From assembly GCA_965228895.1 (NCBI GenBank), contig OZ245842.1:2912001-2976000 (forward strand): a stretch of 64,000 nt of DNA, given 5' to 3'. The stretch is from Alphaproteobacteria bacterium (GTDB lineage: Bacteria > Pseudomonadota > Alphaproteobacteria > SP197). The position numbers were made by a program, and so were the translations under genes. The notes under the pieces are model-generated. The model was not told where the DNA came from. It did no database searches and worked only from the letters and a program-made list of their open reading frames with translations. Within the stretch, counting starts at the first letter, position 1; every line of letters begins with the position of its first letter. This document shows, one piece after another, positions 1-64,000 of the stretch.

Positions 1-526
1 TAACGGCAAGTGCGCGCGCGATACCGACGCGCTGACACTGGCCGCCACTGAGACCTGCCGGCTTGCGATCGATCAGGTCGGGTGTCAGGCCCGCATGGGT
101 GACAAGTTCGCGCACGCGGTCGTCAATCTCCTCCTTCGGGCACAGGCGATGGACCCGCAGCACCTCGGCAAGCGTCTGGCCCACCGTCAGTTTGGGATTC
201 ATAGAGGCGTGGGGATCCTGAAACACCATTTGCGCGCGACGGCGAAACGCGAGCAGGTCGTCGCCTTTCAGATCCAGAACCGATTGTCCATCGAAGATCA
301 CATCGCCTGACGTCGCGTCGGTCAGTCTCAGGATCGCGCGGCCCAGCGTGCTCTTGCCGCAGCCGCTTTCACCGACCAGCCCCAGGGTCTGTCCCTTCTC
401 CAGTGTCAGCGATACGCCGTTGACCGCGCGCACGACACGATGGGGCGCGCGGACCAGGATGTCCGCGAGATCGCGCTCGAGCGGAAAGTGGACGGTGAGG
501 TCGCGGACCTCCAGCAGCGCGGTCAT
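1..526 (-). CDS. Peptide/nickel ABC transporter ATP-binding subunit (OppF/DppF-like), 3' end runs off the window
   Basis: Read manually from ATG 526, which overlaps the upstream stop (ATGA): [15 protein letters not shown]...[29 protein letters not shown] (Walker A); LSGGQCQR signature near the window edge. Confidence 0.9.
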   Translation of the reverse strand, partial: MTALLEVRDLTVHFPLERDLADILVRAPHRVVRAVNGVSLTLEKGQTLGLVGESGCGKSTLGRAILRLTDATSGDVIFDGQSVLDLKGDDLLAFRRRAQMVFQDPHASMNPKLTVGQTLAEVLRVHRLCPKEEIDDRVRELVTHAGLTPDLIDRKPAGLSGGQCQRVGIARALAV

Positions 527-1506
527 CGCCCGGGCTCCAGCTCCTGCCACTTGATGCAGGCGCTGACATGACGCTCGGCCACCGACACAAGCGGCGGCGA
601 CACGCCCTGGCATGCTGCATCACCATAGGAACAGCGCGGGTGAAACCGGCAGCCCGCGGGCAGCGTGGTCAGCGAAGGCGGCTGACCGGGGATCGACGGC
701 AGCGGTTCATGCGGCGTCATGCCGCCGGGCTGGGAATCCGTCAGGCCCTTGGTATAGGGATGCAGCGGATGTTCCAGCAGCACCTGTTTGGGTGCGCGCT
801 CGATGATACGGCCGGCATACATGACCGCGACGGTGTCGCAGGTCTGCGCGACGATGCCGAGATCGTGGGTGATCAGGATGATGGCGAGGCCGGTCTGGTC
901 GCGCAGCTCCAACAGCAGGCGCAGGATCTGCGCCTGCACGGTGACGTCAAGCGCCGTCGTCGGCTCGTCGGCGATCAGGACGGCGGGATCGCAGGCCAGC
1001 GCACCGGCGATCATCGCGCGCTGACGCATACCGCCGGAAAATTCGTGAGGATAAGACGCAATGCGCGACGCGGGATCGGGAATGCCGACCTGGCGCAGTT
1101 TTTCGATCGCCTCGCGCAGCGCTTCCTTGCGGTTCAAGCCCCTGTGCACCCGCATGGTCTCGGCGATCTGATCGCCGACCGTCATGACAGGATTCAGATG
1201 GGTGAGCGGGTTCTGAAAGATCATACCGATGCGGCTACCGCGCCGTTTGCGCATATCCGCCTCGCTCATTGTCGTCAGTTCCTCGCCGGCGAGCTTGACG
1301 GAGCCGGACACGATACCCGCGCGCCGGCTGGGCAAGAGGCGAATGATGGCGCGGCAGGTCACGGTCTTGCCGGAACCGCTCTCGCCGACCAGTCCCAACA
1401 CCTCCCCTTCGTTGAGGTCGAAGGACACGCCGTCGACGGCGCGCAACACGCCATGGTCCGTCTCAAACTCCACAACGAGGTCGCGCACGTCCAGAATGGG
1501 CGCCAT
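523..1506 (-). CDS. Peptide ABC transporter ATP-binding subunit (OppD/DppD-like)
   Basis: GESGSGKT Walker A, FSGGMRQR signature, [10 protein letters not shown] Walker B, C-terminal GCRFHPRC oligopeptide-ATPase motif; start trimmed to MAPILDV. Confidence 0.93.
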
Positions 1507-2375
1507 CAATCGCGCACCCCGAGCTTTTCGCCCAACCCGTCGGCCAGCAGGCTGAAGCCGAGCGCCAGGATGACAATCGCGATACCGGGGAATGTCGTTA
1601 CCCACCACGCGGTGGTCATGAATTGCTGGCCCTCGGCGATCATAACACCCCATTCCGCGGTCGGCGGCTGAACACCCAGACCGAGGTAACTGATCGCCGA
1701 ACCGGCCAGAATGACAATGACGACGTCCGACATCGAGAAGACGATGGATGGCACCAGCGCGTTGGGCAGGATGTGGCGGAACATGATGCGCCCGTGGCTG
1801 TATCCCAGGTTACGCGCGGCCATGACGAACTCGCTGTTCTTCAGGACCAGCACTTGTGATCGGACCAAACGGCAATAGGAGACCCAACCGACCAGGGTGA
1901 CCGCGATATAGAAGCTGTGCAGGCCGGGCTGCAGGATCGAGATGATCGCGAGCATCAAGACGTAGAACGGGAACGCCATGGTGACGTCCAGAAGACGCAT
2001 CATCAGGGTGTCGACCCAGCCGCCGAAATAGCCGGAGATCGCGCCCAGCGTGGTGCCCAGCAGGAACGGGAAGAGCACGGCAAGGATGCCCATCTGAAGA
2101 TCGATGCGCGTGCCGTGGATGACGCGCGACAAGACGTCACGGCCGTAGTTATCGGTACCCAGCCAGTGCTCCCAGCTTGGCGGCTGCAGGACAATGGAGA
2201 GGTTGTGGGCGTTCGGCGGGAATGGCGCGACCACATCGGCCAGCAGCGCAAGCAAGGCCCAGAACAAGACAAGGATGATGCCGAAGCGAAGTGTGAGCGG
2301 GAGTCTCGCGAAGGCGCGCCAGTCCGGCAGCCGGGGAAAGGCGCGCGTGCTCGTCCGGCGGTCGGCGACGCTCAC
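1506..2375 (-). CDS. Peptide ABC transporter permease (OppC/DppC-like)
   Basis: HWLGTDNYGRDVLSR, EFVMAARNLG (EAA loop), LGLGVQPPTAEWG; GTG start overlaps upstream stop. Confidence 0.92.
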   Translation of the reverse strand: MSVADRRTSTRAFPRLPDWRAFARLPLTLRFGIILVLFWALLALLADVVAPFPPNAHNLSIVLQPPSWEHWLGTDNYGRDVLSRVIHGTRIDLQMGILAVLFPFLLGTTLGAISGYFGGWVDTLMMRLLDVTMAFPFYVLMLAIISILQPGLHSFYIAVTLVGWVSYCRLVRSQVLVLKNSEFVMAARNLGYSHGRIMFRHILPNALVPSIVFSMSDVVIVILAGSAISYLGLGVQPPTAEWGVMIAEGQQFMTTAWWVTTFPGIAIVILALGFSLLADGLGEKLGVRD

Positions 2376-3310
2376 AGCTTGATCCTCGGGTCGAGCGACA
2401 CGGTCGCGATATCGACAAGAAAGTTGATCAGGACCGTCGCGCAGGCAAAGACCAGCGTGATCATCTGCACGATCATGTAGTCGCGCGCGAAAATACTCTG
2501 CACCAGTAGCGAGCCGAGACCTGGCACCGAGAACACCGACTCGACGACGACCGTGCCGCCGATCAACCAGCCGAGATTGACGCCCAAAAGATTGATCGTC
2601 GGGATCAGCGAGTTGCGGAACACGTGACGGACAAAGATCCATCGGGCCGGCAAGCCCTTGGCGCGCGCCGTCGAGATGTGATCGCTGTCGAGTTCGGCGA
2701 GCAGGCTGGCGCGCAGATTACGTGTCAGCACCGCCGAGAGCGCGAGCGCGATGGCGAAGGAGGGCAAGAAGAGCGAATGCAGGTGGCCGAAGAAGCCCTC
2801 GCCGAAGCCGGAGACCGGAAACAGGCCGAGCCAGACGCTGAACACGATCATCAGCATGATGCCGAGCCAGAACACCGGAAAGCCGAGGCCGGATGTAGAG
2901 AGCACGCGTATCAGGTGATCCGGTAACCTCCCCCGATAGAGCGTCGCGACAATGGCGAGCGGTATGGTGAAGAGCAGCGCCAGGGTGACGCCATAGCCCA
3001 GCAGGAACAGGGTCGCCGGCAGCCGGTCGAAGACGAGCTGTAGGACCGGCACCTTGTAGACCACCGAGACTCCCATCTCGCCCTGGGTCAGGTTCTCGAG
3101 GAAATAGACGTATTGCAGCCAGACCGGCTGATCGAGCCCGAACTCCGCGCGAATGCGCTCGATGGCCTCCGGCGTCGCCTTGCTGCCCAGGAGCGTGCGG
3201 ACGGGATCGCCGGGGATGCTGTGCACCATGACGAAGGTGACGATCGAAATCCCGAACAGGACGGGTATGAGTTGGATCGGCCGGCTTAAGATAAACTTGA
3301 AGCGGCCCAT
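2372..3310 (-). CDS. Peptide ABC transporter permease (OppB/DppB-like)
   Basis: IPGDPV, GLDQP..QY, TARAKGL, VESVFSVPGLG motifs. Confidence 0.93.
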   Translation of the reverse strand: MGRFKFILSRPIQLIPVLFGISIVTFVMVHSIPGDPVRTLLGSKATPEAIERIRAEFGLDQPVWLQYVYFLENLTQGEMGVSVVYKVPVLQLVFDRLPATLFLLGYGVTLALLFTIPLAIVATLYRGRLPDHLIRVLSTSGLGFPVFWLGIMLMIVFSVWLGLFPVSGFGEGFFGHLHSLFLPSFAIALALSAVLTRNLRASLLAELDSDHISTARAKGLPARWIFVRHVFRNSLIPTINLLGVNLGWLIGGTVVVESVFSVPGLGSLLVQSIFARDYMIVQMITLVFACATVLINFLVDIATVSLDPRIKL

Positions 3311-3347
3311 CAGCCCCTGCCCGTTGCCGTGGCGTCAGCCCGCATGA

Positions 3348-4232
3348 TCAACGGTTGCGGCCGAGGAAATCGAGCAGCACCGTAAAGAATGCATCGGGCT
3401 CCTCAAAGAACGGCGTGTGGGAGCTGTTGGGGAAGACGTTGAGTTCCGCATTGGGCAGCGCGTTCTTCATCTTCAGCGAACAGGCCGGCGTCAGCTCGTC
3501 GTGCTGGCCGACCATGATCAAGGCCGGACAGGTGATGCGGTGCATGTCGGCCAGCCGGTTCCAGTCCTTCAAGTTGCCGGTATAGAGGAACTCGTTGGGC
3601 CCTTGCATGGTGCCGTAGACGTTCATGTTCCAATCGTTGAGGGAACGCAGCAGCGGCGCCGGATACTCCTGCAGACGGCAGACATGACGGTAATTCAGCA
3701 CCGTGATCGCCGCCTGGTATTCCGGGTGATCGAGCGTGCCCTCGGCCTCGTGGCGCTGCATCATCGCGACCGTCTCCGGCCCCAGCGCTTCGCGGTGACG
3801 CTCGAGCTCGCCGATCAGATGCGGCATGTCGCCGCAGGTGTTTTCCAGAATGACCGTCTTCAGATTGTCGGGATAGGTGACGCCGTATTCGATGGAGAGC
3901 CAGCCGCCCCACGACTGCCCGACCAGATGCACCTTGCCGAGGTCGAGCGCCTTGCGGACCGTCTCGACCTCCTCGACATAACGCGTGATGGTCCACAGCG
4001 ATTTGTCGTCGGGCTTGTCGGACTTGCCGCAACCCAACTGGTCGAAGGCGACGACACGGTAACCGTGATCGGAGAGAAACGAGTGGCTGTCGCGCACATA
4101 GTCGCACGGCAGGCCGGGCCCGCCGTTCAGGCACAGCAGCACATCATCGCCGCTGCCGAAGCTATAGGTAACGACCTTGTAGCCATCGACCTCGACGTCA
4201 ACGACAGCGTCGGCTTCCTTCTCGTACCACAT
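3348..4232 (-). CDS. pip: Proline iminopeptidase-family alpha/beta hydrolase (Pip-like)
   Basis: NGGPG oxyanion motif, DQLGCGKS, GQSWGG nucleophile, HDE acid, SSH His; heads the peptide ABC operon. Confidence 0.8.
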   Translation of the reverse strand: MWYEKEADAVVDVEVDGYKVVTYSFGSGDDVLLCLNGGPGLPCDYVRDSHSFLSDHGYRVVAFDQLGCGKSDKPDDKSLWTITRYVEEVETVRKALDLGKVHLVGQSWGGWLSIEYGVTYPDNLKTVILENTCGDMPHLIGELERHREALGPETVAMMQRHEAEGTLDHPEYQAAITVLNYRHVCRLQEYPAPLLRSLNDWNMNVYGTMQGPNEFLYTGNLKDWNRLADMHRITCPALIMVGQHDELTPACSLKMKNALPNAELNVFPNSSHTPFFEEPDAFFTVLLDFLGRNR

Positions 4233-4320
4233 GCGCACCCTCCCCGGCTTGGCCGTCGCACGACGGCGGCGAAAGCTTGGGGCGGAGATCGTGTGAGGTC
4301 AAGGGAACGGCGCAGTGACT

Positions 4321-6459
4321 TCAAGACTGCGACGCGCACCACTCGCGCCACATGTGGCGTAACGCCGCCTCGAAGTCCCTGGTGTAACGATCGATATCCC
4401 ACGCGGGCCGGGCCAACAGGCGCTCTCGCAAACCGCGCTTCAGCGATAGCAATGCAGCACGATCTTGTGCCTTGGCGGCAGCAATCTCGATGTAAGCGTC
4501 ATCGTCATCTGCGATCCAGTCGTCCAACCCGGCGGCATTCATGAAACTGGCACCCATGCGCTGAGAGAAGTTGCCCCCTCTTTTCGTCACAACGGGTACA
4601 CCCATCCACATGGCCTGCAACGTTGTTACGCCGCCTGTTACGGGAACGGGATCGAGGCCAATGTCGATGCTGGCGTATTCCGACATCATGGCCAGAAGCG
4701 GCCGCTCGCCTCGAAGAATGAGCTGTTCGAAACCAATGCCTTCATTCTCGAAGAGGTCTTTGTAGCGGTTGACGACTCCCGGATCGCCCAAACCCTTGCA
4801 GGCGAGGAGCAGGCGCGACTCAGCAACCCGCTTTAGAACGCGCGACCACAAGCGAACGGTCGACATTGTGAGACTTTCAATATCGTTGAAAGATCCGAAA
4901 GTAAGTGGACGATCTCGATAGCGATCTGTGAAGTCTGGAAGCTGGTAGTCGGCATCTGGTGCATAGCAAAAAACCGTATTGGGAAGTCGCACAACTTTCT
5001 CGGAGTAAAGCTCGTCATGCTCGGGCGGAGCGACGACGTTGTCGGCGATAATCCACCCCATATTGGGCACACCGGTCGTTCCAGGGTAGCCGAGATATGT
5101 CGTCTGAACTGGCGCAAGATTCTGGAAGATAAGAACCATGGCGTTGTGATTCGTATGCCCGGCCAGATCGACCATGATGTCTATGCGATCTTCCTCGACC
5201 CGACGTCTGAACTCGCCACGAAAGATTGCAGGGATTGGTCGCCAAGCATCGACTTGCGAGATGGCACGCCGTGTCTCCGCGTCATAGGCGGCACCCGTCT
5301 TGTAGAATGTCGTATGGAAAAGTCGGGGATCGAGCCGCCTCAAGATTGGCTGCATAAGCTCATTGATGCGGCTTTCGCGGCGCAAATCTGACGTCATGAA
5401 ACCGACACGGATTTGTCGTTCGGGGTCGGGGTTGTTGGGAAACGGTTCGCGGCGTTGGATCCATGTGTTCAGGAACTCCAACAGTTCGACATGCAGATCT
5501 GAAATCTCAGCAGGATTTAGGTGTTCGCTGTACAACGACATCGTCGCAGCATCCGAAGTCACGGCGGTAAAACCCTTCTTGGCTCTGCTCTCGTAGATCT
5601 TGAATGCTCTCGCCGTATCACCGGTCTTGGCAGCGATTGAGCCATTTAGCTCAGTCTCGTGCAGGCTGAGATCGGATGCTGACTCCTCGATCTCATTCAT
5701 TGCCTCGGTCAGTGCGCCGCTATCAACCATCATGCGAACCAGAAGATAACGGGCGCTTCGCCTATCGTGCTTGAGTTCGGCCTCGCGTCGCAACGCAGCA
5801 AACGCACTGTCATAAAGTCCGCTGCGGAACGCAATTCTTGCCGCACGTTCATGAGCGTAGTCATCGTCAGATAGAAGCACTTCATCAAACACACATCGCG
5901 CTTCGCGGACCAGACCAACCTGCGCCAACGCGTCACCGAGTTCGATCAGAGTATGCGCGACAACTTTCTGGGCGTTGTCATCGACCACCTGACGCGCGAA
6001 CTCCAAGGATCGACGGAAGCATTCGATAGCACAACCCGGTCTGCCAATATGAAGTCGGGTGCGGCCGATGCTTCGATGTACATTGGCGAGGTCCTTGGCG
6101 TCTTCGCCCGCTGTGGCGATGGTAAGATAGTACTGGGCGGCAGCTTGTTCGATACGTCCGACGTCCTCCAAACAGGACACGTAGGACAACCTCGCCCTCC
6201 AGCGCGTATCGTCCAAGAGCAATGCTTGTTCGTAACACAACATCGCGCTCTCTCGAGCACGAAGGCACACATAAGTGCCCGCTAACTCCAACCAATCGTC
6301 CACGCTCTGACGATTCGATCGAAGGCGATCCACGTAATCATCGCGAAACCGCTCCAGCTCTGCCCTGGAAGCGCGGGCACGAACGAGAACCATGTCTCGA
6401 GACGAGTCAGTTCTATCCGCCGCCGTATCTGGCGTCGGCGGCTTTATCGCGTCACTCAT
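4321..6459 (-). CDS. TPR-repeat O-GlcNAc transferase-like protein (SPINDLY/GT41 family)
   Basis: N-terminal helical TPR-like repeats; IRVGFMTSD, DIMVDLAGHT, APVQTTYLGYPGTTG, TFGSFN, DIGLDP..GGVTTLQAMWMGVPVV; visibly lower GC than its neighbours; start uncertain (6459 or 6573). Confidence 0.88.
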   Translation of the reverse strand: MSDAIKPPTPDTAADRTDSSRDMVLVRARASRAELERFRDDYVDRLRSNRQSVDDWLELAGTYVCLRARESAMLCYEQALLLDDTRWRARLSYVSCLEDVGRIEQAAAQYYLTIATAGEDAKDLANVHRSIGRTRLHIGRPGCAIECFRRSLEFARQVVDDNAQKVVAHTLIELGDALAQVGLVREARCVFDEVLLSDDDYAHERAARIAFRSGLYDSAFAALRREAELKHDRRSARYLLVRMMVDSGALTEAMNEIEESASDLSLHETELNGSIAAKTGDTARAFKIYESRAKKGFTAVTSDAATMSLYSEHLNPAEISDLHVELLEFLNTWIQRREPFPNNPDPERQIRVGFMTSDLRRESRINELMQPILRRLDPRLFHTTFYKTGAAYDAETRRAISQVDAWRPIPAIFRGEFRRRVEEDRIDIMVDLAGHTNHNAMVLIFQNLAPVQTTYLGYPGTTGVPNMGWIIADNVVAPPEHDELYSEKVVRLPNTVFCYAPDADYQLPDFTDRYRDRPLTFGSFNDIESLTMSTVRLWSRVLKRVAESRLLLACKGLGDPGVVNRYKDLFENEGIGFEQLILRGERPLLAMMSEYASIDIGLDPVPVTGGVTTLQAMWMGVPVVTKRGGNFSQRMGASFMNAAGLDDWIADDDDAYIEIAAAKAQDRAALLSLKRGLRERLLARPAWDIDRYTRDFEAALRHMWREWCASQS

Positions 6460-6582
6460 GGTCGAAAATCCAAGTCTTGCGACGACCGGCGGAATCTCAA
6501 ATCGGGAGAGTTCTCCAAACCGGCAAGCCGCCGCGGTATGGACTACAGGTTGCACCTGCGGCGTGTCAAGCACGCCATGGTA

Positions 6583-7563
6583 TTAGGTCTCCGTGGACGT
6601 GACCGTCACCGGCGCCGGCAAGACCTGGAAGTAAGGATGCACCGGCGCGTCCTTTGGCTTGACGAAAAAACGCCGGGCGAGTTCGCGGTAGCCGTTCTGC
6701 ACGAAGCCGCCGTTTTCGGCCAGCACCTCGTCGCGTTGTTCGCGATAGCGCGCCGGCAGTTCGTACCACGGGCGGCCGGGCTCGCGGTGATGGACGGCGT
6801 GCAGGTTGTTGTTGAGGAACAACAGTGCCAGCGGCCACTCCGCTTCGTTGATCACCGTGCGGTGGCCGACCTGTTCAGCCGGGCGGTGTTCGGCGTAGGA
6901 GCGCAGCAAGGTCAGCGCCATACCGGGATAGGCAAAGAACAGCAGATACGCCCAGACCGGAATGCCGCAAACCGCGATCACCCAGGTCAACACGAGAGCG
7001 ACGCCGACAAAATGCAGTAGCCAGGCAACCATCTGTTCTCTGTCGCCCTGCATGAAGCTGATGACGGCCGCACGATAGAGCCAGAAGGTCGTGACGAACG
7101 GCCCGACGATCAGGCGGCCGGCCAAGGTGCTGAGCACCCAGCGCAGGCCACGCCCCACGGCACCCATTGATTCCCAGGCGTCCGGTGTTGCGTAACAGCT
7201 TTCCGGATCCTTGATCGGACACGTCAATTGCTGGTCGCGATGGTGAGTCAGATGGCTCTCGCGGTAGACCCGGTAGGGATACCAGAGAGACAGCGACGGA
7301 AAGACGATGAGTTCGTTGACGAGGTCATTGCGCGTCGGGTGGCCGTGGACGGCCTCATGCTGCAACGACCCGTGCCAAGCGCAGAGCCAGCCGCCAAGCA
7401 GGAAAACCAGCCAGCCCGGCAGGACATCATAACTCCAGGTAACCGCGAACCAGCCGAGGTAGATGACCACGACCAGCGCCCATGTCGGCACCTCATGACG
7501 GCGCCAAAAGTTCGGCACATCAAGGCTGATGGGTCTGTTATGTCGCGCGCTCGTTCCTGACAT
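6583..7563 (-). CDS. Membrane fatty acid desaturase-family protein
   Basis: His boxes QHEAVHGH, HLTHH, EH, NLHAVHH with hydrophobic segments. Confidence 0.88.
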   Translation of the reverse strand: MSGTSARHNRPISLDVPNFWRRHEVPTWALVVVIYLGWFAVTWSYDVLPGWLVFLLGGWLCAWHGSLQHEAVHGHPTRNDLVNELIVFPSLSLWYPYRVYRESHLTHHRDQQLTCPIKDPESCYATPDAWESMGAVGRGLRWVLSTLAGRLIVGPFVTTFWLYRAAVISFMQGDREQMVAWLLHFVGVALVLTWVIAVCGIPVWAYLLFFAYPGMALTLLRSYAEHRPAEQVGHRTVINEAEWPLALLFLNNNLHAVHHREPGRPWYELPARYREQRDEVLAENGGFVQNGYRELARRFFVKPKDAPVHPYFQVLPAPVTVTSTET

Positions 7564-7689
7564 GACCCTGTCATGTTTCCCCGTGATCACGGTTTTGTCA
7601 TGATGGGAATGCGCAGATTCCGAGACGATTAGTCACCAAGTGCGACATTTTGTGATAAAACACAGCATCTGTTGGAAAAAGAGGATAGT

Positions 7690-8556
7690 GTGACGACGTT
7701 ACGCTACGACCGACGAGAGACCGTCAGGATCTTTCGGGATCGCCTGCAGGCGGTATTGGAGCAAGGCCAGTTCAGCCAGTCGGCGTTCGCCCAGCGCATA
7801 GGCATCGACCGTTCGACGCTGTCGCAATTGCTGTCGCCCCATAACGACCGCCTGCCGCGCGCCGATACGGTGGCGGCGATGGCGTTGGCCGGTCAGGTCA
7901 GTGTCGACTGGCTGTTGGGTTTGAGCCAGGACGAGACCGGCGACGAGGCTATTGTCGGCCAGCCCCTGGAGATCGCACGCGAAGCCTGGGACCCCGCCAA
8001 CGAACGGCTGACCGTGTGGCACGCGGAAGCCGCCGGCTACAAGATCCGCTATGTGCCGAGTACCCTGCCCGACCTCCTGAAGACCGACGCGGTGACGGAG
8101 TTCGAATACGAACCGAGCCAGGGCATGACCGTGAACGAGGCCGCTACCACGGCGCAATCAAGGCTCGACTATTCGCGCCGGCCCGAGACCGATATCGAAG
8201 CCTGCAGTTCGTTCCAGTCGGTTGAGGGTTTTGCCCGCGGCGAAGGCATCTGGCGCGACCTGCCGGCCCAGGCGCGGCGCGAACAACTGACCCAGTTGGC
8301 CGATTTGTCGGAGGAGCTCTACCCGACCTTCCGCTGGTTCCTGTTCGACGCGCTCGAACGCTACGTGCCGCCGATCACGGTGTTTGGCCCATTGCGCGCC
8401 ATTCTCTATGCCGGCGAGGTCTATTTCATCTTCAACGCGACCGAACACATCCGGCTCCTCACCGAACATTTCGATTCGCTGATCCGTTCGGCCGTGGTAC
8501 AGCCGAACGAGCTGCCGCAATACGTTCGCGACCTCATGGGAGAGATCGATGGCTGA
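7690..8556 (+). CDS. XRE-family HTH transcriptional regulator with C-terminal putative ligand-binding domain
   Basis: SQSAFAQRIGIDRSTLSQLL helix-turn-helix, VSVDWLLG; GAGGA SD before GTG 7690; divergent from the desaturase. Confidence 0.88.
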   Translation: MTTLRYDRRETVRIFRDRLQAVLEQGQFSQSAFAQRIGIDRSTLSQLLSPHNDRLPRADTVAAMALAGQVSVDWLLGLSQDETGDEAIVGQPLEIAREAWDPANERLTVWHAEAAGYKIRYVPSTLPDLLKTDAVTEFEYEPSQGMTVNEAATTAQSRLDYSRRPETDIEACSSFQSVEGFARGEGIWRDLPAQARREQLTQLADLSEELYPTFRWFLFDALERYVPPITVFGPLRAILYAGEVYFIFNATEHIRLLTEHFDSLIRSAVVQPNELPQYVRDLMGEIDG

Positions 8557-8971
8557 GCCCACAAAACCCATGCGCGGCGGTTGCCTGTGCGGCGCCGTGC
8601 GTTATGAGATCGACGGCCCGTTGCGCGATGTCGTCACCTGCCATTGCGGCCAGTGCCTGAAGACCCACGGCAACTACGCCGCCTATAGCGCCACCGACAA
8701 AACGAACCTGCGGCTGATCGAGGACCGCGGCCTCGCCTGGTACGATTCCTCCGACAAGGCCAAGCGCGGCTTTTGCCGGGAGTGCGGCGCGAGCCTGTTC
8801 TGGGAACCCAGCTTCGCCGACTATGTCGCGGTCTCCGCCGGTTCGATGGAGGGACCGACCGGGTTGAAAGTCACGCGGCATATCTTCACCCGGGACAAGC
8901 CGGACTGGTACGAGATTACCGATGGCAAGGACGAGGTCCTGGAAAGCATGTACACGTCGGACACCGGATGA
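8549..8971 (+). CDS. GFA (glutathione-dependent formaldehyde-activating / CENP-V) family protein
   Basis: GGCLCGAVRY, CHCGQC, RGFCRECG zinc motifs. Confidence 0.9.
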   Translation: MAEPTKPMRGGCLCGAVRYEIDGPLRDVVTCHCGQCLKTHGNYAAYSATDKTNLRLIEDRGLAWYDSSDKAKRGFCRECGASLFWEPSFADYVAVSAGSMEGPTGLKVTRHIFTRDKPDWYEITDGKDEVLESMYTSDTG

Positions 8972-9771
8972 TCGCCGGCCTGCCCATGTACGCGCTGCCA
9001 GAGGTTCAGGCGGCGACCGATGCATGGTGGCAGGGCTTGGCGCGGGCGTTTCGTGCCGCCGGTCTCGACGACGTGCCGGACGGTCTGGATCAAGACGGCG
9101 ACCGGCTGCAACACTGGGCTTCGCCCGATCTGCTGTTGTCGCAGAGCTGCGGCTATCCGCTCAGGCACGACTTTGCCGATCACCTGCAGCCCGTCGCAAC
9201 GCCATGTTACCGGGCCGAAGGCTGCGACGGCCCGACCTATCTGAGCGTGATCATCGTCGCCCAGGACAATCCGGCTGGCGCGATCACCGACCTGCGCGGC
9301 CAACGCGCGGCGATCAACGGCTGGGACTCCCAATCGGGCATGAGCGCGCTGCGCGCCGTGGTCGCGCCCCACCACCGCGACGGGCGTTTCTTTGGCGAGG
9401 TCATGGTCTCCGGCGGCCATGGGCTCAGCCTCGCGGCGGTGCGCGAGGGCAAGGCCGATGTGGCGGCGATCGACTGCGTGACCTTCGCGCTTGTCCTGCG
9501 TCACGCACCCGCCATGGTCGACGGCGTCAGGGTTCTCATGCGGTCACCGGCGGTACCGGCCCTGCCCTACGTCACCCATATCGGTCACCCCGCCGAGACG
9601 GTCGCGAAGCTGCAAAACGGGCTGGCCGCCGCCATCGCCAACCCGGACCTCGCGGGCGCCCGCGACACGCTTTTGATCGAGGATTTCGCCGTTCTGACGG
9701 TCGACGATTACGCGCCAATCGACGCGATGCAGGACGAGGCGATCGCGCGAGGTTACCCACAAATCGCCTAA
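8968..9771 (+). CDS. PhnD/SsuA-like periplasmic-binding-fold protein lacking an obvious signal peptide
   Basis: ATGA-coupled start MIAGLPMY; SQSCGYP, DLRGQRAAIN..DSQSG, GGH..SL.AV..G.ADVAAIDCVT. Confidence 0.8.
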   Translation: MIAGLPMYALPEVQAATDAWWQGLARAFRAAGLDDVPDGLDQDGDRLQHWASPDLLLSQSCGYPLRHDFADHLQPVATPCYRAEGCDGPTYLSVIIVAQDNPAGAITDLRGQRAAINGWDSQSGMSALRAVVAPHHRDGRFFGEVMVSGGHGLSLAAVREGKADVAAIDCVTFALVLRHAPAMVDGVRVLMRSPAVPALPYVTHIGHPAETVAKLQNGLAAAIANPDLAGARDTLLIEDFAVLTVDDYAPIDAMQDEAIARGYPQIA

Positions 9772-9910
9772 CACTACACTATCTTGTGGATGAACATTGT
9801 TCACGGCCGCAACATCTGTCTTTCTTCTGTATAAGTCAGATTATGCTTGAATCTCATTGAGTTAGACGTGACCCTTCACGTGGGAGTTCAAAGGGGAACG
9901 TTTGTACACC

Positions 9911-10567
9911 ATGAGTGCCAAGCACCAGGCGCCACGACTGGCGGGCGCGTATTCTGTCATCTACGCCGACCCGCCGTGGAACTTCGCGACATACTCAAGA
10001 AAAGGTCGGGGCAGGAGCGCCCACGCCCATTACGACTGCATGTCGCAAGCCGAACTCGAGGCACTGCCCGTTGCGGACTGGGCGGCGGATGACGCCGCTC
10101 TTTTGATGTGGATTACCGACCCGCACCTGCCCCGCGCCTTCGAGCTGATCGAGGCCTGGGGTTTCACCTACAAGACGGTCGGATTCTACTGGGCCAAGCT
10201 GAACCGCTCGGCATCGGCCGATCAGTTCAGCGAAGACGATTTCTTTACCGGTATGGGTTACTGGACACGGGCCAATGCCGAACAATGCCTGCTGGCGACA
10301 CGCGGCTCGCCAAAGCGACAAGGGCGTGACGTCCGGCGCCTGCTGGTCTCGCCGCGGCGCGAACACAGCCGCAAGCCGGACGAGGCCTATGGCCGCATCG
10401 AGCGGCTGATGGACGGGCCTTATCTCGAGATGTTTGCCCGCACGACCCGGCCCGGCTGGGACAGCTGGGGCAACCAGGCCGGCCTGTTCGACGCCGGCGA
10501 GGTCGCCACCCGCCGCTGGGCCTCCAACCTCAAGAAACACCCGCAGCCCGCGGCGTCGCTGCGCTAA
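9911..10567 (+). CDS. MT-A70 family (METTL3/Ime4-like) adenine methyltransferase
   Basis: IYADPPW catalytic motif, WGFTYKT, GMGYWTRAN.E.CL, REHSRKP, LEMFAR, GWDSWGNQ. Confidence 0.92.
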   Translation: MSAKHQAPRLAGAYSVIYADPPWNFATYSRKGRGRSAHAHYDCMSQAELEALPVADWAADDAALLMWITDPHLPRAFELIEAWGFTYKTVGFYWAKLNRSASADQFSEDDFFTGMGYWTRANAEQCLLATRGSPKRQGRDVRRLLVSPRREHSRKPDEAYGRIERLMDGPYLEMFARTTRPGWDSWGNQAGLFDAGEVATRRWASNLKKHPQPAASLR

Positions 10568-10573
10568 GCGCCG

Positions 10574-10873
10574 TCAGCCCGCCGACGTCACGACATCGTT
10601 GACGTTGACGAGGGCGGCCAGGCACCGGGCGATATAGAGGCCCGTTTCCGGCTCCAGGTCGTCGACCTGGACGTCGATCTGTAGTTCGGCGCGCGGGCCA
10701 TCGACGACGGCGCTGTGCCAGCGGGTCGGCACCAAATCGCGCTTGGCGAACTGCTCGAGCACGCGCGGCATGACGCACGGCTCGGGAGCGGCATAGACGG
10801 CAAAATGGAAACGTTGGGATTGGCGGGCGCTCAGGGCGGCGCCGGCGGCGAAATCAGATGAAACGGTCGACAT
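10574..10873 (-). CDS. Small stand-alone ACT-like domain protein (IlvM/AHAS small-subunit-like fold)
   Basis: F.VYAAPEPCVMPRVLEQFAKRDL...LQIDVQV...V..V pattern typical of an ACT fold; GGAG SD before ATG 10873. Confidence 0.65.
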   Translation of the reverse strand: MSTVSSDFAAGAALSARQSQRFHFAVYAAPEPCVMPRVLEQFAKRDLVPTRWHSAVVDGPRAELQIDVQVDDLEPETGLYIARCLAALVNVNDVVTSAG

Positions 10874-10915
10874 GACGATCGGTCTCCAAAAAGGCAAAAG
10901 GACGAATCACGGAAC

Positions 10916-10938
10916 CCGGACACCCCTGGGGCGCCCGG
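10916..10938 (-). promoter_or_regulatory. GC-rich leader hairpin upstream of the ACT-like gene (possible attenuator or terminator element)
   Basis: Minus-strand CCGGGCGCCC-CAG-GGGTGTCCGG pairs with two G-U; a pyrimidine/U-rich tract follows about 15 nt later. Confidence 0.45.
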
Positions 10939-11008
10939 CCGGTAATTCGCCTGATGGCCTTCAAGACCGACATCGCGTCGATATTCCTTGGTCCGTTCAA
11001 GACGCCAC

Positions 11009-11037
11009 TTTATACGCCGAAATCGAAATTCCATCAA
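11009..11037 (-). promoter_or_regulatory. Putative sigma70 promoter
   Basis: Minus strand TTGATG-N17-TATAAA, about 135 nt upstream of ATG 10873. Confidence 0.55.
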
Positions 11038-11059
11038 TTCACCCAAAAGGCTGAACGTG

Positions 11060-11635
11060 ATGGCCGACACCGGCTTTAACCAAATCGATACCGATCGCCT
11101 GGTGATCCGCCGGTTCCGCCCGGACGATGCCTCAGCCTTCAGCGCCTATCGGTCAATCCCCGAGGTCGCACGTTATCAAAGCTGGGAGGCCCCCTACTCG
11201 CTCGCCGAGGCGCAGGTCTTCATGGACGAGATGGCGGCATGCCATCCGGACACGGAAGGCGAATGGTTCCAGTTCGCGGTCGCGCTGTGTGATCAACCCG
11301 GTTTGATCGGCGACGTCGCCGTACTGGTACCCGATGGCGATCCCGGTTCCGTCGAGATCGGTTACTCGCTGGATCCGGCGTTCGGCGGACGCGGTTATGC
11401 CGGCGAGGCGGTCGCCGCCATCGTGACCTATTACTTTGACGCGCGCGGCAAGCGCGAGGTGATGGCGTGGACCGACACGCGCAACCTGCCCTCGATCGCC
11501 CTGGCCGAACGGCTTGGCTTTCGGCGCGACCCCGCCTCGCGCCAACACACCATGTTCAAGGGCGCGTGGTGCGACGAGGACCGCTACGTCATGACATCAG
11601 AGGATTGGGCGGCGCGTTCGAACGACTGCATATAG
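11060..11635 (+). CDS. GNAT N-acetyltransferase (RimJ/RimL family)
   Basis: TDRLVIRRF, EIGYSL, GRGYAGEA, N.PSIALAERLGF. Confidence 0.88.
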   Translation: MADTGFNQIDTDRLVIRRFRPDDASAFSAYRSIPEVARYQSWEAPYSLAEAQVFMDEMAACHPDTEGEWFQFAVALCDQPGLIGDVAVLVPDGDPGSVEIGYSLDPAFGGRGYAGEAVAAIVTYYFDARGKREVMAWTDTRNLPSIALAERLGFRRDPASRQHTMFKGAWCDEDRYVMTSEDWAARSNDCI

Positions 11636-11727
11636 ACAATTGAAGAGGTCGTGCTCACGTGTGCGACGTATCGAATGCCCGATGGAGAAAGTGGATGCAG
11701 CACGGCAAGGCAGACGATGGCCCGATC

Positions 11728-12027
11728 ATGCGGCTGTTCGAGGTGCGGACCAAAGAAGGTTGTGCCGACAGATTGATTCAAAAATTCGCCACAACATCTG
11801 CCGACGTGGTGCGCAACGAACCAGGAAACGAGGGCTATTTCTTCGGGCGAGGCGTTCCTGGTGACGGCAATGTCGTCGTGTTTGCCTCCATGTGGAAGGA
11901 CCTGGACGCGATCAAAGACCGCTTCGGAGAGGATTGGCAGAAGTCATACCTGCCGCCAGGCTACGAAGATCTGATCGAGGCGTGTTCCGTTCGCCACTTT
12001 GATTTGGCCTCGGGCTGGCACGTGTAG
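11728..12027 (+). CDS. Antibiotic-biosynthesis-monooxygenase (ABM/dimeric alpha-beta barrel)-like small protein
   Basis: EPGNEGYFFG...FASMWKDLDAIK pattern; start uncertain. Confidence 0.6.
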   Translation: MRLFEVRTKEGCADRLIQKFATTSADVVRNEPGNEGYFFGRGVPGDGNVVVFASMWKDLDAIKDRFGEDWQKSYLPPGYEDLIEACSVRHFDLASGWHV

Positions 12028-12038
12028 GTTCTCGGTCC

Positions 12039-12094
12039 AGCTCAGCAGAATGTCCTCATAGGGATAGGTCGACAGGCGCTGCTGGGCATTCTCG
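12039..12094 (-). repeat. Diverged copy of the 3' end of the DddP-like gene (gene-tail remnant)
   Basis: 49/56 nt identical to 14656-14711 by manual alignment; translates ENAQQRLSTYPYEDILLS versus ENGLQRLSTYPYEDILLS. Confidence 0.9.
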
Positions 12095-12123
12095 ACCTGA
12101 TCCGCCAACTGCTCGCCTTTAGT

Positions 12124-12147
12124 AAGCCCGCCATCGGCGGCGGGGTT
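12124..12147. terminator. Possible intrinsic terminator hairpin after the GcvT-family gene
   Basis: CCCGCC-ATCGGC-GGCGGG stem directly after the stop; weak U-tract. Confidence 0.4.
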
Positions 12148-14600
12148 CAGCAGCGTATGCGCGCGTTCTTGGGATCGTACATCGGTGTCAGAGAGGCACG
12201 CGCGTCGTAGACGCGGTCGGCCTGTTCGATGCGATAACTACCGGCATCGACAAAGTCCGCGGTGACACCGTCCTCACAGCGCAGATAGCCCATCGCGGCG
12301 CACCCGCCCAGTGTATGCGCATAGCCCGACGACAGCGTATAGCCGGCGCGCTCGCCGTTGCGCAGGATCGGCTCGTTGTGGGTCAGCATGGGTTCGGGGT
12401 CCTCGAGCAGGAACTGTACCAGACGTCGGCGCGGCACCCCGGCGTCGCGCTGTTCGAGCAGCGCCTCGCGGCCGATGAAACCGCCGGGCTTGTCCCAGGC
12501 GCAGGTAAAGGCAAGCCCGGCGTCGATCAGCGAATCCAGCGGCCCGATGTCGTGGGCCCATTCGCGATACGCCTTTTCGATGCGCAAGGTGTTGAGCGTG
12601 TGATAGCCGCAATGTTTAAGCCCATGCCCGGTACCCGCCTCGATCAGGCGGTCGTAGACCGGCAGCGCCATTTCGGTGGGCACATAGAGTTCCCAGCCGA
12701 GTTCGCCGGTATAGGAGATGCGGATCGCCATGGCGTTCTGGTAGCCGATTTCGACGGGCTGCATGGTGGCGAAGGGAAATGCTTCGTTCGAATAATCCGC
12801 GCTCGAAATCTCGGAAAGAAGGGCGCGCGCGTTGGGGCCCTGCACGTTGAGCATGGCATAGGCGCCGGTGACGTCGGTCAGCACGCAGAACGCGTCTTCG
12901 CCGATGTTCTCGTGGATCCAGGCCTTCACGTGTGTCGCGGTGAACGCCGCCGTCACCACCATGAACGTATCGTCGGCAAGGCGTGTGATGGTGAGGTCGG
13001 CCTCGACGCCGCCGCGCGCGTTGAGGAATTGGGTGTAGGCCACCTCGCCGGCGGGCATCGCCATGTCGGCGGTAGCAATCCGGTTCAGGACCTTTTCCGC
13101 GTCCCGACCCTGGACCAGAATCTTGGCGAACGACGACTGTTCGAACACACCAACCGCCTCGCGCACGGCGCGGTGCTCCTCCGCGTTGTTGTCGAACCAG
13201 TTCTGGCGGCCGAAGTCATACGCATAGGCCGGTTCCTGGCCCGGCCGTGCGAACCAGTTCGGCCGCTCCCAGCCGGCGCCGGCGCCGAAACAGGCGCCGG
13301 CCGCGGCCATGCGGTCGTGCAGGATGGAGCGTTTGACGTCGCGGCCGGTCTCCCACTGACGGTTCGGCCAGTGCATCTGGTAGGCGATGCCCAGCGATTC
13401 GACGATGCGATCGACAATAAAGGACTTGTTGTTCTCGGACGGCAGGATGCGGCGCACGTCGACATCCCAGATGTCATAGGGCTGCACACCGTCGTTGATC
13501 CAGTGCGACATCACGTAACCCGCGCCGCCGCCTGACAGGATGCCGAGCGAGTTGAAGCCGCAGGCGACGTAGAGATTGTCGATATAGGGCGCGCGGCCCA
13601 TCAGATAGTTGTGGTCCGGGGTGAACGATTCGGGGCCGCAGAAGAACTGACGGATACCGGTTTCGAACAGGATCGGCAGACGCTGCATGCCGCGCTCGAT
13701 ATGCGGCTCCATGCGCTCCCAATCGGGCTGGATCTCGTCGAAACAGAAACTCTCAGGAATGCCGTCGACACCCCAGGGCGCGGCTGTCGGCTCGAACAGC
13801 CCGAGCATGAGTTTCCCCGCCTCCTCGCGCGCATAGATGCCGCGGCCGGGATCGCGCAGGATCGGCAGCATGTTGTGCAGACGCTCGATCGGCTCGGAGA
13901 TCAGGTAGTAGTGCTCGGCCGCCTGCAGCGGAATGTCGATGCCGGCCATCAGGCCGACCTCGCGGCCCCACATGCCCGGACACAACACCACGACCTCGGC
14001 GCGCACGTCGCCCTTATCGGTATTGACGCCGACCGCGCGGCCGTTCTCCTTGATCAGGCCCGTGACCTTGGTGTCCTCGAAGATGCGCACGCCGCGCTGA
14101 CGCGCGCCCTTGGCCAGCGCCTGCGCAACGTCGGCGGGATTGACCCGACCGTCCTCCGGGAACCAGAAACCGCACACGAGGTCGTCGACTTGGGCGAGCG
14201 GAAACTTCTCCTTGATTTCCGCCGGCGAAATCTCGTGGTTCTCGACGTCAAACGTGCGCGCCATCGCACAGCCGCGGCGCATTTCCTCGGCCTTGTCCTC
14301 GGTCATGGCAAGCTGGATCGAGCCGCATTTGATGAAGCCCGTCGCCTGCTCGGTTTCGGCCTCAAGCTCGCTGTAGAGTTTGAGCGAGTACTGCGCCAGC
14401 CGCGTCTGTGCCTCGGTATCGCGCAGGGTGGTGACCAGGCCGGCGGCATGCCAGGTGGTGCCGCTGCTCACCTGCTTGCGCTCAAGCAGGACGACGTCCT
14501 CCCAACCGAGCTTCGCCAGGTGATAGGCCACCGAACACCCGATGACACCGCCGCCGACAACGACTGCGCGAGCGTTGGAGGGGATCGCGTCTGTGTTCAT
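12147..14600 (-). CDS. GcvT-family FAD-dependent N-demethylating dehydrogenase (sarcosine/dimethylglycine dehydrogenase or 4-methylaminobutanoate oxidase-like)
   Basis: VVGGGVIG FAD motif, GTTWHAAG, GPESFTPD, WERPNWF, SYTGELGWEL, LRIEKAY GcvT domain. Confidence 0.9.
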   Translation of the reverse strand: MNTDAIPSNARAVVVGGGVIGCSVAYHLAKLGWEDVVLLERKQVSSGTTWHAAGLVTTLRDTEAQTRLAQYSLKLYSELEAETEQATGFIKCGSIQLAMTEDKAEEMRRGCAMARTFDVENHEISPAEIKEKFPLAQVDDLVCGFWFPEDGRVNPADVAQALAKGARQRGVRIFEDTKVTGLIKENGRAVGVNTDKGDVRAEVVVLCPGMWGREVGLMAGIDIPLQAAEHYYLISEPIERLHNMLPILRDPGRGIYAREEAGKLMLGLFEPTAAPWGVDGIPESFCFDEIQPDWERMEPHIERGMQRLPILFETGIRQFFCGPESFTPDHNYLMGRAPYIDNLYVACGFNSLGILSGGGAGYVMSHWINDGVQPYDIWDVDVRRILPSENNKSFIVDRIVESLGIAYQMHWPNRQWETGRDVKRSILHDRMAAAGACFGAGAGWERPNWFARPGQEPAYAYDFGRQNWFDNNAEEHRAVREAVGVFEQSSFAKILVQGRDAEKVLNRIATADMAMPAGEVAYTQFLNARGGVEADLTITRLADDTFMVVTAAFTATHVKAWIHENIGEDAFCVLTDVTGAYAMLNVQGPNARALLSEISSADYSNEAFPFATMQPVEIGYQNAMAIRISYTGELGWELYVPTEMALPVYDRLIEAGTGHGLKHCGYHTLNTLRIEKAYREWAHDIGPLDSLIDAGLAFTCAWDKPGGFIGREALLEQRDAGVPRRRLVQFLLEDPEPMLTHNEPILRNGERAGYTLSSGYAHTLGGCAAMGYLRCEDGVTADFVDAGSYRIEQADRVYDARASLTPMYDPKNARIRC

Positions 14601-14653
14601 GAAAGCCTCTCTCTCCGCGCGCCGCCTTGGCGAAGCGTTAACAGGACCACGTC

Positions 14654-15907
14654 CTAGCTCAACAGGATGTCCTCGTAGGGATAGGTCGACAGACGCTGCA
14701 GGCCGTTCTCGGTCATCAACACCTGCTCCTCGAGCTTCACGCCTTCGACGCCGTCTTCGGCGCCGATATAGCTCTCGACGCAAATCGTCATGCCGGGATC
14801 GAACGAGAACGCCGAGCTCTCGGCCGCGTTGTCACTGAACGACACGTGCGGGTATTCATCGCACAGGCCGACGCCATGGGCCAAGACGCCGTAGCGGCGC
14901 GCGTTGAACTCGTTGGGGACCTTCCAGGACTTCTCGGCGATCTCCACGAAGCTCATGCCCGGCCTCATGATATCCATGTTGTAGTGCACCTGGTCATAGG
15001 CGTAGCGGTAGAGGCGCTTTTGCTCGTCGCTCGGCTTGCCGGGACCGCAGAACCAGGTACGGCTGATATCCGAGCAATAGCCGAACGGGCCGATCAGGTC
15101 GGTATCGAAGGCAACGAGTTCGCCGGCGCGGATGATGCGGTCGCTGCATTCGCGGAACCACGGATTGGTCCGACCGCCCGACGCCAGCAACCGAGTCTCG
15201 ATCCATTCGCCGCCGCGCGCGATGTTGACCTGATGCAGATGCGACCACAGCTCGTTTTCGGTGATGCCGGCATGCATTTCCTCATACATCTTGGCCATGC
15301 CGGCCTCGCAGACAGAGATCGCGATGGTCATGGCGGCGATCTCGTCGGGCGACTTGATGGCGCGGGCGAGCTCCATGACCTGCTGGCCGTTGTGGATCTC
15401 GTAGCCCAGCTTCTCGATTTCTCTCGCGCCCGCCGGGTCCAAATGGTCCGCGGCGATACGTTTGTTGCCCTCGCCCATGGTCTGGCGGATCGCGTCATCC
15501 ATGTCCTGGGCCCAAAGATGCGCCTTCTCCGCATAACGTTCGTCGGCGCCGAAATAGGTCCAGCCGATGCACGGGCGGATCTCGCCGATGGTCTCCAGGT
15601 GTTCGGAAAGATGCATGGAGGCCTTGTATTCGAACAGGACGGTCGGCCCCTCGGCCGGCACGAAGCAATAACGGGCCTGGTTGTGCAGGATCCAGACCTG
15701 CATGTTGCTGGAGCCGTTGGCGTAACGCACGTTGATGGGGTCATAGAGAATGACTCCGGCCAGATCGCGCTTCTTGAGCTGCTCCTGGACGCGCGCCAGG
15801 CGATAGGCGCGCATGCGCTTGATATCGATCTGCGGTTCGGCGTCATGCTGGGCGATGCCCGGGGTGTTGCGTCCCAGGCGGATCTCATCGAGGGGTACGT
15901 CGTTCAT
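14654..15907 (-). CDS. dddP: M24B metallopeptidase-fold enzyme, DMSP lyase DddP-like
   Basis: DPINVRYA..SSNMQVW, GEWIETRLL.SG.RTNPWF.EC, FDTDLIG, DISRTW, RY...HGVGLCDEYP, CVES, KLEEQ match the DddP motif series as I recall it. Confidence 0.72.
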   Translation of the reverse strand: MNDVPLDEIRLGRNTPGIAQHDAEPQIDIKRMRAYRLARVQEQLKKRDLAGVILYDPINVRYANGSSNMQVWILHNQARYCFVPAEGPTVLFEYKASMHLSEHLETIGEIRPCIGWTYFGADERYAEKAHLWAQDMDDAIRQTMGEGNKRIAADHLDPAGAREIEKLGYEIHNGQQVMELARAIKSPDEIAAMTIAISVCEAGMAKMYEEMHAGITENELWSHLHQVNIARGGEWIETRLLASGGRTNPWFRECSDRIIRAGELVAFDTDLIGPFGYCSDISRTWFCGPGKPSDEQKRLYRYAYDQVHYNMDIMRPGMSFVEIAEKSWKVPNEFNARRYGVLAHGVGLCDEYPHVSFSDNAAESSAFSFDPGMTICVESYIGAEDGVEGVKLEEQVLMTENGLQRLSTYPYEDILLS

Positions 15908-15998
15908 GATGGCTCCCGGCGGCGGCCAACGGTCATGTTGGCGGCGCCCATGGGAATAGCGGACCGGCCCGGGTGTCAATCGGGAACGGCAGGTGCGG

Positions 15999-16778
15999 TC
16001 AACTTTTTTGATCGCCGGCGGAACGAACAATGCCTTCGCGCATCAGATAATCGAAGATCGCCTCGGCAGCGTCATCGGCTTCCGGGTGATCGAGAAGTTC
16101 GGCCCGCCCCTGCACCATCTGCGTCGCGGCGCGCATACGCTCGGCTGCGTTGCCCTCGCCGACGATCTTGAGCCGGCGCGGTTTCGGTTTGGCCGGCTGC
16201 CAACGACCGTCGAGCGCATAGGGCGTGCTCTGACAGGGCGTCGCCTCGATGATACCGCGGCGCGCCTGACCGAATGCGACGGGCACCGGTTCGGGCGCGG
16301 CCGGCGACACGGTGACGATGGCATTGCGCGGCGCGCTGACCTTGCGCCGGCGCCCGCCCGGCAGTCCCTGTGCAACGTGAACGTCGCCGCCGTCGAGCGT
16401 CAGATCGGCCGCGCCCGGCACCAGCGGACGGCCCGATCGTTCGGCAAGCAGGTAAGACACCATGCCGCTCGCCTCGCCGCTTTCGGTGCGCTCGCCCGCC
16501 AGCACGAGGGCATCAGGGCGGGCCTCCAGATAGGCGAGCAAGGGTGGCACGATGTCGTCGTCGGCCGTAACCGTCAGCACATCCATTCGCGCCACGCCCA
16601 TGCCCAGGTAGTCGCGCAAGGCCGGCTCAGCATCACGACCGACATGAACGAGATCGATTGCAGCGCCGCCCACGGAACGCGCCAGCCCCACGGCACGGGC
16701 ATCGAGCGATGCGCGGCGTGGTCTGCCTGACACCGGATGACGGCCCAGCGAGACCAACACGATCACGTCGGCGGTCAT
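15999..16778 (-). CDS. etfB: Electron transfer flavoprotein beta subunit (Dgc-associated type)
   Basis: LVSLGRHPVSGRPRRA..DARAV, ALRDYLGMG, GEASGMV; operonic with ETF alpha. Confidence 0.85.
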   Translation of the reverse strand: MTADVIVLVSLGRHPVSGRPRRASLDARAVGLARSVGGAAIDLVHVGRDAEPALRDYLGMGVARMDVLTVTADDDIVPPLLAYLEARPDALVLAGERTESGEASGMVSYLLAERSGRPLVPGAADLTLDGGDVHVAQGLPGGRRRKVSAPRNAIVTVSPAAPEPVPVAFGQARRGIIEATPCQSTPYALDGRWQPAKPKPRRLKIVGEGNAAERMRAATQMVQGRAELLDHPEADDAAEAIFDYLMREGIVRSAGDQKS

Positions 16779-17929
16779 GGCTTCTCGCCCCGCGCCCGGG
16801 CCGTCAGCGCCGGCATAACAAGCTGGGCGTCTTGGATGATCGCGAGGTCGGCGCGCTTAACCATGTCGGCATGCAGGTCGGTGTTGATGGCAACGACGCG
16901 TTCACATCGTTCGATACCCTGCAGATGCTGCGGCGCGCCGGCGATGCCGAAGGCGAGATAGCAGCGTGGTTCGACCAGCGTGCCCGACGCGCCGACCTGA
17001 CGGTCGCGCGGCAACTGACCGGTGTCACAGACCACGCGGCTGCCGCCTTCGACCGCACCGAGTGCGGCCGCGACATCGTGAAACGCCGCCCAGTCGGTCA
17101 CGCCGTTACCGGCGGAAACGATGAAGTCAGCTTCGGCCAGCGCGACGGCGCTCGTGTCCAGCGGCATCGGCCCGCCGTCCTCGAGCCGTGGTGAGACCGC
17201 GACCTCCGGTGCATCAAGGCGGCGCGCTTCGTGCGCCGAGCCACGATGGGGTTCGTTCGACTCAGGCGTCATCAACATGACATCGACCAATTCGCGGACG
17301 ATATCGCGGCGCCCGCCATCGGCGCGGCAAACGATGCCATCCGTCTCGATGGCGTAGACACTTGCCGCGACCTTGAGACCGCGCGCGGCGGCCAGGCGCC
17401 GCGCAACGTCGCCCGCACCGACCGGCGTGTCGGGCGCCAGAACGTGACGCGGACGCAGTTGCTTGACCAACGTGACGGCGAGCGCCGCCATCCGTTCGGG
17501 CTGATAGGATGACGTTGTGTCACCGCAGGCGACGACACGGTCGGCGCCCGCCGCGCCCAGTTCATCGTGGCTCACCGGGACAAGCGCGATGACGCCGCCG
17601 CCGTCGCGGTCCGCGAGTCCACGTGCTGCGCCCAGCACGTCACGGTCGTGCGGCGACAGGCGGCCATCGGGCATATCGGCAAGGACCAGTATCCAGAAGG
17701 CCGAATCCTCGATGACCTCAATCGGCGTTGCGGTTTGGCCCGGCGTAACCTGCCCGTGGCTTGGCGCGGTGGCGGCAATCAGTCCGCGACGCACATCGCG
17801 TTCGGCGCGGGGATCGCGGCGCACCAACCGCCCTGGTTGGTCGATAACTGGCGACGCCGGCGCTTCCGGTTGTTCGCCACGGCGCGCGTTGCGCTCGGCG
17901 CGGGGATCGCGGCGTTTGCGCGTTGTCAT
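16775..17929 (-). CDS. etfA: Electron transfer flavoprotein alpha subunit (Dgc-associated type)
   Basis: LAEADFIVSAGNGV, GGSRVVCD, QVGASG, GIAGAPQHLQGI; N-terminal RRDPRAE extension. Confidence 0.9.
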   Translation of the reverse strand: MTTRKRRDPRAERNARRGEQPEAPASPVIDQPGRLVRRDPRAERDVRRGLIAATAPSHGQVTPGQTATPIEVIEDSAFWILVLADMPDGRLSPHDRDVLGAARGLADRDGGGVIALVPVSHDELGAAGADRVVACGDTTSSYQPERMAALAVTLVKQLRPRHVLAPDTPVGAGDVARRLAAARGLKVAASVYAIETDGIVCRADGGRRDIVRELVDVMLMTPESNEPHRGSAHEARRLDAPEVAVSPRLEDGGPMPLDTSAVALAEADFIVSAGNGVTDWAAFHDVAAALGAVEGGSRVVCDTGQLPRDRQVGASGTLVEPRCYLAFGIAGAPQHLQGIERCERVVAINTDLHADMVKRADLAIIQDAQLVMPALTARARGEKP

Positions 17930-19842
17930 GGCTCGACCGCCTCCAGCATCAGTTCGGCGATATCGACGACCTGGGGCCGTGGCTCGACGACGCCTTCCAG
18001 CATCTGCATGCAGTTGGGGCATGCGACCACCACCCTCTCGGCACCGGTCTCGCGTGCCTGATCCATGCGCAGGTCCGAGATCCGCGCCTTGCCGGGGATG
18101 TCGGTGACCGGCGCGCCGCCACCTCCACCGCAGCAGAACGAGCGCAGGCCCGACCGTTCCATTTCACGTCGCTCCAGACCGAGCGCATCGATCAGATCGC
18201 GCGGCGCGTCGATCTCTCCGTTGTAGCGGCCGAGATAGCAGGGATCGTGATAGGTGACCGTGCCCTCAATCGGGTGCACGACATCAAGTCGCTTGTCGGC
18301 GGTCAAGGTCGCCAGGAGCTGCGTGTGGTGCAGCACCTCATAGTGTCCGCCAAAGTCGGGGTATTCGTTCTTCAGGCAGTGCAGCACGTGAGGATCGGCG
18401 GTCACGATCCGTTTCACGCCCCGACTTTCCAGCGTCGCGATGTTTTCTTTGGCCAGACGCTGGAACGTCGCCTCGTCGCCCAAACGCCGCGATAGATCAC
18501 CACAGTCTTTTTCGGCATCGCCGAGCACCGCGACCTCGATGCCCGCGAGGCGCAACAGCTTGACGAGCGCGCGTAGAGTCCGCTGATTGCGCCGGTCGTA
18601 CCCGCCATCGCCCAGCCACAAGAGCCAGTCGTGATCGCTGGCCTCATGCGCGATCTGAAGCGAAAGGTCGCTCGCCCAATCCAAACGCTCACTGAGCGCC
18701 CGGCCACCGGGATTGTCGGCCAAGCGTGTCTCTTCCAGCACGTCCGGTCCGTGGCCCGGCACCCTGCCCTCTTCGAGTGTGAGGAACCGGCGCAGATCGA
18801 CCATGGCGTCGACATGCTCGATCATCATGGGGCATTCATAGACGCACGCCCGGCAGGTGGTGCACGCCCAGATCGTCTGCTCGGGCACCAGGTTGCCGGC
18901 GATCAGGCCGCCGGTACCGTGCCGGCGCGCGCCGAGCGCAATGCCTGGATAAGGCTGGCCCGTATAGGTCACGTCGTTGGCGTTGCGGCTGGTGCCGGCA
19001 ATCAGGTCCTGGACGAACTTCTTGGGCGTCAATGGCTGGCCCGCGGCAAACGCCGGGCACGCCGCTTCGCACCGGCCGCACGAGACGCAGGCATCGAAGC
19101 CGAGCAACTGGTTCCACGCGAACTCACCGATCGTGCCGACACCGAGCGGGCCCTTGTCCAGGTCGAGCGGCTTGAGCGCCGCATCCGGCGCCTTGCTCCT
19201 GAAGCGCGCCTGGCGCGGATGCCATGCCAGATGCAGCGCGCCAGCGATCGCGTGCCGCATGGGGCCATAGGGCCCGAGGGCAATCAGATCGAGCAGAATC
19301 CAGATTGCGACCAGCATGCCGATAAAGATGAGGAGATCGGGCTCCCACGCCTGATAGAGGTTCGCAACGTTGACCAGACCAAAAAACACGGCAAACGCCA
19401 TCAACACGAATGGCAAGACACCCCAGCGCCCCCCGGACAATCGTGCCGGACGCTGGGGCCACCTTCGTGCCAATGCCAGGAGTGCACCAACGATCATCGC
19501 GGCAAGCGCCGCCAACAGGAGGTAGCGGGTTACATGCGTCGCCAGACCCAACAAATGAACGATGGGAATGAGAATAAGCGCCGCAACAAACCCACCGGCC
19601 ACCGGCACATGCAGACGGGCGGCCTGCTTGTCGCGCGAGACAACATGGTGAACGTCAATCAGGTAGCGCGCGGGGATCCTGAGCAGACTGCCGCCGCTCG
19701 CTATGTTACGGCCACGATACCACCGTCGCGAACGCGCAAAGATGGCAAGAAGGCAACCTGCAATGGCCACCAGGAAGAAAATGCCCGGCCAATAAAGCAA
19801 GAAGTAAAAGGCCCACACAGATCCAAACGGTGGTTCAAGCAT
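17926..19842 (-). CDS. dgcB: DgcB-like membrane Fe-S oxidoreductase (DUF3483 + 4Fe-4S + CCG domains)
   Basis: CVSCGRCEAACP, CTTCRACVYECP, YHDPCYLGRYN, CCGGGGG, ACPNC; N-terminal TM segments. Confidence 0.85.
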   Translation of the reverse strand: MLEPPFGSVWAFYFLLYWPGIFFLVAIAGCLLAIFARSRRWYRGRNIASGGSLLRIPARYLIDVHHVVSRDKQAARLHVPVAGGFVAALILIPIVHLLGLATHVTRYLLLAALAAMIVGALLALARRWPQRPARLSGGRWGVLPFVLMAFAVFFGLVNVANLYQAWEPDLLIFIGMLVAIWILLDLIALGPYGPMRHAIAGALHLAWHPRQARFRSKAPDAALKPLDLDKGPLGVGTIGEFAWNQLLGFDACVSCGRCEAACPAFAAGQPLTPKKFVQDLIAGTSRNANDVTYTGQPYPGIALGARRHGTGGLIAGNLVPEQTIWACTTCRACVYECPMMIEHVDAMVDLRRFLTLEEGRVPGHGPDVLEETRLADNPGGRALSERLDWASDLSLQIAHEASDHDWLLWLGDGGYDRRNQRTLRALVKLLRLAGIEVAVLGDAEKDCGDLSRRLGDEATFQRLAKENIATLESRGVKRIVTADPHVLHCLKNEYPDFGGHYEVLHHTQLLATLTADKRLDVVHPIEGTVTYHDPCYLGRYNGEIDAPRDLIDALGLERREMERSGLRSFCCGGGGGAPVTDIPGKARISDLRMDQARETGAERVVVACPNCMQMLEGVVEPRPQVVDIAELMLEAVEP

Positions 19843-21877
19843 CGCGCATCAAGCGTCGGGCATCGTAAAGGGCGGCGTGGATGTTGCGCCCGGCGACACA
19901 GTCGCCGATGCGGAAGAGCTGGAATCGTCCGGCATCGTTGTTGACGATGGCCTGCGCCCGCCCCTCGATCAACGCGTCGAGGTCGACCTCGCCCAGGTTC
20001 GATGAATGGGGTTTGAGCGCGAAGTAGAGATCGTCGACCGGCAGCGTGCCGTGTTCGCCGACCACCTGATCGACCAGGCGTTCTTCTTCCACCAAGGAGA
20101 ACTCGTTGCGCAGGGTGGCGCGCAGCTTGTTGCCGTCGCGCCTGATCGCGGTAAGCCGCAGGCTGGGCGTCATGACGATGCCAAGCCGGTACATCTCCGC
20201 CAGATGCACCGAGAAGTTCGTCGAGCCCATTTCTTCGGCGACCATGCGGTCGGGCGTCGCGAGCTCCACTTGCGACCCGCGCGTTGCCATAAACTGGGCA
20301 ACGCTCGGTCCCTGATGCTGGCCGTTGTCGTCGTGCAGCAGCACGTTTTCACCGGGCTCGACCGCGCCCGACAGCACATCCCAGGCCGAGACCGCGAGGT
20401 CGTTGCCGCCGAACAAGCCCTTGTTCGGACGCCCACCGGTCGCGACGACAACAAGGTCCGGCTCGTCCGCCTCGACGGCCTCGCGCGTCGCCGCCGCGCT
20501 CAGGCGCAGGTCGATCGGTTGCTTCTCAACCTGTTGGGCCAGCCAGCGGGTGATACCGGAGAGGTTCTCGCGCCACACCGCGCGCGCCGCCAGGTTGACC
20601 TGGCCGCCGAGCCGGTCGGCCTTTTCGTAGAGCACGACATCGTGGCCGCGCTCGGCCGCCGCGCGTGCCGCCTCCATGCCCGCGACCCCGCCGCCGGCGA
20701 CGACGATGCGACGTTTGCCTTGGGCCCTGGGCAGTACGTGGGGCAGGCTCTGTTCGCGCCCGGTCGACGGGTTCTGGATGCACAGGGCATCGCCGCCGAC
20801 GTAGATACGGTCGATGCAGTAGTTGGCGCCGACGCACTGGCGCACATCGTCAACGCGATCCTCCGACAGTTTCTTCATGAGGTGCGGGTCGGCCATGTGA
20901 GCGCGCGTCATGGCGATCATGTCGACATGGCCTTCGGCGACCGCACGATCGGCGGTTGCCAGATCGGCGATCCGTCCGGCATGGAACACCGTGACATCGC
21001 AAGCCTGCTTGACCGCGCTGGGCAGATAGAGGAACGCCGCCGGCGGGTACGCCATGTTGGGGATCATGACGGCCAACGCATGATGGGTTTCGGTGTTGCC
21101 GTGCATGACGTTCATAACGTCGACCAGACCGGAATCGGCGTAGCGCTTCAAAACGCCGATCATCTCTTCCTGGGTCAACCCGCCATCGAGCAGCGAGTCG
21201 CCGGTCACGCGCAGCGAGATGATGAAGTCGTCGCCAACCGAGCGCCGGACTTCCTGCATCACCAGATGGCCAAAGCGTTCGCGGTTCTCCAAGCTGCCGC
21301 CCCATTCGTCGTCGCGCAGGTTGTTGGACGGTGTCAGGAACTGTTCGACCAGGTGGGAGGCATCGAACATCATCTCGACGCCGTCCAGGCCGCCTTCCTT
21401 GCAGCGCGCCGCGGCCTCGCCGAACGCCTTGATGATGCGTTCGATGTCGAAGTCTTCGATCTCCTTGGCGAAGGCGCGGTGGGCGGGCTCGCGCATCTGG
21501 GTCGGCGCGACGAGCGGCAGCCAGTCGGCGGTGTCCCAGCGGTTGCGTTTTCCCATGTGGGTGATCTGGCACATCAGCGCCGCGCCCTCGTCGTGGACCC
21601 GCCGCGAGAACTCCTGGAAAAAGGGGATGACCCGGTCCTCGCTGACCGAGATCTGGCCGAACGCCTCGGCCGAACTGTCAGGTGCGACCGAGGCCGACCC
21701 GCCGAACATGGTAAGCCCAATGCCGCCCTTGGCCTTCTCCAAATGATAGAGCTGGTATCGTTCGCCCGGCATGCCGGCATCCGCATAGGCCGGCGCATGG
21801 CTCGTGCTCATGACCCGGTTGCGGATCGTGATGTTCTTGATGGTGAGCGGTTTGAGCAGCGCCTCGAACTGTGCCAT
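19835..21877 (-). CDS. dgcA: Old-yellow-enzyme/TMADH-family NADH:flavin oxidoreductase, DgcA/StcD-like N-demethylase
   Basis: IRNRVMSTSH, EKAKGGIGL, TRAHMADPH, CVGANYC..C Fe-S motif, GGGVAG, RIGDCVAGRNIHAA; sits directly upstream of dgcB-ETF. Confidence 0.72.
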   Translation of the reverse strand: MAQFEALLKPLTIKNITIRNRVMSTSHAPAYADAGMPGERYQLYHLEKAKGGIGLTMFGGSASVAPDSSAEAFGQISVSEDRVIPFFQEFSRRVHDEGAALMCQITHMGKRNRWDTADWLPLVAPTQMREPAHRAFAKEIEDFDIERIIKAFGEAAARCKEGGLDGVEMMFDASHLVEQFLTPSNNLRDDEWGGSLENRERFGHLVMQEVRRSVGDDFIISLRVTGDSLLDGGLTQEEMIGVLKRYADSGLVDVMNVMHGNTETHHALAVMIPNMAYPPAAFLYLPSAVKQACDVTVFHAGRIADLATADRAVAEGHVDMIAMTRAHMADPHLMKKLSEDRVDDVRQCVGANYCIDRIYVGGDALCIQNPSTGREQSLPHVLPRAQGKRRIVVAGGGVAGMEAARAAAERGHDVVLYEKADRLGGQVNLAARAVWRENLSGITRWLAQQVEKQPIDLRLSAAATREAVEADEPDLVVVATGGRPNKGLFGGNDLAVSAWDVLSGAVEPGENVLLHDDNGQHQGPSVAQFMATRGSQVELATPDRMVAEEMGSTNFSVHLAEMYRLGIVMTPSLRLTAIRRDGNKLRATLRNEFSLVEEERLVDQVVGEHGTLPVDDLYFALKPHSSNLGEVDLDALIEGRAQAIVNNDAGRFQLFRIGDCVAGRNIHAALYDARRLMRDA

Positions 21878-21934
21878 GGCCGGATTGTCACCGGCGTGGC
21901 GCCGAATGCAAGCGGACCTTGACGCCGGAATCGG

Positions 21935-22074
21935 CTAGAGCAGATCCGGGTTTGATGGGATCGCTTCGCGATTCCATCAAGGCAGGTGAATCTGCTCTAC
22001 TCTTAGATAGAGAGCGGATTCACATGGTTAGGTGGAACCGTCTGACGGTTCCACCTAACCATGATCCGCTCTAA
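21935..22074. repeat. RIME/REP-like intergenic double-hairpin element
   Basis: Hairpin 1 TAGAGCAGAT...ATCTGCTCTA (21936-21999); hairpin 2 AGAGCGGAT...ATCCGCTCT, containing a perfect 20-bp inverted repeat with a 1-nt centre (22023-22063). Confidence 0.8.
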
Positions 22075-22107
22075 GGTCGAGTCGCCATCGAATTGGGGGA
22101 GGCAAAC

Positions 22108-22593
22108 ATGGTGAGCGAAGCATTCTCCGCCGAGGGCGGCTGTCTGTGCGGCGAGGTCCGCTACCGCATGACGTCGAACCCCCTGTTCGTCCATTGCTGC
22201 CACTGCACGCGCTGCCAGCGGGGCACCGGTTCGGCGTTCGTCCTGAACGCGATGATCGAGGCCGACCGGGTCGCGCTGATGCAGGGCAGCCCCGAGGTCG
22301 TGCCCGTGACGGCGCCCAACGGCAACGTCCACAGCATCTCTCGCTGCCCGACCTGCGAGGTGGCGGTCTGGAGCACCTATTCAGGTGCCGGCGACAAGAT
22401 CTATTTCGTGCGGGTCGGCACCCTGGACGAGCCCCATCGCGTGCCGCCGGACATCCACATCTTCACCTCGACCAAGCAGCCGTGGGTGCAGTTGCCCGAC
22501 GACGTCCCGGTGATGGAGGAATACTACAGTGCCAAGAAGTACTGGCCTCAGGAAAGCCTGGAGCGGTTCGCGGTGCTCAAAGGAAGGGCGTGA
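22108..22593 (+). CDS. GFA family protein
   Basis: GGCLCGEVRY, CCHCTRCQR, RCPTC, VRVGTLD, PPDIHIFT. Confidence 0.9.
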   Translation: MVSEAFSAEGGCLCGEVRYRMTSNPLFVHCCHCTRCQRGTGSAFVLNAMIEADRVALMQGSPEVVPVTAPNGNVHSISRCPTCEVAVWSTYSGAGDKIYFVRVGTLDEPHRVPPDIHIFTSTKQPWVQLPDDVPVMEEYYSAKKYWPQESLERFAVLKGRA

Positions 22594-22675
22594 TAGTTCA
22601 CGTTGCGTGATTCCTACGCTAGTCTCCCAAAACTAATGCAACTATCAAGTTTGACGATGTTTAGGGAGGTCGTGA

Positions 22676-23047
22676 ATGGCGCTGATCAAACCCGCGCTTT
22701 TGGCCATTTGTACAGTTCTGGCCGTCTCAGGATGCGCCGGCACCGAGGGAACGCCGGTTGCGGTTAAGCAAATCCTTGAAGAGAAGTACATCGGTAAGCA
22801 CGTAGATGAGGCTTTCCTCGATCTAGGGCCGGCAGACGAAAGGGAACAATTAAGTAGCGGAAACTATCTGTACTCTTGGACCAGGCAGAGCAACAAGTAC
22901 GACACCAACCTGTTTATCAAGTCCGATGAGCGTTGTTCGATCAGCATCATGGCCGACAAGGACGGTATCGTCAGGAAGATTGGTACAGTTGACGACAGCC
23001 TGGGCGCTTGGGAGATCAGCTACTGTAAAGAGCAGTTCAGTTTGTAA
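22676..23047 (+). CDS. Hypothetical lipoprotein
   Basis: GGGAGG SD; signal peptide ending in lipobox VSG-C; lower GC. Confidence 0.75.
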   Translation: MALIKPALLAICTVLAVSGCAGTEGTPVAVKQILEEKYIGKHVDEAFLDLGPADEREQLSSGNYLYSWTRQSNKYDTNLFIKSDERCSISIMADKDGIVRKIGTVDDSLGAWEISYCKEQFSL

Positions 23048-23109
23048 AGCCATGGCACGGCGCTTGGCAGCGCGCTTTGATGCGGAAACCGAGCACCCAG
23101 TCGACCGAC

Positions 23110-23616
23110 CTACCCGTGCATTTGCAGCTTGCGGCGTCGCGCGACGCGGCGGCTTAGCAGCCAAACCAGAATGACCAAGGCAAGTAGGTTGATCGAAACC
23201 GTCGCAACCGGACCGGCGGCGCCGGCGGCGGGTGCGGATATGTCGGCGGCGGCCACCAAAGTCTCGAAGCTGAACTCGAAACCATCGCCTCTGAATCCAA
23301 CACCCACATAGGGCCCGCTGATAAAGAAGAGCCAGAGAGACGCCGTTTTGACCTGCACGAGTTGCAAGACCTGATTGATCATCGATAGGACGACGCCGGA
23401 ACTTTTTAGCCGCAGTAGTTGGATGCCCGCGATGATGCTGTTGAGAAACAGCACGACGAAAAGAGCAAGAATGAAAACGTTGAGGATCGGCTGTGTCGAG
23501 AGGCCGCCGACCGCCCTCAAGAGCAGAAGCAATCCGTAGGCGCCGCCCGCGATCTGGATAACGGCAATAACCAGTGCGATGGCAAAGGCTGGTCCGGTTT
23601 CCTTGGCGCTTGTCAT
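23110..23616 (-). CDS. Hypothetical membrane protein
   Basis: About four hydrophobic segments; fills the gap between genes. Confidence 0.65.
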   Translation of the reverse strand: MTSAKETGPAFAIALVIAVIQIAGGAYGLLLLLRAVGGLSTQPILNVFILALFVVLFLNSIIAGIQLLRLKSSGVVLSMINQVLQLVQVKTASLWLFFISGPYVGVGFRGDGFEFSFETLVAAADISAPAAGAAGPVATVSINLLALVILVWLLSRRVARRRKLQMHG

Positions 23617-23733
23617 CTCGTCACCCCCCTGTTGCCGGCATCGGCACACGTCGACCCATCGTAGGATTGTTTCGTCGAGCGAAAAGGCAAACTTTTAGGA
23701 GACTTCCAACGCAGGCCCCTGGCCGGCGGCACC

Positions 23734-24732
23734 CTACTGCATCATCAGCGGGTGGGCGGGCGTCGAGAGCGCCATGTGCAGGAGCGAGGCGCCAAACGCC
23801 AGGACGATAAGCCCGCCGGCCAGCGCGATGACATCGACAGCGGCGCCGACGCGCTGGCCGCTCTCCGGCAGACGATCGGCGAGGCGCAGCGAAAAGCCGC
23901 GTGCGTAAACCGCCAGCACCGCGAGGATTGAGACGGTCAGCGCGGTGCCGATCGACATGGCAAGCACGGCAGCCATGCCGCTCCAGGTCAGGTTCAGGGC
24001 ATAGGCCAGCAGCAGGACCAGGATCGCGCCGCTGCACGGGCGCAAACCGATCGAGACGATAACACCGAAACCCTTGCGCCAGGACGCGCCGCCCTTGATA
24101 TCGCGGGGGTCGGGCATGTGGCTGTGACCGCAGTGATCATGCCCCTCGCCATGACCGGCCTCGCCATGATGGTGGTGGCCGTGACCACCGGAACGGCGGC
24201 GCCAGAGCCGGCGCAATGCCGACACCACCAGCACGAGACCGAGCAGCAGCACGGCGGCGTAGCTGGCTGTCTCGAAATGGCCGGCGGTTCGCTGGGCGCC
24301 ACGCAGCGGCAGATCGAGCAGTGTTACCGTTACCTCGACGGCGATGATGGCGACGATGCCTTGGGTTAGGGCCGCCAGAAACGAGAGTGCCACGCCACGG
24401 CGCAGCTCGCTCTCCTGGGTCAACAGATAGGTGGCGATGACGACCTTGCCGTGACCGGGGCCGACCGCGTGGAAAACGCCATAAAGGAAGCTCAAGCCGA
24501 TCAGGCCCCAGGCCGCCCAGATTCCGTGCTCGCCGACCGCCCTTACCGCGAACGCCAGGCGGTCGTGCAGGTCGCGCTGCATGGTCTGCACCCAGCCAAC
24601 CAGCTGTGACCACGGATTGTCGACGAAGGCATAGAGCAGAGCGACGAGCGCGGCCGCCACCAGCAAAGCGGCGACCGGCAACCATGCGACCGGCAGGGGC
24701 CGGCCAGTCAGTCGCAGGTTACGTGAACCCAT
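23734..24732 (-). CDS. Nickel/cobalt transporter (NicO/RcnA/ZevB-like)
   Basis: YGVFHAVGPGHGK, His-rich loop, GLRPCSGA; start uncertain. Confidence 0.88.
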   Translation of the reverse strand: MGSRNLRLTGRPLPVAWLPVAALLVAAALVALLYAFVDNPWSQLVGWVQTMQRDLHDRLAFAVRAVGEHGIWAAWGLIGLSFLYGVFHAVGPGHGKVVIATYLLTQESELRRGVALSFLAALTQGIVAIIAVEVTVTLLDLPLRGAQRTAGHFETASYAAVLLLGLVLVVSALRRLWRRRSGGHGHHHHGEAGHGEGHDHCGHSHMPDPRDIKGGASWRKGFGVIVSIGLRPCSGAILVLLLAYALNLTWSGMAAVLAMSIGTALTVSILAVLAVYARGFSLRLADRLPESGQRVGAAVDVIALAGGLIVLAFGASLLHMALSTPAHPLMMQ

Positions 24733-25379
24733 TCAGCGAACATCGAGCCCAAGTCTGAGGGTCCGGTCTGCGTGCGGTCGAGCGCCGACGCCAAAGCGAC
24801 AGCCTCAAAGGTCGGATCGGCCGCCTCGGTCAGCGCGATGCAAGTGCCGGTTTCCCCGCCGCGCAACATCACCGGATCACCTTCCAGATGAACCATTTCG
24901 ATGTAGTAACTGGGATCGTAGATCGAATAGCTGACGATTTGCGCATTCGGGTCGACCGGTTCGGCGAGCTCGACGACGAACCGCAGCCAAAGCCGCTCGT
25001 CGCGCATTTCGGTTTCGTACTCCAGGATCTCGCCGATCGCCACGGTGTCACCATCGGCGATCATCTGCGTGAAATAGTCGTAGTCCGCCAAGCTTGTCAG
25101 ATTGATCTCGGCGAGTTCGTCGAGCACCTCCTGAAGCGGCCGGTCCTCCATCGCCAGTTCTTCGGCGATCAGACCGGAATAGAAGTAATCGAAGAACCAC
25201 TCCTGTTCGATCGCCGTGATCCGGCCGTCCTCATCGAACAGCAGACCACTTCTAAGATCGATCCAGGCGTGGGGGTGGGAGGTCGCGGGCTCTCCCGGCA
25301 TCGCGATCAAGAGCGCCGTAAGGGCCGCCACAAGGAAACGTGGCAACGTAACGACATGCGACAGGCTGCGACGCGTCAT
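24708..25379 (-). CDS. DUF1007 / ZevA-like periplasmic metal-binding protein
   Basis: Signal peptide then HPHAWID, W.FD..YS, YDPSYYI; coupled to the Ni/Co transporter. Confidence 0.82.
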   Translation of the reverse strand: MTRRSLSHVVTLPRFLVAALTALLIAMPGEPATSHPHAWIDLRSGLLFDEDGRITAIEQEWFFDYFYSGLIAEELAMEDRPLQEVLDELAEINLTSLADYDYFTQMIADGDTVAIGEILEYETEMRDERLWLRFVVELAEPVDPNAQIVSYSIYDPSYYIEMVHLEGDPVMLRGGETGTCIALTEAADPTFEAVALASALDRTQTGPSDLGSMFAEWVHVTCD

Positions 25380-25505
25380 GAACACGCAATTGTTCGAAAT
25401 GATCCGATCCCCTACCAAACGCGGCCGAACTCTATCGCAAGCCAGCCATCGTTGCACATCACGTTCAGAGACCTAACCGCGGCGTGAGTCCGAAATGTGG
25501 CGGCG

Positions 25506-26021
25506 CTATGAAACGCGCCACAGCGTGACCGCCGGGCCGTCCGCGCCCATAAGCGGGTCGGATACCGGTAAGGCGACAGCCTCGATGCTCGCGCGGATGG
25601 CGTTCTTTTGGGGCTCGTGCTCACGCTTGATGTCGGGCGCCTGGCCCGGCGGATAGGCGCCGACGACGGACAGACCCGGCGCATCGTCCAACCGGCGATG
25701 GCCGACGCCGGCCGGGATCACCGCCGCATCGCCCGCCTCGACATCGAACACCGGTCCTTCCGGCCCGCCGAACTGGATGCGCGCGCTACCCTTGGCGATG
25801 CCGACGACTTCGTGCGCCTCGGCGTGATAATGATGAAAGTCGAAGATGACGCCGCCGCGCCAGCCGTCGCCCCAGCCGTTCTCGCGGAAAACCGTCTCGA
25901 ACGCACCGTCGGGATCGTCACCGGCGACATCGACGGCGCCCTTATAGAGAATCAGTGGCAGACGCCCGTTGTTCGGGATGTCGCCGTCATCGGTCAGAAC
26001 CTGATGGATTACTTCGGCCAT
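25506..26021 (-). CDS. Cupin domain protein (YjlB-like)
   Basis: IPNN.RLP, FHHYH..AHEV, GD...IPAGVGH, VVGAYP. Confidence 0.85.
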   Translation of the reverse strand: MAEVIHQVLTDDGDIPNNGRLPLILYKGAVDVAGDDPDGAFETVFRENGWGDGWRGGVIFDFHHYHAEAHEVVGIAKGSARIQFGGPEGPVFDVEAGDAAVIPAGVGHRRLDDAPGLSVVGAYPPGQAPDIKREHEPQKNAIRASIEAVALPVSDPLMGADGPAVTLWRVS

Positions 26022-26228
26022 GGTGTCGCTCCTTCGCCGGTCTGTACCAAGAGCCTGAAGCCAAGCGTTTCTGCGGTCAACCGTGCACCCGGCGATCACG
26101 CGACCGGCCGTACCCCCAATGAATTCGACCGAATTCTTGCTCAGACCTGAGCCCAAATCTAACCTATGGTGTTGCAGCAATAAAGGTTAACAACCTGGAG
26201 CCGCACCGGCGCGGTACCCGGTGAGCAC

Positions 26229-27227
26229 GTGAGCGACACACAACGAAGTTTCGGCCCTTGGGCCGGGTTGACCTTGCCGCGCCTTGTGCGGTTGCCGGCC
26301 GCGTTGGTTCTGGTCCTTGGGCTCGGCGCCTGCGCTGGCGCGATCCATCAGCTCCCACAGATCACCGAGGCGGATGTCAATCGGGCGACCTCGGAGATTC
26401 AAAACGCCGAGGGGCTTCACGTCACCAAACGTACGGTCGCAGAGAACCGCGCCATCGTCATGCGCGTCGCGGCACGCCTGCAGCAGTCTGCCGGCGAGAT
26501 TTGCCGTCACGTCGACAGTCCGACATGCCGCTTCCATGTGGTGTTCGATCCAAGCCTTGAACTCGACGCCTATGCCCACGGCGACAACCGCATCACCATC
26601 ACCCAGGGCCTTGCCAGACACCTGGAAACCGAGTCCGAGTTTGCGACGGTAATCGCCCACGAGATGGGCCATCACATGAACGATCACATAACAAAGCTGC
26701 AGGAGAACGCGGTCGCCGGCGCCCTTATCTCAGGCGTCTTGTTCGGCGTGATTGCCGTGGGCACAGGCGCCTACGAGGTCGACCCCACCGGCACAGCGGA
26801 CACCATGAACGAGGCAATGCAGTTGGGCAGTGGTCTCGGCGTGCTTTCCTATAGCAAGGAGCATGAACGCGAAGCCGACTACATCGCAGCCTACATCATG
26901 GCTCGCGCGGGCTATGATCTGCACGACGGCCGCATGCTTTGGGCGAAGCTGACCCGCCAGTCCGAGAACTACGAAACCGGCCTCTTCGACACACACCCCT
27001 CCGGTCCCGACCGGCTGGCAGCCTGGGACGTCACGGTCATGGAGGTCGAGCGAAGTCCGGACTTGCTTCCCAACCTGATCGGCGAAACAGACGAGGTGTT
27101 ATCCGCAACAACCCCGGCCGTCAGCGACGGCAGCAATGTCGTGCAAAAACAAACAAAAACATCGTCAACCACCAAGAGCGTGAATGTGGATTCGGCTGAG
27201 CGGCCATCCAAACCCGCCGCCCCCTGA
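26229..27227 (+). CDS. M48-family zinc metalloprotease, probable lipoprotein
   Basis: AHEMGH zinc motif, YSKEHEREAD, THPS; LGAC lipobox. Confidence 0.85.
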   Translation: MSDTQRSFGPWAGLTLPRLVRLPAALVLVLGLGACAGAIHQLPQITEADVNRATSEIQNAEGLHVTKRTVAENRAIVMRVAARLQQSAGEICRHVDSPTCRFHVVFDPSLELDAYAHGDNRITITQGLARHLETESEFATVIAHEMGHHMNDHITKLQENAVAGALISGVLFGVIAVGTGAYEVDPTGTADTMNEAMQLGSGLGVLSYSKEHEREADYIAAYIMARAGYDLHDGRMLWAKLTRQSENYETGLFDTHPSGPDRLAAWDVTVMEVERSPDLLPNLIGETDEVLSATTPAVSDGSNVVQKQTKTSSTTKSVNVDSAERPSKPAAP

Positions 27228-27315
27228 TTTCTGTCAATTGCTTCACCTGATCATCCGAGGCCGATAGGATCTACGGCACGATCATACCTTCGCCCAACGG
27301 CGCTCGGGACCCCAC

Positions 27316-28401
27316 ATGAAGGACGATTTCCAACACCGTGGAGCGGGACCTGAGGATCTTGCCGACGGCTGGTCCGTCGCCGCCCCTGACGATCGCGGTA
27401 TGGATGGTGCACTGCTGGCCGAAATCGCCAAGCACTTTAGGGCGTGGAGCGAGGCCAATGTCCATGGCGTGGCGATCGCGCGTTGCGGCGCTCTGGTCTA
27501 CGAGCACTACTTCACCGGCGAGGATCAGGCCTGGGGCAAACCACTGGGCCAGGTCACCTATGACGCGTCCACACGTCACGACCTGCGTTCGATGACAAAA
27601 AGCGTCACCGGGCTTCTGGTTGGCATCGCGTTCGAACGCGGTTGGCTGAACGATATCGAGGCGCCGGTCTTTTCGTTTTTCCGGGAACACGACGATCTGA
27701 AGACGCCGGAGAAAGCGGGGATCACCCTACGCCATCTGCTCACCATGTCGCCGGGCCTGGCGTGGGACGAGAACACGCCCTATAGCGACCCCGCCAACAG
27801 CGAGCGTCAGATGTCGGTGGCGCCCGATCCCGTCCGCTACGTGCTCGAGCAGCCGCTGGTGCGCCCGCCCGGTGTCTCCTACAACTATGGTGGCGGCAAC
27901 ACGGCGCTTCTTGCCGCGATCCTGAAACGCGTTTCAGACAAGGCACTCGACGACCTCGCCCAAGAGGTCCTGTTCGATCCGCTCGGCATCAGCGACGTCG
28001 AGTGGATACGGTATCCGGACGGCACGCCGATCGCGGCGTCTGGCCTGCGCCTGCGCCCGCGTGACATTGCCAAGGTTGGCCAGCTCGTGTTGGACAAGGG
28101 CCAATGGCGCGGCGAACGGGTCGTCTCGGCGGACTGGATCGAACAATCGATCACGCCACAGATCAACGGCCAGAGTCTTTTCTTCTACGGCTACCATTGG
28201 TGGCTCGGCCGCTCGCTGGTCGACAAACGCGAGGTCACCTGGGCGTCTGCCGTCGGCTGGGGTGGCCAGCGCATGTTCGTCGTGCCAAGCCACGACCTCG
28301 TGGTCACCGTGCTGGCCGGGCTCTACGACAACATGTTCCTGCAGCCGATCCCCGGCGAGGTCGTCTTGCGGCGCTACGCGCTGGCGTCGATCCAACCGTA
28401 A
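27316..28401 (+). CDS. Serine hydrolase, beta-lactamase class C/NylB-like family
   Basis: RSMTKS (SxxK), ITLRHLLTM, YNY, LRPRDIAKVG, GWGGQ. Confidence 0.88.
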   Translation: MKDDFQHRGAGPEDLADGWSVAAPDDRGMDGALLAEIAKHFRAWSEANVHGVAIARCGALVYEHYFTGEDQAWGKPLGQVTYDASTRHDLRSMTKSVTGLLVGIAFERGWLNDIEAPVFSFFREHDDLKTPEKAGITLRHLLTMSPGLAWDENTPYSDPANSERQMSVAPDPVRYVLEQPLVRPPGVSYNYGGGNTALLAAILKRVSDKALDDLAQEVLFDPLGISDVEWIRYPDGTPIAASGLRLRPRDIAKVGQLVLDKGQWRGERVVSADWIEQSITPQINGQSLFFYGYHWWLGRSLVDKREVTWASAVGWGGQRMFVVPSHDLVVTVLAGLYDNMFLQPIPGEVVLRRYALASIQP

Positions 28402-28486
28402 GACATCCTATCGCAGTCCGTCCCGTGCAACCGTCGCGCGCGTCTGTTAGGGTGCCGACGGCGCGCAGTTCATCCCTGGGTTAACC

Positions 28487-29785
28487 ATGAGTCAAACGAT
28501 GGCGGCATCGCCAGCTGCGCGCAAAAGCAAGGTGACGCCGAAGACCGTCTTCGCCTGCGTCATCGGCAACATCCTCGAATGGTACGACTTCACCGCCTAC
28601 GGTTTTCTGGCGACGATCATCGGCGCCAGCTTCTTTCCGTCCGGCGATAGCTTCGCCTCGGTGCTCGCGGCGTTCGGCGCGCTTGCTGCGGGTTACGGCG
28701 CCAGACCGCTGGGCAGCATCATCGGCGGTCACCTGGGCGACCGCATCGGGCGCAAGCCGACCATGATCCTGTGCATGACGACCATGGGTCTGTCGACCTT
28801 CGCCATCGGCCTCTTGCCGACCTATGAGCAGATCGGCGTCACGGCTGCCGTGCTGCTGGTCGCCATCCGCGTCATCCAGGGTCTCTCGGTGGCCGGCGAA
28901 TACAGTTCGTCGTCGGTCCTGCTGGTCGAAAACGCCGAACCGCGCCGGCGCGGCTTTGTCGGCAGCTGGATTGCCTGCGCCATGATGGCCGGCTGTCTGC
29001 TGGGCTCCGGCATGGCGGCACTTTCCAGCGCCATCGTCGGCGACACCGCGATGGCGGCATGGGGCTGGCGTATCCCGTTTCTGTTCGGCGGCGTTATCGC
29101 CATCATCGGCATCGTGATCCGCCGGCGGCTCACCGAGTCGGCGGCCATGCCAGGCACCGACGAGGTCCTCGCCGTCCCGATCGTCGACGCGTTCAGGAAC
29201 CACTGGCGCACGATCGTCACCATCGTCGGCATCAACATGCCGATTTCGGTCAGCTACTTCGTTCTTTTTGTCTACGCCGTCTCGTACCTGACCGACCAGA
29301 TGCACTTCACGACGTCCCAGGCGATGGACATCAACACCGTCAGCCTGATCGCCATGACCCTGCTGATCCCGCTGACGGGCCTTGCGGCGGACCGTTTCGG
29401 GCGCAAGACCGTGCTCTACGTCTCACTGCTCGGCACCATCGTCGCCGGCTGGCCCGCCTGGTACCTGATGCACACGCCGGAACTTGGCCTGGTCCTGGTT
29501 GGTCAGCTGGTCATCGCGTGCCTCAGCGCGGCGGGCTGGGCGTTGTCGGTTCCGATGATGGTCGAGCTGCTGCCGGCCAAGGTGCGCTGCACCGGCGGCG
29601 GCCTTGGCTACAACATCTGCCTCGCCCTGTTTGGCGGTACGACGCCGTTGATCGCCGCCTATCTGGTCGAGCGCACGGGCGATGACTTCACGCCGATCTA
29701 CTACGTGATGATCGCCGCCGCGATCGCCTTCGTCTTCACACTGCGCATGCCGGAGATGGCGGGCAAACCGCTGCCGAGAGACTAG
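28487..29785 (+). CDS. MFS transporter, ProP-like (metabolite:H+ symporter)
   Basis: GNILEWYDF, GDRIGRK, QGLSVAGE, WGWRIPF, DRFGRK, FGGTTP. Confidence 0.9.
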   Translation: MSQTMAASPAARKSKVTPKTVFACVIGNILEWYDFTAYGFLATIIGASFFPSGDSFASVLAAFGALAAGYGARPLGSIIGGHLGDRIGRKPTMILCMTTMGLSTFAIGLLPTYEQIGVTAAVLLVAIRVIQGLSVAGEYSSSSVLLVENAEPRRRGFVGSWIACAMMAGCLLGSGMAALSSAIVGDTAMAAWGWRIPFLFGGVIAIIGIVIRRRLTESAAMPGTDEVLAVPIVDAFRNHWRTIVTIVGINMPISVSYFVLFVYAVSYLTDQMHFTTSQAMDINTVSLIAMTLLIPLTGLAADRFGRKTVLYVSLLGTIVAGWPAWYLMHTPELGLVLVGQLVIACLSAAGWALSVPMMVELLPAKVRCTGGGLGYNICLALFGGTTPLIAAYLVERTGDDFTPIYYVMIAAAIAFVFTLRMPEMAGKPLPRD

Positions 29786-32217
29786 GCCCGCAACCTTTCG
29801 TTCTCCGGATCGAACGGCGACTCCTCGATGATCGTGACGCGGTGGCCGTTGCCCAGGATGTCCATCTGAAGATCGGTGCCAATCTCCGAGACCTCCGGGC
29901 GGACCATGCCGAGCGCCAGAGACTTGCCGAGGCGGAAGCCGTAATTGCCGGAGGTCGCGCGGCCGACGACCTCGCCGTTCAGCGAGATCGGGTTGTTGCC
30001 GAGCGCGTCGGCATCGGTCACGTCGTGCACCTCCATGGTAACGAAGGTGTTCTGGAAACCCTTCTCCTGCCACTGCGACAACGCGTCGCGGCCGATGAAC
30101 TCGCCCTTGTTCAAGTGAACGAAGCGGTGCAGGCCGGATTCAAGCGCGGCGTACTCGATCGAGAGTTCCTGGCCGACCATGCGGTAGGACTTCTCGACAC
30201 GCATGGCTTCCATGGCGCGAATGCCGAAGGGTTTGATGCCCAGGTCCTCGCCCGCCGCCACGACGGCGTCGAAGATGTGGTTCTGGTACTCCAGCGGATG
30301 GTGCAGCTCCCAGCCGAGCTCGCCGACAAAGTTCATGCGCAAGGCAAGCGTCGGCGCCAGGCCGACATCAATCCAGCGGCCCGACAGCCACTTGAAGCTG
30401 TCGGCAGAGAGGTCGTCACGGGTGATGCTCTGCAAAAGCTCACGCGACTTCGGACCGGCGACGACCAGCACGCCCATCTGGTTGGTCAGATGGTCGAAAC
30501 GGACCGAACCGTCCGACGGCATGTGCTTCTTGAGCCAGTCATGGTCGAGGCGCTGGAGCGCACCGGCGGAGACGACATAAAACGAGTCCTCGGCTTCACG
30601 CATGATCGTGAACTCCGAATGGACGCCGCCACGCGTGTTGAGCGCGTGGACCAAGCCGACCCGGCCGATCTTCTTGGGCAGGCGGTTGGCAATCAGGCCG
30701 TCCAGAAAGGCCTCCGCGCCGGGGCCGGAAATGCGGCACTTGGCAAACGCTGTCATGTCTAAAACACCAACGTTTTCATGCACATTGCGGACTTCGTTAC
30801 CAACATGCTCGAACCACTTGGAACGGCGGAACGACCAATCGTCTTCCTGGGCCACGCCGGACGGGGCAAACCAGTTGGCGCGTTCCCAGCCGAACTTCTG
30901 GCCGAACACCGCGCCCATGCCCTTCAGCCGGTCGTAACAGGGTGCCTGGCGCAGCGGACGGGCGGCCTCGCGCTCTTCGTCGGGGTAATGGATGACGAAG
31001 ACGTTGGCGTAGGCTTCCTCGTTCTTTTCGACCAGATAGGACTTCGTGCAGTAGTCGCCATAACGCCGCGGGTCGACGCCCAGCATATCGATGGTCGGCT
31101 CGCCCTCGACGATCCATTCGGCGAGCTGCCAACCGGCGCCGCCGGCCGCGGTGATGCCGAAGCTGTGGCCTTCGTTGAGCCAGAAATTAGGCAGATCCCA
31201 GGCCGGACCGATGATCGGGTTGCCATCTGGCGTATAACAGATGGCGCCGTTATAGACCTGCTTGACGCCGACCTCGCCGAACGCGGGAACGCGATTGATG
31301 GCGGACTCGATATGCGGCTCCAGGCGCTCCAGGTCTTCCTGGAAGAGTTCGTACTCCATGTCGTCGGATGGGCCGTCGACATAACAGGCGGGCGCGCCTT
31401 TCTCGTAGGGGCCCAGGATCAAACCGCCGCGCTCCTCGCGCATGTACCAGGAGCCATCGGACTCACGCAGCACGCCCATCTCGGGCAGGCCGTCGGCCTT
31501 GCGTTTTTGGATTTCCGGATGCGGCTCGGTGACGATGTACTGATGCTCGACCGGAATGACCGGCACGTCGAGACCGACCATGGCACCGACCTGACGCGCG
31601 AAGCTGCCAGATGCCGTCACGACATGCTCGCAGGTGATATCGCCCTTGTCTGTCTTGACCAGCCACTCGCCTGCGGGCGTGCGCTCGATGCCGGTGACCG
31701 TGGTGTTGCGATAGATCTCCGCGCCGTTGTTGCGCGCACCAATGGCGAGCGCCTGGGTCAGATCGGCCGGCTGAATGTAACCGTCCTCGGGATGCTGAAT
31801 GGCGCCGACCAGGCCTTCGGTGTTGCACAGCGGCCAGACTTCCTTCACCTGATCGGGCGTCAGGAAGTTGACCTCGACACCGATGGTGTCGGCAACGCCG
31901 GCATATTGGCGGTACTCGTCCATGCGCGCCTGGTTCATGGCGAGCCGAATGTTGGAGACCTTGGCGAAGCCGACCCGCTGGCCGGTTTCCTCCTCCAGCT
32001 CCTGATAGAACCGCACGGCAAACTTGTGCACCTGGCCGACCGAATAGCTCATGTTGAAGAGCGGCAGGAGGCCGGCCGCGTGCCAGGTCGAGCCGGACGT
32101 CAGTTCCTTGCGTTCGACCAGGACGACATCGGACCAGCCTTTCTTGGCCAGGTGATAGAGGGTGCCGACGCCGACCACACCGCCACCGATAACAACGACC
32201 CGTGCATGGCTCTTCAT
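29782..32217 (-). CDS. Dimethylglycine dehydrogenase (GcvT family)
   Basis: MKSHARVVVIGGGVVG, GSTWHAAGL, YTPDGNP, HSFGITAAGGAG, WERANWF, FVGELGWELH. Confidence 0.88.
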   Translation of the reverse strand: MKSHARVVVIGGGVVGVGTLYHLAKKGWSDVVLVERKELTSGSTWHAAGLLPLFNMSYSVGQVHKFAVRFYQELEEETGQRVGFAKVSNIRLAMNQARMDEYRQYAGVADTIGVEVNFLTPDQVKEVWPLCNTEGLVGAIQHPEDGYIQPADLTQALAIGARNNGAEIYRNTTVTGIERTPAGEWLVKTDKGDITCEHVVTASGSFARQVGAMVGLDVPVIPVEHQYIVTEPHPEIQKRKADGLPEMGVLRESDGSWYMREERGGLILGPYEKGAPACYVDGPSDDMEYELFQEDLERLEPHIESAINRVPAFGEVGVKQVYNGAICYTPDGNPIIGPAWDLPNFWLNEGHSFGITAAGGAGWQLAEWIVEGEPTIDMLGVDPRRYGDYCTKSYLVEKNEEAYANVFVIHYPDEEREAARPLRQAPCYDRLKGMGAVFGQKFGWERANWFAPSGVAQEDDWSFRRSKWFEHVGNEVRNVHENVGVLDMTAFAKCRISGPGAEAFLDGLIANRLPKKIGRVGLVHALNTRGGVHSEFTIMREAEDSFYVVSAGALQRLDHDWLKKHMPSDGSVRFDHLTNQMGVLVVAGPKSRELLQSITRDDLSADSFKWLSGRWIDVGLAPTLALRMNFVGELGWELHHPLEYQNHIFDAVVAAGEDLGIKPFGIRAMEAMRVEKSYRMVGQELSIEYAALESGLHRFVHLNKGEFIGRDALSQWQEKGFQNTFVTMEVHDVTDADALGNNPISLNGEVVGRATSGNYGFRLGKSLALGMVRPEVSEIGTDLQMDILGNGHRVTIIEESPFDPENERLRA

Positions 32218-32456
32218 GAATGCCTCTCCCCTGCACCGCCCGCTCTGGAGCGGTTGGTCCTGTCGTAACAAAAGCCAGGGCGCTTCACTAGCGCCCGACC
32301 GGACCCGCCATTGTCACACAGGCGACACCGACTGTGCGTGTGCCGTCATGGAGAGGCCGATTCGGCGGCGAATCCGGCAGCGAGTGGTGATTCGGCTGTC
32401 GAAACGCGGGTCAATTTGCTTGGCGATAGGATGGGCCGGGCCTTAGGGTCCCCTCC

Positions 32457-34796
32457 ATGACAGCACAAGGTATTGGCGCGCCGGTCAGGCGCAAGGAAGA
32501 TCGGCGGTTCCTGACCGGGCGCGGGAACTATGTCGGCGACTATCACGTTCCCGGCGCGCTGCATCTGGCTTTTGTCAGGTCAGTGCACGCCCACGCCACC
32601 ATCCGCGAGATCGACACGTCGGCGGCGCGATCCATGCCGGGCGTCGTCGACGTAATGACCGGCGACGATCTGCAAGCCGACGGCATCAAGCCGATCGCCA
32701 ACCGGATCGGTTTTGACGGCAGCGACGGACGTCCGCTGCCGACCCTGCCCCGGCCCGCCCTGGTCCGCGATACCGTCCGCGTGGTCGGCGACGCGGTCGC
32801 CGTTGTCGTGGCCGAGACCAGCGATGCCGCCCATGACGCCGCCGAGGCGGTGCATGTCGACTATGACGACATACCCGCCGTCGTCACCATGGACCAGGCC
32901 CGCACCGACGGCGCCCAGACGATCTGGGAAGACGCGCCGGGCAACCGCGCCTATGTCTGGTCAAGCGGCGACGCGGCGGCGAGCGACGACGCGTTCGCCA
33001 ACGCTGCTCATGTCGTCGACCTGGACCTCGTCAACAACCGCATCACCGCCAACCCGATGGAGCCGCGCCTGGTGGTCGCCGAGCCGGATGCGACGACCGG
33101 CGGCATCATCTTCACGCTCGGCAGTCAGGCGCCACATCTCCTGCGCACGCGCCTCGCCGGTCTTCTGGATATGGTGGAATCGCAACTGCGCATCGTCTCG
33201 CCCGATTTCGGCGGCGGGTTCGGCATGCGCGGCTCGACCCCCTACCCCGAAGAAATCGTCGCATGCTGGCTTGCCCGGCGCCTCGATCGCCCGGTGCGCT
33301 GGACGGGCACGCGGCACGAGGTGCTGATGACCGACACCCAGGCGCGCGACCACGAGACGCGGGCCGAACTGGCGCTAGACGGCGACGGCCGGTTTCTAGC
33401 GTTGCGCGTTCACACGAAAGCCAATCTGGGCGCCTATCTGATCGGCATCGGCGCGATGCTGCCGATCCATCTTTATGCGCCGCTGCTCGCCGGCATCTAC
33501 CGGATCGGCGCCGTCGACTTGACCATTGAGGGCATCCTCACCAACACGGTACCGACAGCGCCTTATCGCGGCGCCGGCCGGCCGGAGGCTGCCTATGTCA
33601 TCGAACGGCTCGCCGATGAGGCCGCGATCGCGACGGGCATCGACCGGGTCGAAATCAGGCGCCGCAACATGTACCGCGCAGAGGACCTGCCCGTCACCAA
33701 CGTGAACGGGCTCCGGATCGACAGCGGCGACTTCGGCGCGGTGATGGACCGCGCGCTCGACAGCGCGGCGGTTTCGGATTTCGCGTCACGCCGGGCGCAA
33801 TCGGAGGCGAGCGGCCGTCATCGCGGCCTGGGGTTTGCGACCTATATTGAATCGGCCGCCGACGGCTCGGCGACCAGCTATGAGTCCGCGCGGCTGCGCG
33901 TCAATCCGACCGGCACCGCGACACTGCATGTCGGCACCCACAGTCACGGCCAGGGCCACGCGACCGCGTTCGTGCAGATCGCGGCCGACCGATTGGGCCT
34001 GCCCATCGATGCCATCGAGCTGGCGTTCGGCGATACGGAGCGCGAGCCCTATGGCCTCGGCACATACGCGTCCCGCTCGCTGGTCTCGGCCGGCCCGGCC
34101 ATCGTGGCGGCGACCGACAAGGTGATCGACAAGGGACGGCACATCGCGGCGCACCTGTTTGAGTCCGATGTCGACGAGGTCACTTTCGCCGACGGTATGT
34201 TCGCGGTCGCCGGCACCAACCGCCAGGCAAGCTTCGCCGAGATCGCGCATGCCGCCTATGTGCCGCACAACTTTCCCCATGACAGCCTGGAACCCGGCCT
34301 GGACGAAACCGCGTTCAACAAGGTCCAGGCCTCGACCTTCCCCAACGGTTGCCATGTCGCCGAAGTGGAGATCGACCCTGAGACCGGTGTCGTAACGCTT
34401 CTCGATTACACCTGCGTCGACGATATCGGCACGGTCATCAACCCGATGATCGCCGCGGGACAAAGCCACGGCGCAATCGCCCAGGGCGTCGGTCAGGCGC
34501 TGATGGAGCTGTGCCACTATCACCCGCAGACCGGCCAGTTCCAGTCGGCGACGTTCCTGGACTACTGCATGCCGCGCGCCGGCGACCTGCCGATGATCGA
34601 CTGGTCGACCCGGCCAGTGCCGACCGGCACCAACAGCCTAGGCGTCAAAGGCGTCGGAGAGACCGGCACCATCGCCGCGCCGCCGGCGGTGATGAACGCG
34701 ATCCTGGATGCGCTGCGCCCCATCGGCGTCACCCAACTGGATATGCCGGCGACGCCTGAGACGGTGTGGCGCGCCATCCAAAACGTGAACCGGTGA
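32457..34796 (+). CDS. Xanthine dehydrogenase-family molybdopterin-binding large subunit (CoxL-like, not form I)
   Basis: RRKED.RFLTG.G, GGGFG, PYRGAGRPE, GQGH.T, GVKGVGE. Confidence 0.9.
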   Translation: MTAQGIGAPVRRKEDRRFLTGRGNYVGDYHVPGALHLAFVRSVHAHATIREIDTSAARSMPGVVDVMTGDDLQADGIKPIANRIGFDGSDGRPLPTLPRPALVRDTVRVVGDAVAVVVAETSDAAHDAAEAVHVDYDDIPAVVTMDQARTDGAQTIWEDAPGNRAYVWSSGDAAASDDAFANAAHVVDLDLVNNRITANPMEPRLVVAEPDATTGGIIFTLGSQAPHLLRTRLAGLLDMVESQLRIVSPDFGGGFGMRGSTPYPEEIVACWLARRLDRPVRWTGTRHEVLMTDTQARDHETRAELALDGDGRFLALRVHTKANLGAYLIGIGAMLPIHLYAPLLAGIYRIGAVDLTIEGILTNTVPTAPYRGAGRPEAAYVIERLADEAAIATGIDRVEIRRRNMYRAEDLPVTNVNGLRIDSGDFGAVMDRALDSAAVSDFASRRAQSEASGRHRGLGFATYIESAADGSATSYESARLRVNPTGTATLHVGTHSHGQGHATAFVQIAADRLGLPIDAIELAFGDTEREPYGLGTYASRSLVSAGPAIVAATDKVIDKGRHIAAHLFESDVDEVTFADGMFAVAGTNRQASFAEIAHAAYVPHNFPHDSLEPGLDETAFNKVQASTFPNGCHVAEVEIDPETGVVTLLDYTCVDDIGTVINPMIAAGQSHGAIAQGVGQALMELCHYHPQTGQFQSATFLDYCMPRAGDLPMIDWSTRPVPTGTNSLGVKGVGETGTIAAPPAVMNAILDALRPIGVTQLDMPATPETVWRAIQNVNR

Positions 34797-34856
34797 AGCT
34801 CGATCACTATGGCGATTTGCGCCAAACTTGGGCGAGTTCGCTGACGGGAGGTGACC

Positions 34857-35366
34857 ATGACCGGCAAAGCTGACATCCGCGGCCTGCATCACAACGCCTA
34901 CCGCTGCCGCGATGCCGAGGAGACACGGCAGTTCTATGAGGACTTCCTGGGTCTGGAACTGGCCGAGGCCTTCGAGATCGCGACGACGCAGACTGGCCGC
35001 GACACCCGTGTCATTCATATCTTCTTCGAAATGGGCGATGGGTCGTTCCTGGCCTTCTTCGAGGCGCCGGGCCAACCCTTCACGTTCAAGGACCAGCACG
35101 ACTTCGACCTGCACATTGCTCTGGAGGTCAGCATGGAGACGCTGCACGCCATGTTCCAGAAGGGCAAGGACGCAGGCATCGAAACCCGCGGTATCTCCGA
35201 CCATGGTTTCATTCACTCGATCTATTTCCGCGACCCCAATGGTTACGTCATCGAGCTGACCGCCAAGACCGAAACGCGCGATGCCGATGAATGGCAGCGC
35301 GTGAAAGGCGGCGCGCGGGCGGCGCTGGACAAGTGGACGGCGACAAAACCGGCGGACGCCGCCTGA
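34857..35366 (+). CDS. VOC/glyoxalase family protein
   Basis: GLHHNAYRC, HIFF, HIAL, SIYFRDPNGYVIEL. Confidence 0.88.
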   Translation: MTGKADIRGLHHNAYRCRDAEETRQFYEDFLGLELAEAFEIATTQTGRDTRVIHIFFEMGDGSFLAFFEAPGQPFTFKDQHDFDLHIALEVSMETLHAMFQKGKDAGIETRGISDHGFIHSIYFRDPNGYVIELTAKTETRDADEWQRVKGGARAALDKWTATKPADAA

Positions 35367-35398
35367 CATCCGCATGACGGCGCGGTAGTGTCCTCTCC

Positions 35399-36535
35399 AT
35401 GACTGAGGCCGCACGCAAAGCGATAGACGGCAACGGGCCGTTCTTCACCTTGCCGCCCCGCTGGTTCACCGACCCGGCAGTCCTGGCGCGCGAAAAAGAA
35501 ACGATCTTCTACAAGAGCTGGCGCTATGTCGGGCACGAGAGCGATTTACCCGAACCCGGCAGTTACATCACCTGTCGAATCGTCGATCAGTCGATCTTCC
35601 TGATCCGCAACCGGGATGGCGACATCAAGGCCTTTCACAACGTCTGCCGCCATCGCGCCCATGAGCTGCTGCAGGGGCACGGTAAGATAAAGGCCGTTAT
35701 CACCTGCCCCTATCATGCCTGGGCCTATGACAGCGACGGCACCCTAAGGTCAGCGCGCCTGTCAGACGGCGTGCAGGGCTTCGACACGACGGATTTCAGC
35801 CTGGTGCCCGTCCGCGTCGAATCGATGCTGGGCCTGTTGTTCGTCAATCTCGATCCCGACGCCGTGCCCTTCGCCGAGCAGTTCGCAGGGCTGGCCGATG
35901 AGATCACGTCGCTGGTCCCGACATTTCCTGACCTGGTCAAGGTCGAACAGCAGCGCACCCGAAACGGCGGCGATGACGTCGTCGACCTGAAGGCCAACTG
36001 GAAGGTGCTGATGGACAATTGCAGCGAGTGTTATCACTGCGATCCCGCCCATCCGGCCTTCGTCGACCTGGTCGACATGGCGAGCTACACGATCGACGTT
36101 CGCGACATGTACACACGCCACGAGATGGCGTGCACGAAACCCGCCAACGCAGCCTATGACTACCGCACTGACACGACGGTGACGAAAGCCGTTTTCTGGC
36201 ACCTGTGGCCGAACATGACGCTGGGCGTCATGCCGGGCTCACCGAACTTCGATGTCTTTCTGTTCGAGCCCGTCGAGGTCGAATCGACGCGCCTGGACGG
36301 CGACAGCTTCCGGCTGCCGGACGGCGCGGGCGAAACGGACGCCGCTCGGGCGCGCTATGGTTCGAATGTTCTGTGGCCCGAGGACCGCGACCTCTGCGAG
36401 TCCGTCCAGCGTGGGCTTCATTCACGCGGCTATCAGCGCGGCCGCTTCATGGTCGACGATCAGCGCAGCGCCATCTCCGAACACGTGCCCGCGTTCTTCC
36501 ACCACAAGGTCGCCGAGGCGCTCGGCGAGGTCTAA
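35399..36535 (+). CDS. Rieske non-heme iron oxygenase alpha subunit, carnitine/choline monooxygenase (CntA/YeaW)-like
   Basis: NVCRHRAH and CPYHAW Rieske ligands; NWK...DN.SECYHC.PAHP; C-terminal GL.SRGY...SAISEH. Confidence 0.85.
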   Translation: MTEAARKAIDGNGPFFTLPPRWFTDPAVLAREKETIFYKSWRYVGHESDLPEPGSYITCRIVDQSIFLIRNRDGDIKAFHNVCRHRAHELLQGHGKIKAVITCPYHAWAYDSDGTLRSARLSDGVQGFDTTDFSLVPVRVESMLGLLFVNLDPDAVPFAEQFAGLADEITSLVPTFPDLVKVEQQRTRNGGDDVVDLKANWKVLMDNCSECYHCDPAHPAFVDLVDMASYTIDVRDMYTRHEMACTKPANAAYDYRTDTTVTKAVFWHLWPNMTLGVMPGSPNFDVFLFEPVEVESTRLDGDSFRLPDGAGETDAARARYGSNVLWPEDRDLCESVQRGLHSRGYQRGRFMVDDQRSAISEHVPAFFHHKVAEALGEV

Positions 36536-36840
36536 GACCTTAGATGCGCGCTAGAGGGCGTCACCAAATGAGTGCTGGCAACACTCTCACGGACGGTCAG
36601 TTGGGAGGCCTTGTGGTTCCCATCCTGGCTTGCTCCGGCGGCTTGTGCATTTATGCCAGTTCGTGGGTGGGTTGTCGGACTGTTGCCCAAGTCCTGCATC
36701 ATTGACTGGATCGGACGTACCCAATTGCATCTAGGACAAGTCTGGCGATCCCCTGCTTGAACAAGCTGAGGCAGGCGGCAGCGTGGGATGGCTATCTAGA
36801 ATGTCGAGAGTGAGCGAAGTGCCGACGATAAAGACAGGTT

Positions 36841-37800
36841 TCAGCAGTCATCGGCTCCGCTGTTCAAACAACGCTCGATTTCCTCAACGATTTCGTTGAC
36901 TTCCTCGTCGGAGAGTGAGTCTACCCAACTGCTGATGTGTACGTTCTTGTTGAACTCCAGAAGGTTCGAGGCTGCGTGCTCAATACTGACGTATAGCGCA
37001 TCAACAACGGCGTCGTGGCTAGTCTGCTGAAAGAACACCACGCTATCATCAATCACGTACCTAACGCTCGTACAGTTGCTCAGTTCCGCCACGCCAAAAC
37101 TCGATTTTTGCAGTTGTGGTGACAGATCTTCCTTGAAGAACTTATCCAGTTCAACGAGGACGTACGCCCTTGCTAACTCTGGGCAAACTTTCGCAGTCAC
37201 ATAGTGGTCGGCAGCATACTGGAAGATCACGAATACCGGGAAGAATCCGCCGTCACGATAGACATACATCACAGGGCCGTTCAGCACTTCTTCACAGTTC
37301 TCATCGCCATTACAGCCAAATCTCTCACTAAGCCTTTCAAAGACGTCACTCATCACGAGAATTCTCGAAACGTGACCGTCGTGATTCTGGCCCGCTGTCG
37401 CAGCCAACCACTCCCGGCGCAGGAACGCATAGAAATCGCCATACCCGTCAAATGTAATGTGATTGAAACGATAACCATCGATGTAAGCGACCAAGTCGGT
37501 GTTCGCTTGCTGCTTCTGGCGAAAGAAGACGCGAACGTCAGCCGCCGTGTCACCAAATGCGCCCATCAGTGAGGACGTGATACCGGACCGATACTCTTCC
37601 GTCATCTCCGTGGTTCCTTCGACAGCGAAGTTGATACCGCCACGGTCGAACGACGCGGCTTCCGCCTCATCTTCTGCAGAGTTCGCGGCCTCAATAAACT
37701 CCACTGTTCCGGCCGCCAGGGAGAGCTGGGTGCCCGATCCAAAACCAAGTGAAACCACAAACAATGCCAACAGAAACTGATTCGAAAGAGCCTTCGACAC
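36841..37800 (-). CDS. Hypothetical secreted acidic protein of foreign composition
   Basis: Long ORF with markedly lower GC and a signal-peptide-like N-terminus after GTG 37800; no domain recognised. Confidence 0.65.
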   Translation of the reverse strand: MSKALSNQFLLALFVVSLGFGSGTQLSLAAGTVEFIEAANSAEDEAEAASFDRGGINFAVEGTTEMTEEYRSGITSSLMGAFGDTAADVRVFFRQKQQANTDLVAYIDGYRFNHITFDGYGDFYAFLRREWLAATAGQNHDGHVSRILVMSDVFERLSERFGCNGDENCEEVLNGPVMYVYRDGGFFPVFVIFQYAADHYVTAKVCPELARAYVLVELDKFFKEDLSPQLQKSSFGVAELSNCTSVRYVIDDSVVFFQQTSHDAVVDALYVSIEHAASNLLEFNKNVHISSWVDSLSDEEVNEIVEEIERCLNSGADDC

Positions 37801-37936
37801 AGCAGCCTCTTGTTCTCTTGACCAATTCTCAATTGTTAGCACGAAGCGTGTTACGGTTTCGATGTTCTTTGCTCCGAAGACCGGGATCTCATCGAAACCA
37901 TCCAGCGCAGTTTTATTGACGCGGCTCTTGGTACAA

Positions 37937-38003
37937 CGCCATCTCCGAACACGTGCCCGCGTTTTTCCACCGCAAGGTCGCCGAGGCTGTCGGTGACGTC
38001 TGA
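37937..38003 (+). repeat. Diverged direct-repeat copy of the last 22 codons (incl. stop) of the Rieske oxygenase gene
   Basis: 60/67 nt identical to 36469-36535; AISEHVPAFFHRKVAEAVGDV* versus AISEHVPAFFHHKVAEALGEV*. Confidence 0.95.
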
Positions 38004-38006
38004 CGC

Positions 38007-38468
38007 CTAGACGGGAGCCATGCCCTTCTCGGCCAGTTCCTTCTTCGCCTCGTCCGTCTTGTCGAGGCCTTCCAGCCCCATGCCTTTCAGCACGCCGGGC
38101 GCCTTGGTGTACTGGATGTTTTGGTAGGTCGTGATCTCAACCCGGTTGCCCCAGGGGTCCAGGAAGTCCAGGAAACGGCCCGGCATGATATCGACACCCA
38201 TCGCCTTCAGGGTCTCGCGGACGAGTTCCTTGTCGTCAACCGCGATTCCAAAATGTCGTTTATCATCAGCCTCTTGAGAGCGACCTTTGGCAAAGTTGAT
38301 GAACTGGTCTCCGAAATAGATGAAGGCGGCGTTTTCGCTCTTGGACTTAAGCTCGAAGTTTAAGAAGCCCCCGTAGAAGTCGAGCGCTTGGTCGATATCG
38401 CCGACCTCCAACGCGATGTGATTGATACCGACCGCGTTGGCCTTCTTCGCACCGTTTCCTGTCGCCAT
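38007..38468 (-). CDS. VOC/glyoxalase family protein
   Basis: GINHIALEV, HFGIAV, FLDPWGNRVE. Confidence 0.85.
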   Translation of the reverse strand: MATGNGAKKANAVGINHIALEVGDIDQALDFYGGFLNFELKSKSENAAFIYFGDQFINFAKGRSQEADDKRHFGIAVDDKELVRETLKAMGVDIMPGRFLDFLDPWGNRVEITTYQNIQYTKAPGVLKGMGLEGLDKTDEAKKELAEKGMAPV

Positions 38469-38520
38469 GGCGTCCTCCTTGCCTATGTTCATCTAACGAT
38501 GGGAGCGCCGTCGAACCGGT

Positions 38521-38979
38521 TCAAGACCATGTCTTGCCGCCCGCGATCTTGGCCTTGGCCGCCTGGACGAAACGGCTGGCGTCCGACGGCTGCTGGGGCA
38601 GGTCGTCGGCGATTGTGTGCCAGGGCACCTTGCCCTCGATGCCCGTGTGATAGAGGTCCGGCGGCCAGTCTTCCGGCCGGTCGAAGCTGCCCAGGGTGAC
38701 GGCCGGGACCTTGTCATCAACGAGCCAGAAATCGAGCGACGTACCGCAGGCTCCGCAGAACCCCCGCCTGGCCCACGCCGACGACTGGTAATAGCGCGGC
38801 TCACCCTGGGTGTAGCGGAAGGCGCCCAGGGGGAACGTAGCAAAGACGCCGAAGATGCCGCCAAGCGCCTTCTGGCACATCTTGCAGTGACAGTAGGCGA
38901 CCCATTCCGTCGCGGCATCGGCTTGCCAACGTATGGCGCCGCACAGACAGCCGCCGGTCACCGGCAAGACGCCCGTCAT
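38521..38979 (-). CDS. GFA family protein
   Basis: GGCLCGAIR, CHCKMC, RGFCGACG. Confidence 0.9.
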   Translation of the reverse strand: MTGVLPVTGGCLCGAIRWQADAATEWVAYCHCKMCQKALGGIFGVFATFPLGAFRYTQGEPRYYQSSAWARRGFCGACGTSLDFWLVDDKVPAVTLGSFDRPEDWPPDLYHTGIEGKVPWHTIADDLPQQPSDASRFVQAAKAKIAGGKTWS

Positions 38980-39593
38980 CAGCCAAAGACCTTTTTGACT
39001 GCCGGGCGCGCCGCGGCATTGGCGACGACGCGCTGGGCGTTGGGAAACTCGTCCATGGTCGGATGGCCCATGTCCGGGCTGAGCCATGTCGCCAACATGC
39101 GCACGTGAATGTCGGCGGCGGTGAAGCGATTGCCGACCAGCCAGTCGTCGCCGCCGATCGCCTCGTCGATCATGCCCCAGATCTCACGCAGCCGGATGCA
39201 CGACCGCGCCCGTGCACTCGCGATGTGCTCTTCGCTCTCGCAGAAACGAAGCGGGTAGTAGGTGAGCTGATAGGCCATCTGCAGGGTGTTCGACATATAG
39301 ACCAACCACTGCAAGAACGGCCCGCGCAAGGGATCGTCCGCGGCCGGCGCCAGGCCCGCTTCCGCGTGACGGTCGGTGAGAAACACGGTGATCGCCGAGG
39401 CCTCATGCATGGCGCCGCCATCGTAGATCAGAACGGGGACCCAACCGTTGGGATTGAGTTCCAGAAGTTCCGGCGAACGCGGCTCATTGATGTCGATGCT
39501 GGAATCGAGAAGCTCGTACGGGGCGCCGATTTCCTCGAGCACCGCGCGCGTGCCCATGGCGGCCGAGTGATCGGCGTAAAACAACTTGTACAT
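38979..39593 (-). CDS. Glutathione S-transferase
   Basis: LEEIGAPYE, LNPNGWVPVL, EASAI, FTAADI. Confidence 0.9.
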   Translation of the reverse strand: MYKLFYADHSAAMGTRAVLEEIGAPYELLDSSIDINEPRSPELLELNPNGWVPVLIYDGGAMHEASAITVFLTDRHAEAGLAPAADDPLRGPFLQWLVYMSNTLQMAYQLTYYPLRFCESEEHIASARARSCIRLREIWGMIDEAIGGDDWLVGNRFTAADIHVRMLATWLSPDMGHPTMDEFPNAQRVVANAAARPAVKKVFG

Positions 39594-39611
39594 GGCGTGT
39601 CTCCGGAATGG

Positions 39612-40721
39612 CTAGGCCGTATAGACGGCAACGGGTTCGCCGAGCTTATCGGGTTTGGGCTGAATGCCCAGCCCCGGCGTCTCGGGCGCTGTCATGGTGC
39701 CGTCGACCCAGTCCGGTTTGCCGTCCGCCAGGGAGACGTCGTGAAGTTCGGTCGCGTCCCACATGGAGTGGCATAGCGCCGCCGGCGTCGACTGGGCGAG
39801 ATGCAGAATGGCGGCGGTGGCGATCTCGGAACCGCCGGTATCCTGCAGCGACATGGCAAGCCCTGCTTGGGCAGCAACATCGCGCATGAGCCGGGCCTTG
39901 GTCAGACCGCCGACCTTACCGATCTTGATGTTGATGGCCGCGCATACATTGTCGGCGATGGCGCGCAACAGTACCGTCAGGTCATCCAGGCTTTCATCCA
40001 GCATGATCGGCTGCGAAACCATGCGACTGACGGCAAGGCATTGTTCATAGGTCGCGCAAGGCTGCTCGAACAGCAGCGTCAGACCGCGCCGGCGCGCCGC
40101 TTCCATGACAGCGACAGCATCGCCTTGCAGCCAACCGCCGTTGCAGTCGCACAACGCATCGTCGCCCATGGCAACAATGTCGGCGACCACATCGAGGCGT
40201 GCGATATCCTCCGTCACGTCGCCACTGAACTTGACGGAGTGTTTGCCGTAGCCGCGTTGGCGCAGGGTCTTGAGATTGGCCAGCGTCTCCTCGGGGCCAG
40301 CGGCCGACACGCTGCTCACCAGGTCGACCGCGCCATCGGCGCGTCCGCCCATGAGGTCACAGACCGGCATGCCCGCGTCCTTGCCCAGGATATCCCAGCA
40401 CGCCATGTCGATGGCCGTCTTGCCATAGGGATGCCCCGGTAGCGCGCGATCCATAACGTCGTTGATCCGTTCCGTATGACGGGGGTCGCGGCCCAGGATC
40501 GTCGGCGCGAGCTCATCAATGACGGCGCGCGCACCCTTGGCGAAGGCCGGCAGGTAGCTGGAGCCAAACGGACATGTCTCGCCCCACCCGGTGATACCAG
40601 CATCCGTCTCCAGTGCAACAATCGTGGTGTCGAGCGACGTCCATGTGCGGCCGCCGGACAACCGGTACGGCTTCGTCATCGGCAGATCGACCTGATAGAC
40701 GCGTATGGCGATTATGCGCAT
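39612..40721 (-). CDS. Enolase superfamily (MLE subgroup) enzyme, proline-betaine epimerase HpbD / cis-3-hydroxyproline dehydratase-like
   Basis: GWGETCPFG..YLP, D.N / EQP / DE metal ligands, NIKIGKVGGL, PGLG. Confidence 0.8.
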   Translation of the reverse strand: MRIIAIRVYQVDLPMTKPYRLSGGRTWTSLDTTIVALETDAGITGWGETCPFGSSYLPAFAKGARAVIDELAPTILGRDPRHTERINDVMDRALPGHPYGKTAIDMACWDILGKDAGMPVCDLMGGRADGAVDLVSSVSAAGPEETLANLKTLRQRGYGKHSVKFSGDVTEDIARLDVVADIVAMGDDALCDCNGGWLQGDAVAVMEAARRRGLTLLFEQPCATYEQCLAVSRMVSQPIMLDESLDDLTVLLRAIADNVCAAINIKIGKVGGLTKARLMRDVAAQAGLAMSLQDTGGSEIATAAILHLAQSTPAALCHSMWDATELHDVSLADGKPDWVDGTMTAPETPGLGIQPKPDKLGEPVAVYTA

Positions 40722-40739
40722 GCGATCCAACCGGGGCGC

Positions 40740-42014
40740 TCAGGAACCACGCGCCATCGCCATAAGCGTCTCGACGTAGCGATCGGCGAAGGCCTCGGCG
40801 GCGGCGCGGTCACGCATCGGTTCGTCGTAACCGAACGAAAGACACGCGCCCGCGGCTGTCGAGACAATCGCGACCATGACGGGATGCAGGCCGTGGTTCT
40901 GCGACGGCATGATCAAGATACGGGATATGCCGACCTGTCGTGCGGACAAGCGATCGAGGTCACCGACATCCGAGACACAGATGCCGCTCGCGAACACCTC
41001 GCTCGACGCGGCGATCTGGTCGGCCTGTGCGACCGTAGTTTCGAGCGGCACACGGGTCTCCATCAGAAGCGCCGGTGGGCGGTTGTCGCGAAGCCTTTCA
41101 CCCATGGCGCGCGCGAGTTCGATCAGGCTGAGATCGGCGTGCTCGGGACCGGCGAAGATGTTGATGGAGGCCACAAACTCGCCGACGGTGGTTCGCGAAA
41201 TTGCCGGTTCGCAATCGGCGCGCACATCGGTCGGTTCGACAATTCCTGTCCACGGCGTGTGCCCCGGCAACGCGGGTCCCGCACGCACCGCAGCGGCGCA
41301 AAAGCCCGCGGCCAGATGGATGCCCTCACCGTGCAATCGATCGTGCAACGCCTGAAGATCCCCGCTCGGGAGAACCCTGAGTAGGGCGCGCGGCTGTCGG
41401 TCTTTTGCCGGGGCGCCCCTATCGACCGGCCAGATGGCATCGTCTGGCCATTCGGCGAAGATGCCGGCCTCGCCTTTCAGTCCGGCTGCCGCCAGCGCGC
41501 GTTCGGGCGCGTCGGTCAGCGTCAGCGAAGCTCGGTCGAGGGCATCGGGATCACGGGCCAGAAGATCGATCTCGTTGAACACAACCAGCGCGGAACGCCC
41601 GTCGATGGCCGCGTGATTGGTCACCAAGATCAGCCAAACCGCCTTTCCCGACGCATCCGTCAGCACCACCAGCCGCCATGACGTCACGGCGACATCGTCT
41701 AAAATGGCCGCTTCACGCGCATAGACCGCCTCCATGTCGAACGGCTCGCCTATGGCCTCCGTCCTGATCTCAATGGTCTCGAACGGCACATCGCACACCC
41801 ACCACAGATTGTTGCGCGTCTCGATACGCCCGCGCATGAGCGGATGGCGGCCGTGGATGATCTTGAGAGCGCGACGGAGATTGGCAACGTCCATCGGCCG
41901 CTGCAACTCCGCCATGGCGACCAGTTGCACAGCGCCATTGCAACGCCTTTTCAGCTCGACAAGCAACGCCTCCTGCGGGCCTAGCTCTCGCTCGAAGACG
42001 TCCGTATTTCTCAT
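40740..42014 (-). CDS. CoA-dependent acyltransferase (condensation/PapA5/alcohol acetyltransferase-like)
   Basis: RHPLMR and NHAAIDGRS (HxxxDG) motifs. Confidence 0.7.
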   Translation of the reverse strand: MRNTDVFERELGPQEALLVELKRRCNGAVQLVAMAELQRPMDVANLRRALKIIHGRHPLMRGRIETRNNLWWVCDVPFETIEIRTEAIGEPFDMEAVYAREAAILDDVAVTSWRLVVLTDASGKAVWLILVTNHAAIDGRSALVVFNEIDLLARDPDALDRASLTLTDAPERALAAAGLKGEAGIFAEWPDDAIWPVDRGAPAKDRQPRALLRVLPSGDLQALHDRLHGEGIHLAAGFCAAAVRAGPALPGHTPWTGIVEPTDVRADCEPAISRTTVGEFVASINIFAGPEHADLSLIELARAMGERLRDNRPPALLMETRVPLETTVAQADQIAASSEVFASGICVSDVGDLDRLSARQVGISRILIMPSQNHGLHPVMVAIVSTAAGACLSFGYDEPMRDRAAAEAFADRYVETLMAMARGS

Positions 42015-42051
42015 GTTGAACCCGTCATTTCGCTTGTCGGTATTCTGCCTG

Positions 42052-42819
42052 CTAAGTCTTGAGCTTTGTCATCGCCTTATCGAACTCGCGCCGGTTGATC
42101 GGGCAGGTGCTGACCAAGTGCCCGTCGCAGACGACGTGAAACACGCCATAGGCCGACGGCGCACGGCGGCGCACGTCTTTGGCCGACGTTAGTTCGACCT
42201 CATTGAAGGCAACTCCATAGTCGTCTGCGGCCTCGCGCAACATGGTGACGGTGTCGTCGATATAGGGACATTGGTCTGAGCGCATGACCGTCAGGCCCTT
42301 GCCCAGGGCGGCGCGCTTCTTCTCCCAATTGCCGGTGAACGTCGGCAGGTCAACGTCGCCCCAAGACTTCACCATCAACGAGAACGTGGGCGGCGCTTCT
42401 TCGACGCAGGTGAAGCCGTGTTTTTCGAGGAAGCGCCGGCCGATCAGCCAGTTGCCTTCGCTCGTCACCATCGCAATGCCGGGGAAACCCGCGCGCTTCG
42501 CCTCGTTGACGGCGAGGTCCATAAGGTGGCCACTCAGGCCACTGCCCTTACTGCGCCCGACGACCCACAGACAGTGGATGACAAGATAGTCCGCCGCCTC
42601 GATCGACCGCCACGCATAGGCGCCAGGGATCGTCTCGACAAACCCGCGGCCGCCATCCCGGATCATGTGGATCTTCAGGCCTTCGGCGAAACGTTTGTCG
42701 AGCCACGCGCGTTTTCGTTTGTAGCCGTCAGCCTTGCGTCGGCTCATCAAACAGAAAAACCCAGTCTCGTCCACGTTGTCCGGACCGACCTCAACAATGT
42801 TGAACGCGCCGGCAGCCAT
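42052..42819 (-). CDS. YoaP-like GNAT protein
   Basis: CLMS..K..GY..K..W, GFVE.IPG..AWR, IHCLWV, QCPY. Confidence 0.78.
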   Translation of the reverse strand: MAAGAFNIVEVGPDNVDETGFFCLMSRRKADGYKRKRAWLDKRFAEGLKIHMIRDGGRGFVETIPGAYAWRSIEAADYLVIHCLWVVGRSKGSGLSGHLMDLAVNEAKRAGFPGIAMVTSEGNWLIGRRFLEKHGFTCVEEAPPTFSLMVKSWGDVDLPTFTGNWEKKRAALGKGLTVMRSDQCPYIDDTVTMLREAADDYGVAFNEVELTSAKDVRRRAPSAYGVFHVVCDGHLVSTCPINRREFDKAMTKLKT

Positions 42820-42824
42820 CGCGG

Positions 42825-44864
42825 CTAAAGATCCTTGACCAACCGCAGGGCATCGTAGACCGCCGCATGAATGTTGCGACTGGCAACGCAATCGCCGATG
42901 CGAAAGAGCTGGAAGCGTCCGTCCGGGTTGGTGCGTAGGGCCTGCGGCTCGCCCGCGATCAACGCGTCATAGTCGGTCTGGCCACGATTGACCGAAAGCT
43001 CCTTGAGTTCGCCATAGAGCCCGTCATTGGCGAGCGTGCCGTAATCGGAGACGACCTGATCGACGACACGCTCTTCCTCCTCGTGGCTGTAGTCGTTGTG
43101 CAGGAGACAGACCAGATGACCGTTCTCGCGGTAGATCTGTTTGAGATGGTGGTCAGGCGTCAACAGGACGTCCGACTTATAGAGGTTCTGCATGTGGGTC
43201 GGCAGGTTGGTGGCGCCAACCTCCTCGCCGATCATGCGCCCATTGGTCACGACTTCGACCAGCGCGCCGCGCTCGGCCAGGAACTCCGCACAGGACGGGC
43301 CCTGCTGCATGCCACTCTCGTCGTAGAGCAACACGTTCTTCGCAGGCTCGACCGCGCCGGTCAGAATGTCCCAGACACTGGCGGCCAGGTCGGCGCCATC
43401 GTAATAGCCGGTGTTGGGCCGCCCGCCGGTCGCCAGGATCACCACGTCCGGGTTCTCATTCACAATGGCGTCACGGGTCGCTTCGGTGCCGTAGCGTTGG
43501 TCAATGCCCAGTTTCGTCACCTGCCCATCGAACCAGCGCACGATGCCCGATAGATTTTCGCGCCACGGTGCCTTGGCCGCGATGTTGATCTGACCGCCGG
43601 GTTGTTCAGCCATCTCGAACAGGATGACATCGTGACCGCGTTCGGCGGCGACGCGGGCCGCCTCCAGGCCACCTGGGCCTGCCCCGACCACGACCACCTT
43701 GCGCGCCGATGACGCCTTGTCGATGACATGGGGCATGGTCTGTTCGCGGCCGGTCGCGGCGTTGTACGCGCACAATGCCTCGCCGCCCATCGAGACCCGG
43801 TCGACACAATAGGTCGCGCCGACACACTGACGGATATCGTCGACGCGCCCTTCCACCAGTTTGTTGACGATATGCGGATCGGCGATGTGGGCTCGGGTCA
43901 TGGCAACCATGTCGATATGCCCCTCGGCGATGGCGCGATCGGCCGTCGGCAGATCGCGGATTGCCGAGGCATGCAGAACAGGGATGTCGACCTGGGCCTT
44001 CACCGCGCTTGCCAGATGGAGAAACGGCGCCGGCGGAAAGCTCATGTTCGGCATCAGCATAGCGAGCCCCGACCAGTCGGTGCCGTGACTTTGATAGACA
44101 GACAAGAAGTCGATCAGGCCGGACTGGGCGAAACGTGTCGCGATTGTCATGCAGTCGGACTGATCGAGGCCGCCTTCCAGAAGTTCGTCGCCGGACAGGC
44201 GCATGCCGACGATAAAGTCGTCGCCGACGGCCTCGCGGATCGCCTCGAACACCTCCAGGCCAAAGCGCATGCGGTTATCCAGGCTGCCACCGTAGCCGTC
44301 GGTCCGTTGGTTGACGCTGGGCGACAGAAAGGCATCGATCAGATGTTGCGCGGCGGCGATCACCTCGACGCCATCGAGGCCGCCTTCCCGGCAACGCTGG
44401 GCCGCGCGCGCGTAGCACGCGATGATGCGGCGGATGTCCCAATCTTCGGCTTCCTTCGGAAAGCTGCGGTGCAGCGGCTCACGCACCGGCGACGGCGCCA
44501 CCAGCGGCATCCAGTTGCCGCCGTCCCAACGCCCCCGCCGGCCTATATGGGTGATCTGGCACATGGTCGCCGCACCATGGCTGTGCACCCGCTCGGCGAG
44601 CGCCTTCAGGTGCGGGATGACATCGTCGTGGGCCACCGATAGCTGGCGGAACGGCAGCGGCGAATCCGGCGCGACCGACGACGAGCCGCCGAACATGGTA
44701 AGCGCAATGCCGCCCCTCGCTTTTTCCTCGTGATAGAGCTGGTAGCGCTCGCCCGGCATGCCATCCTCGGCATAGGCCGGCGCGTGCGCCGTCGACATGA
44801 TGCGGTTCCTGAGCGTCAGCCCCTTGATGGTCAGGGGTTTCAAAAGCGCGTCGTACTGGGCCAT
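42825..44864 (-). CDS. Second DgcA/StcD-like NADH:flavin oxidoreductase (N-methylproline demethylase-like)
   Basis: Clear paralogue of 19835-21877: LRNRIMSTAH, TRAHIADPH, CVGATYC, GAGPGG, RIGDCVASRNIHAA. Confidence 0.88.
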   Translation of the reverse strand: MAQYDALLKPLTIKGLTLRNRIMSTAHAPAYAEDGMPGERYQLYHEEKARGGIALTMFGGSSSVAPDSPLPFRQLSVAHDDVIPHLKALAERVHSHGAATMCQITHIGRRGRWDGGNWMPLVAPSPVREPLHRSFPKEAEDWDIRRIIACYARAAQRCREGGLDGVEVIAAAQHLIDAFLSPSVNQRTDGYGGSLDNRMRFGLEVFEAIREAVGDDFIVGMRLSGDELLEGGLDQSDCMTIATRFAQSGLIDFLSVYQSHGTDWSGLAMLMPNMSFPPAPFLHLASAVKAQVDIPVLHASAIRDLPTADRAIAEGHIDMVAMTRAHIADPHIVNKLVEGRVDDIRQCVGATYCVDRVSMGGEALCAYNAATGREQTMPHVIDKASSARKVVVVGAGPGGLEAARVAAERGHDVILFEMAEQPGGQINIAAKAPWRENLSGIVRWFDGQVTKLGIDQRYGTEATRDAIVNENPDVVILATGGRPNTGYYDGADLAASVWDILTGAVEPAKNVLLYDESGMQQGPSCAEFLAERGALVEVVTNGRMIGEEVGATNLPTHMQNLYKSDVLLTPDHHLKQIYRENGHLVCLLHNDYSHEEEERVVDQVVSDYGTLANDGLYGELKELSVNRGQTDYDALIAGEPQALRTNPDGRFQLFRIGDCVASRNIHAAVYDALRLVKDL

Positions 44865-44866
44865 CG

Positions 44867-45394
44867 TCAGCGAGCCCTCTGTCCGACGGCTGCGGCCAAG
44901 GTGGTCATCGCATCGGCCTCAAGGCGATAGTGACGGTGTCCCAAGTCGATCATCCCGATTGCCTCGTAAAACTCTATCGCCGGAAGTCCTTCCTCGACAA
45001 ACAGCTCGATACGAATCCAATCGCGCTCGACGGCAAGTCTCGCCACCTCTGCCATCAACTGCCGCGCGATGCCATGCTGGCGGTATTCTGGTCCGACATA
45101 GAGCGCATGAACAATGCCCATCGGCCGCCCCCTCCATCCGGCATAGCCGCGAAAGAACGAGACAAAGCCGATAACCGTTCGATCGACCTCGGCCGCGAGA
45201 GCCTCAAAGAGAGGGTCGACACCGAATCCCGCGCGAGAAATTGCATCGACCGTAAGTTGTGCATGGAAGCCGGGCCGATGGCTCTCGATCAGACAACACG
45301 TCAGGCGATGGAGCGCCTCGGCATCTTCGACACATGCCGGCCGCACGGAAGCCCGAACCAACGCGCGCTCCTGCGATCCGTGCACGGTCGGCAT
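44867..45394 (-). CDS. GNAT N-acetyltransferase (SSAT/PaiA-like)
   Basis: LYVGPEYRQHGIARQLM, AIEFYEAIG; start uncertain. Confidence 0.75.
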   Translation of the reverse strand: MPTVHGSQERALVRASVRPACVEDAEALHRLTCCLIESHRPGFHAQLTVDAISRAGFGVDPLFEALAAEVDRTVIGFVSFFRGYAGWRGRPMGIVHALYVGPEYRQHGIARQLMAEVARLAVERDWIRIELFVEEGLPAIEFYEAIGMIDLGHRHYRLEADAMTTLAAAVGQRAR

Positions 45395-45407
45395 CCGCCT
45401 CGCCAGC

Positions 45408-46709
45408 CTAACGCGCGACGCGGTCGCGGTATTGGTAATAGCGCTGCACGATCGGCAGGAACCAGGGATTGCCGTCATAGAGCGGGATGGTCGGAAAGGC
45501 CAACCCCTCGAACGCGCACTCGGCTTCCGGCGTTCCCAGGATGCGCTGTGCGGTCTTGTAGCCGAGATAGGTCTGCTTCACGACGCCCGACCCATTGCAG
45601 GCGAGCGCAAAGTGCAGGCCATCCTTGACGCCGGTATGCGGCAGCTTGTCGAAGGCGAACGCGACGTTGCCTGTCCAGCTATGGGTGACCTTGATGTCTT
45701 TCAGTTCCGGGAACACGCCGGTCATGAAGTCGTGCAGGATTTTGCCGCTCTCGTGTGTCTCGACATCGCGCGTCTTGGCGCGGCCGCCGAAGATGACGCG
45801 CTTCCGGTCGGGCGACGGCCGGTAGTAGTAGAGGATCTTCTTGGTGTCGGCGATCATCCGGTGATTGGGGAACAACCGGTTCATGGTCTCGACCGGCAGT
45901 TCCTCGGTCGCGATGATGTAGCTGCCGACCGGGACCAGGCGGCGGCGGAAATTCTGCGCCGCGCGCGGCGTGTAGCCGTTGGTCATGACGGCGACCTCTT
46001 TGGCTCTGACCGTGCCGCGCGATGTCGTCACCTGGAATCCGTCGCCGTCCCGGCTGATGCGCTCGACCGGCGTGTGGGCCGCCAGCTTGACCCCGGCCGC
46101 CATCACGCGATCGAGGAACTCCTGATGGTAGACGGCCGGATGCAGACCGCCGCCCGACAACGTCACCTTGCCGCCGTGATAGATATCGGTCGCGACCTCG
46201 TTCGCCACATCGCCCTTGGCGATCATGTGGCCGGTATCGAGGCCGACTTCCTTTTTCACCAGGTCGGCGTCGCGCGCCATGGCTTCATAGTGGCTGGGGG
46301 CGTGGGCGCCGACGAAACGGCCGACCTTCTGATAGTGGCACTGCATCTGTTCGGACGCGATGAACTCGTCGAAAAACACCATGGCGTTGTTGGCTTCGCG
46401 CACCAGGGCGGCGGCCTTGGTCTGGCCGTACTTGGCCTTCAGCTCGCTGTAGCCCAGCTTGAGCCCGCCACCAGCCATGCCGCCGCTGCGCGAGCTGGCA
46501 CCGTAGCCGGGTTCGCTGGCTTCCAGGATCAGGACGTCACGCCCGGCGCGGGCCAGGTAGAGCGCGGCCGCCATGCCGGCATAGCCGGAGCCGACCACGG
46601 CCACGTCGACGGTTTCGGGCAAGGCGATCGGAACGAACTCAGGCCGGGGCGCCTCCTCCCACCAATAGGGCGTTGCCTTCCAGTCGTCGGCAAACGGGGC
46701 CTCGGCCAT
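45408..46709 (-). CDS. FAD-dependent amine/amino-acid oxidoreductase (DAO/PuuB-like)
   Basis: VVGSGYAG, GASSRSGG, TNGYT, FGGR, HSWTG, CNGSGV. Confidence 0.85.
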   Translation of the reverse strand: MAEAPFADDWKATPYWWEEAPRPEFVPIALPETVDVAVVGSGYAGMAAALYLARAGRDVLILEASEPGYGASSRSGGMAGGGLKLGYSELKAKYGQTKAAALVREANNAMVFFDEFIASEQMQCHYQKVGRFVGAHAPSHYEAMARDADLVKKEVGLDTGHMIAKGDVANEVATDIYHGGKVTLSGGGLHPAVYHQEFLDRVMAAGVKLAAHTPVERISRDGDGFQVTTSRGTVRAKEVAVMTNGYTPRAAQNFRRRLVPVGSYIIATEELPVETMNRLFPNHRMIADTKKILYYYRPSPDRKRVIFGGRAKTRDVETHESGKILHDFMTGVFPELKDIKVTHSWTGNVAFAFDKLPHTGVKDGLHFALACNGSGVVKQTYLGYKTAQRILGTPEAECAFEGLAFPTIPLYDGNPWFLPIVQRYYQYRDRVAR

Positions 46710-46879
46710 GGGTGTCCTCCTGTGTTTCACCGCAACCTAGCGGATTCACGCCGCCACCGACAAGACGGGCGAACCCGACCAAAGGCGACCTTGGTCTCGT
46801 TGTCGGCGACGGAAACTGGCCGTTTTGCCGTGCAACCGCGTGTCATAAGCAGCCCGGCAGGCCCGAGGAGGCAGTAACG

Positions 46880-48451
46880 ATGAACGAAGAGGCACCGAGC
46901 GGACGGCGCGGCAGGCGCCATCGCGGCGAACACGGCGGCAGCGGCGCGCGGCGCGCCCAGCGCAGCCACAAGTATTCGACCGACGCCCTGCCCTATATCC
47001 AGCGCAACATCCCGCTGACGGAGGTGCTGACCGAAGAGGCGCTGGAGATCATCGAAAACAATGCCGAAACGGTCATGGAAGAGGTCGGCATCGCCATCCA
47101 CGACGACCAGGAGGTCGTCGACCTGTGGAAGGAGGCCGGCGCCGATGTCGGCAAGGACGGCCAAACGCTCCACGTGCCCCGCGGCCTGGCGCGCAAGCTG
47201 ATTTCGACCGCGCCCAACCACTTCATCCAGCATGCCCGCAACCCCGACCGCAAGGTCAAGATCGGCGACGGCGCGACCGTCTTCGCGCCGGTCTACGGCC
47301 CGCCCTTCATCCGCAATCTGGACGATGGCCGGCGCTACGCGACAATCGAGGATTTCCGCAACTTCGTGAAGCTGGCCTATATGACGCCGGCCATGCACCA
47401 TTCCGGCGGCACAGTGTGCGAGCCGGTCGATATCCCGGTCAACAAGCGTCACCTGGATATGGTCTATTCCCATATCCGCTATTCCGACAAACCGTTCATG
47501 GGTTCGGTGACGGCGCCGGAGCGCGCCGAAGACACGGTGGCGATGGCGAAGCTGGTGTTCGGCGATCAGTTCGTCGAAGACAATTGCTGCATCATCAACC
47601 TGATCAACGCCAACTCGCCGATGACCTTCGACGGCACCATGCTGGGCGCGTTGAAGGTCTATGCCCGTCACAACCAGGCCTGCGTCGTCTCGCCGTTCAT
47701 TCTGGCCGGCGCCATGAGCCCGGTGACCGTCGCCGGCACGCTGGCCCAGTTGCTGGCCGAAGCCATGGTCGGCATGGCGACGACCCAGTTGGTCCGGCCT
47801 GGCGCACCGGTGGTGTTCGGCACCTTCGGCAGCTCGATCTCCATGCAGTCGGGCGCGCCGACCTTCGGCACGCCGGAACCGACCCAGGTGCTGCTGGGCA
47901 GCGCGCAACTGGCGCGCCGTCTGGGCGTGCCGTTCCGTTCCGGCGGATCGTTGTGCGGCTCCAAGATCGCCGACGCGCAGGCGGCCTATGAAAGCGCCAA
48001 CACGCTGCTGCCGACGATGCTGGGCGGCGTCAACTTTGTGCTGCACGCGGCCGGCTGGCTCGAAGGCGGTTTGGCGTCCGGATACGAGAAGTTCGTCATG
48101 GACGCCGATCAGCTCGGCATGATGCAGGTGCTGGCCCGTGGCGTCGACATCTCGGAGAACGGCCAGGCGATGGATGCCATCCGCGAGGTCGGCCCGGGTA
48201 GTCACTTCCTGGGCTGCGCCCACACCCAGGCCAACTTCGAGACCGCGTTCTACCGCTCGACCATCGCCGACAACAACAGCTTCGAGCAGTGGGAAGCCGA
48301 AGGCAGCCAGGATGCCATGCAGCGCGCCAACAAGCTGTGGAAGGAGATGCTGGCATCCTACGAGGCGCCTGCCATCGACCAGAGCGTCGACGAGGCGCTC
48401 AACGCCTTCATCGCCGAAAAAAAGGCTGCGGTGCCCGATTCCTTCACTTGA
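46880..48451 (+). CDS. Trimethylamine methyltransferase superfamily (non-pyrrolysine MttB, MtgB-like)
   Basis: PVYGPPF, SGGTVCEP.D, SDKPFMG, PFILAGAMSP, GAPTFGTPE, HAAGWLEGGL; no in-frame amber codon. Confidence 0.9.
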   Translation: MNEEAPSGRRGRRHRGEHGGSGARRAQRSHKYSTDALPYIQRNIPLTEVLTEEALEIIENNAETVMEEVGIAIHDDQEVVDLWKEAGADVGKDGQTLHVPRGLARKLISTAPNHFIQHARNPDRKVKIGDGATVFAPVYGPPFIRNLDDGRRYATIEDFRNFVKLAYMTPAMHHSGGTVCEPVDIPVNKRHLDMVYSHIRYSDKPFMGSVTAPERAEDTVAMAKLVFGDQFVEDNCCIINLINANSPMTFDGTMLGALKVYARHNQACVVSPFILAGAMSPVTVAGTLAQLLAEAMVGMATTQLVRPGAPVVFGTFGSSISMQSGAPTFGTPEPTQVLLGSAQLARRLGVPFRSGGSLCGSKIADAQAAYESANTLLPTMLGGVNFVLHAAGWLEGGLASGYEKFVMDADQLGMMQVLARGVDISENGQAMDAIREVGPGSHFLGCAHTQANFETAFYRSTIADNNSFEQWEAEGSQDAMQRANKLWKEMLASYEAPAIDQSVDEALNAFIAEKKAAVPDSFT

Positions 48452-48675
48452 GTTTGGTTAACAAGGGCCAGATGCCGCCCGTGACGGCTGTCACCCTTCG
48501 TGGCGCTACCCCGTCTGGCCGATAGGCGTATCGGACGTCGTTTGATAGACTTTCGCTCCGCGCACGGCCTCTCGGACATCGTTTGGTGCCGGACGGCCGC
48601 ACGACTTCGACCATAAGGACCAGAGCCCGGCCGCCGAGCCGATGGTGTTCGACGGGCGGCCGATGACCATCTGCC

Positions 48676-49935
48676 ATGCATATCGACATTGTCGACGATT
48701 ACGAGAGTTTTCTTGCGCTGAAGGATGACTGGGAGTCCGTCTATGCGGATGATCCCGAAGCACATTTTTTCCTGTCGTGGACATGGATGACCAAGTGGCT
48801 GGATTCGGCGATTTCCGAGTGGGAGATTGTGGTTGCCCGTGACGACGAAAACGGTGGGCGGTGCGTCGCCGTTCTTCCACTGCGGATCAGGGCCTTTCCG
48901 GCAAAGAACGGCACGCTCTATACCGAAATCTGGATGGCGGCCCAAGGCGTCGCCGACTATGTCGGTTTCTTGTGCCGCCCGGGTGCGGAAGAAAGCGCCC
49001 TTCCGGCCATGGCCGACTATATCAAGACGCTCAAGTGGAACGGCTTGAACCTGCGTTGTTTCGATGCGTCGGAAACGCGCGCCAAATTATGGACGGACGC
49101 GTTTCCGCGCTCTGACTTCAAGCTGAAGCGCGTGACGTCGACCGACAACGAAGAAGGCTACGACAATTCCGTTTGCCCCTACGTGACATTGCCGGATGAC
49201 TGGGACACCTATCTCGACACCCAGGTCAGCACCAACACGCGCCAGAAGATCCGGCGTTTCCTGAGAAAAGTCGAGAACAGCGACGAGTACAGCATCACCG
49301 TGACGAGTCCTGAGACGTTGGAGCGGGACTATGCGGTGCTGAACAAGCTGTGGGAAGACAAGTGGGGTCAGTCAAAGGGCGAAATGGTAACGCAGATCTT
49401 CTACAGGATCCGCCGGACCATGCTGACCCACTGCCTGGAGCACGACGCGCTGTTCATGCCGATTCTCTGGCACAACGACAAACCGGTCGGCGCCCTGGGC
49501 TCGATCGTCGATCCGGTCAAGAAGTCGATGCTGTTTTTGATCGCAGGCCGTGACGTGAAAGCCAAGGGTCCGCCAAGCGGCCTGGTCTTGCATGCCTACA
49601 GCATACGCCATGCCATCCAGCGCGGCCTCAAGACTTATGATTTCCTTCGCGGCAACGAGCCCTACAAGTACTCCTTCGGCTCCCAGGAACGGCGGATCAA
49701 GTATCTGATGGTCGAACGCAAGATCGCCAGCAAACAGCTGGACCCGCGTTGCGTAGGTTCTGCCATAGAGATGACGAAGCGAATGCAGGCATCCGGCAGG
49801 CTGACCGAGGCCGAACGCGGTTATCGCCAAATTCTCAAGATCCAGCCCGAGAATGAAACCGCCCAACAACATCTCGATCAAGTCGTGGCGGCGAAAAGCC
49901 GTTCCAAGGCCGCCAACAAGAGATTGAACGCTTAA
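48676..49935 (+). CDS. CelD/BcsL-like GNAT protein with a C-terminal TPR
   Basis: FFLSWTW, ADY.GFL, DWDTYL...S.NTRQKIRR, YDFLRGNEPYKYSFG; AERGYRQILKIQPEN TPR. Confidence 0.82.
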   Translation: MHIDIVDDYESFLALKDDWESVYADDPEAHFFLSWTWMTKWLDSAISEWEIVVARDDENGGRCVAVLPLRIRAFPAKNGTLYTEIWMAAQGVADYVGFLCRPGAEESALPAMADYIKTLKWNGLNLRCFDASETRAKLWTDAFPRSDFKLKRVTSTDNEEGYDNSVCPYVTLPDDWDTYLDTQVSTNTRQKIRRFLRKVENSDEYSITVTSPETLERDYAVLNKLWEDKWGQSKGEMVTQIFYRIRRTMLTHCLEHDALFMPILWHNDKPVGALGSIVDPVKKSMLFLIAGRDVKAKGPPSGLVLHAYSIRHAIQRGLKTYDFLRGNEPYKYSFGSQERRIKYLMVERKIASKQLDPRCVGSAIEMTKRMQASGRLTEAERGYRQILKIQPENETAQQHLDQVVAAKSRSKAANKRLNA

Positions 49936-49994
49936 GGCGTCTGCAGAGATTGACAAAAACTCTCCGTCAATCCGCAAGATTTGTAAGCGGTCCG

Positions 49995-50516
49995 ATGGCG
50001 ATTGCCGTGCTGCTGATGACAGCATGCGCGTTACCATCACACGAGAGCAACGCGTCTGAAGACAAGATCGCCGACTTGATCGAGGCGCGGCTGGCGCTCA
50101 TGAAAGACGTTGCGGCTTACAAGTTCCTCAACGACATTGCAATCGAGGACAAGGAACGCGAGGCGGTGGTTCTAAGCCGTGCCGTCGATCAGGCAGAGGC
50201 GGCCGGTTTGGATGGTGCGTCCGTCGCGCCCTTTTTCACCGCCCAGATCGATGCCGCAAAGGTCATTCAGCAATGCTGGTTCGTACGCTGGCGGCAGGAC
50301 GAAGCGGACATTCCCGAGGGTACGCCCGACCTGCAGAACGACATTAGGCCCCGTTTGATCGACATCGGCAACGACCTCGTGACCGCGATCGCCGACTTGG
50401 CGGCCGAAGGTGCCCATCTCGACCGCGTGTCGGCGCCGCGTCTCGAATGCCTACCGAATGACAAGGCCGAGGCGATCACGACGAGCCTGTCCGGAGTTTT
50501 CGCAGCGACGGACTAA
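49995..50516 (+). CDS. aroQ: Secreted chorismate mutase (AroQ gamma), possible lipoprotein
   Basis: RLALMKDVAAYK, IED.EREAVVL, QIDAAKVIQ, PDL...IRP.L. Confidence 0.85.
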   Translation: MAIAVLLMTACALPSHESNASEDKIADLIEARLALMKDVAAYKFLNDIAIEDKEREAVVLSRAVDQAEAAGLDGASVAPFFTAQIDAAKVIQQCWFVRWRQDEADIPEGTPDLQNDIRPRLIDIGNDLVTAIADLAAEGAHLDRVSAPRLECLPNDKAEAITTSLSGVFAATD

Positions 50517-50544
50517 CCCGCACCAGTGACGTTTTCGCCAAGCA

Positions 50545-51336
50545 TCAGAAGAATTCGTCGACGAGCCGATAGTACGCCAAGCGTTCGTGATCCGGTGCAG
50601 TAACACCGTAGCGGTCGAGAAACGGTTGGACCCACGACGCGCCCAACCTCGAGGCTATGTTACGGCAGGCGATGGCCAGATCCTGGTACCGGTCGGCGCG
50701 CCCCAACCGGCCGCAATCGACAAAGCCGGCAAACCTCTCGTCCTGCATCATGACATTCGGCAGGCACGCGTCGCCATGCGTCACGACGATATCCTCCATA
50801 ACCGGTCTGTCCGCCAGCGCGATCGCGAGTAGATCTCGTGCGGTGTGACCAATGTGCATGTCATCAAAGGCTGTCTCATCAACCAACCCCTGCTCGACGT
50901 TGACGCGCGCGCGCTCGAGTTTGAGGTCGAGCGACTCGTCGAAGGGACAGGAGCTGGGATCGAGTGCATGAACTTGGCGCAGGCCAACTGCCATCGCGGC
51001 AACAATGGTGTCGGCTGGCGCCTGCACAGCCAAAGCATTGGCTCCCTTGACGACCGTCATCACCAGCCACTCGCGATCACCTTCAGCCATGAACAAGACC
51101 CGCTCCGGACCGGCGACGGACGTCTGCACGAGCCAGTCGAGCCTGTCGGCCTCGTCAGCCAGACTCTCGACGTGACCCGCCTTCTGGATTTTGACAATCA
51201 GAGGTGGCCTGGCATCGGCCGTCAGCCGGTAGACAGATGACGGCGACTGGCTGTCCACTTCACCTCGCCACACATAGCCCTCAACGAGGTCGTCGAGCGG
51301 CTGCGGCAACGGAGTGTCCGGCGTCAACGGCACCAC
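50545..51336 (-). CDS. Aminoglycoside 3'-phosphotransferase, APH(3')-II-like
   Basis: [41 protein letters not shown]. Confidence 0.88.
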
Positions 51337-51475
51337 GGCATGAAACTCCCTCCTGGTCCCTGCGACAAAGTTTCGCCTGCTTCGGTCAGGGATTCACGCA
51401 GATTTGCCGAAGCCATCTACCCAAGTGCGAGCCGGGCGATTATGCTCCTCCGAAATGATAACAGGAGGGATCGCC

Positions 51476-52126
51476 ATGACCGATTACGACTCCGCCAAAA
51501 TCGCCGCGCTGCACCGCGAGCTGCACAGCCACCTGCCCTCCGATCCCGCACTGCGGGTGAAGGTGCTGGAAAGTCTGCTGGTCGACAAAGGCATGATCGA
51601 CCGCAAGACCATCGACTCCTGGGTCGAGGTCTATGCCGAAGACATCGGGCCCAAGCGCGGCGCCCATGTGGTGGCCAAGGCCTGGACCGACGCGGCGTTC
51701 AAGGAGCGGTTGATGGCCGATGCCCCGTCGGCGATCGAGGAGCTTGGTTATCTGGGCGTGGCGACCGGTCATCTGCATGTCGTCGAGAACACCGACGACG
51801 TCCACAACCTCGTCGTCTGCACGCTGTGCTCGTGTTACCCCTTCTCGGTGCTGGGTATCGCGCCCAACTGGTACAAGACGGCGGCCTATCGTTCGCGCGT
51901 GGTGCGCGATCCGCGCGGCGTGCTCGAAGAGTTCGGTGTCGACATCTCCAACGACGTCGAGGTACGCGTCTGGGACAGCACCGCGGAGCTGCGCTATCTC
52001 GTTTTGCCGCAGCGCCCGTCCGGCACCGACGACATGGACGAGGCCGCGTTGGGCGCCCTGGTCAGCCGTAACTCCATGATCGGCACCGACCGTGATCTCT
52101 CCAAGTACATCAACGGAGCGGGCTGA
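51476..52126 (+). CDS. nthA: Cobalt-type nitrile hydratase alpha subunit
   Basis: VCTLCSCY metal-binding motif (Thr indicates Co type), GA.VVAKAW.D, WDSTAELRY.VLP.RP. Confidence 0.93.
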   Translation: MTDYDSAKIAALHRELHSHLPSDPALRVKVLESLLVDKGMIDRKTIDSWVEVYAEDIGPKRGAHVVAKAWTDAAFKERLMADAPSAIEELGYLGVATGHLHVVENTDDVHNLVVCTLCSCYPFSVLGIAPNWYKTAAYRSRVVRDPRGVLEEFGVDISNDVEVRVWDSTAELRYLVLPQRPSGTDDMDEAALGALVSRNSMIGTDRDLSKYINGAG

Positions 52127-52782
52127 TGGACGGCATCCATGATCTCGGCGGCAAGCAGGGCTATGGCCCGGTCGATGTCGACGAGGAGGACGTACCGTTC
52201 CACGCGCCGTGGGAGGCACGCATGTGGGCGATCTCGCGCAACCGTGGCGCGCCCGGCTGCACCATCGACTGGTGGCGCCATGTGCGCGAGCTGATCGACC
52301 CGGCGGACTATCTGACCCGCGCCTACTTCGACCAGTGGATCCAGACCGAACTCGCCGTTCACATCGATGCCGGCGTGTTCACGCTGGACGAGGTGATCGC
52401 GGGCCGTTCATCGACGGCACCGGTGCCCGAAGGACCGGGCATCGACCGCGCCGGCGCGCTGGATGCCGACCGCGCTCTGGCGACGCGGTTTGATCGCGAC
52501 GTCAACGAAGCGCCGGCCTTTCAACCGGGCGATCAGGTCAAGACCGCGAGGTTCGGTCATAGCCATCATACGCGGCTGCCGGAATACGCCCGCGACCGCG
52601 AGGGCGAGATCCTGGCCCATCGCGGCGCCCACCTGTTTCCCGATGCCGGTGCGCGCGGCAAACACGAGCCGCAGCATCTCTATACGGTCGGCTTCGATGG
52701 CGCGGAGCTGTGGCCGGAATCCGGAGGCCGCCGCGACCGCGTCTACCTCGACCTGTGGGAGCGTTACCTTGAACCGGCCTGA
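52126..52782 (+). CDS. nthB: Nitrile hydratase beta subunit
   Basis: MDGIHDLGG, FHAPWE, HTRLPEY, LYTVGF...ELW, DLWERYL. Confidence 0.92.
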   Translation: MDGIHDLGGKQGYGPVDVDEEDVPFHAPWEARMWAISRNRGAPGCTIDWWRHVRELIDPADYLTRAYFDQWIQTELAVHIDAGVFTLDEVIAGRSSTAPVPEGPGIDRAGALDADRALATRFDRDVNEAPAFQPGDQVKTARFGHSHHTRLPEYARDREGEILAHRGAHLFPDAGARGKHEPQHLYTVGFDGAELWPESGGRRDRVYLDLWERYLEPA

Positions 52783-53125
52783 GGGTGACGCCCTGAAACC
52801 GCTGGCCCGGCTCGACGGCGATCCCGTCTTCGACGAGCCGTGGCAGGCGGAGGTTCTGGCACTGGCCGACCGGCTTTCGACAGCCGGCGTGTTCACCCGC
52901 GAGCTGTGGTCCGAGACATTGGGCGATGAACTCGTGCGCGCCGAGCAAGACGGCAAACCCGACGATGTCACGACCTACTACGAAGCCGCACTCAAGACAC
53001 TCGAACGGCTTCTGGAGGACGGAGGTCACGTGACGCCATCGGCACGCGCCGAGCGGCGCACAGCCTGGGAAGACGCCTATCGCTCAACGCCCCATGGCAA
53101 GCCGGTGCTGCTGCAGAGCCGCTGA
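52769..53125 (+). CDS. Nitrile hydratase accessory protein (NhhG/P14K-like)
   Basis: PVFDEPWQA, W..TL, YY...L..LE, AY..TPHG.PV; TTG start overlapping nthB. Confidence 0.85.
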   Translation: MNRPEGDALKPLARLDGDPVFDEPWQAEVLALADRLSTAGVFTRELWSETLGDELVRAEQDGKPDDVTTYYEAALKTLERLLEDGGHVTPSARAERRTAWEDAYRSTPHGKPVLLQSR

Positions 53126-53171
53126 ATCCCGCCGATTCCCCATCCCTGGGGTTCTCGATTAAACTGGACCC

Positions 53172-53849
53172 ATGTCGCCTGAAGCCGCAGCCGCGTTGCG
53201 CGGCCGAATCGAAAGCGACGGCGAGACATTCTATGAGGAACTCGCCAGTGCGCTGATCCATGGCATTGGCGCCGTGCTGGCGGCGGCGGGCCTGGCGCTC
53301 CTGGTCGTACTGGCGTCGATGACCGGCAGCGCGACGGCGATTGTCACCTGCGCAATCTACGGGTCGGCCGTCTTTTTGACCCTGCTTGCCTCGGCGCTCT
53401 ATCACGGTGTATGGCATCAAACGACCAAGGCCGTGTTCCTGGCACTCGACCACTGCGCGATCTTTGTCTTGATCGCGGGCACCTATACGCCGATCGCCCT
53501 GCTGGTGCTGCCGCCGGGATTGGGCTGGACGCTGTTCGGTTTGATTTGGGGCCTCGCCATCCTGGGCATTGCGATCAGGCTGTGGCTCGGCCATCTGCAC
53601 TGGATCCTGATTCCCGTCTTCGTCGCCATGGGCTGGCTGGGGTTTGCCTGGGGCGGTGCGTTGTTCGCGGCACTTGGCCCCGCCGGTGGCTGGCTGCTGA
53701 TCGCCGGCGGGATTTGTTACACGGGCGGCCTCGTCTTCTACCTGTGGCGCGGCCTGCCGTTCAACCACGCGATCTGGCACTTCTTCGTGCTTGCCGGCGT
53801 CGTCTGCCACTTCCTGGTCGTCGCGCTCTACGCGCTGCCGCAAACCTAG
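53172..53849 (+). CDS. Hemolysin III / PAQR family membrane protein
   Basis: EE.A....HG, SALYH, LDH.AIF.LIAGTYTP, HAIWH.FV. Confidence 0.92.
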   Translation: MSPEAAAALRGRIESDGETFYEELASALIHGIGAVLAAAGLALLVVLASMTGSATAIVTCAIYGSAVFLTLLASALYHGVWHQTTKAVFLALDHCAIFVLIAGTYTPIALLVLPPGLGWTLFGLIWGLAILGIAIRLWLGHLHWILIPVFVAMGWLGFAWGGALFAALGPAGGWLLIAGGICYTGGLVFYLWRGLPFNHAIWHFFVLAGVVCHFLVVALYALPQT

Positions 53850-54769
53850 ATCAGAACACCTTTGCTGACGGCAACGCAGGTCCCGCGAATGGTCGGCGCC
53901 TGCACCTGACCATCTTCTGCCGGCACCGTCACCGTGATCTGACTGGGCCGTCCCATTTCGACGCCCTGCTCGATGTGTACGGTGGTCGAGGCCTTGGGCA
54001 CAGTGCGGCTCGCCGCGAGCAGCGAGGCCAGCGCGCCCGATGCGCTGCCGGTCGCCGGGTCTTCCGGGGGATGGCCGAGCGGCGAGAGAACACGCGAGCG
54101 CACGCGAAACGCCTCATCGTCGTCGCTGAGCACCACAAACGCACAGAGCGCGAAGTCGTCGACCGTGTTGACCTCCAATGCAGCTGCCTCGGCGAAAGCA
54201 CCACTATCCGGCCTCAGATTTTCAAGGTCGTCCAAGCTCGCGAGTTCCGCGAACGCAAACTCCAATCCGACCGATGCCACAGTCGGCGCAAAGCGGTTTG
54301 TGACGATTGCGGTCTCAGGAAGGCTGAGGCATCGCGCCACGCGCCCGGTATCGCAGGTTCCCAGGCGATCGAGCGCCCGCGGCGCCGTGATCGCCGCGCC
54401 GACGATAGCATTCCCATCACGAACGACGTCGACAGCGACCGGCCCGCCAGCTTCGTCAAACACCATGGTGTCGCCGATGTCGAGGTCGAGCGCGCAGCCG
54501 CCGTTGGCGAGAACAAACGCCGTGCCGACATTGGGGTGACCGGCAAACGGCACTTCGGTCAATGGCGTGAAGATGCGGACATGGGCCGTTGTCTCGGTGT
54601 TGCGCGACGGCAGCACAAAGGTGGTCTCGGCGTAGCCGAATTCCTTTGCGATTGCCTGCATGGTCGCATCGTCAAGAGAACGCGCATCGGTGATGACCGC
54701 CAGCGGATTGCCGGCATAGCGCCGGTTGGTGAACACATCGACGGTGCAATAGGGAACGCCAGTCGTCAT
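53846..54769 (-). CDS. PhzF-family epimerase/isomerase
   Basis: VDVFT....GNPLAV, RIFTP..EVPFAGHP, EDPATGSA, QGVEMGRPS. Confidence 0.92.
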   Translation of the reverse strand: MTTGVPYCTVDVFTNRRYAGNPLAVITDARSLDDATMQAIAKEFGYAETTFVLPSRNTETTAHVRIFTPLTEVPFAGHPNVGTAFVLANGGCALDLDIGDTMVFDEAGGPVAVDVVRDGNAIVGAAITAPRALDRLGTCDTGRVARCLSLPETAIVTNRFAPTVASVGLEFAFAELASLDDLENLRPDSGAFAEAAALEVNTVDDFALCAFVVLSDDDEAFRVRSRVLSPLGHPPEDPATGSASGALASLLAASRTVPKASTTVHIEQGVEMGRPSQITVTVPAEDGQVQAPTIRGTCVAVSKGVLI

Positions 54770-54877
54770 CACGCACACCTCCGGGCATCACGTCCACGTC
54801 ACGGATGTGGTGACATCACCGACCTGGAACGGCAATCAAAGTATTGTCGTGGTGACAATCCTTATGTGCGCGGCAAC

Positions 54878-55987
54878 TCAGGATGTTGTTGCCGTGATCT
54901 TTCCTTGCCGCCGGCGCTGTTCGCCGGGAGTCGGCGCGAGCAAACGCATGACAGCTTCCAGCGGCCCGTTGGCAAAGACCAGAAGCCAAAGATGGGCGCC
55001 CACCACACACACGGCAAACAGAGCGATCGCCCAATAGAATCCGTCGGCGGCATCGCAGTGAAGGCCGCGCGAACAGACCGCGTCGAACCAGGCGGTCAGG
55101 ACGACACCGTGAATGACATAGAGCGTCAACGCCATGCGCCCGGCGCTCGCCAGGGCGCGCAACGGGAGGCTCCTGCCAAAACGCAGGCCCAATTCAAGAC
55201 AGGCGATGATGACGGCGACGGCCGTGCCCGATGCGGCGATAATGTAGAGCGGACCCGGTGGCCAGCCGTCCAGGGCAATCAGTATTTGGCCGGGGTCGCG
55301 ATAGGTGTCGCCGCCCGGATAGACCTGACCCAGGCCATTGAAGATCAGCGCGACGGCGACGCCGCCGAGGAACAGGTGCAGGCGCGTGCGGCCATCATTG
55401 AGTTGCTGTCGACCCAACCAGAGACCAACCAAGATGAACGCGAACCACGGCAGGATCGGATGCAGGCCGTTGACCAGGAGGTTGCGCAGGAAACCGCCGA
55501 TGGTCCAGACGTCGACATAGCGGTCGGTTCGCCAGTCCCATCCCCAGTTGTAGTCGATATAGAAGCGCAGGAAGACCGCCGCCAGGATCACGGCGATGGC
55601 GCCGGCCGCCAACAGAGAGCGCGGCGCCGCCAGGAAGGCCAGGGACAGGGCGAAGTAGACGCCATAGAAATGCAGGATGTCGCCGCGCCAATAGGTGAAC
55701 AGGAGAACACCGACGACGAACAGGAAGACGGCGCGACGCGCGACGCAGCCGTAGAACAGGCTGCGGTCCTCAGGCGGCGTGGCGCGCATCATCAACGACA
55801 GCCCGACACCGGCCAGCACGACGAAGGTACCGGCGGCGCGGCCCAGAAGCTGCTGGTCAATGACCACCGCCCATGCCGGACCCGTGAACCACGTCTTCAT
55901 GATCCAGTTGAAATTGACGATCAGCATGCCGAGCAGCGCCAGCGCGCGGCAAATGTCCAAACCGACAAGGCGGCCGGTCGGCTTCAT
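54878..55987 (-). CDS. DUF418/DUF1624-like membrane protein
   Basis: RLVGLD..R.LA..GM, DILHFYG, GRMALTLYV.H, GPLE. Confidence 0.8.
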   Translation of the reverse strand: MKPTGRLVGLDICRALALLGMLIVNFNWIMKTWFTGPAWAVVIDQQLLGRAAGTFVVLAGVGLSLMMRATPPEDRSLFYGCVARRAVFLFVVGVLLFTYWRGDILHFYGVYFALSLAFLAAPRSLLAAGAIAVILAAVFLRFYIDYNWGWDWRTDRYVDVWTIGGFLRNLLVNGLHPILPWFAFILVGLWLGRQQLNDGRTRLHLFLGGVAVALIFNGLGQVYPGGDTYRDPGQILIALDGWPPGPLYIIAASGTAVAVIIACLELGLRFGRSLPLRALASAGRMALTLYVIHGVVLTAWFDAVCSRGLHCDAADGFYWAIALFAVCVVGAHLWLLVFANGPLEAVMRLLAPTPGEQRRRQGKITATTS

Positions 55988-56439
55988 GGCTCTTGCCTGT
56001 CGCGACGGCGCACCGTGTCGGTGCCGTCATAATCGCCGCCCAGCGTGTACCAGTAGATCCGTTCTCCGGGCCCCAACGCAACGCGCCAGCAGCCGGACCC
56101 ACCGCTCCAGTCGAAGCACAACGTGTCGTCTTCTACCCACCAATGGCCGGAGTCGTCGTCACTGGCCCAAAAGTCGACATCGCTGCCATCCAGAAGCGCG
56201 TCGGACGTGGCCGTCCAATTGCGTTCGAAGTGCCAGACTTCGATGTTCTTGTTCGCGAAGTAGTCGTGCAGCTCTTCGCCCGACATTGTCGGCGGGGGGC
56301 GATGGGTCAACATGACGACGAGAACGCCGACAACGACGCAGCCAATCACGGCCAGCGGCAATCCTATACGGATCAGGGCCGACGGTGGACGGCTGGGCCA
56401 AACTAAATCGGCAGTCGACCCAGGTCCTGCCTCAGACAT
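55984..56439 (-). CDS. Hypothetical membrane-anchored protein
   Basis: Single TM segment then G.W....D.LC..W....C.. beta-rich domain; translationally coupled on both sides. Confidence 0.65.
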   Translation of the reverse strand: MSEAGPGSTADLVWPSRPPSALIRIGLPLAVIGCVVVGVLVVMLTHRPPPTMSGEELHDYFANKNIEVWHFERNWTATSDALLDGSDVDFWASDDDSGHWWVEDDTLCFDWSGGSGCWRVALGPGERIYWYTLGGDYDGTDTVRRRDRQEP

Positions 56440-57370
56440 GGTTTTTCAGGTAGGCGCCGACCTCGTTGAGCGACTCCATGCCCTCCGGCACGAAGTGGCA
56501 CCAGTATTCCGTCGTGTGGACCATGCCCGGCAAGGTCTTGAAGCGGGCATCGACGCCGGCCTCGACCGCTTTTTCGACCACGCGTTTGCCGTCGTCGTGC
56601 AGAACCTCACGCTCGCCGGCGTGAACCAGAAATGGCGGAAAGCCGGTGAAGTCGCCGAAGACGGGTGAGACATAGGGATGGGTCAACGGCGTGTCGTCGG
56701 TGACATAGAGGCTTCCAACCCACGCAACGCCCTCGGGGCTGATCATTGGATCGAAGGGCGCGCGCTCGGTCATCGACGGGCTGGAGCAGGTGAAATCGGT
56801 CGCCGGGCCGAAGGCTGCGGCAGCCTTGGGCAAGCGGCGCCCCTCGTCTCTCAGGCGCAGCATCAAGGCAAAGGTCAGGTTGCCGCCCGCCGAATCGCCC
56901 GCCAGGAACACCTCGCGCGGCGCGCTTTCGCCGGCCGGGCCGTTGGCCAGCATCCAGGTCCAGGCGGAGACACAATCGTTCAGACCGGCGGGATAGGGAT
57001 GCTCGGGCGCCAAGCGGTAGTCGATGGCCAGCACCGCCATGCCGGTCGCACGCGACAACGCTTCGACCTGGTGGCGATAGCCGGCGAGCGTGCCGGCGAT
57101 CCACCCGCCACCATGGATAAACATAAGCCTGAGATCCGGATCGGCGCCTTCAGCCAGGATCCACTCAGACGGCACCGTACCGGCTGAGACCTTTTCCACG
57201 CGTGTCGTCGGCTGCACTTTGGGCGCGACACCGTCGACGACAAGGCAGGCGTCGGTGTCCCGGCGATAGGCCGTTATGGCCTTCGCCGTGTCGCCACCGG
57301 CCATCTTGTCAAATTCCTTGGCCGACTTTTCCTGGCTCTCCAGAAGCCGCGCAAATTCCGGTGACGGCAT
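56432..57370 (-). CDS. Alpha/beta hydrolase, HSL-family esterase
   Basis: HGGG, DYRLAPEHPYPA, GDSAGG, SP. Confidence 0.9.
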   Translation of the reverse strand: MPSPEFARLLESQEKSAKEFDKMAGGDTAKAITAYRRDTDACLVVDGVAPKVQPTTRVEKVSAGTVPSEWILAEGADPDLRLMFIHGGGWIAGTLAGYRHQVEALSRATGMAVLAIDYRLAPEHPYPAGLNDCVSAWTWMLANGPAGESAPREVFLAGDSAGGNLTFALMLRLRDEGRRLPKAAAAFGPATDFTCSSPSMTERAPFDPMISPEGVAWVGSLYVTDDTPLTHPYVSPVFGDFTGFPPFLVHAGEREVLHDDGKRVVEKAVEAGVDARFKTLPGMVHTTEYWCHFVPEGMESLNEVGAYLKNHV

Positions 57371-57443
57371 AAGGTGTTCCCCACGCAGGCCGACATGGTC
57401 GCTGACCAACAGGGTGCCGTGGCTGGTAGGAAAAGATCAACCG

Positions 57444-58055
57444 TTAGAATAAACCGACGGTCTCGAGGTCACGGCGCAGGGACTCAGGCCCGGTGAAATG
57501 ATGGGTGTGGAAGCCAAGTGCCGAGGCCGCCTGCGTGTTCGAAGCGGTATCGTCAACAAACAATGTCTCGTCGGCCTTCAGGCCAAAGCGCTCGAGGCTC
57601 AGGCGAAAGATGGCGGGATCAGGTTTGATCACCCCTTCCCGTCCCGAAACGACGATATCGTCAAACCACTGCAAAAAGCCGAAACGTTCTTCGGCCCGCG
57701 GAAAGGTCTCGGAAGACCAATTCGTCAGCCCGAAGAGCGGTACACCTGCGTTCTTCAGATCTGCGGCAATGGCCACGGTGTCGTCGAAGGCGCCGTTCCA
57801 CATGCGCTCGAACTGATCGTAATAGGCTTCGATCAAGTCGCGGTGCTCGGGAAACTGCGCAACCAGGATCGCGGTTGCTTCGGCGGTACCGCGCCCGGCA
57901 TCCTGCTGGCTGTTCCATGCCTGTGTGCAGACGTTGGCGAGGAAGTCTTCCATGACCGCCTCGTCGTCTATCAGTTCGCGATAGAGGTATCTGGGATTCC
58001 AGTCGACGAGGACACCGCCCAGGTCGAAGATAACGTAGCGCGGTTTGCCACTCAC
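57444..58055 (-). CDS. HAD-superfamily hydrolase
   Basis: FDLGGVL, LTNW, KPDPAIF, FVDD; GTG start overlaps the soxG stop. Confidence 0.9.
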   Translation of the reverse strand: MSGKPRYVIFDLGGVLVDWNPRYLYRELIDDEAVMEDFLANVCTQAWNSQQDAGRGTAEATAILVAQFPEHRDLIEAYYDQFERMWNGAFDDTVAIAADLKNAGVPLFGLTNWSSETFPRAEERFGFLQWFDDIVVSGREGVIKPDPAIFRLSLERFGLKADETLFVDDTASNTQAASALGFHTHHFTGPESLRRDLETVGLF

Positions 58056-58720
58056 GCTTGATCGGTGTCGGCGTCGGCTACCTTTTTCGCCGCCTTGCGT
58101 TTGGCCGGACGGCGCCAGGATGCGGCCATCGCTGGCTCGGCGACGACCGCGACGCCATAGGGCGCGCCGGCCCGTTCGAACCAGGTCCACAGGTAGTCGG
58201 CCTGGCTGCGCTCCACATAGACGTCATAGACGGGCGCGTTATCGACCTGATCCAGGATGATCGTCGTGCGGGCCAGATGGCTCTGGGCACATTGGCCGGC
58301 GGTGAAGACGCTGGAGTGCAGATCCAGCGGGCAGCCCATCGCCAGAACATCGCGCGCCATGGGACCGGCGAGCCGGATCACCGTACGGCCTTCGGACACG
58401 TCGATCACCGCGCGCGCGGCGCCGTCGAGCGCCTCGACCAGGGCCTTTTCCGCGCCCGCCGGACCGACGATCAACCACTCGTCGGGTCCCAGCCACAGGC
58501 CGGTCAGACCGTTGCCCTGACTGGTCGTATTCGGCGTTAAAGGAAGATCTAAGCCAGTCGATTTTTTAACTGCTTTTTCAATAGCTTGGCCACGCACATT
58601 AATCTTTGTGAGATAACGGCGCTCACAGAGCCACAAGCTGGCGTCACCGGGCTCGGCAACGACCTTGGCGTCGAGCCCGAGATGGGCCAGCGGGCTTTGC
58701 CTTAAGTAGCTCTCAACCAC
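58052..58720 (-). CDS. soxG: Sarcosine oxidase gamma subunit
   Basis: RQSPL, WLGPDEWL, DVS, GCPLDLH; follows soxA. Confidence 0.9.
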   Translation of the reverse strand: MVESYLRQSPLAHLGLDAKVVAEPGDASLWLCERRYLTKINVRGQAIEKAVKKSTGLDLPLTPNTTSQGNGLTGLWLGPDEWLIVGPAGAEKALVEALDGAARAVIDVSEGRTVIRLAGPMARDVLAMGCPLDLHSSVFTAGQCAQSHLARTTIILDQVDNAPVYDVYVERSQADYLWTWFERAGAPYGVAVVAEPAMAASWRRPAKRKAAKKVADADTDQA

Positions 58721-61715
58721 GCAACCGCTCCCCTTCCGGATCGAAGAAAACGGGATCGACGATCTTGGCGCGCACAACCTTGTCTTCCAACGGCAGGGAG
58801 ACGGTTTGGCCGATACGGGAACGCCCGCTCTTGATCAGCGCGAGGGCGATCGAACGACCACAATTGGGGCTCCAGTAGCTCGACGAGACCCAACCTTCCA
58901 TCGGCACCGGCGGCGGCGCGTTGGGCGTCGGCGAGATATGCGCGCCTTCGGGCAGCACGATATTGGGGTCTTCCGTCTCCAACCCAACAAGCTGTTTGCG
59001 GTCCTGGCGTTCGGTGTCGGGCCGACCCAAGCCACGCTTGCCCAGGAAGTCCGGCTTCTTCTTGCTGACGATCCAATCCATGCCGAGATCGTAGGGCGTG
59101 GTCGTGCCGTCGGTATCCTGACCGGCGATAATGAACCCCTTCTCCGCGCGCAGCACATGCATGGCCTCGGTGCCGTAGGGCGTGATCGCGTACTTTTCGC
59201 CGACGGTCATCAGCGCGTTCCACAGCGCGAGCCCGTAACTCGCGGGCACCTGCACCTCGAAGCCGAGCTCACCGGAGAAACTGATACGGAAGATGCGCGC
59301 GGGAATGCCGGCGACCTCGCCGTCCTGCCACGCCATGAACGGGAACGCTTCGGTGGAGAAATCGACGCCGGTGGTCAGTTCTTCAACCAGTTTGCGGCTG
59401 TTTGGCCCGGCAATCGCGATGGCGGCCCAGTGGGTGGTGACCGAGGTGCAATAGACCTCCAGATCCGTCCACTCGCATTGCAGCCACTCTTCGAGCCAAT
59501 TGAGAACCGTCGGCGCGCCGCCGGTGGTCGTGCTCATCAGAAAGTGGTTCTCGCCGATGCGCGACGTCACGCCATCGTCGAAGACCATGCCGTCGTCCTT
59601 GCACATCAGGCCGTAACGGCAGCGCCCAACAGCGAGCTTCGAGAACGCATTGGTGTAGACACGGTTGATCAGCTCGACCGCATCCGGCCCCTGGATGTCG
59701 ATCTTGCCGAGCGTGCTGGCGTCGAGGATACCGACGGAGGCGCGCGCGGCTTCGACCTCGCGGTTAACCGCATCGGCGACGCTCTCGCCGTCGCGTAGGT
59801 AGCAGTAGGGTCGTTTCCACTGCCCGACGTCCTCAAACTTGGCGCCGTTCTGTTCGTGCCAGACATGCATCGGCGTCTTGCGGATGGGATCGAGCAGGTC
59901 AGCGCCCGTATCCTGGCCAGCAATCGCCCCGATGGTTGTCGCCGTATAGAACGGACGGAAGGTGGTGTGGCCGACCTCCGGGATCGGTTCCTCCCGCGTT
60001 TCCGCCAGGATGGCCAGCGCGTTGACGTTCGAGGTCTTGCCCTGGTCCGTACCCATGCCGGTCGTGGTGTAGCGCTTGAAGTGTTCGACCGAGCGGTAGT
60101 TTTCGCGCACCGCCAGACCGACATCCGCGGCGGTGACATCGTTCTGGAAATCCAGGAACTTCTTGGCGCCCTTGCGGTCCGTCGGGATCGACCAGATGGC
60201 GCGTGGCGCGCCGACGTCTTCGTCGTCGACCGCCGGTACACTGTCCATAGCATCGACCGTTTTGCCGGCTGCCTCGGCCGCGGCTCTCCCGGCGGCGGCA
60301 CCGCCCGAGAGACAGGCACTCACGGCAAAGTCGCCATTCGCGGCGCCGACGCTTGTCTCGGCCTGGCGCGACACATCCGGGCGGAACAGGCTCATGGTCT
60401 CGTCCCAGCGCAGCTTGCCGCCGGATTGGGAATAGAGATGGACCGTGGGGTTCCAGCCGCCGGACATCATGAGGAGATCGCAGGCGATGGTGCGCTTGGT
60501 GCCGCGGACGGCCTTGCCGTCATCGGTCAACGGGATGACATCAACCTGATTGACGCGTTTGTCGCCGCGCGTACCGGTAATGCCGCTGCCCGCCAGGATC
60601 TCGATATCACGGCCGCGCGCCTGTGTTGCCAGCGGTCCGTCGACCTTGGATCTAAGATCGACGATCGCCGCGATTTTGACGCCGCCATCGGCCGCATCAA
60701 GCGCCGCGCGATAACCGGACTCGTTGTTGGTCAAGACCACCGCGTTGTCGCCAGGGCGCACGCCGAAACGATTCACATAGGTACGCGCGGCGCTGGCCAG
60801 CATGATGCCGGGCCGATCGTTTTCGGCGAACACGAGCGGGCGCTCGAGCGCGCCGGTCGCCAGGATCACGTGGCGCGCGCGGATCTTCCACAAACGTTGG
60901 CGCGGTCCGTGCCGTTCGGCCCGTGGCAGATGGTCGCTCAGCCGTTCGACGGCGATCAGATAGTTGTGGTCCTGATAGGCGACCACCGTGGTGCGCGGCA
61001 ACAGCGAAACCTCCGGCATAGCCGCAAGCTCATCGGTCGTCTGGTCGACCCACTCGGTAGCCTGTTCGCCGCCAATGCTGGCCCGGCTCGACAAGAGCGA
61101 ACCGCCAAATGCCATCTGTTCGTCGGCCAGCATGACACGCGCACCGGCTCGCCCAGCAGCCAACGCCGCCGACAGGCCGGCGGGCCCGCCACCGACCACC
61201 AGGACGTCGCAGAAGGCATAGCGTTTTTCGTAGGTGTCGGGATCGGCCTCGCGCGGCGCCTTACCCAGACCGGCAGCGCGGCGGATGACCTTTTCGTAAA
61301 GCATCCACGCGGCTTCCGGCCACATAAATGTCTTGTAGTAGAAACCGGCGGGCAGGAACTTCGACAGGTGATTGTTGATCGACTGGATGTCGAAGTTGAC
61401 GCTGGGCCAGCAGTTCTGGCTGGCGCCGACCAGGCCATCGAACAGCTCAATCTGGGTCGCGCGGATGTTGGGCTCGGTCTCGCCGCCTTGCCCCAGCTGA
61501 ACCAGCGCATTCGGTTCTTCCGGGCCGGCCGTCACGATGCCGCGCGGGCGATGATACTTGAAGCTGCGCCCGACCAGATGGACGCCATTGGCAAGCAACG
61601 CCGACGCCAGCGTGTCGCCGGGGTAGCCGAGATAACGGTCGCCGTCATAGGTAAAGGCGAGTTCGCGGCTGCGATCGATCAGGCCGCCTTCGGCATTGCG
61701 GAACGACTGGCTCAT
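58713..61715 (-). CDS. soxA: Sarcosine oxidase alpha subunit
   Basis: GDTLASALLANG, RSFKYHRPRG, GFYYKTF, KRYTTTGMGTDQGK, GcvT-like C-terminus. Confidence 0.96.
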   Translation of the reverse strand: MSQSFRNAEGGLIDRSRELAFTYDGDRYLGYPGDTLASALLANGVHLVGRSFKYHRPRGIVTAGPEEPNALVQLGQGGETEPNIRATQIELFDGLVGASQNCWPSVNFDIQSINNHLSKFLPAGFYYKTFMWPEAAWMLYEKVIRRAAGLGKAPREADPDTYEKRYAFCDVLVVGGGPAGLSAALAAGRAGARVMLADEQMAFGGSLLSSRASIGGEQATEWVDQTTDELAAMPEVSLLPRTTVVAYQDHNYLIAVERLSDHLPRAERHGPRQRLWKIRARHVILATGALERPLVFAENDRPGIMLASAARTYVNRFGVRPGDNAVVLTNNESGYRAALDAADGGVKIAAIVDLRSKVDGPLATQARGRDIEILAGSGITGTRGDKRVNQVDVIPLTDDGKAVRGTKRTIACDLLMMSGGWNPTVHLYSQSGGKLRWDETMSLFRPDVSRQAETSVGAANGDFAVSACLSGGAAAGRAAAEAAGKTVDAMDSVPAVDDEDVGAPRAIWSIPTDRKGAKKFLDFQNDVTAADVGLAVRENYRSVEHFKRYTTTGMGTDQGKTSNVNALAILAETREEPIPEVGHTTFRPFYTATTIGAIAGQDTGADLLDPIRKTPMHVWHEQNGAKFEDVGQWKRPYCYLRDGESVADAVNREVEAARASVGILDASTLGKIDIQGPDAVELINRVYTNAFSKLAVGRCRYGLMCKDDGMVFDDGVTSRIGENHFLMSTTTGGAPTVLNWLEEWLQCEWTDLEVYCTSVTTHWAAIAIAGPNSRKLVEELTTGVDFSTEAFPFMAWQDGEVAGIPARIFRISFSGELGFEVQVPASYGLALWNALMTVGEKYAITPYGTEAMHVLRAEKGFIIAGQDTDGTTTPYDLGMDWIVSKKKPDFLGKRGLGRPDTERQDRKQLVGLETEDPNIVLPEGAHISPTPNAPPPVPMEGWVSSSYWSPNCGRSIALALIKSGRSRIGQTVSLPLEDKVVRAKIVDPVFFDPEGERLRG

Positions 61716-61999
61716 GCGCCGTCTCCGTCAAGCGTCGGCCTGGGCTCGGTGATGCCGTAGACCTTCAAGACCTCATGGCTCACCGTCGAGCGCGCGATAT
61801 GGAACCACTTTCGGCACCCATGGGCGTGGAACCAACGCTCGAAGTGAACGCCCTTCGGGTTCTCGCGCATGAAAAGGTAATCGCCCCATTGGGCATCGCT
61901 CGCGATATCCGGGTCGGGCCGCACGATGTGGCCTTCGCCGCCGCAGGAGAACTCCGTCTGCGCGCGTGGACCGCACCAGGGGCATGGAATGACAAGCAT
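61712..61999 (-). CDS. soxD: Sarcosine oxidase delta subunit
   Basis: CPWCGPR...EF, R.NP.G...E.W.H..GC. Confidence 0.95.
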   Translation of the reverse strand: MLVIPCPWCGPRAQTEFSCGGEGHIVRPDPDIASDAQWGDYLFMRENPKGVHFERWFHAHGCRKWFHIARSTVSHEVLKVYGITEPRPTLDGDGA

Positions 62000-62011
62000 C
62001 GCGTCGCCTCC

Positions 62012-63268
62012 CTAGTGCGCCACCGCGGCGGCGCCGTGTTCGTCGATCAGGAACCCGGTCTCGAAGCGTTTGAGGTCGAAGGCTTCGTTGATCTTGTGCG
62101 GCCGGTCCTGGGCGATGGTATGGGCAAAGACCCAGCCGGAGCCCGGCGTCGCCTTGAAACCGCCGGTGCCCCAACCGCAGTTGATGTAGAAGCCGTCGAC
62201 CGGGGTTTTGGAAATGATCGGGCTGGCATCCGGGCACGTGTCGACGATGCCGCCCCAGGTGCGCATGATCTTGAGCCGGCTCACGATCGGGTAAAGATCC
62301 TTCAGCGCCTCGATCTGGTGTTCAATGACATCGAACGATCCGCGCTGGGCATAGGAGAGATAAGGATCGATGCCGGCGCCCAGCACCAGTTCGCCCTTGT
62401 CGGACTGGCTGACATAGACATGGACGGTGTTCGACATGATGACCGTGTCGATCACCGGCTTGATCGGCTCCGACACCATCGCCTGCAGCGGGTGGCTTTC
62501 GACCGGCAGGCGCAGGCCCGCCATCGCCGCGACTACCGAGGCATGACCGGCGACAACGGCGCCGATCTTCTTGGCGCGGATTGTGCCGCGATTGGTCTCG
62601 ACGCCGGTCACCGCGCCGTTCTCGATGTTGATGCCGGTGACTTCGCAGTTCTGGATGATATCGATGCCGGCCTCGTCGGCGCGCCGCGCGTAGCCCCAGG
62701 CGACGGCGTCGTGGCGCGCGGTCCCGGCGCGTCGTTGCATGGCGCCGCCCAACACGGGATAGCGGATGTTTTTGGAGATATTGATGATCGGCGCGATCTG
62801 CTTGATCTGGGCGGGCGTCACCATCTCGTAGTCGATGCCGTTCAGACGGCAAGCATGGCCGCGCCGGGTCAGTTCCTTCAGATCATGTTCGTTGTGCGCC
62901 AGATTGATAACGCCGCGCTGGGAGAACATGACGTTGTAGTTGAGGTCCTGGGAAAGGCCTTCCCACAGCTTCAGCGACTTTTCATAGAGATGGGCGCTTT
63001 CGTCCCACAGGTAGTTGGACCGCACGATCGTTGTGTTGCGCCCGGTATTGCCACCGCCCAGCCAGCCTTTTTCCAGCACCGCGACATTGGTGATGCCGTG
63101 TTCCTTGGCCAGATAGTACGCGGACGCCAGGCCGTGGCCACCGCCGCCGATGACAATGACATCGTATTCCGGCTTCGGGTCGGGGCTGCGCCACGCCTGA
63201 GGCCAGTTCTGATGGTAGTCGCGGGCCTGCCGAAGCAGGCTGAAAATGGAATACTTCACCTTGGCCAT
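62012..63268 (-). CDS. soxB: Sarcosine oxidase beta subunit
   Basis: [56 protein letters not shown]. Confidence 0.96.
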
Positions 63269-63385
63269 TGCGCCTCTGCCCACGCCGCAATCCGGCCGGC
63301 ACGATCGTCATTCCGGCGCTGCAAGCTAGCGACGGCCGCCGGGCCGAATTGGCCCGGGAACGACACGGTTTGCCCGATTTGCGCG

Positions 63386-64000
63386 CTACTCGGCGGCGTC
63401 TTTCGCATCGGTGAAGATTGGCTCCACCTGCTTCAATTCGCTGATCTCGATGTGGCACTTGATGACGTGCCCGGGCTCGACCTCTTTGTCCGGCGGCACT
63501 TCTTCATCGCAGATCTTGCCGAGGTAACGCGGACAACGGGTCGAGAAGCGGCAGCCTTTGGGCGGGTTGATGACGCTGGGCATCTCGCCTTCAAGCCGGA
63601 TACGCTTCTGTTTGACGTCCGGGTCGGGGATCGGCACCGCCGACAGCAGCGCCTCCGTATAGGGATGGTATGGCGGATTGAAGATCGTGTCCGCCGGGCC
63701 GGACTCCATGATCTGGCCGAGATACATGACGACGATGTCGTCGGAGATGAACCGCACGACGCTGAGGTCATGGCTGATGAAGAGCAGCGTCGTGTTGTAT
63801 TCGGCCTGCACCTCGTTCAGCAGATTGATGACCGCAGCCTGGACCGAAACATCGAGCGCGGAAACCGGCTCGTCGGCGATCACCATGCTGGGATTGCCGG
63901 CAAACGCGCGCGCGACCGCGATGCGCTGTTTCTGACCACCGGAAAGCTGGCGCGGTTTACGCGTCGAAAAGGCCGGGGGCAAGCGCACGATGTTCAGCAT
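63386..64000 (-). CDS. Peptide ABC transporter ATP-binding protein, C-terminal part (5' end off the window)
   Basis: LSGGQKQR, ADEPVSALDVSVQA, HPYT, GCRF.TRCP. Confidence 0.9.
   Translation of the reverse strand: MLNIVRLPPAFSTRKPRQLSGGQKQRIAVARAFAGNPSMVIADEPVSALDVSVQAAVINLLNEVQAEYNTTLLFISHDLSVVRFISDDIVVMYLGQIMESGPADTIFNPPYHPYTEALLSAVPIPDPDVKQKRIRLEGEMPSVINPPKGCRFSTRCPRYLGKICDEEVPPDKEVEPGHVIKCHIEISELKQVEPIFTDAKDAAE

Follow-up and report, generated by a model that had tools for sequence, protein, structure and literature searches.

Most enzymes of the FA_desaturase family act on acyl chains, and the family also includes membrane oxygenases with soluble, non-lipid substrates, namely RtxC, MocD and the L-arginine hydroxylase GntB. 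Binding-protein folds have likewise been recruited as cytoplasmic enzymes, as in MqnA, MqnD, THI5 and DszB, the last of which also uses a cysteine. Within the PhnD-type fold (PF12974; TIGR03431), PhnD, PtxB and HtxB are the binding proteins of ABC transporters for phosphonate, phosphite and hypophosphite, and Glu177 and Asp205 of PhnD hold the amino group of 2-aminoethylphosphonate (PMC5908839), while AioX, ArrX and ArxX (PDB 6esk, 6esv, 6eu7, 6x6b; PMC5908839) are periplasmic proteins that sense arsenite or arsenate. Regulators of the TrmB family (PDB 2f5t, 3qph, 5bpd) join a winged-helix DNA-binding domain to an effector domain of PLD-like fold. Here we describe an alphaproteobacterial locus with relatives of these proteins, found in a 64,000-nucleotide stretch of DNA that is called the window below.

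Gene Organization and Conservation of the Locus

Four open reading frames were borne out at the positions originally predicted, with a desaturase gene divergent from three overlapping genes. The FA_desaturase-family membrane di-iron oxygenase lies on the minus strand at 6583-7563 (326 aa from the ATG at 7563; PF00487, E 3.5e-34), a start that is more likely than the alternative GTG, which would extend the gene to 6583-7590. On the plus strand follow the XRE-family regulator (7672-8556, 294 aa; HTH_3, E 2.1e-6), a GFA-family zinc/cysteine protein (8549-8971, 140 aa; PF04828, E 1.7e-20) and a PhnD-like protein of the AioX/ArrX type (8968-9771, 267 aa; PF12974, Phosphonate-bd, E 1.4e-21), the first two genes overlapping by 8 bp and the last two by 4 bp.

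The desaturase transcription unit probably continues downstream over positions 2-4238 of the minus strand, although the membership of these genes in the system is uncertain. Pfam identified there an alpha/beta hydrolase (3348-4238) and a Dpp/Opp-type set of two permeases (2372-3310 and 1506-2642) and two ATPases (523-1653 and 2-613). The absence of a permease or ATPase partner, as first proposed, thus holds within 6583-9771, but not for the minus-strand genes at 2-3310. In the nearest related locus (L001) the desaturase is directly followed by the same hydrolase and permeases, with 97-100% identity to those of the window, while over the wider sample about 13 of 91 loci had Dpp-type ABC genes within 5 kb, a share near chance expectation. 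The window also holds a DMGDH-type gene at 12147-14783 according to Pfam.

The conservation of the arrangement was evaluated in 115 independent loci, for which the PhnD-like or the XRE gene served as the seed, and all frequencies are conditional on this seeding. The desaturase was present in 88 loci, the XRE regulator in 79 and the PhnD-like protein in 103, with all three core genes in 63; XRE and PhnD-like genes co-occurred in 67. Besides, among the 78 XRE-seeded loci, 75 had the regulator and the desaturase in back-to-back orientation, and the proposal of a conserved unit is supported. Gene overlaps were also recurrent (XRE/PhnD-like by 4 bp in 10/26 loci, GFA/PhnD-like in 8/26, XRE/GFA in 11/20), and both order and overlaps reappeared in Alphaproteobacteria, in Gammaproteobacteria and in assemblies bearing the labels Acidobacteriota, Verrucomicrobiota and Actinomycetota, with protein identities of only 40-60% between loci.

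A bare same-strand pair of desaturase and PhnD-like genes lacking XRE was found in Rhizobiales, Novosphingobium, Erwinia and Methylosinus. The PhnD-like family is frequent among ordinary heterotrophs of soil and sea as well as on rhizobial plasmids. In about 27 of the 91 PhnD-seeded loci it stood apart from any desaturase, for example beside a UGSC selenoprotein and a GMC oxidoreductase or beside EPSP synthase, and such contexts were scattered through a quick tree of the family. Because the PhnD-like protein is also found without the desaturase, its role cannot be specific to this oxygenase. Literature searches returned no published description of the gene set and no study of such an arrangement for a member of any of the four families.

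A Cytoplasmic Relative of AioX and ArrX

Profile comparison of the PhnD-like protein against PDB gave AioX (1.2e-28) and ArrX (1.5e-23) ahead of Escherichia coli PhnD (1.1e-7), and the AlphaFold2 model (pLDDT 95.8) matched AioX best in Foldseek (TM 0.80). By these sequence and model comparisons, AioX and ArrX, both sensors of arsenic oxyanions, are its nearest relatives of solved structure, whereas PhnD is more distant; the score against the PhnD equivalog TIGR03431 was 62.6 bits, far under the cut-off of 261.1. Six of the seven AioX pocket residues are kept, AioX C106, Y131, S161, S163, H192 and D210 aligning by HMM with C61, Y91, S121, S123, H151 and D169, while the equivalent of AioX Tyr88 could not be aligned and Y8 is a doubtful seventh pocket residue. 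Among 210 distinct sequences, C61, S121, H151 and D169 were invariant, S123 was found in 207 and Y91 in 199; C61 corresponds to the subfamily-specific cysteine that bonds arsenite in AioX. The family differs from AioX in the additional invariant residues Q59 and N117 and in V171, which replaces Tyr212. With PhnD, PtxB and HtxB it shares the Pfam family, the fold and the Ser-x-Ser-Gly and His anion-binding motifs, but the positions of PhnD Glu177 and Asp205 are taken by V171 and P200, and phnCE genes and a signal peptide are absent.

The open frame extends over 8773-9771, but the start that is conserved, MIAGLPMY, lies at 8968, and the in-frame extension upstream lies within the GFA gene and is not hydrophobic. 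The best 120 homologues listed measured 246-272 aa, and 30 N-termini (every fourth of these 120) started 1-4 residues from the first strand, LPMY. These results agree with the absence of a signal peptide noted initially, and the two cysteine motifs reported, SQSCGYP and AIDCVT, are both present in the translation. The protein is thus predicted to be cytoplasmic and to work without a Phn-type transporter, and hence to represent a recruited binding-protein fold serving as ligand binder, sensor or enzyme. Like AioX and ArrX, it has no matching Phn-type transporter genes; unlike them, it would reside in the cytoplasm, it is partnered by the genes for an XRE regulator and a di-iron membrane oxygenase, and no partner histidine kinase or response regulator and no arsenic oxidoreductase genes are found near it. 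With MqnA, MqnD, THI5 and DszB it shares the general idea of a type II binding-protein fold working inside the cell without export, but none of these was matched by sequence profile against PDB or among the top 50 fold matches, and its pocket is that of a ligand binder (AioX) in which a catalytic apparatus is not recognisable. The suggestion that it is an enzyme or intracellular sensor therefore stands as regards the recruited cytoplasmic fold, while its nearest kin are oxyanion binders and not the enzymes that had been named.

Desaturase, Regulator and GFA Protein

The desaturase has four predicted hydrophobic segments, and a 50-sequence alignment revealed the invariant His boxes QHExxHGH, HLxHH, RSxAEH and NNNLHxxHH together with a conserved cytosolic loop, LTxPxxDPESxY. 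No NCBIfam equivalog was assigned, the best scores being those of CrtR (39 bits, cut-off 475) and GntB (26 bits, cut-off 380); the GntB model (NF041365) covers nearly the whole protein with a score so far under its cut-off that orthology to GntB is ruled out. GntB, RtxC and MocD nonetheless have in common with the desaturase the His-box di-iron membrane family, and its gene surroundings are catabolic rather than lipid-related. All five FA_desaturase paralogues in this genome lie amid amino-acid or amine catabolic genes, such as those for urocanase, arginase, LLM monooxygenase, ALDH and PLP decarboxylase. We know of no partner of GntB, RtxC or MocD resembling the PhnD-fold protein.

In the XRE regulator, a Cro/C1-type HTH (residues ~14-85) is followed by a domain with a PLD-superfamily fold (residues ~96-290) that lacks the HKD motif and is presumed, from its modelled structure (pLDDT 81.9), to bind an effector. 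The VIA-align Z scores of this domain were 10.7 for the SauUSI nuclease domain, 10.3 for both TrmBL2 and NucT, 10.1 for the FAM83B DUF1669 domain and 8.9 for the sugar-binding domain of TrmB. The pairing of a DNA-binding domain with a PLD-like effector domain (Z 8.9-10.3) recalls the TrmB family, which differs in its winged helix and has no detectable sequence similarity to this regulator. The original prediction had likened the C-terminus (AEAAGYKIRYVPSTLPDLLKT) to a DUF5753/WhiJ-type domain; the string is present, but hmmscan detected no DUF5753 in the whole protein (E<=0.01) or in residues 101-294 (E<=5), a region with no Pfam match at E<=5, and the predicted fold is a different one. Among 1.84 billion representatives, the domain forms a small family of 403 clusters, which almost without exception have this architecture.

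The GFA protein carries the motifs CLC, CHCGQC and CRECG and scored only 19 bits against the Gfa equivalog (cut-off 234.55). Its gene is an accessory one, present in 38 of the 115 loci, sometimes in two copies, and it lay just upstream of the PhnD-like gene in every tblastn row showing GFA, with up to two copies listed per locus.

Divergent Control Region

The spacer between desaturase and XRE (7564-7671) was compared with 41 homologous spacers. The palindromes noted earlier in the intergenic region (7561-7592), CATGAC-N3-GTCATG (CATGACCCTGTCATG, 7561-7575) and CCGTGATCACGG (7581-7592), are present in the DNA and overlap the start-codon region of the desaturase. They were, however, common only to the window and L001, and each type is common in the window at about chance frequency (33 perfect 12-mer palindromes vs 22.5 in shuffles; 34 inverted repeats of the 6-N3-6 type vs 22.9); as proposed operators they are not conserved.

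A candidate for the XRE operator is a conserved inverted repeat on the plus strand at 7633-7655, located 17 bp before the start codon of XRE. It reads TCACCAA-N9-TTTGTGA and has one mismatch to the consensus TCACCAA-N9-TTGGTGA. With up to 3 mismatches, the repeat was found in 12 of 36 non-redundant spacers (mean 0.9 and maximum 4 in 200 shuffles), and 7633-7655 is its sole match in the 5.5-Mb genome. In addition, a conserved plus-strand box, GGGAATGCGCA (7605-7615), may be a promoter element or second site; AATGCGCA occurred in 6 of the 36 non-redundant spacers vs 0.1 in shuffles, and several loci keep the distance of ~17 bp between the box and the inverted repeat that follows it. As originally predicted, the unit appears to be self-regulated by the XRE protein.

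Genomic Neighbourhood

MttB-family genes (PF06253) adjoined the module in 21 of the 115 loci, all 21 members being confirmed by Pfam, and most of these loci had the order MttB (forward), desaturase (reverse), XRE, GFA and PhnD-like (forward). Part of this association could be due to chance, since these genomes hold many MttB paralogues: with 18 copies in the 5.5-Mb genome, about 4% of random 11-kb stretches hold one. In aerobic marine Alphaproteobacteria, MttB-family proteins take part in the demethylation of glycine betaine (PMC12478193). DAO homologues were found in 13 of the 115 loci, amidases in 9 and aromatic amino-acid lyases in 7, and in 7 loci listed a DAO-type FAD oxidoreductase followed the desaturase in the same direction. 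On annotated plasmids, the desaturase/PhnD-like pair lay beside NtaA/DmoA or LLM monooxygenases, aldehyde dehydrogenases or the sulfite dehydrogenase SoxC, and adjoining ABC importers consisted of an ATPase of 358-370 aa, two permeases of ~210-225 aa and a binding protein of ~300 aa. Pfam scanning of 20 representatives from the 32 most recurrent neighbour clusters returned MttB, DAO, amidase, ABC importers, HAL, GST and the like. Altogether, the recurrent neighbours point to methylated-amine catabolism, not to lipid modification or signalling; of the small-molecule or lipid modification/signalling system first envisaged, the lipid and signalling parts found no support.

Discussion

We tentatively favour, with a probability of roughly 0.4, the view that the module serves the catabolism of a small polar compound, a methylated amine or organo-oxyanion, by an oxygenase under local regulation. 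Against this view, a lipid substrate is more probable a priori, as acyl chains are what most FA_desaturase enzymes act on, and the accessory genes differ widely between loci, each occurring in at most 21 of 115. To our knowledge, moreover, arsenite, and not organic compounds, is the ligand of AioX-type cysteine pockets.

It is rather unlikely, in comparison, that a true acyl-lipid or acyl-CoA desaturase or hydroxylase remodels a membrane lipid, with XRE sensing the lipid or its head-group and the PhnD-like protein binding a phosphate- or phosphonate-type head-group or precursor. The strong full-length FA_desaturase match, the hydrophobic segments and the canonical His boxes would fit such a module, as would the fold of the XRE C-terminal domain, given that phosphodiesters and the head-groups of phospholipids are typical targets of PLD-superfamily domains. 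The alpha/beta hydrolase after the desaturase in the window and L001 and the amidase-signature enzyme in 9/115 loci are also compatible with it, and a lipid-binding PhnD-fold protein does exist, the sterol binder 7t1m, at Foldseek rank 18. The cavity of that protein is hydrophobic, however, whereas the invariant residues of the PhnD-like pocket are polar. Additionally, none of the 20 Pfam-scanned neighbour representatives belongs to a fatty-acid or lipid-synthesis family, the five FA_desaturase paralogues all sit in catabolic surroundings, and GFA would have no obvious role. We consider it still more doubtful that the PhnD-like protein is the ligand-binding partner of XRE in a cytoplasmic two-part sensor, as AioX is for the kinase AioS, with the desaturase merely a regulated target. 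AioX and ArrX are indeed sensor-only binding proteins that feed no transporters, the XRE and PhnD-like genes are translationally coupled, with a 4-bp overlap in 10 of 26 loci, and co-occur in over half of the loci, and a hybrid histidine kinase gene immediately precedes the PhnD-like gene in one locus of Planctomycetota (L009). That adjacency is nevertheless absent from the two other Planctomycetota loci, and each partner occurs without the other, as 15 of 91 rows of the PhnD-like tree have the desaturase without XRE, including two-gene desaturase-PhnD operons, and 6 untruncated loci have the XRE-desaturase pair without a PhnD-like gene. XRE, besides, has a putative effector domain of its own.

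The conserved arsenite pocket, with its invariant cysteine, and the transferrin lobes among the fold matches could also suggest that Cys, His, Asp and Tyr bind arsenite, antimonite, an organoarsenical or a metal, the protein being a chaperone or sensor tied to an oxygenase that transforms this species or needs this metal; a CobW-type GTPase was identified by Pfam near the PhnD-like gene in one locus (L022), with a same-sized ORF at that position in another (L021). Such a role is very improbable in view of the family being common in ordinary heterotrophs and of the Pfam-scanned neighbours, which include no ars, aio, arr or arx gene and no ArsR, Acr3 or ArsB family. Finally, adjacency by chance or shared ancestry only would agree with the variable accessory content and with the XRE homologue placed elsewhere in three of five genomes with a lone PhnD-like gene, but it is hardly credible, since the conservation counts already contradict it: order and overlaps are shared by distant lineages, the unit is kept despite low protein identities, and XRE and desaturase are nearly always adjacent.

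For the catabolic oxygenase that we prefer, the most likely compound class is a methylated or quaternary amine, or an amine with a sulfonate, phosphonate, phosphate or sulfate ester, or carboxylate group. An XRE dimer would bind 7633-7655 and control the operons on both sides, its own (XRE-GFA-PhnD-like) and the divergent one led by the desaturase, and would sense substrate or product through the PLD-fold domain at its C-terminus. The desaturase would hydroxylate, desaturate or oxidatively demethylate the substrate, in the way that GntB, RtxC and MocD act on soluble compounds, and GFA, where present, may trap formaldehyde or another electrophile released by the oxidation. The AioX-like protein would use its conserved Ser/Ser/His/Asp/Tyr/Cys pocket to hold the substrate by its anionic head, or else a small oxyanion product of pyramidal or tetrahedral shape, and would either present the ligand to the membrane enzyme or remove it. 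Overall, the desaturase, the XRE regulator and the predicted cytoplasmic PhnD-like protein constitute a widespread, undescribed gene set, which may equip these bacteria for the oxidation of such small polar compounds.

Organization and conservation of the module

Both the ORF list and the Pfam assignments bore out the four-gene divergon of the original prediction, and the window sequence contains the peptide strings that it cites as well as both of its palindromes. The module comprises a gene of the FA_desaturase family on the minus strand (6583-7563; PF00487, E 3.5e-34, profile positions 4-242 of 253), for which ATG at 7563 is the preferred start and GTG at 7590 a possible one, and three genes on the plus strand encoding an XRE regulator (7672-8556; HTH_3 at residues 26-81), a GFA-family protein (8549-8971; PF04828, E 1.7e-20) and a PhnD-fold protein (8968-9771; PF12974, E 1.4e-21, residues 54-248). 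The XRE and GFA genes overlap by 8 bp and the GFA and PhnD-like genes by 4 bp. None of the four proteins reaches the cut-off of an NCBIfam equivalog.

Relatives were sought in one genome per species from 185,579 species. Scanning with the PhnD-like protein, as a single sequence and then as an alignment, yielded at least 575 relatives and 91 loci, and scanning with an alignment of the XRE regulator yielded at least 587 relatives and 78 further loci, the relatives being in each case those confirmed among the 600 pattern matches listed. Many of these 169 loci overlapped on the same contigs, and they were reduced to 115 independent groups, in which a gene was scored as present by tblastn at ≥50% coverage and ≥30% identity. 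The PhnD-like gene was present in 103 of the 115 groups, the desaturase in 88, the XRE regulator in 79 and GFA in 38, while desaturase, XRE and PhnD-like genes were found together in 63; two of the module genes served as seeds and some contigs are incomplete, so these counts are conditional frequencies. Among the 78 XRE-seeded loci, the desaturase was adjacent and divergent in 75, and the PhnD-like gene lay downstream in 61, elsewhere in the locus in 4 and was absent in 6, with another 6 loci incomplete. The co-occurrence expected by the original prediction was thus found in other genomes and, since the PhnD-like homologues examined also lack a signal peptide (see below), that prediction stands on both points.

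The commonest architecture places the desaturase divergent from XRE, zero to two GFA genes and the PhnD-like gene. There is also an arrangement without XRE, in which the desaturase diverges from two GFA genes and the PhnD-like gene, and a bare pair of desaturase and PhnD-like genes on the same strand, which occurs in Rhizobiales, in Novosphingobium and on annotated plasmids of Erwinia, Methylosinus and Agrobacterium. About 27 of the 91 PhnD-seeded loci had no desaturase within 5 kb of the PhnD-like gene. Tight junctions recur: 10 of 26 loci had a 4-bp overlap between XRE and PhnD-like genes, GFA and PhnD-like genes overlapped in 8 of 26, and XRE and GFA genes in 11 of 20. An apparent XRE-PhnD fusion ORF at one locus (L013) falls where the tblastn alignment switches reading frame and was taken as an assembly or frameshift effect.

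A cytoplasmic protein with an AioX-like pocket

More than 2,200 homologues of the PhnD-like protein were found in a metagenome-scale protein set, the best 120 of which measure 246-272 aa. The window protein begins at its first beta-strand (MIAGLPMY), as do the 30 N-termini examined among the 120 homologues listed (M..ASLPMYDLPE), which leaves no space for a signal peptide, and neither the alignment nor a reading of the sequence revealed an export signal or lipobox. The absence of a signal peptide, already part of the original prediction, therefore extends to the homologues examined, and the protein is predicted from its sequence to be cytoplasmic. It shares the Phosphonate-bd domain with PhnD; it differs in its score against the PhnD equivalog TIGR03431 (62.6 bits against a cut-off of 261.1; 60.3 against 112.05 for the subfamily model TIGR01098), in the missing export signal and in the missing Phn transporter. 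No PhnC/PhnE-type ATPase or permease adjoins it in the window or was found among the Pfam-scanned neighbours of related loci, and the ABC genes that do lie near PhnD-like genes are of Dpp/Opp or other types with binding proteins of their own. Among the matches listed, every homologue with a source name carries the annotation of a binding protein for a phosphonate or phosphate transporter, a label that is almost certainly wrong where the fold of an exported protein is retained inside the cell.

The closest characterised relatives are sensors of arsenic oxyanions. A 43-member profile matched AioX (E 1.2e-28) and ArrX (1.5e-23) far better than PtxB (only 1.2e-9) or E. coli PhnD (1.1e-7), and AioX (TM 0.80) and ArrX were also the best fold matches of the AF2 model (pLDDT 95.8). 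The AioX pocket is described as Tyr88, Cys106, Tyr131, Ser161, Ser163, His192 and Asp210, with Cys106 bonding arsenite and PhnD lacking that residue (PMC5908839). Six of these seven residues align by HMM to C61, Y91, S121, S123, H151 and D169 of the PhnD-like protein, and the equivalent of Tyr88 falls outside the aligned region. C61, S121, H151 and D169, together with Q59, S93, G124 and P200, are invariant in all 210 distinct sequences; 207 of them retain S123 and 199 retain Y91. As judged from these alignments, the family keeps an AioX-like pocket for a small oxyanion, with its cysteine, in an intracellular protein that has no kinase partner.

AioX, ArrX and ArxX are periplasmic and are encoded with a histidine kinase and a response regulator (the XSR module) beside arsenic oxidoreductase genes, whereas the PhnD-like protein has neither a signal peptide nor such partners in the module. 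A kinase adjoins the PhnD-like gene in a single locus (L009) of the 39 PhnD-seeded loci scanned with Pfam (14 + 25), and no aio, arr or arx genes were found in these loci or in the scan of recurrent neighbour clusters.

The PhnD-like protein is a single copy in its own genome. A search for longer forms returned no fusions to desaturase, XRE or GFA. Three metagenome proteins (P0271, P0272 and P0273; 491-809 aa) carry an N-terminal PhnD-like domain with 37-40% identity and the motifs kept, followed by long, low-complexity, unrelated and eukaryote-looking C-terminal parts with no Pfam family among the matches listed.

The desaturase-family enzyme and the GFA protein

Nine histidines are invariant in 50 desaturase sequences (H69, H73, H104, H107, H108, H226, H255, H258 and H259). 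The enzyme falls far below the equivalog cut-offs of the characterised subfamilies CrtR (39 against 475 bits), CrtW (15.8 against 350) and GntB (26 against 380), its match to AlkB (8f6t) has an E of 0.0023 over only about 120 residues, and a search of the ESM Atlas gave generic fatty acid desaturase clusters only. A complex prediction of desaturase and PhnD-like protein, with both given as alignments and without controls, gave no verdict (score 0.00) and counts neither for nor against a complex. All five FA_desaturase paralogues of the genome lie among genes of amine or amino-acid catabolism. A second desaturase of the same subfamily (L182:4962-5840; 38% identity over 297 aa) is encoded about 1.04 Mb from the window in the same genome, with neither XRE nor PhnD-like neighbour, between urocanase and a luciferase-like monooxygenase and with an aldehyde dehydrogenase and an ornithine cyclodeaminase-family gene nearby. 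Four Thalassobaculum-type loci (L004, L006, L007 and L008) encode a second small HTH_3 protein (157 aa) on the far side of the desaturase; they also carry another FA_desaturase gene, distinct from the first, at 1-4 kb downstream of the PhnD-like gene.

The GFA protein carries the motifs CLC, CHCGQC and CRECG, whose cysteines are putative zinc ligands, and does not qualify as a Gfa orthologue under TIGR02820 (19 bits against a cut-off of 234.55).

The XRE regulator and a candidate operator

The original prediction likened the C-terminus of the regulator to a DUF5753/WhiJ-type domain, which was not supported: residues 101-294 had no Pfam match at E≤5. A Foldseek search with the AF2 model (pLDDT 81.9) alone was weak (E 4e-3). 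VIA-align gave clear matches over residues 96-290, with Z of 9-10.7, to the SauUSI nuclease domain, NucT, Nuc, PLD, Zucchini and the DUF1669 of FAM83B, and also matched the PLD-like effector domains of TrmB and TrmBL2, so that the predicted structure of the C-terminal domain is that of the PLD superfamily. The HxK(x)4D (HKD) motif is absent and the invariant residues of the domain, which include W19, G25, K27, R29, P32, P36, D37, E48, E79 and Q85 (alignment numbering), comprise no histidine, for which reason the domain is read as a pseudo-enzyme and, most simply, as an effector-binding domain. From 1.84 billion representatives, a profile of this domain retrieved no more than 403 clusters, almost all of which share this architecture and a length of about 280-300 aa. 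The joining of an XRE helix-turn-helix to a pseudo-PLD domain represents a new regulator architecture.

The original prediction had pointed to two palindromes in the intergenic region. They are present, but such elements are at chance level in the window (33 perfect 12-mer palindromes against 22.5 in shuffles, and 34 6-N3-6 repeats against 22.9), and these two are shared only with the nearest related locus (L001). A comparison of 36 non-redundant desaturase-XRE spacers showed other words to be enriched. ATCAACA occurred in 10 and ATCACCA in 9 of them, against fewer than one in shuffles, and AATGCGCA occurred in 6 against 0.1. The enriched words resolve into the inverted repeat TCACCAA-N9-TTGGTGA, found with up to three mismatches in 12 of the 36 spacers against 0.9 in shuffles. 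The window copy (7633-7655), with one mismatch, lies 17 bp upstream of the XRE start and is the sole match in the 5.5-Mb genome; we propose it as a candidate operator. Of practical value, the module offers a putative pair of ligand-responsive repressor and operator with a testable binding site.

Repeated TGTCAT motifs in the spacer were also considered as Pho boxes. Pho-box repeats are spaced 11 bp apart; the motifs here are spaced by 28 bp and kept only in L001, and this reading was rejected. A scan of 6400-10000 gave no sigma-70-like promoter and a single terminator-like site, inside the XRE gene, fewer than in shuffles.

Genomic neighbourhood

Neighbouring ORFs of all loci were clustered and the cluster representatives scanned with Pfam. 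The most frequent neighbour is the MttB family (PF06253), present in 21 of the 115 loci, with all 21 members confirmed by Pfam and mostly in the order MTTB> DESAT< XRE> GFA> PhnD>. The genome of the window encodes 18 MttB paralogues, and about 4% of its random 11-kb stretches would contain one; the occurrence of MttB beside the module in 18% of loci, at a fixed position, is above this background. A DAO-type FAD oxidoreductase was found in 13 loci, on the same strand and directly downstream of the desaturase in seven loci listed, an amidase in 9 and an aromatic amino-acid lyase in 7, and GST and ABC importer components also recur. MttB-family proteins of aerobic marine Alphaproteobacteria are involved in demethylating glycine betaine (PMC12478193).

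A DMGDH-type gene (12147-14783) and an MttB gene (46931-48433) lie inside the window, and four of the 18 MttB paralogues fall within about 94 kb around it, one of them inside and two others 8-11 kb ahead of its first position, which gives the region the look of an island for methylated-amine catabolism. Where the desaturase-PhnD pair is carried on annotated plasmids, it adjoins NtaA/DmoA or LLM flavin monooxygenases and aldehyde dehydrogenases, with ABC importers of two small permeases and their own binding protein alongside. On the plasmid of Methylosinus trichosporium OB3b (L184), soxC (sulfite dehydrogenase) and a cytochrome c gene directly precede the pair on the same strand, which hints at a possible relevance of sulfite in certain lineages.

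Downstream of the desaturase, a 750-aa TPR and GT41 (O-GlcNAc-transferase-like) gene (4321-6573, minus) starts 10 bp past the desaturase stop, with a GC content of 0.55-0.58 against 0.60-0.66 around it. In L001 this gene is missing and an alpha/beta hydrolase directly follows the desaturase; the TPR/GT41 gene looks like an insertion into a desaturase-led operon. Beyond it lies a Dpp/Opp-type set (2-4238, minus) of a hydrolase, two permeases and two ATPases, with no family-5 binding-protein gene between hydrolase and permeases. Dpp-type ABC genes were considered as part of the module and set aside as uncertain: about 13 of 91 loci have them within 5 kb, near a rough chance estimate of 10% for genomes so rich in transporters. 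On the other side, the PhnD-like gene is followed by an MT-A70 family methyltransferase (9902-10567), with homologues downstream of the PhnD-like gene in L001, L018, L020 and L030; by a 107-aa protein without family (10574-10897, minus), with a counterpart there only in L001; and by a GNAT acetyltransferase (10988-11635), with homologues there in L001, L018 and L020.

Away from the module, PhnD-like genes follow EPSP synthase or aldehyde dehydrogenases, or have a UGSC-family gene, probably for a selenoprotein, on one side and a GMC oxidoreductase on the other, and an XRE homologue was encoded elsewhere in three of five genomes with a lone PhnD-like gene. Because these contexts vary and are scattered among one another in a quick tree of the PhnD-like family, its ligand is probably shared by several oxidative pathways and not a substrate peculiar to one of them. 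The UGSC-family gene lies directly upstream of the PhnD-like gene and contains an in-frame TGA (L017:3349-4998, also L021, L022, L027 and L038); it is flanked by a luciferase-like monooxygenase and followed by the GMC oxidoreductase. With TGA read as U, the L017 gene encodes one 550-aa protein (PF24696, E 2.5e-44), and under table 11 it breaks into two ORFs, of 91 and 444 aa. The product is probably a selenoprotein, which annotation would show as two pieces.

Discussion

Every part of the module belongs to a known superfamily, and there are known examples both of a binding-protein fold recruited for use inside the cell and of a catabolic divergon under local regulation. The combination of a cytoplasmic AioX-type protein, a membrane oxygenase of the FA_desaturase family and an XRE regulator with a pseudo-PLD effector domain matches nothing found in our literature search, which returned no description of the gene set and covered few subscription journals.

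The neighbour families give the best clue to function, and for this reason we tentatively favour, at a probability of about 40%, the reading that the module centres on an oxygenase and serves the catabolism of a polar methylated amine or organo-oxyanion, by biochemical steps that we infer. The AioX-like protein would be a cytoplasmic binder of the anionic head-group of the substrate or of a small oxyanion product, GFA would trap formaldehyde or another electrophile, and XRE would be the ligand-responsive local regulator. FA_desaturase-family enzymes act mostly on lipids, and because of this a lipid substrate stays a serious rival, if a less likely one, as no lipid-synthesis family was found among the 20 scanned representatives of recurrent neighbour clusters.

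The original prediction left the PhnD-like protein as either an enzyme or a sensor. That it is purely a co-sensor of the regulator appears doubtful, considering that some loci have desaturase and PhnD-like genes without XRE and others XRE and desaturase without a PhnD-like gene. A role in arsenic or metal biology, for which the AioX-like pocket is the sole basis, is most improbable given that no ars, aio or arr genes were found among the neighbours scanned.

A bolder form of the catabolic reading, itself improbable, is that the AioX-type protein is the obligate soluble subunit of a new two-part oxygenase and presents a zwitterionic substrate to the membrane enzyme. The binding-protein-fold partner would grip an osmolyte-like zwitterion by its anionic head, the integral-membrane di-iron enzyme would hydroxylate or oxidatively demethylate it, and GFA would trap the released formaldehyde. 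Candidate substrates would be phosphocholine, choline-O-sulfate, an N-methylated aminosulfonate or aminophosphonate, or an organoarsenical such as arsenobetaine. If true, this would represent an unrecognised aerobic route of methylated-amine or organo-oxyanion turnover in at least several hundred bacterial species.

To our knowledge, the sensing of arsenic in the periplasm is the sole setting in which the AioX-type cysteine pocket has been described, and the present family extends it outside arsenic biology as a far larger cytoplasmic sister family that is in all likelihood uniformly mis-annotated and is directly testable. Its pairing with a membrane enzyme of the FA_desaturase family in catabolic surroundings is unusual. 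Methylated amines and organo-oxyanions matter in the nitrogen, sulfur and phosphorus cycling of marine and soil environments, and the module, should the catabolic reading be true, would be a new enzyme system for their turnover.
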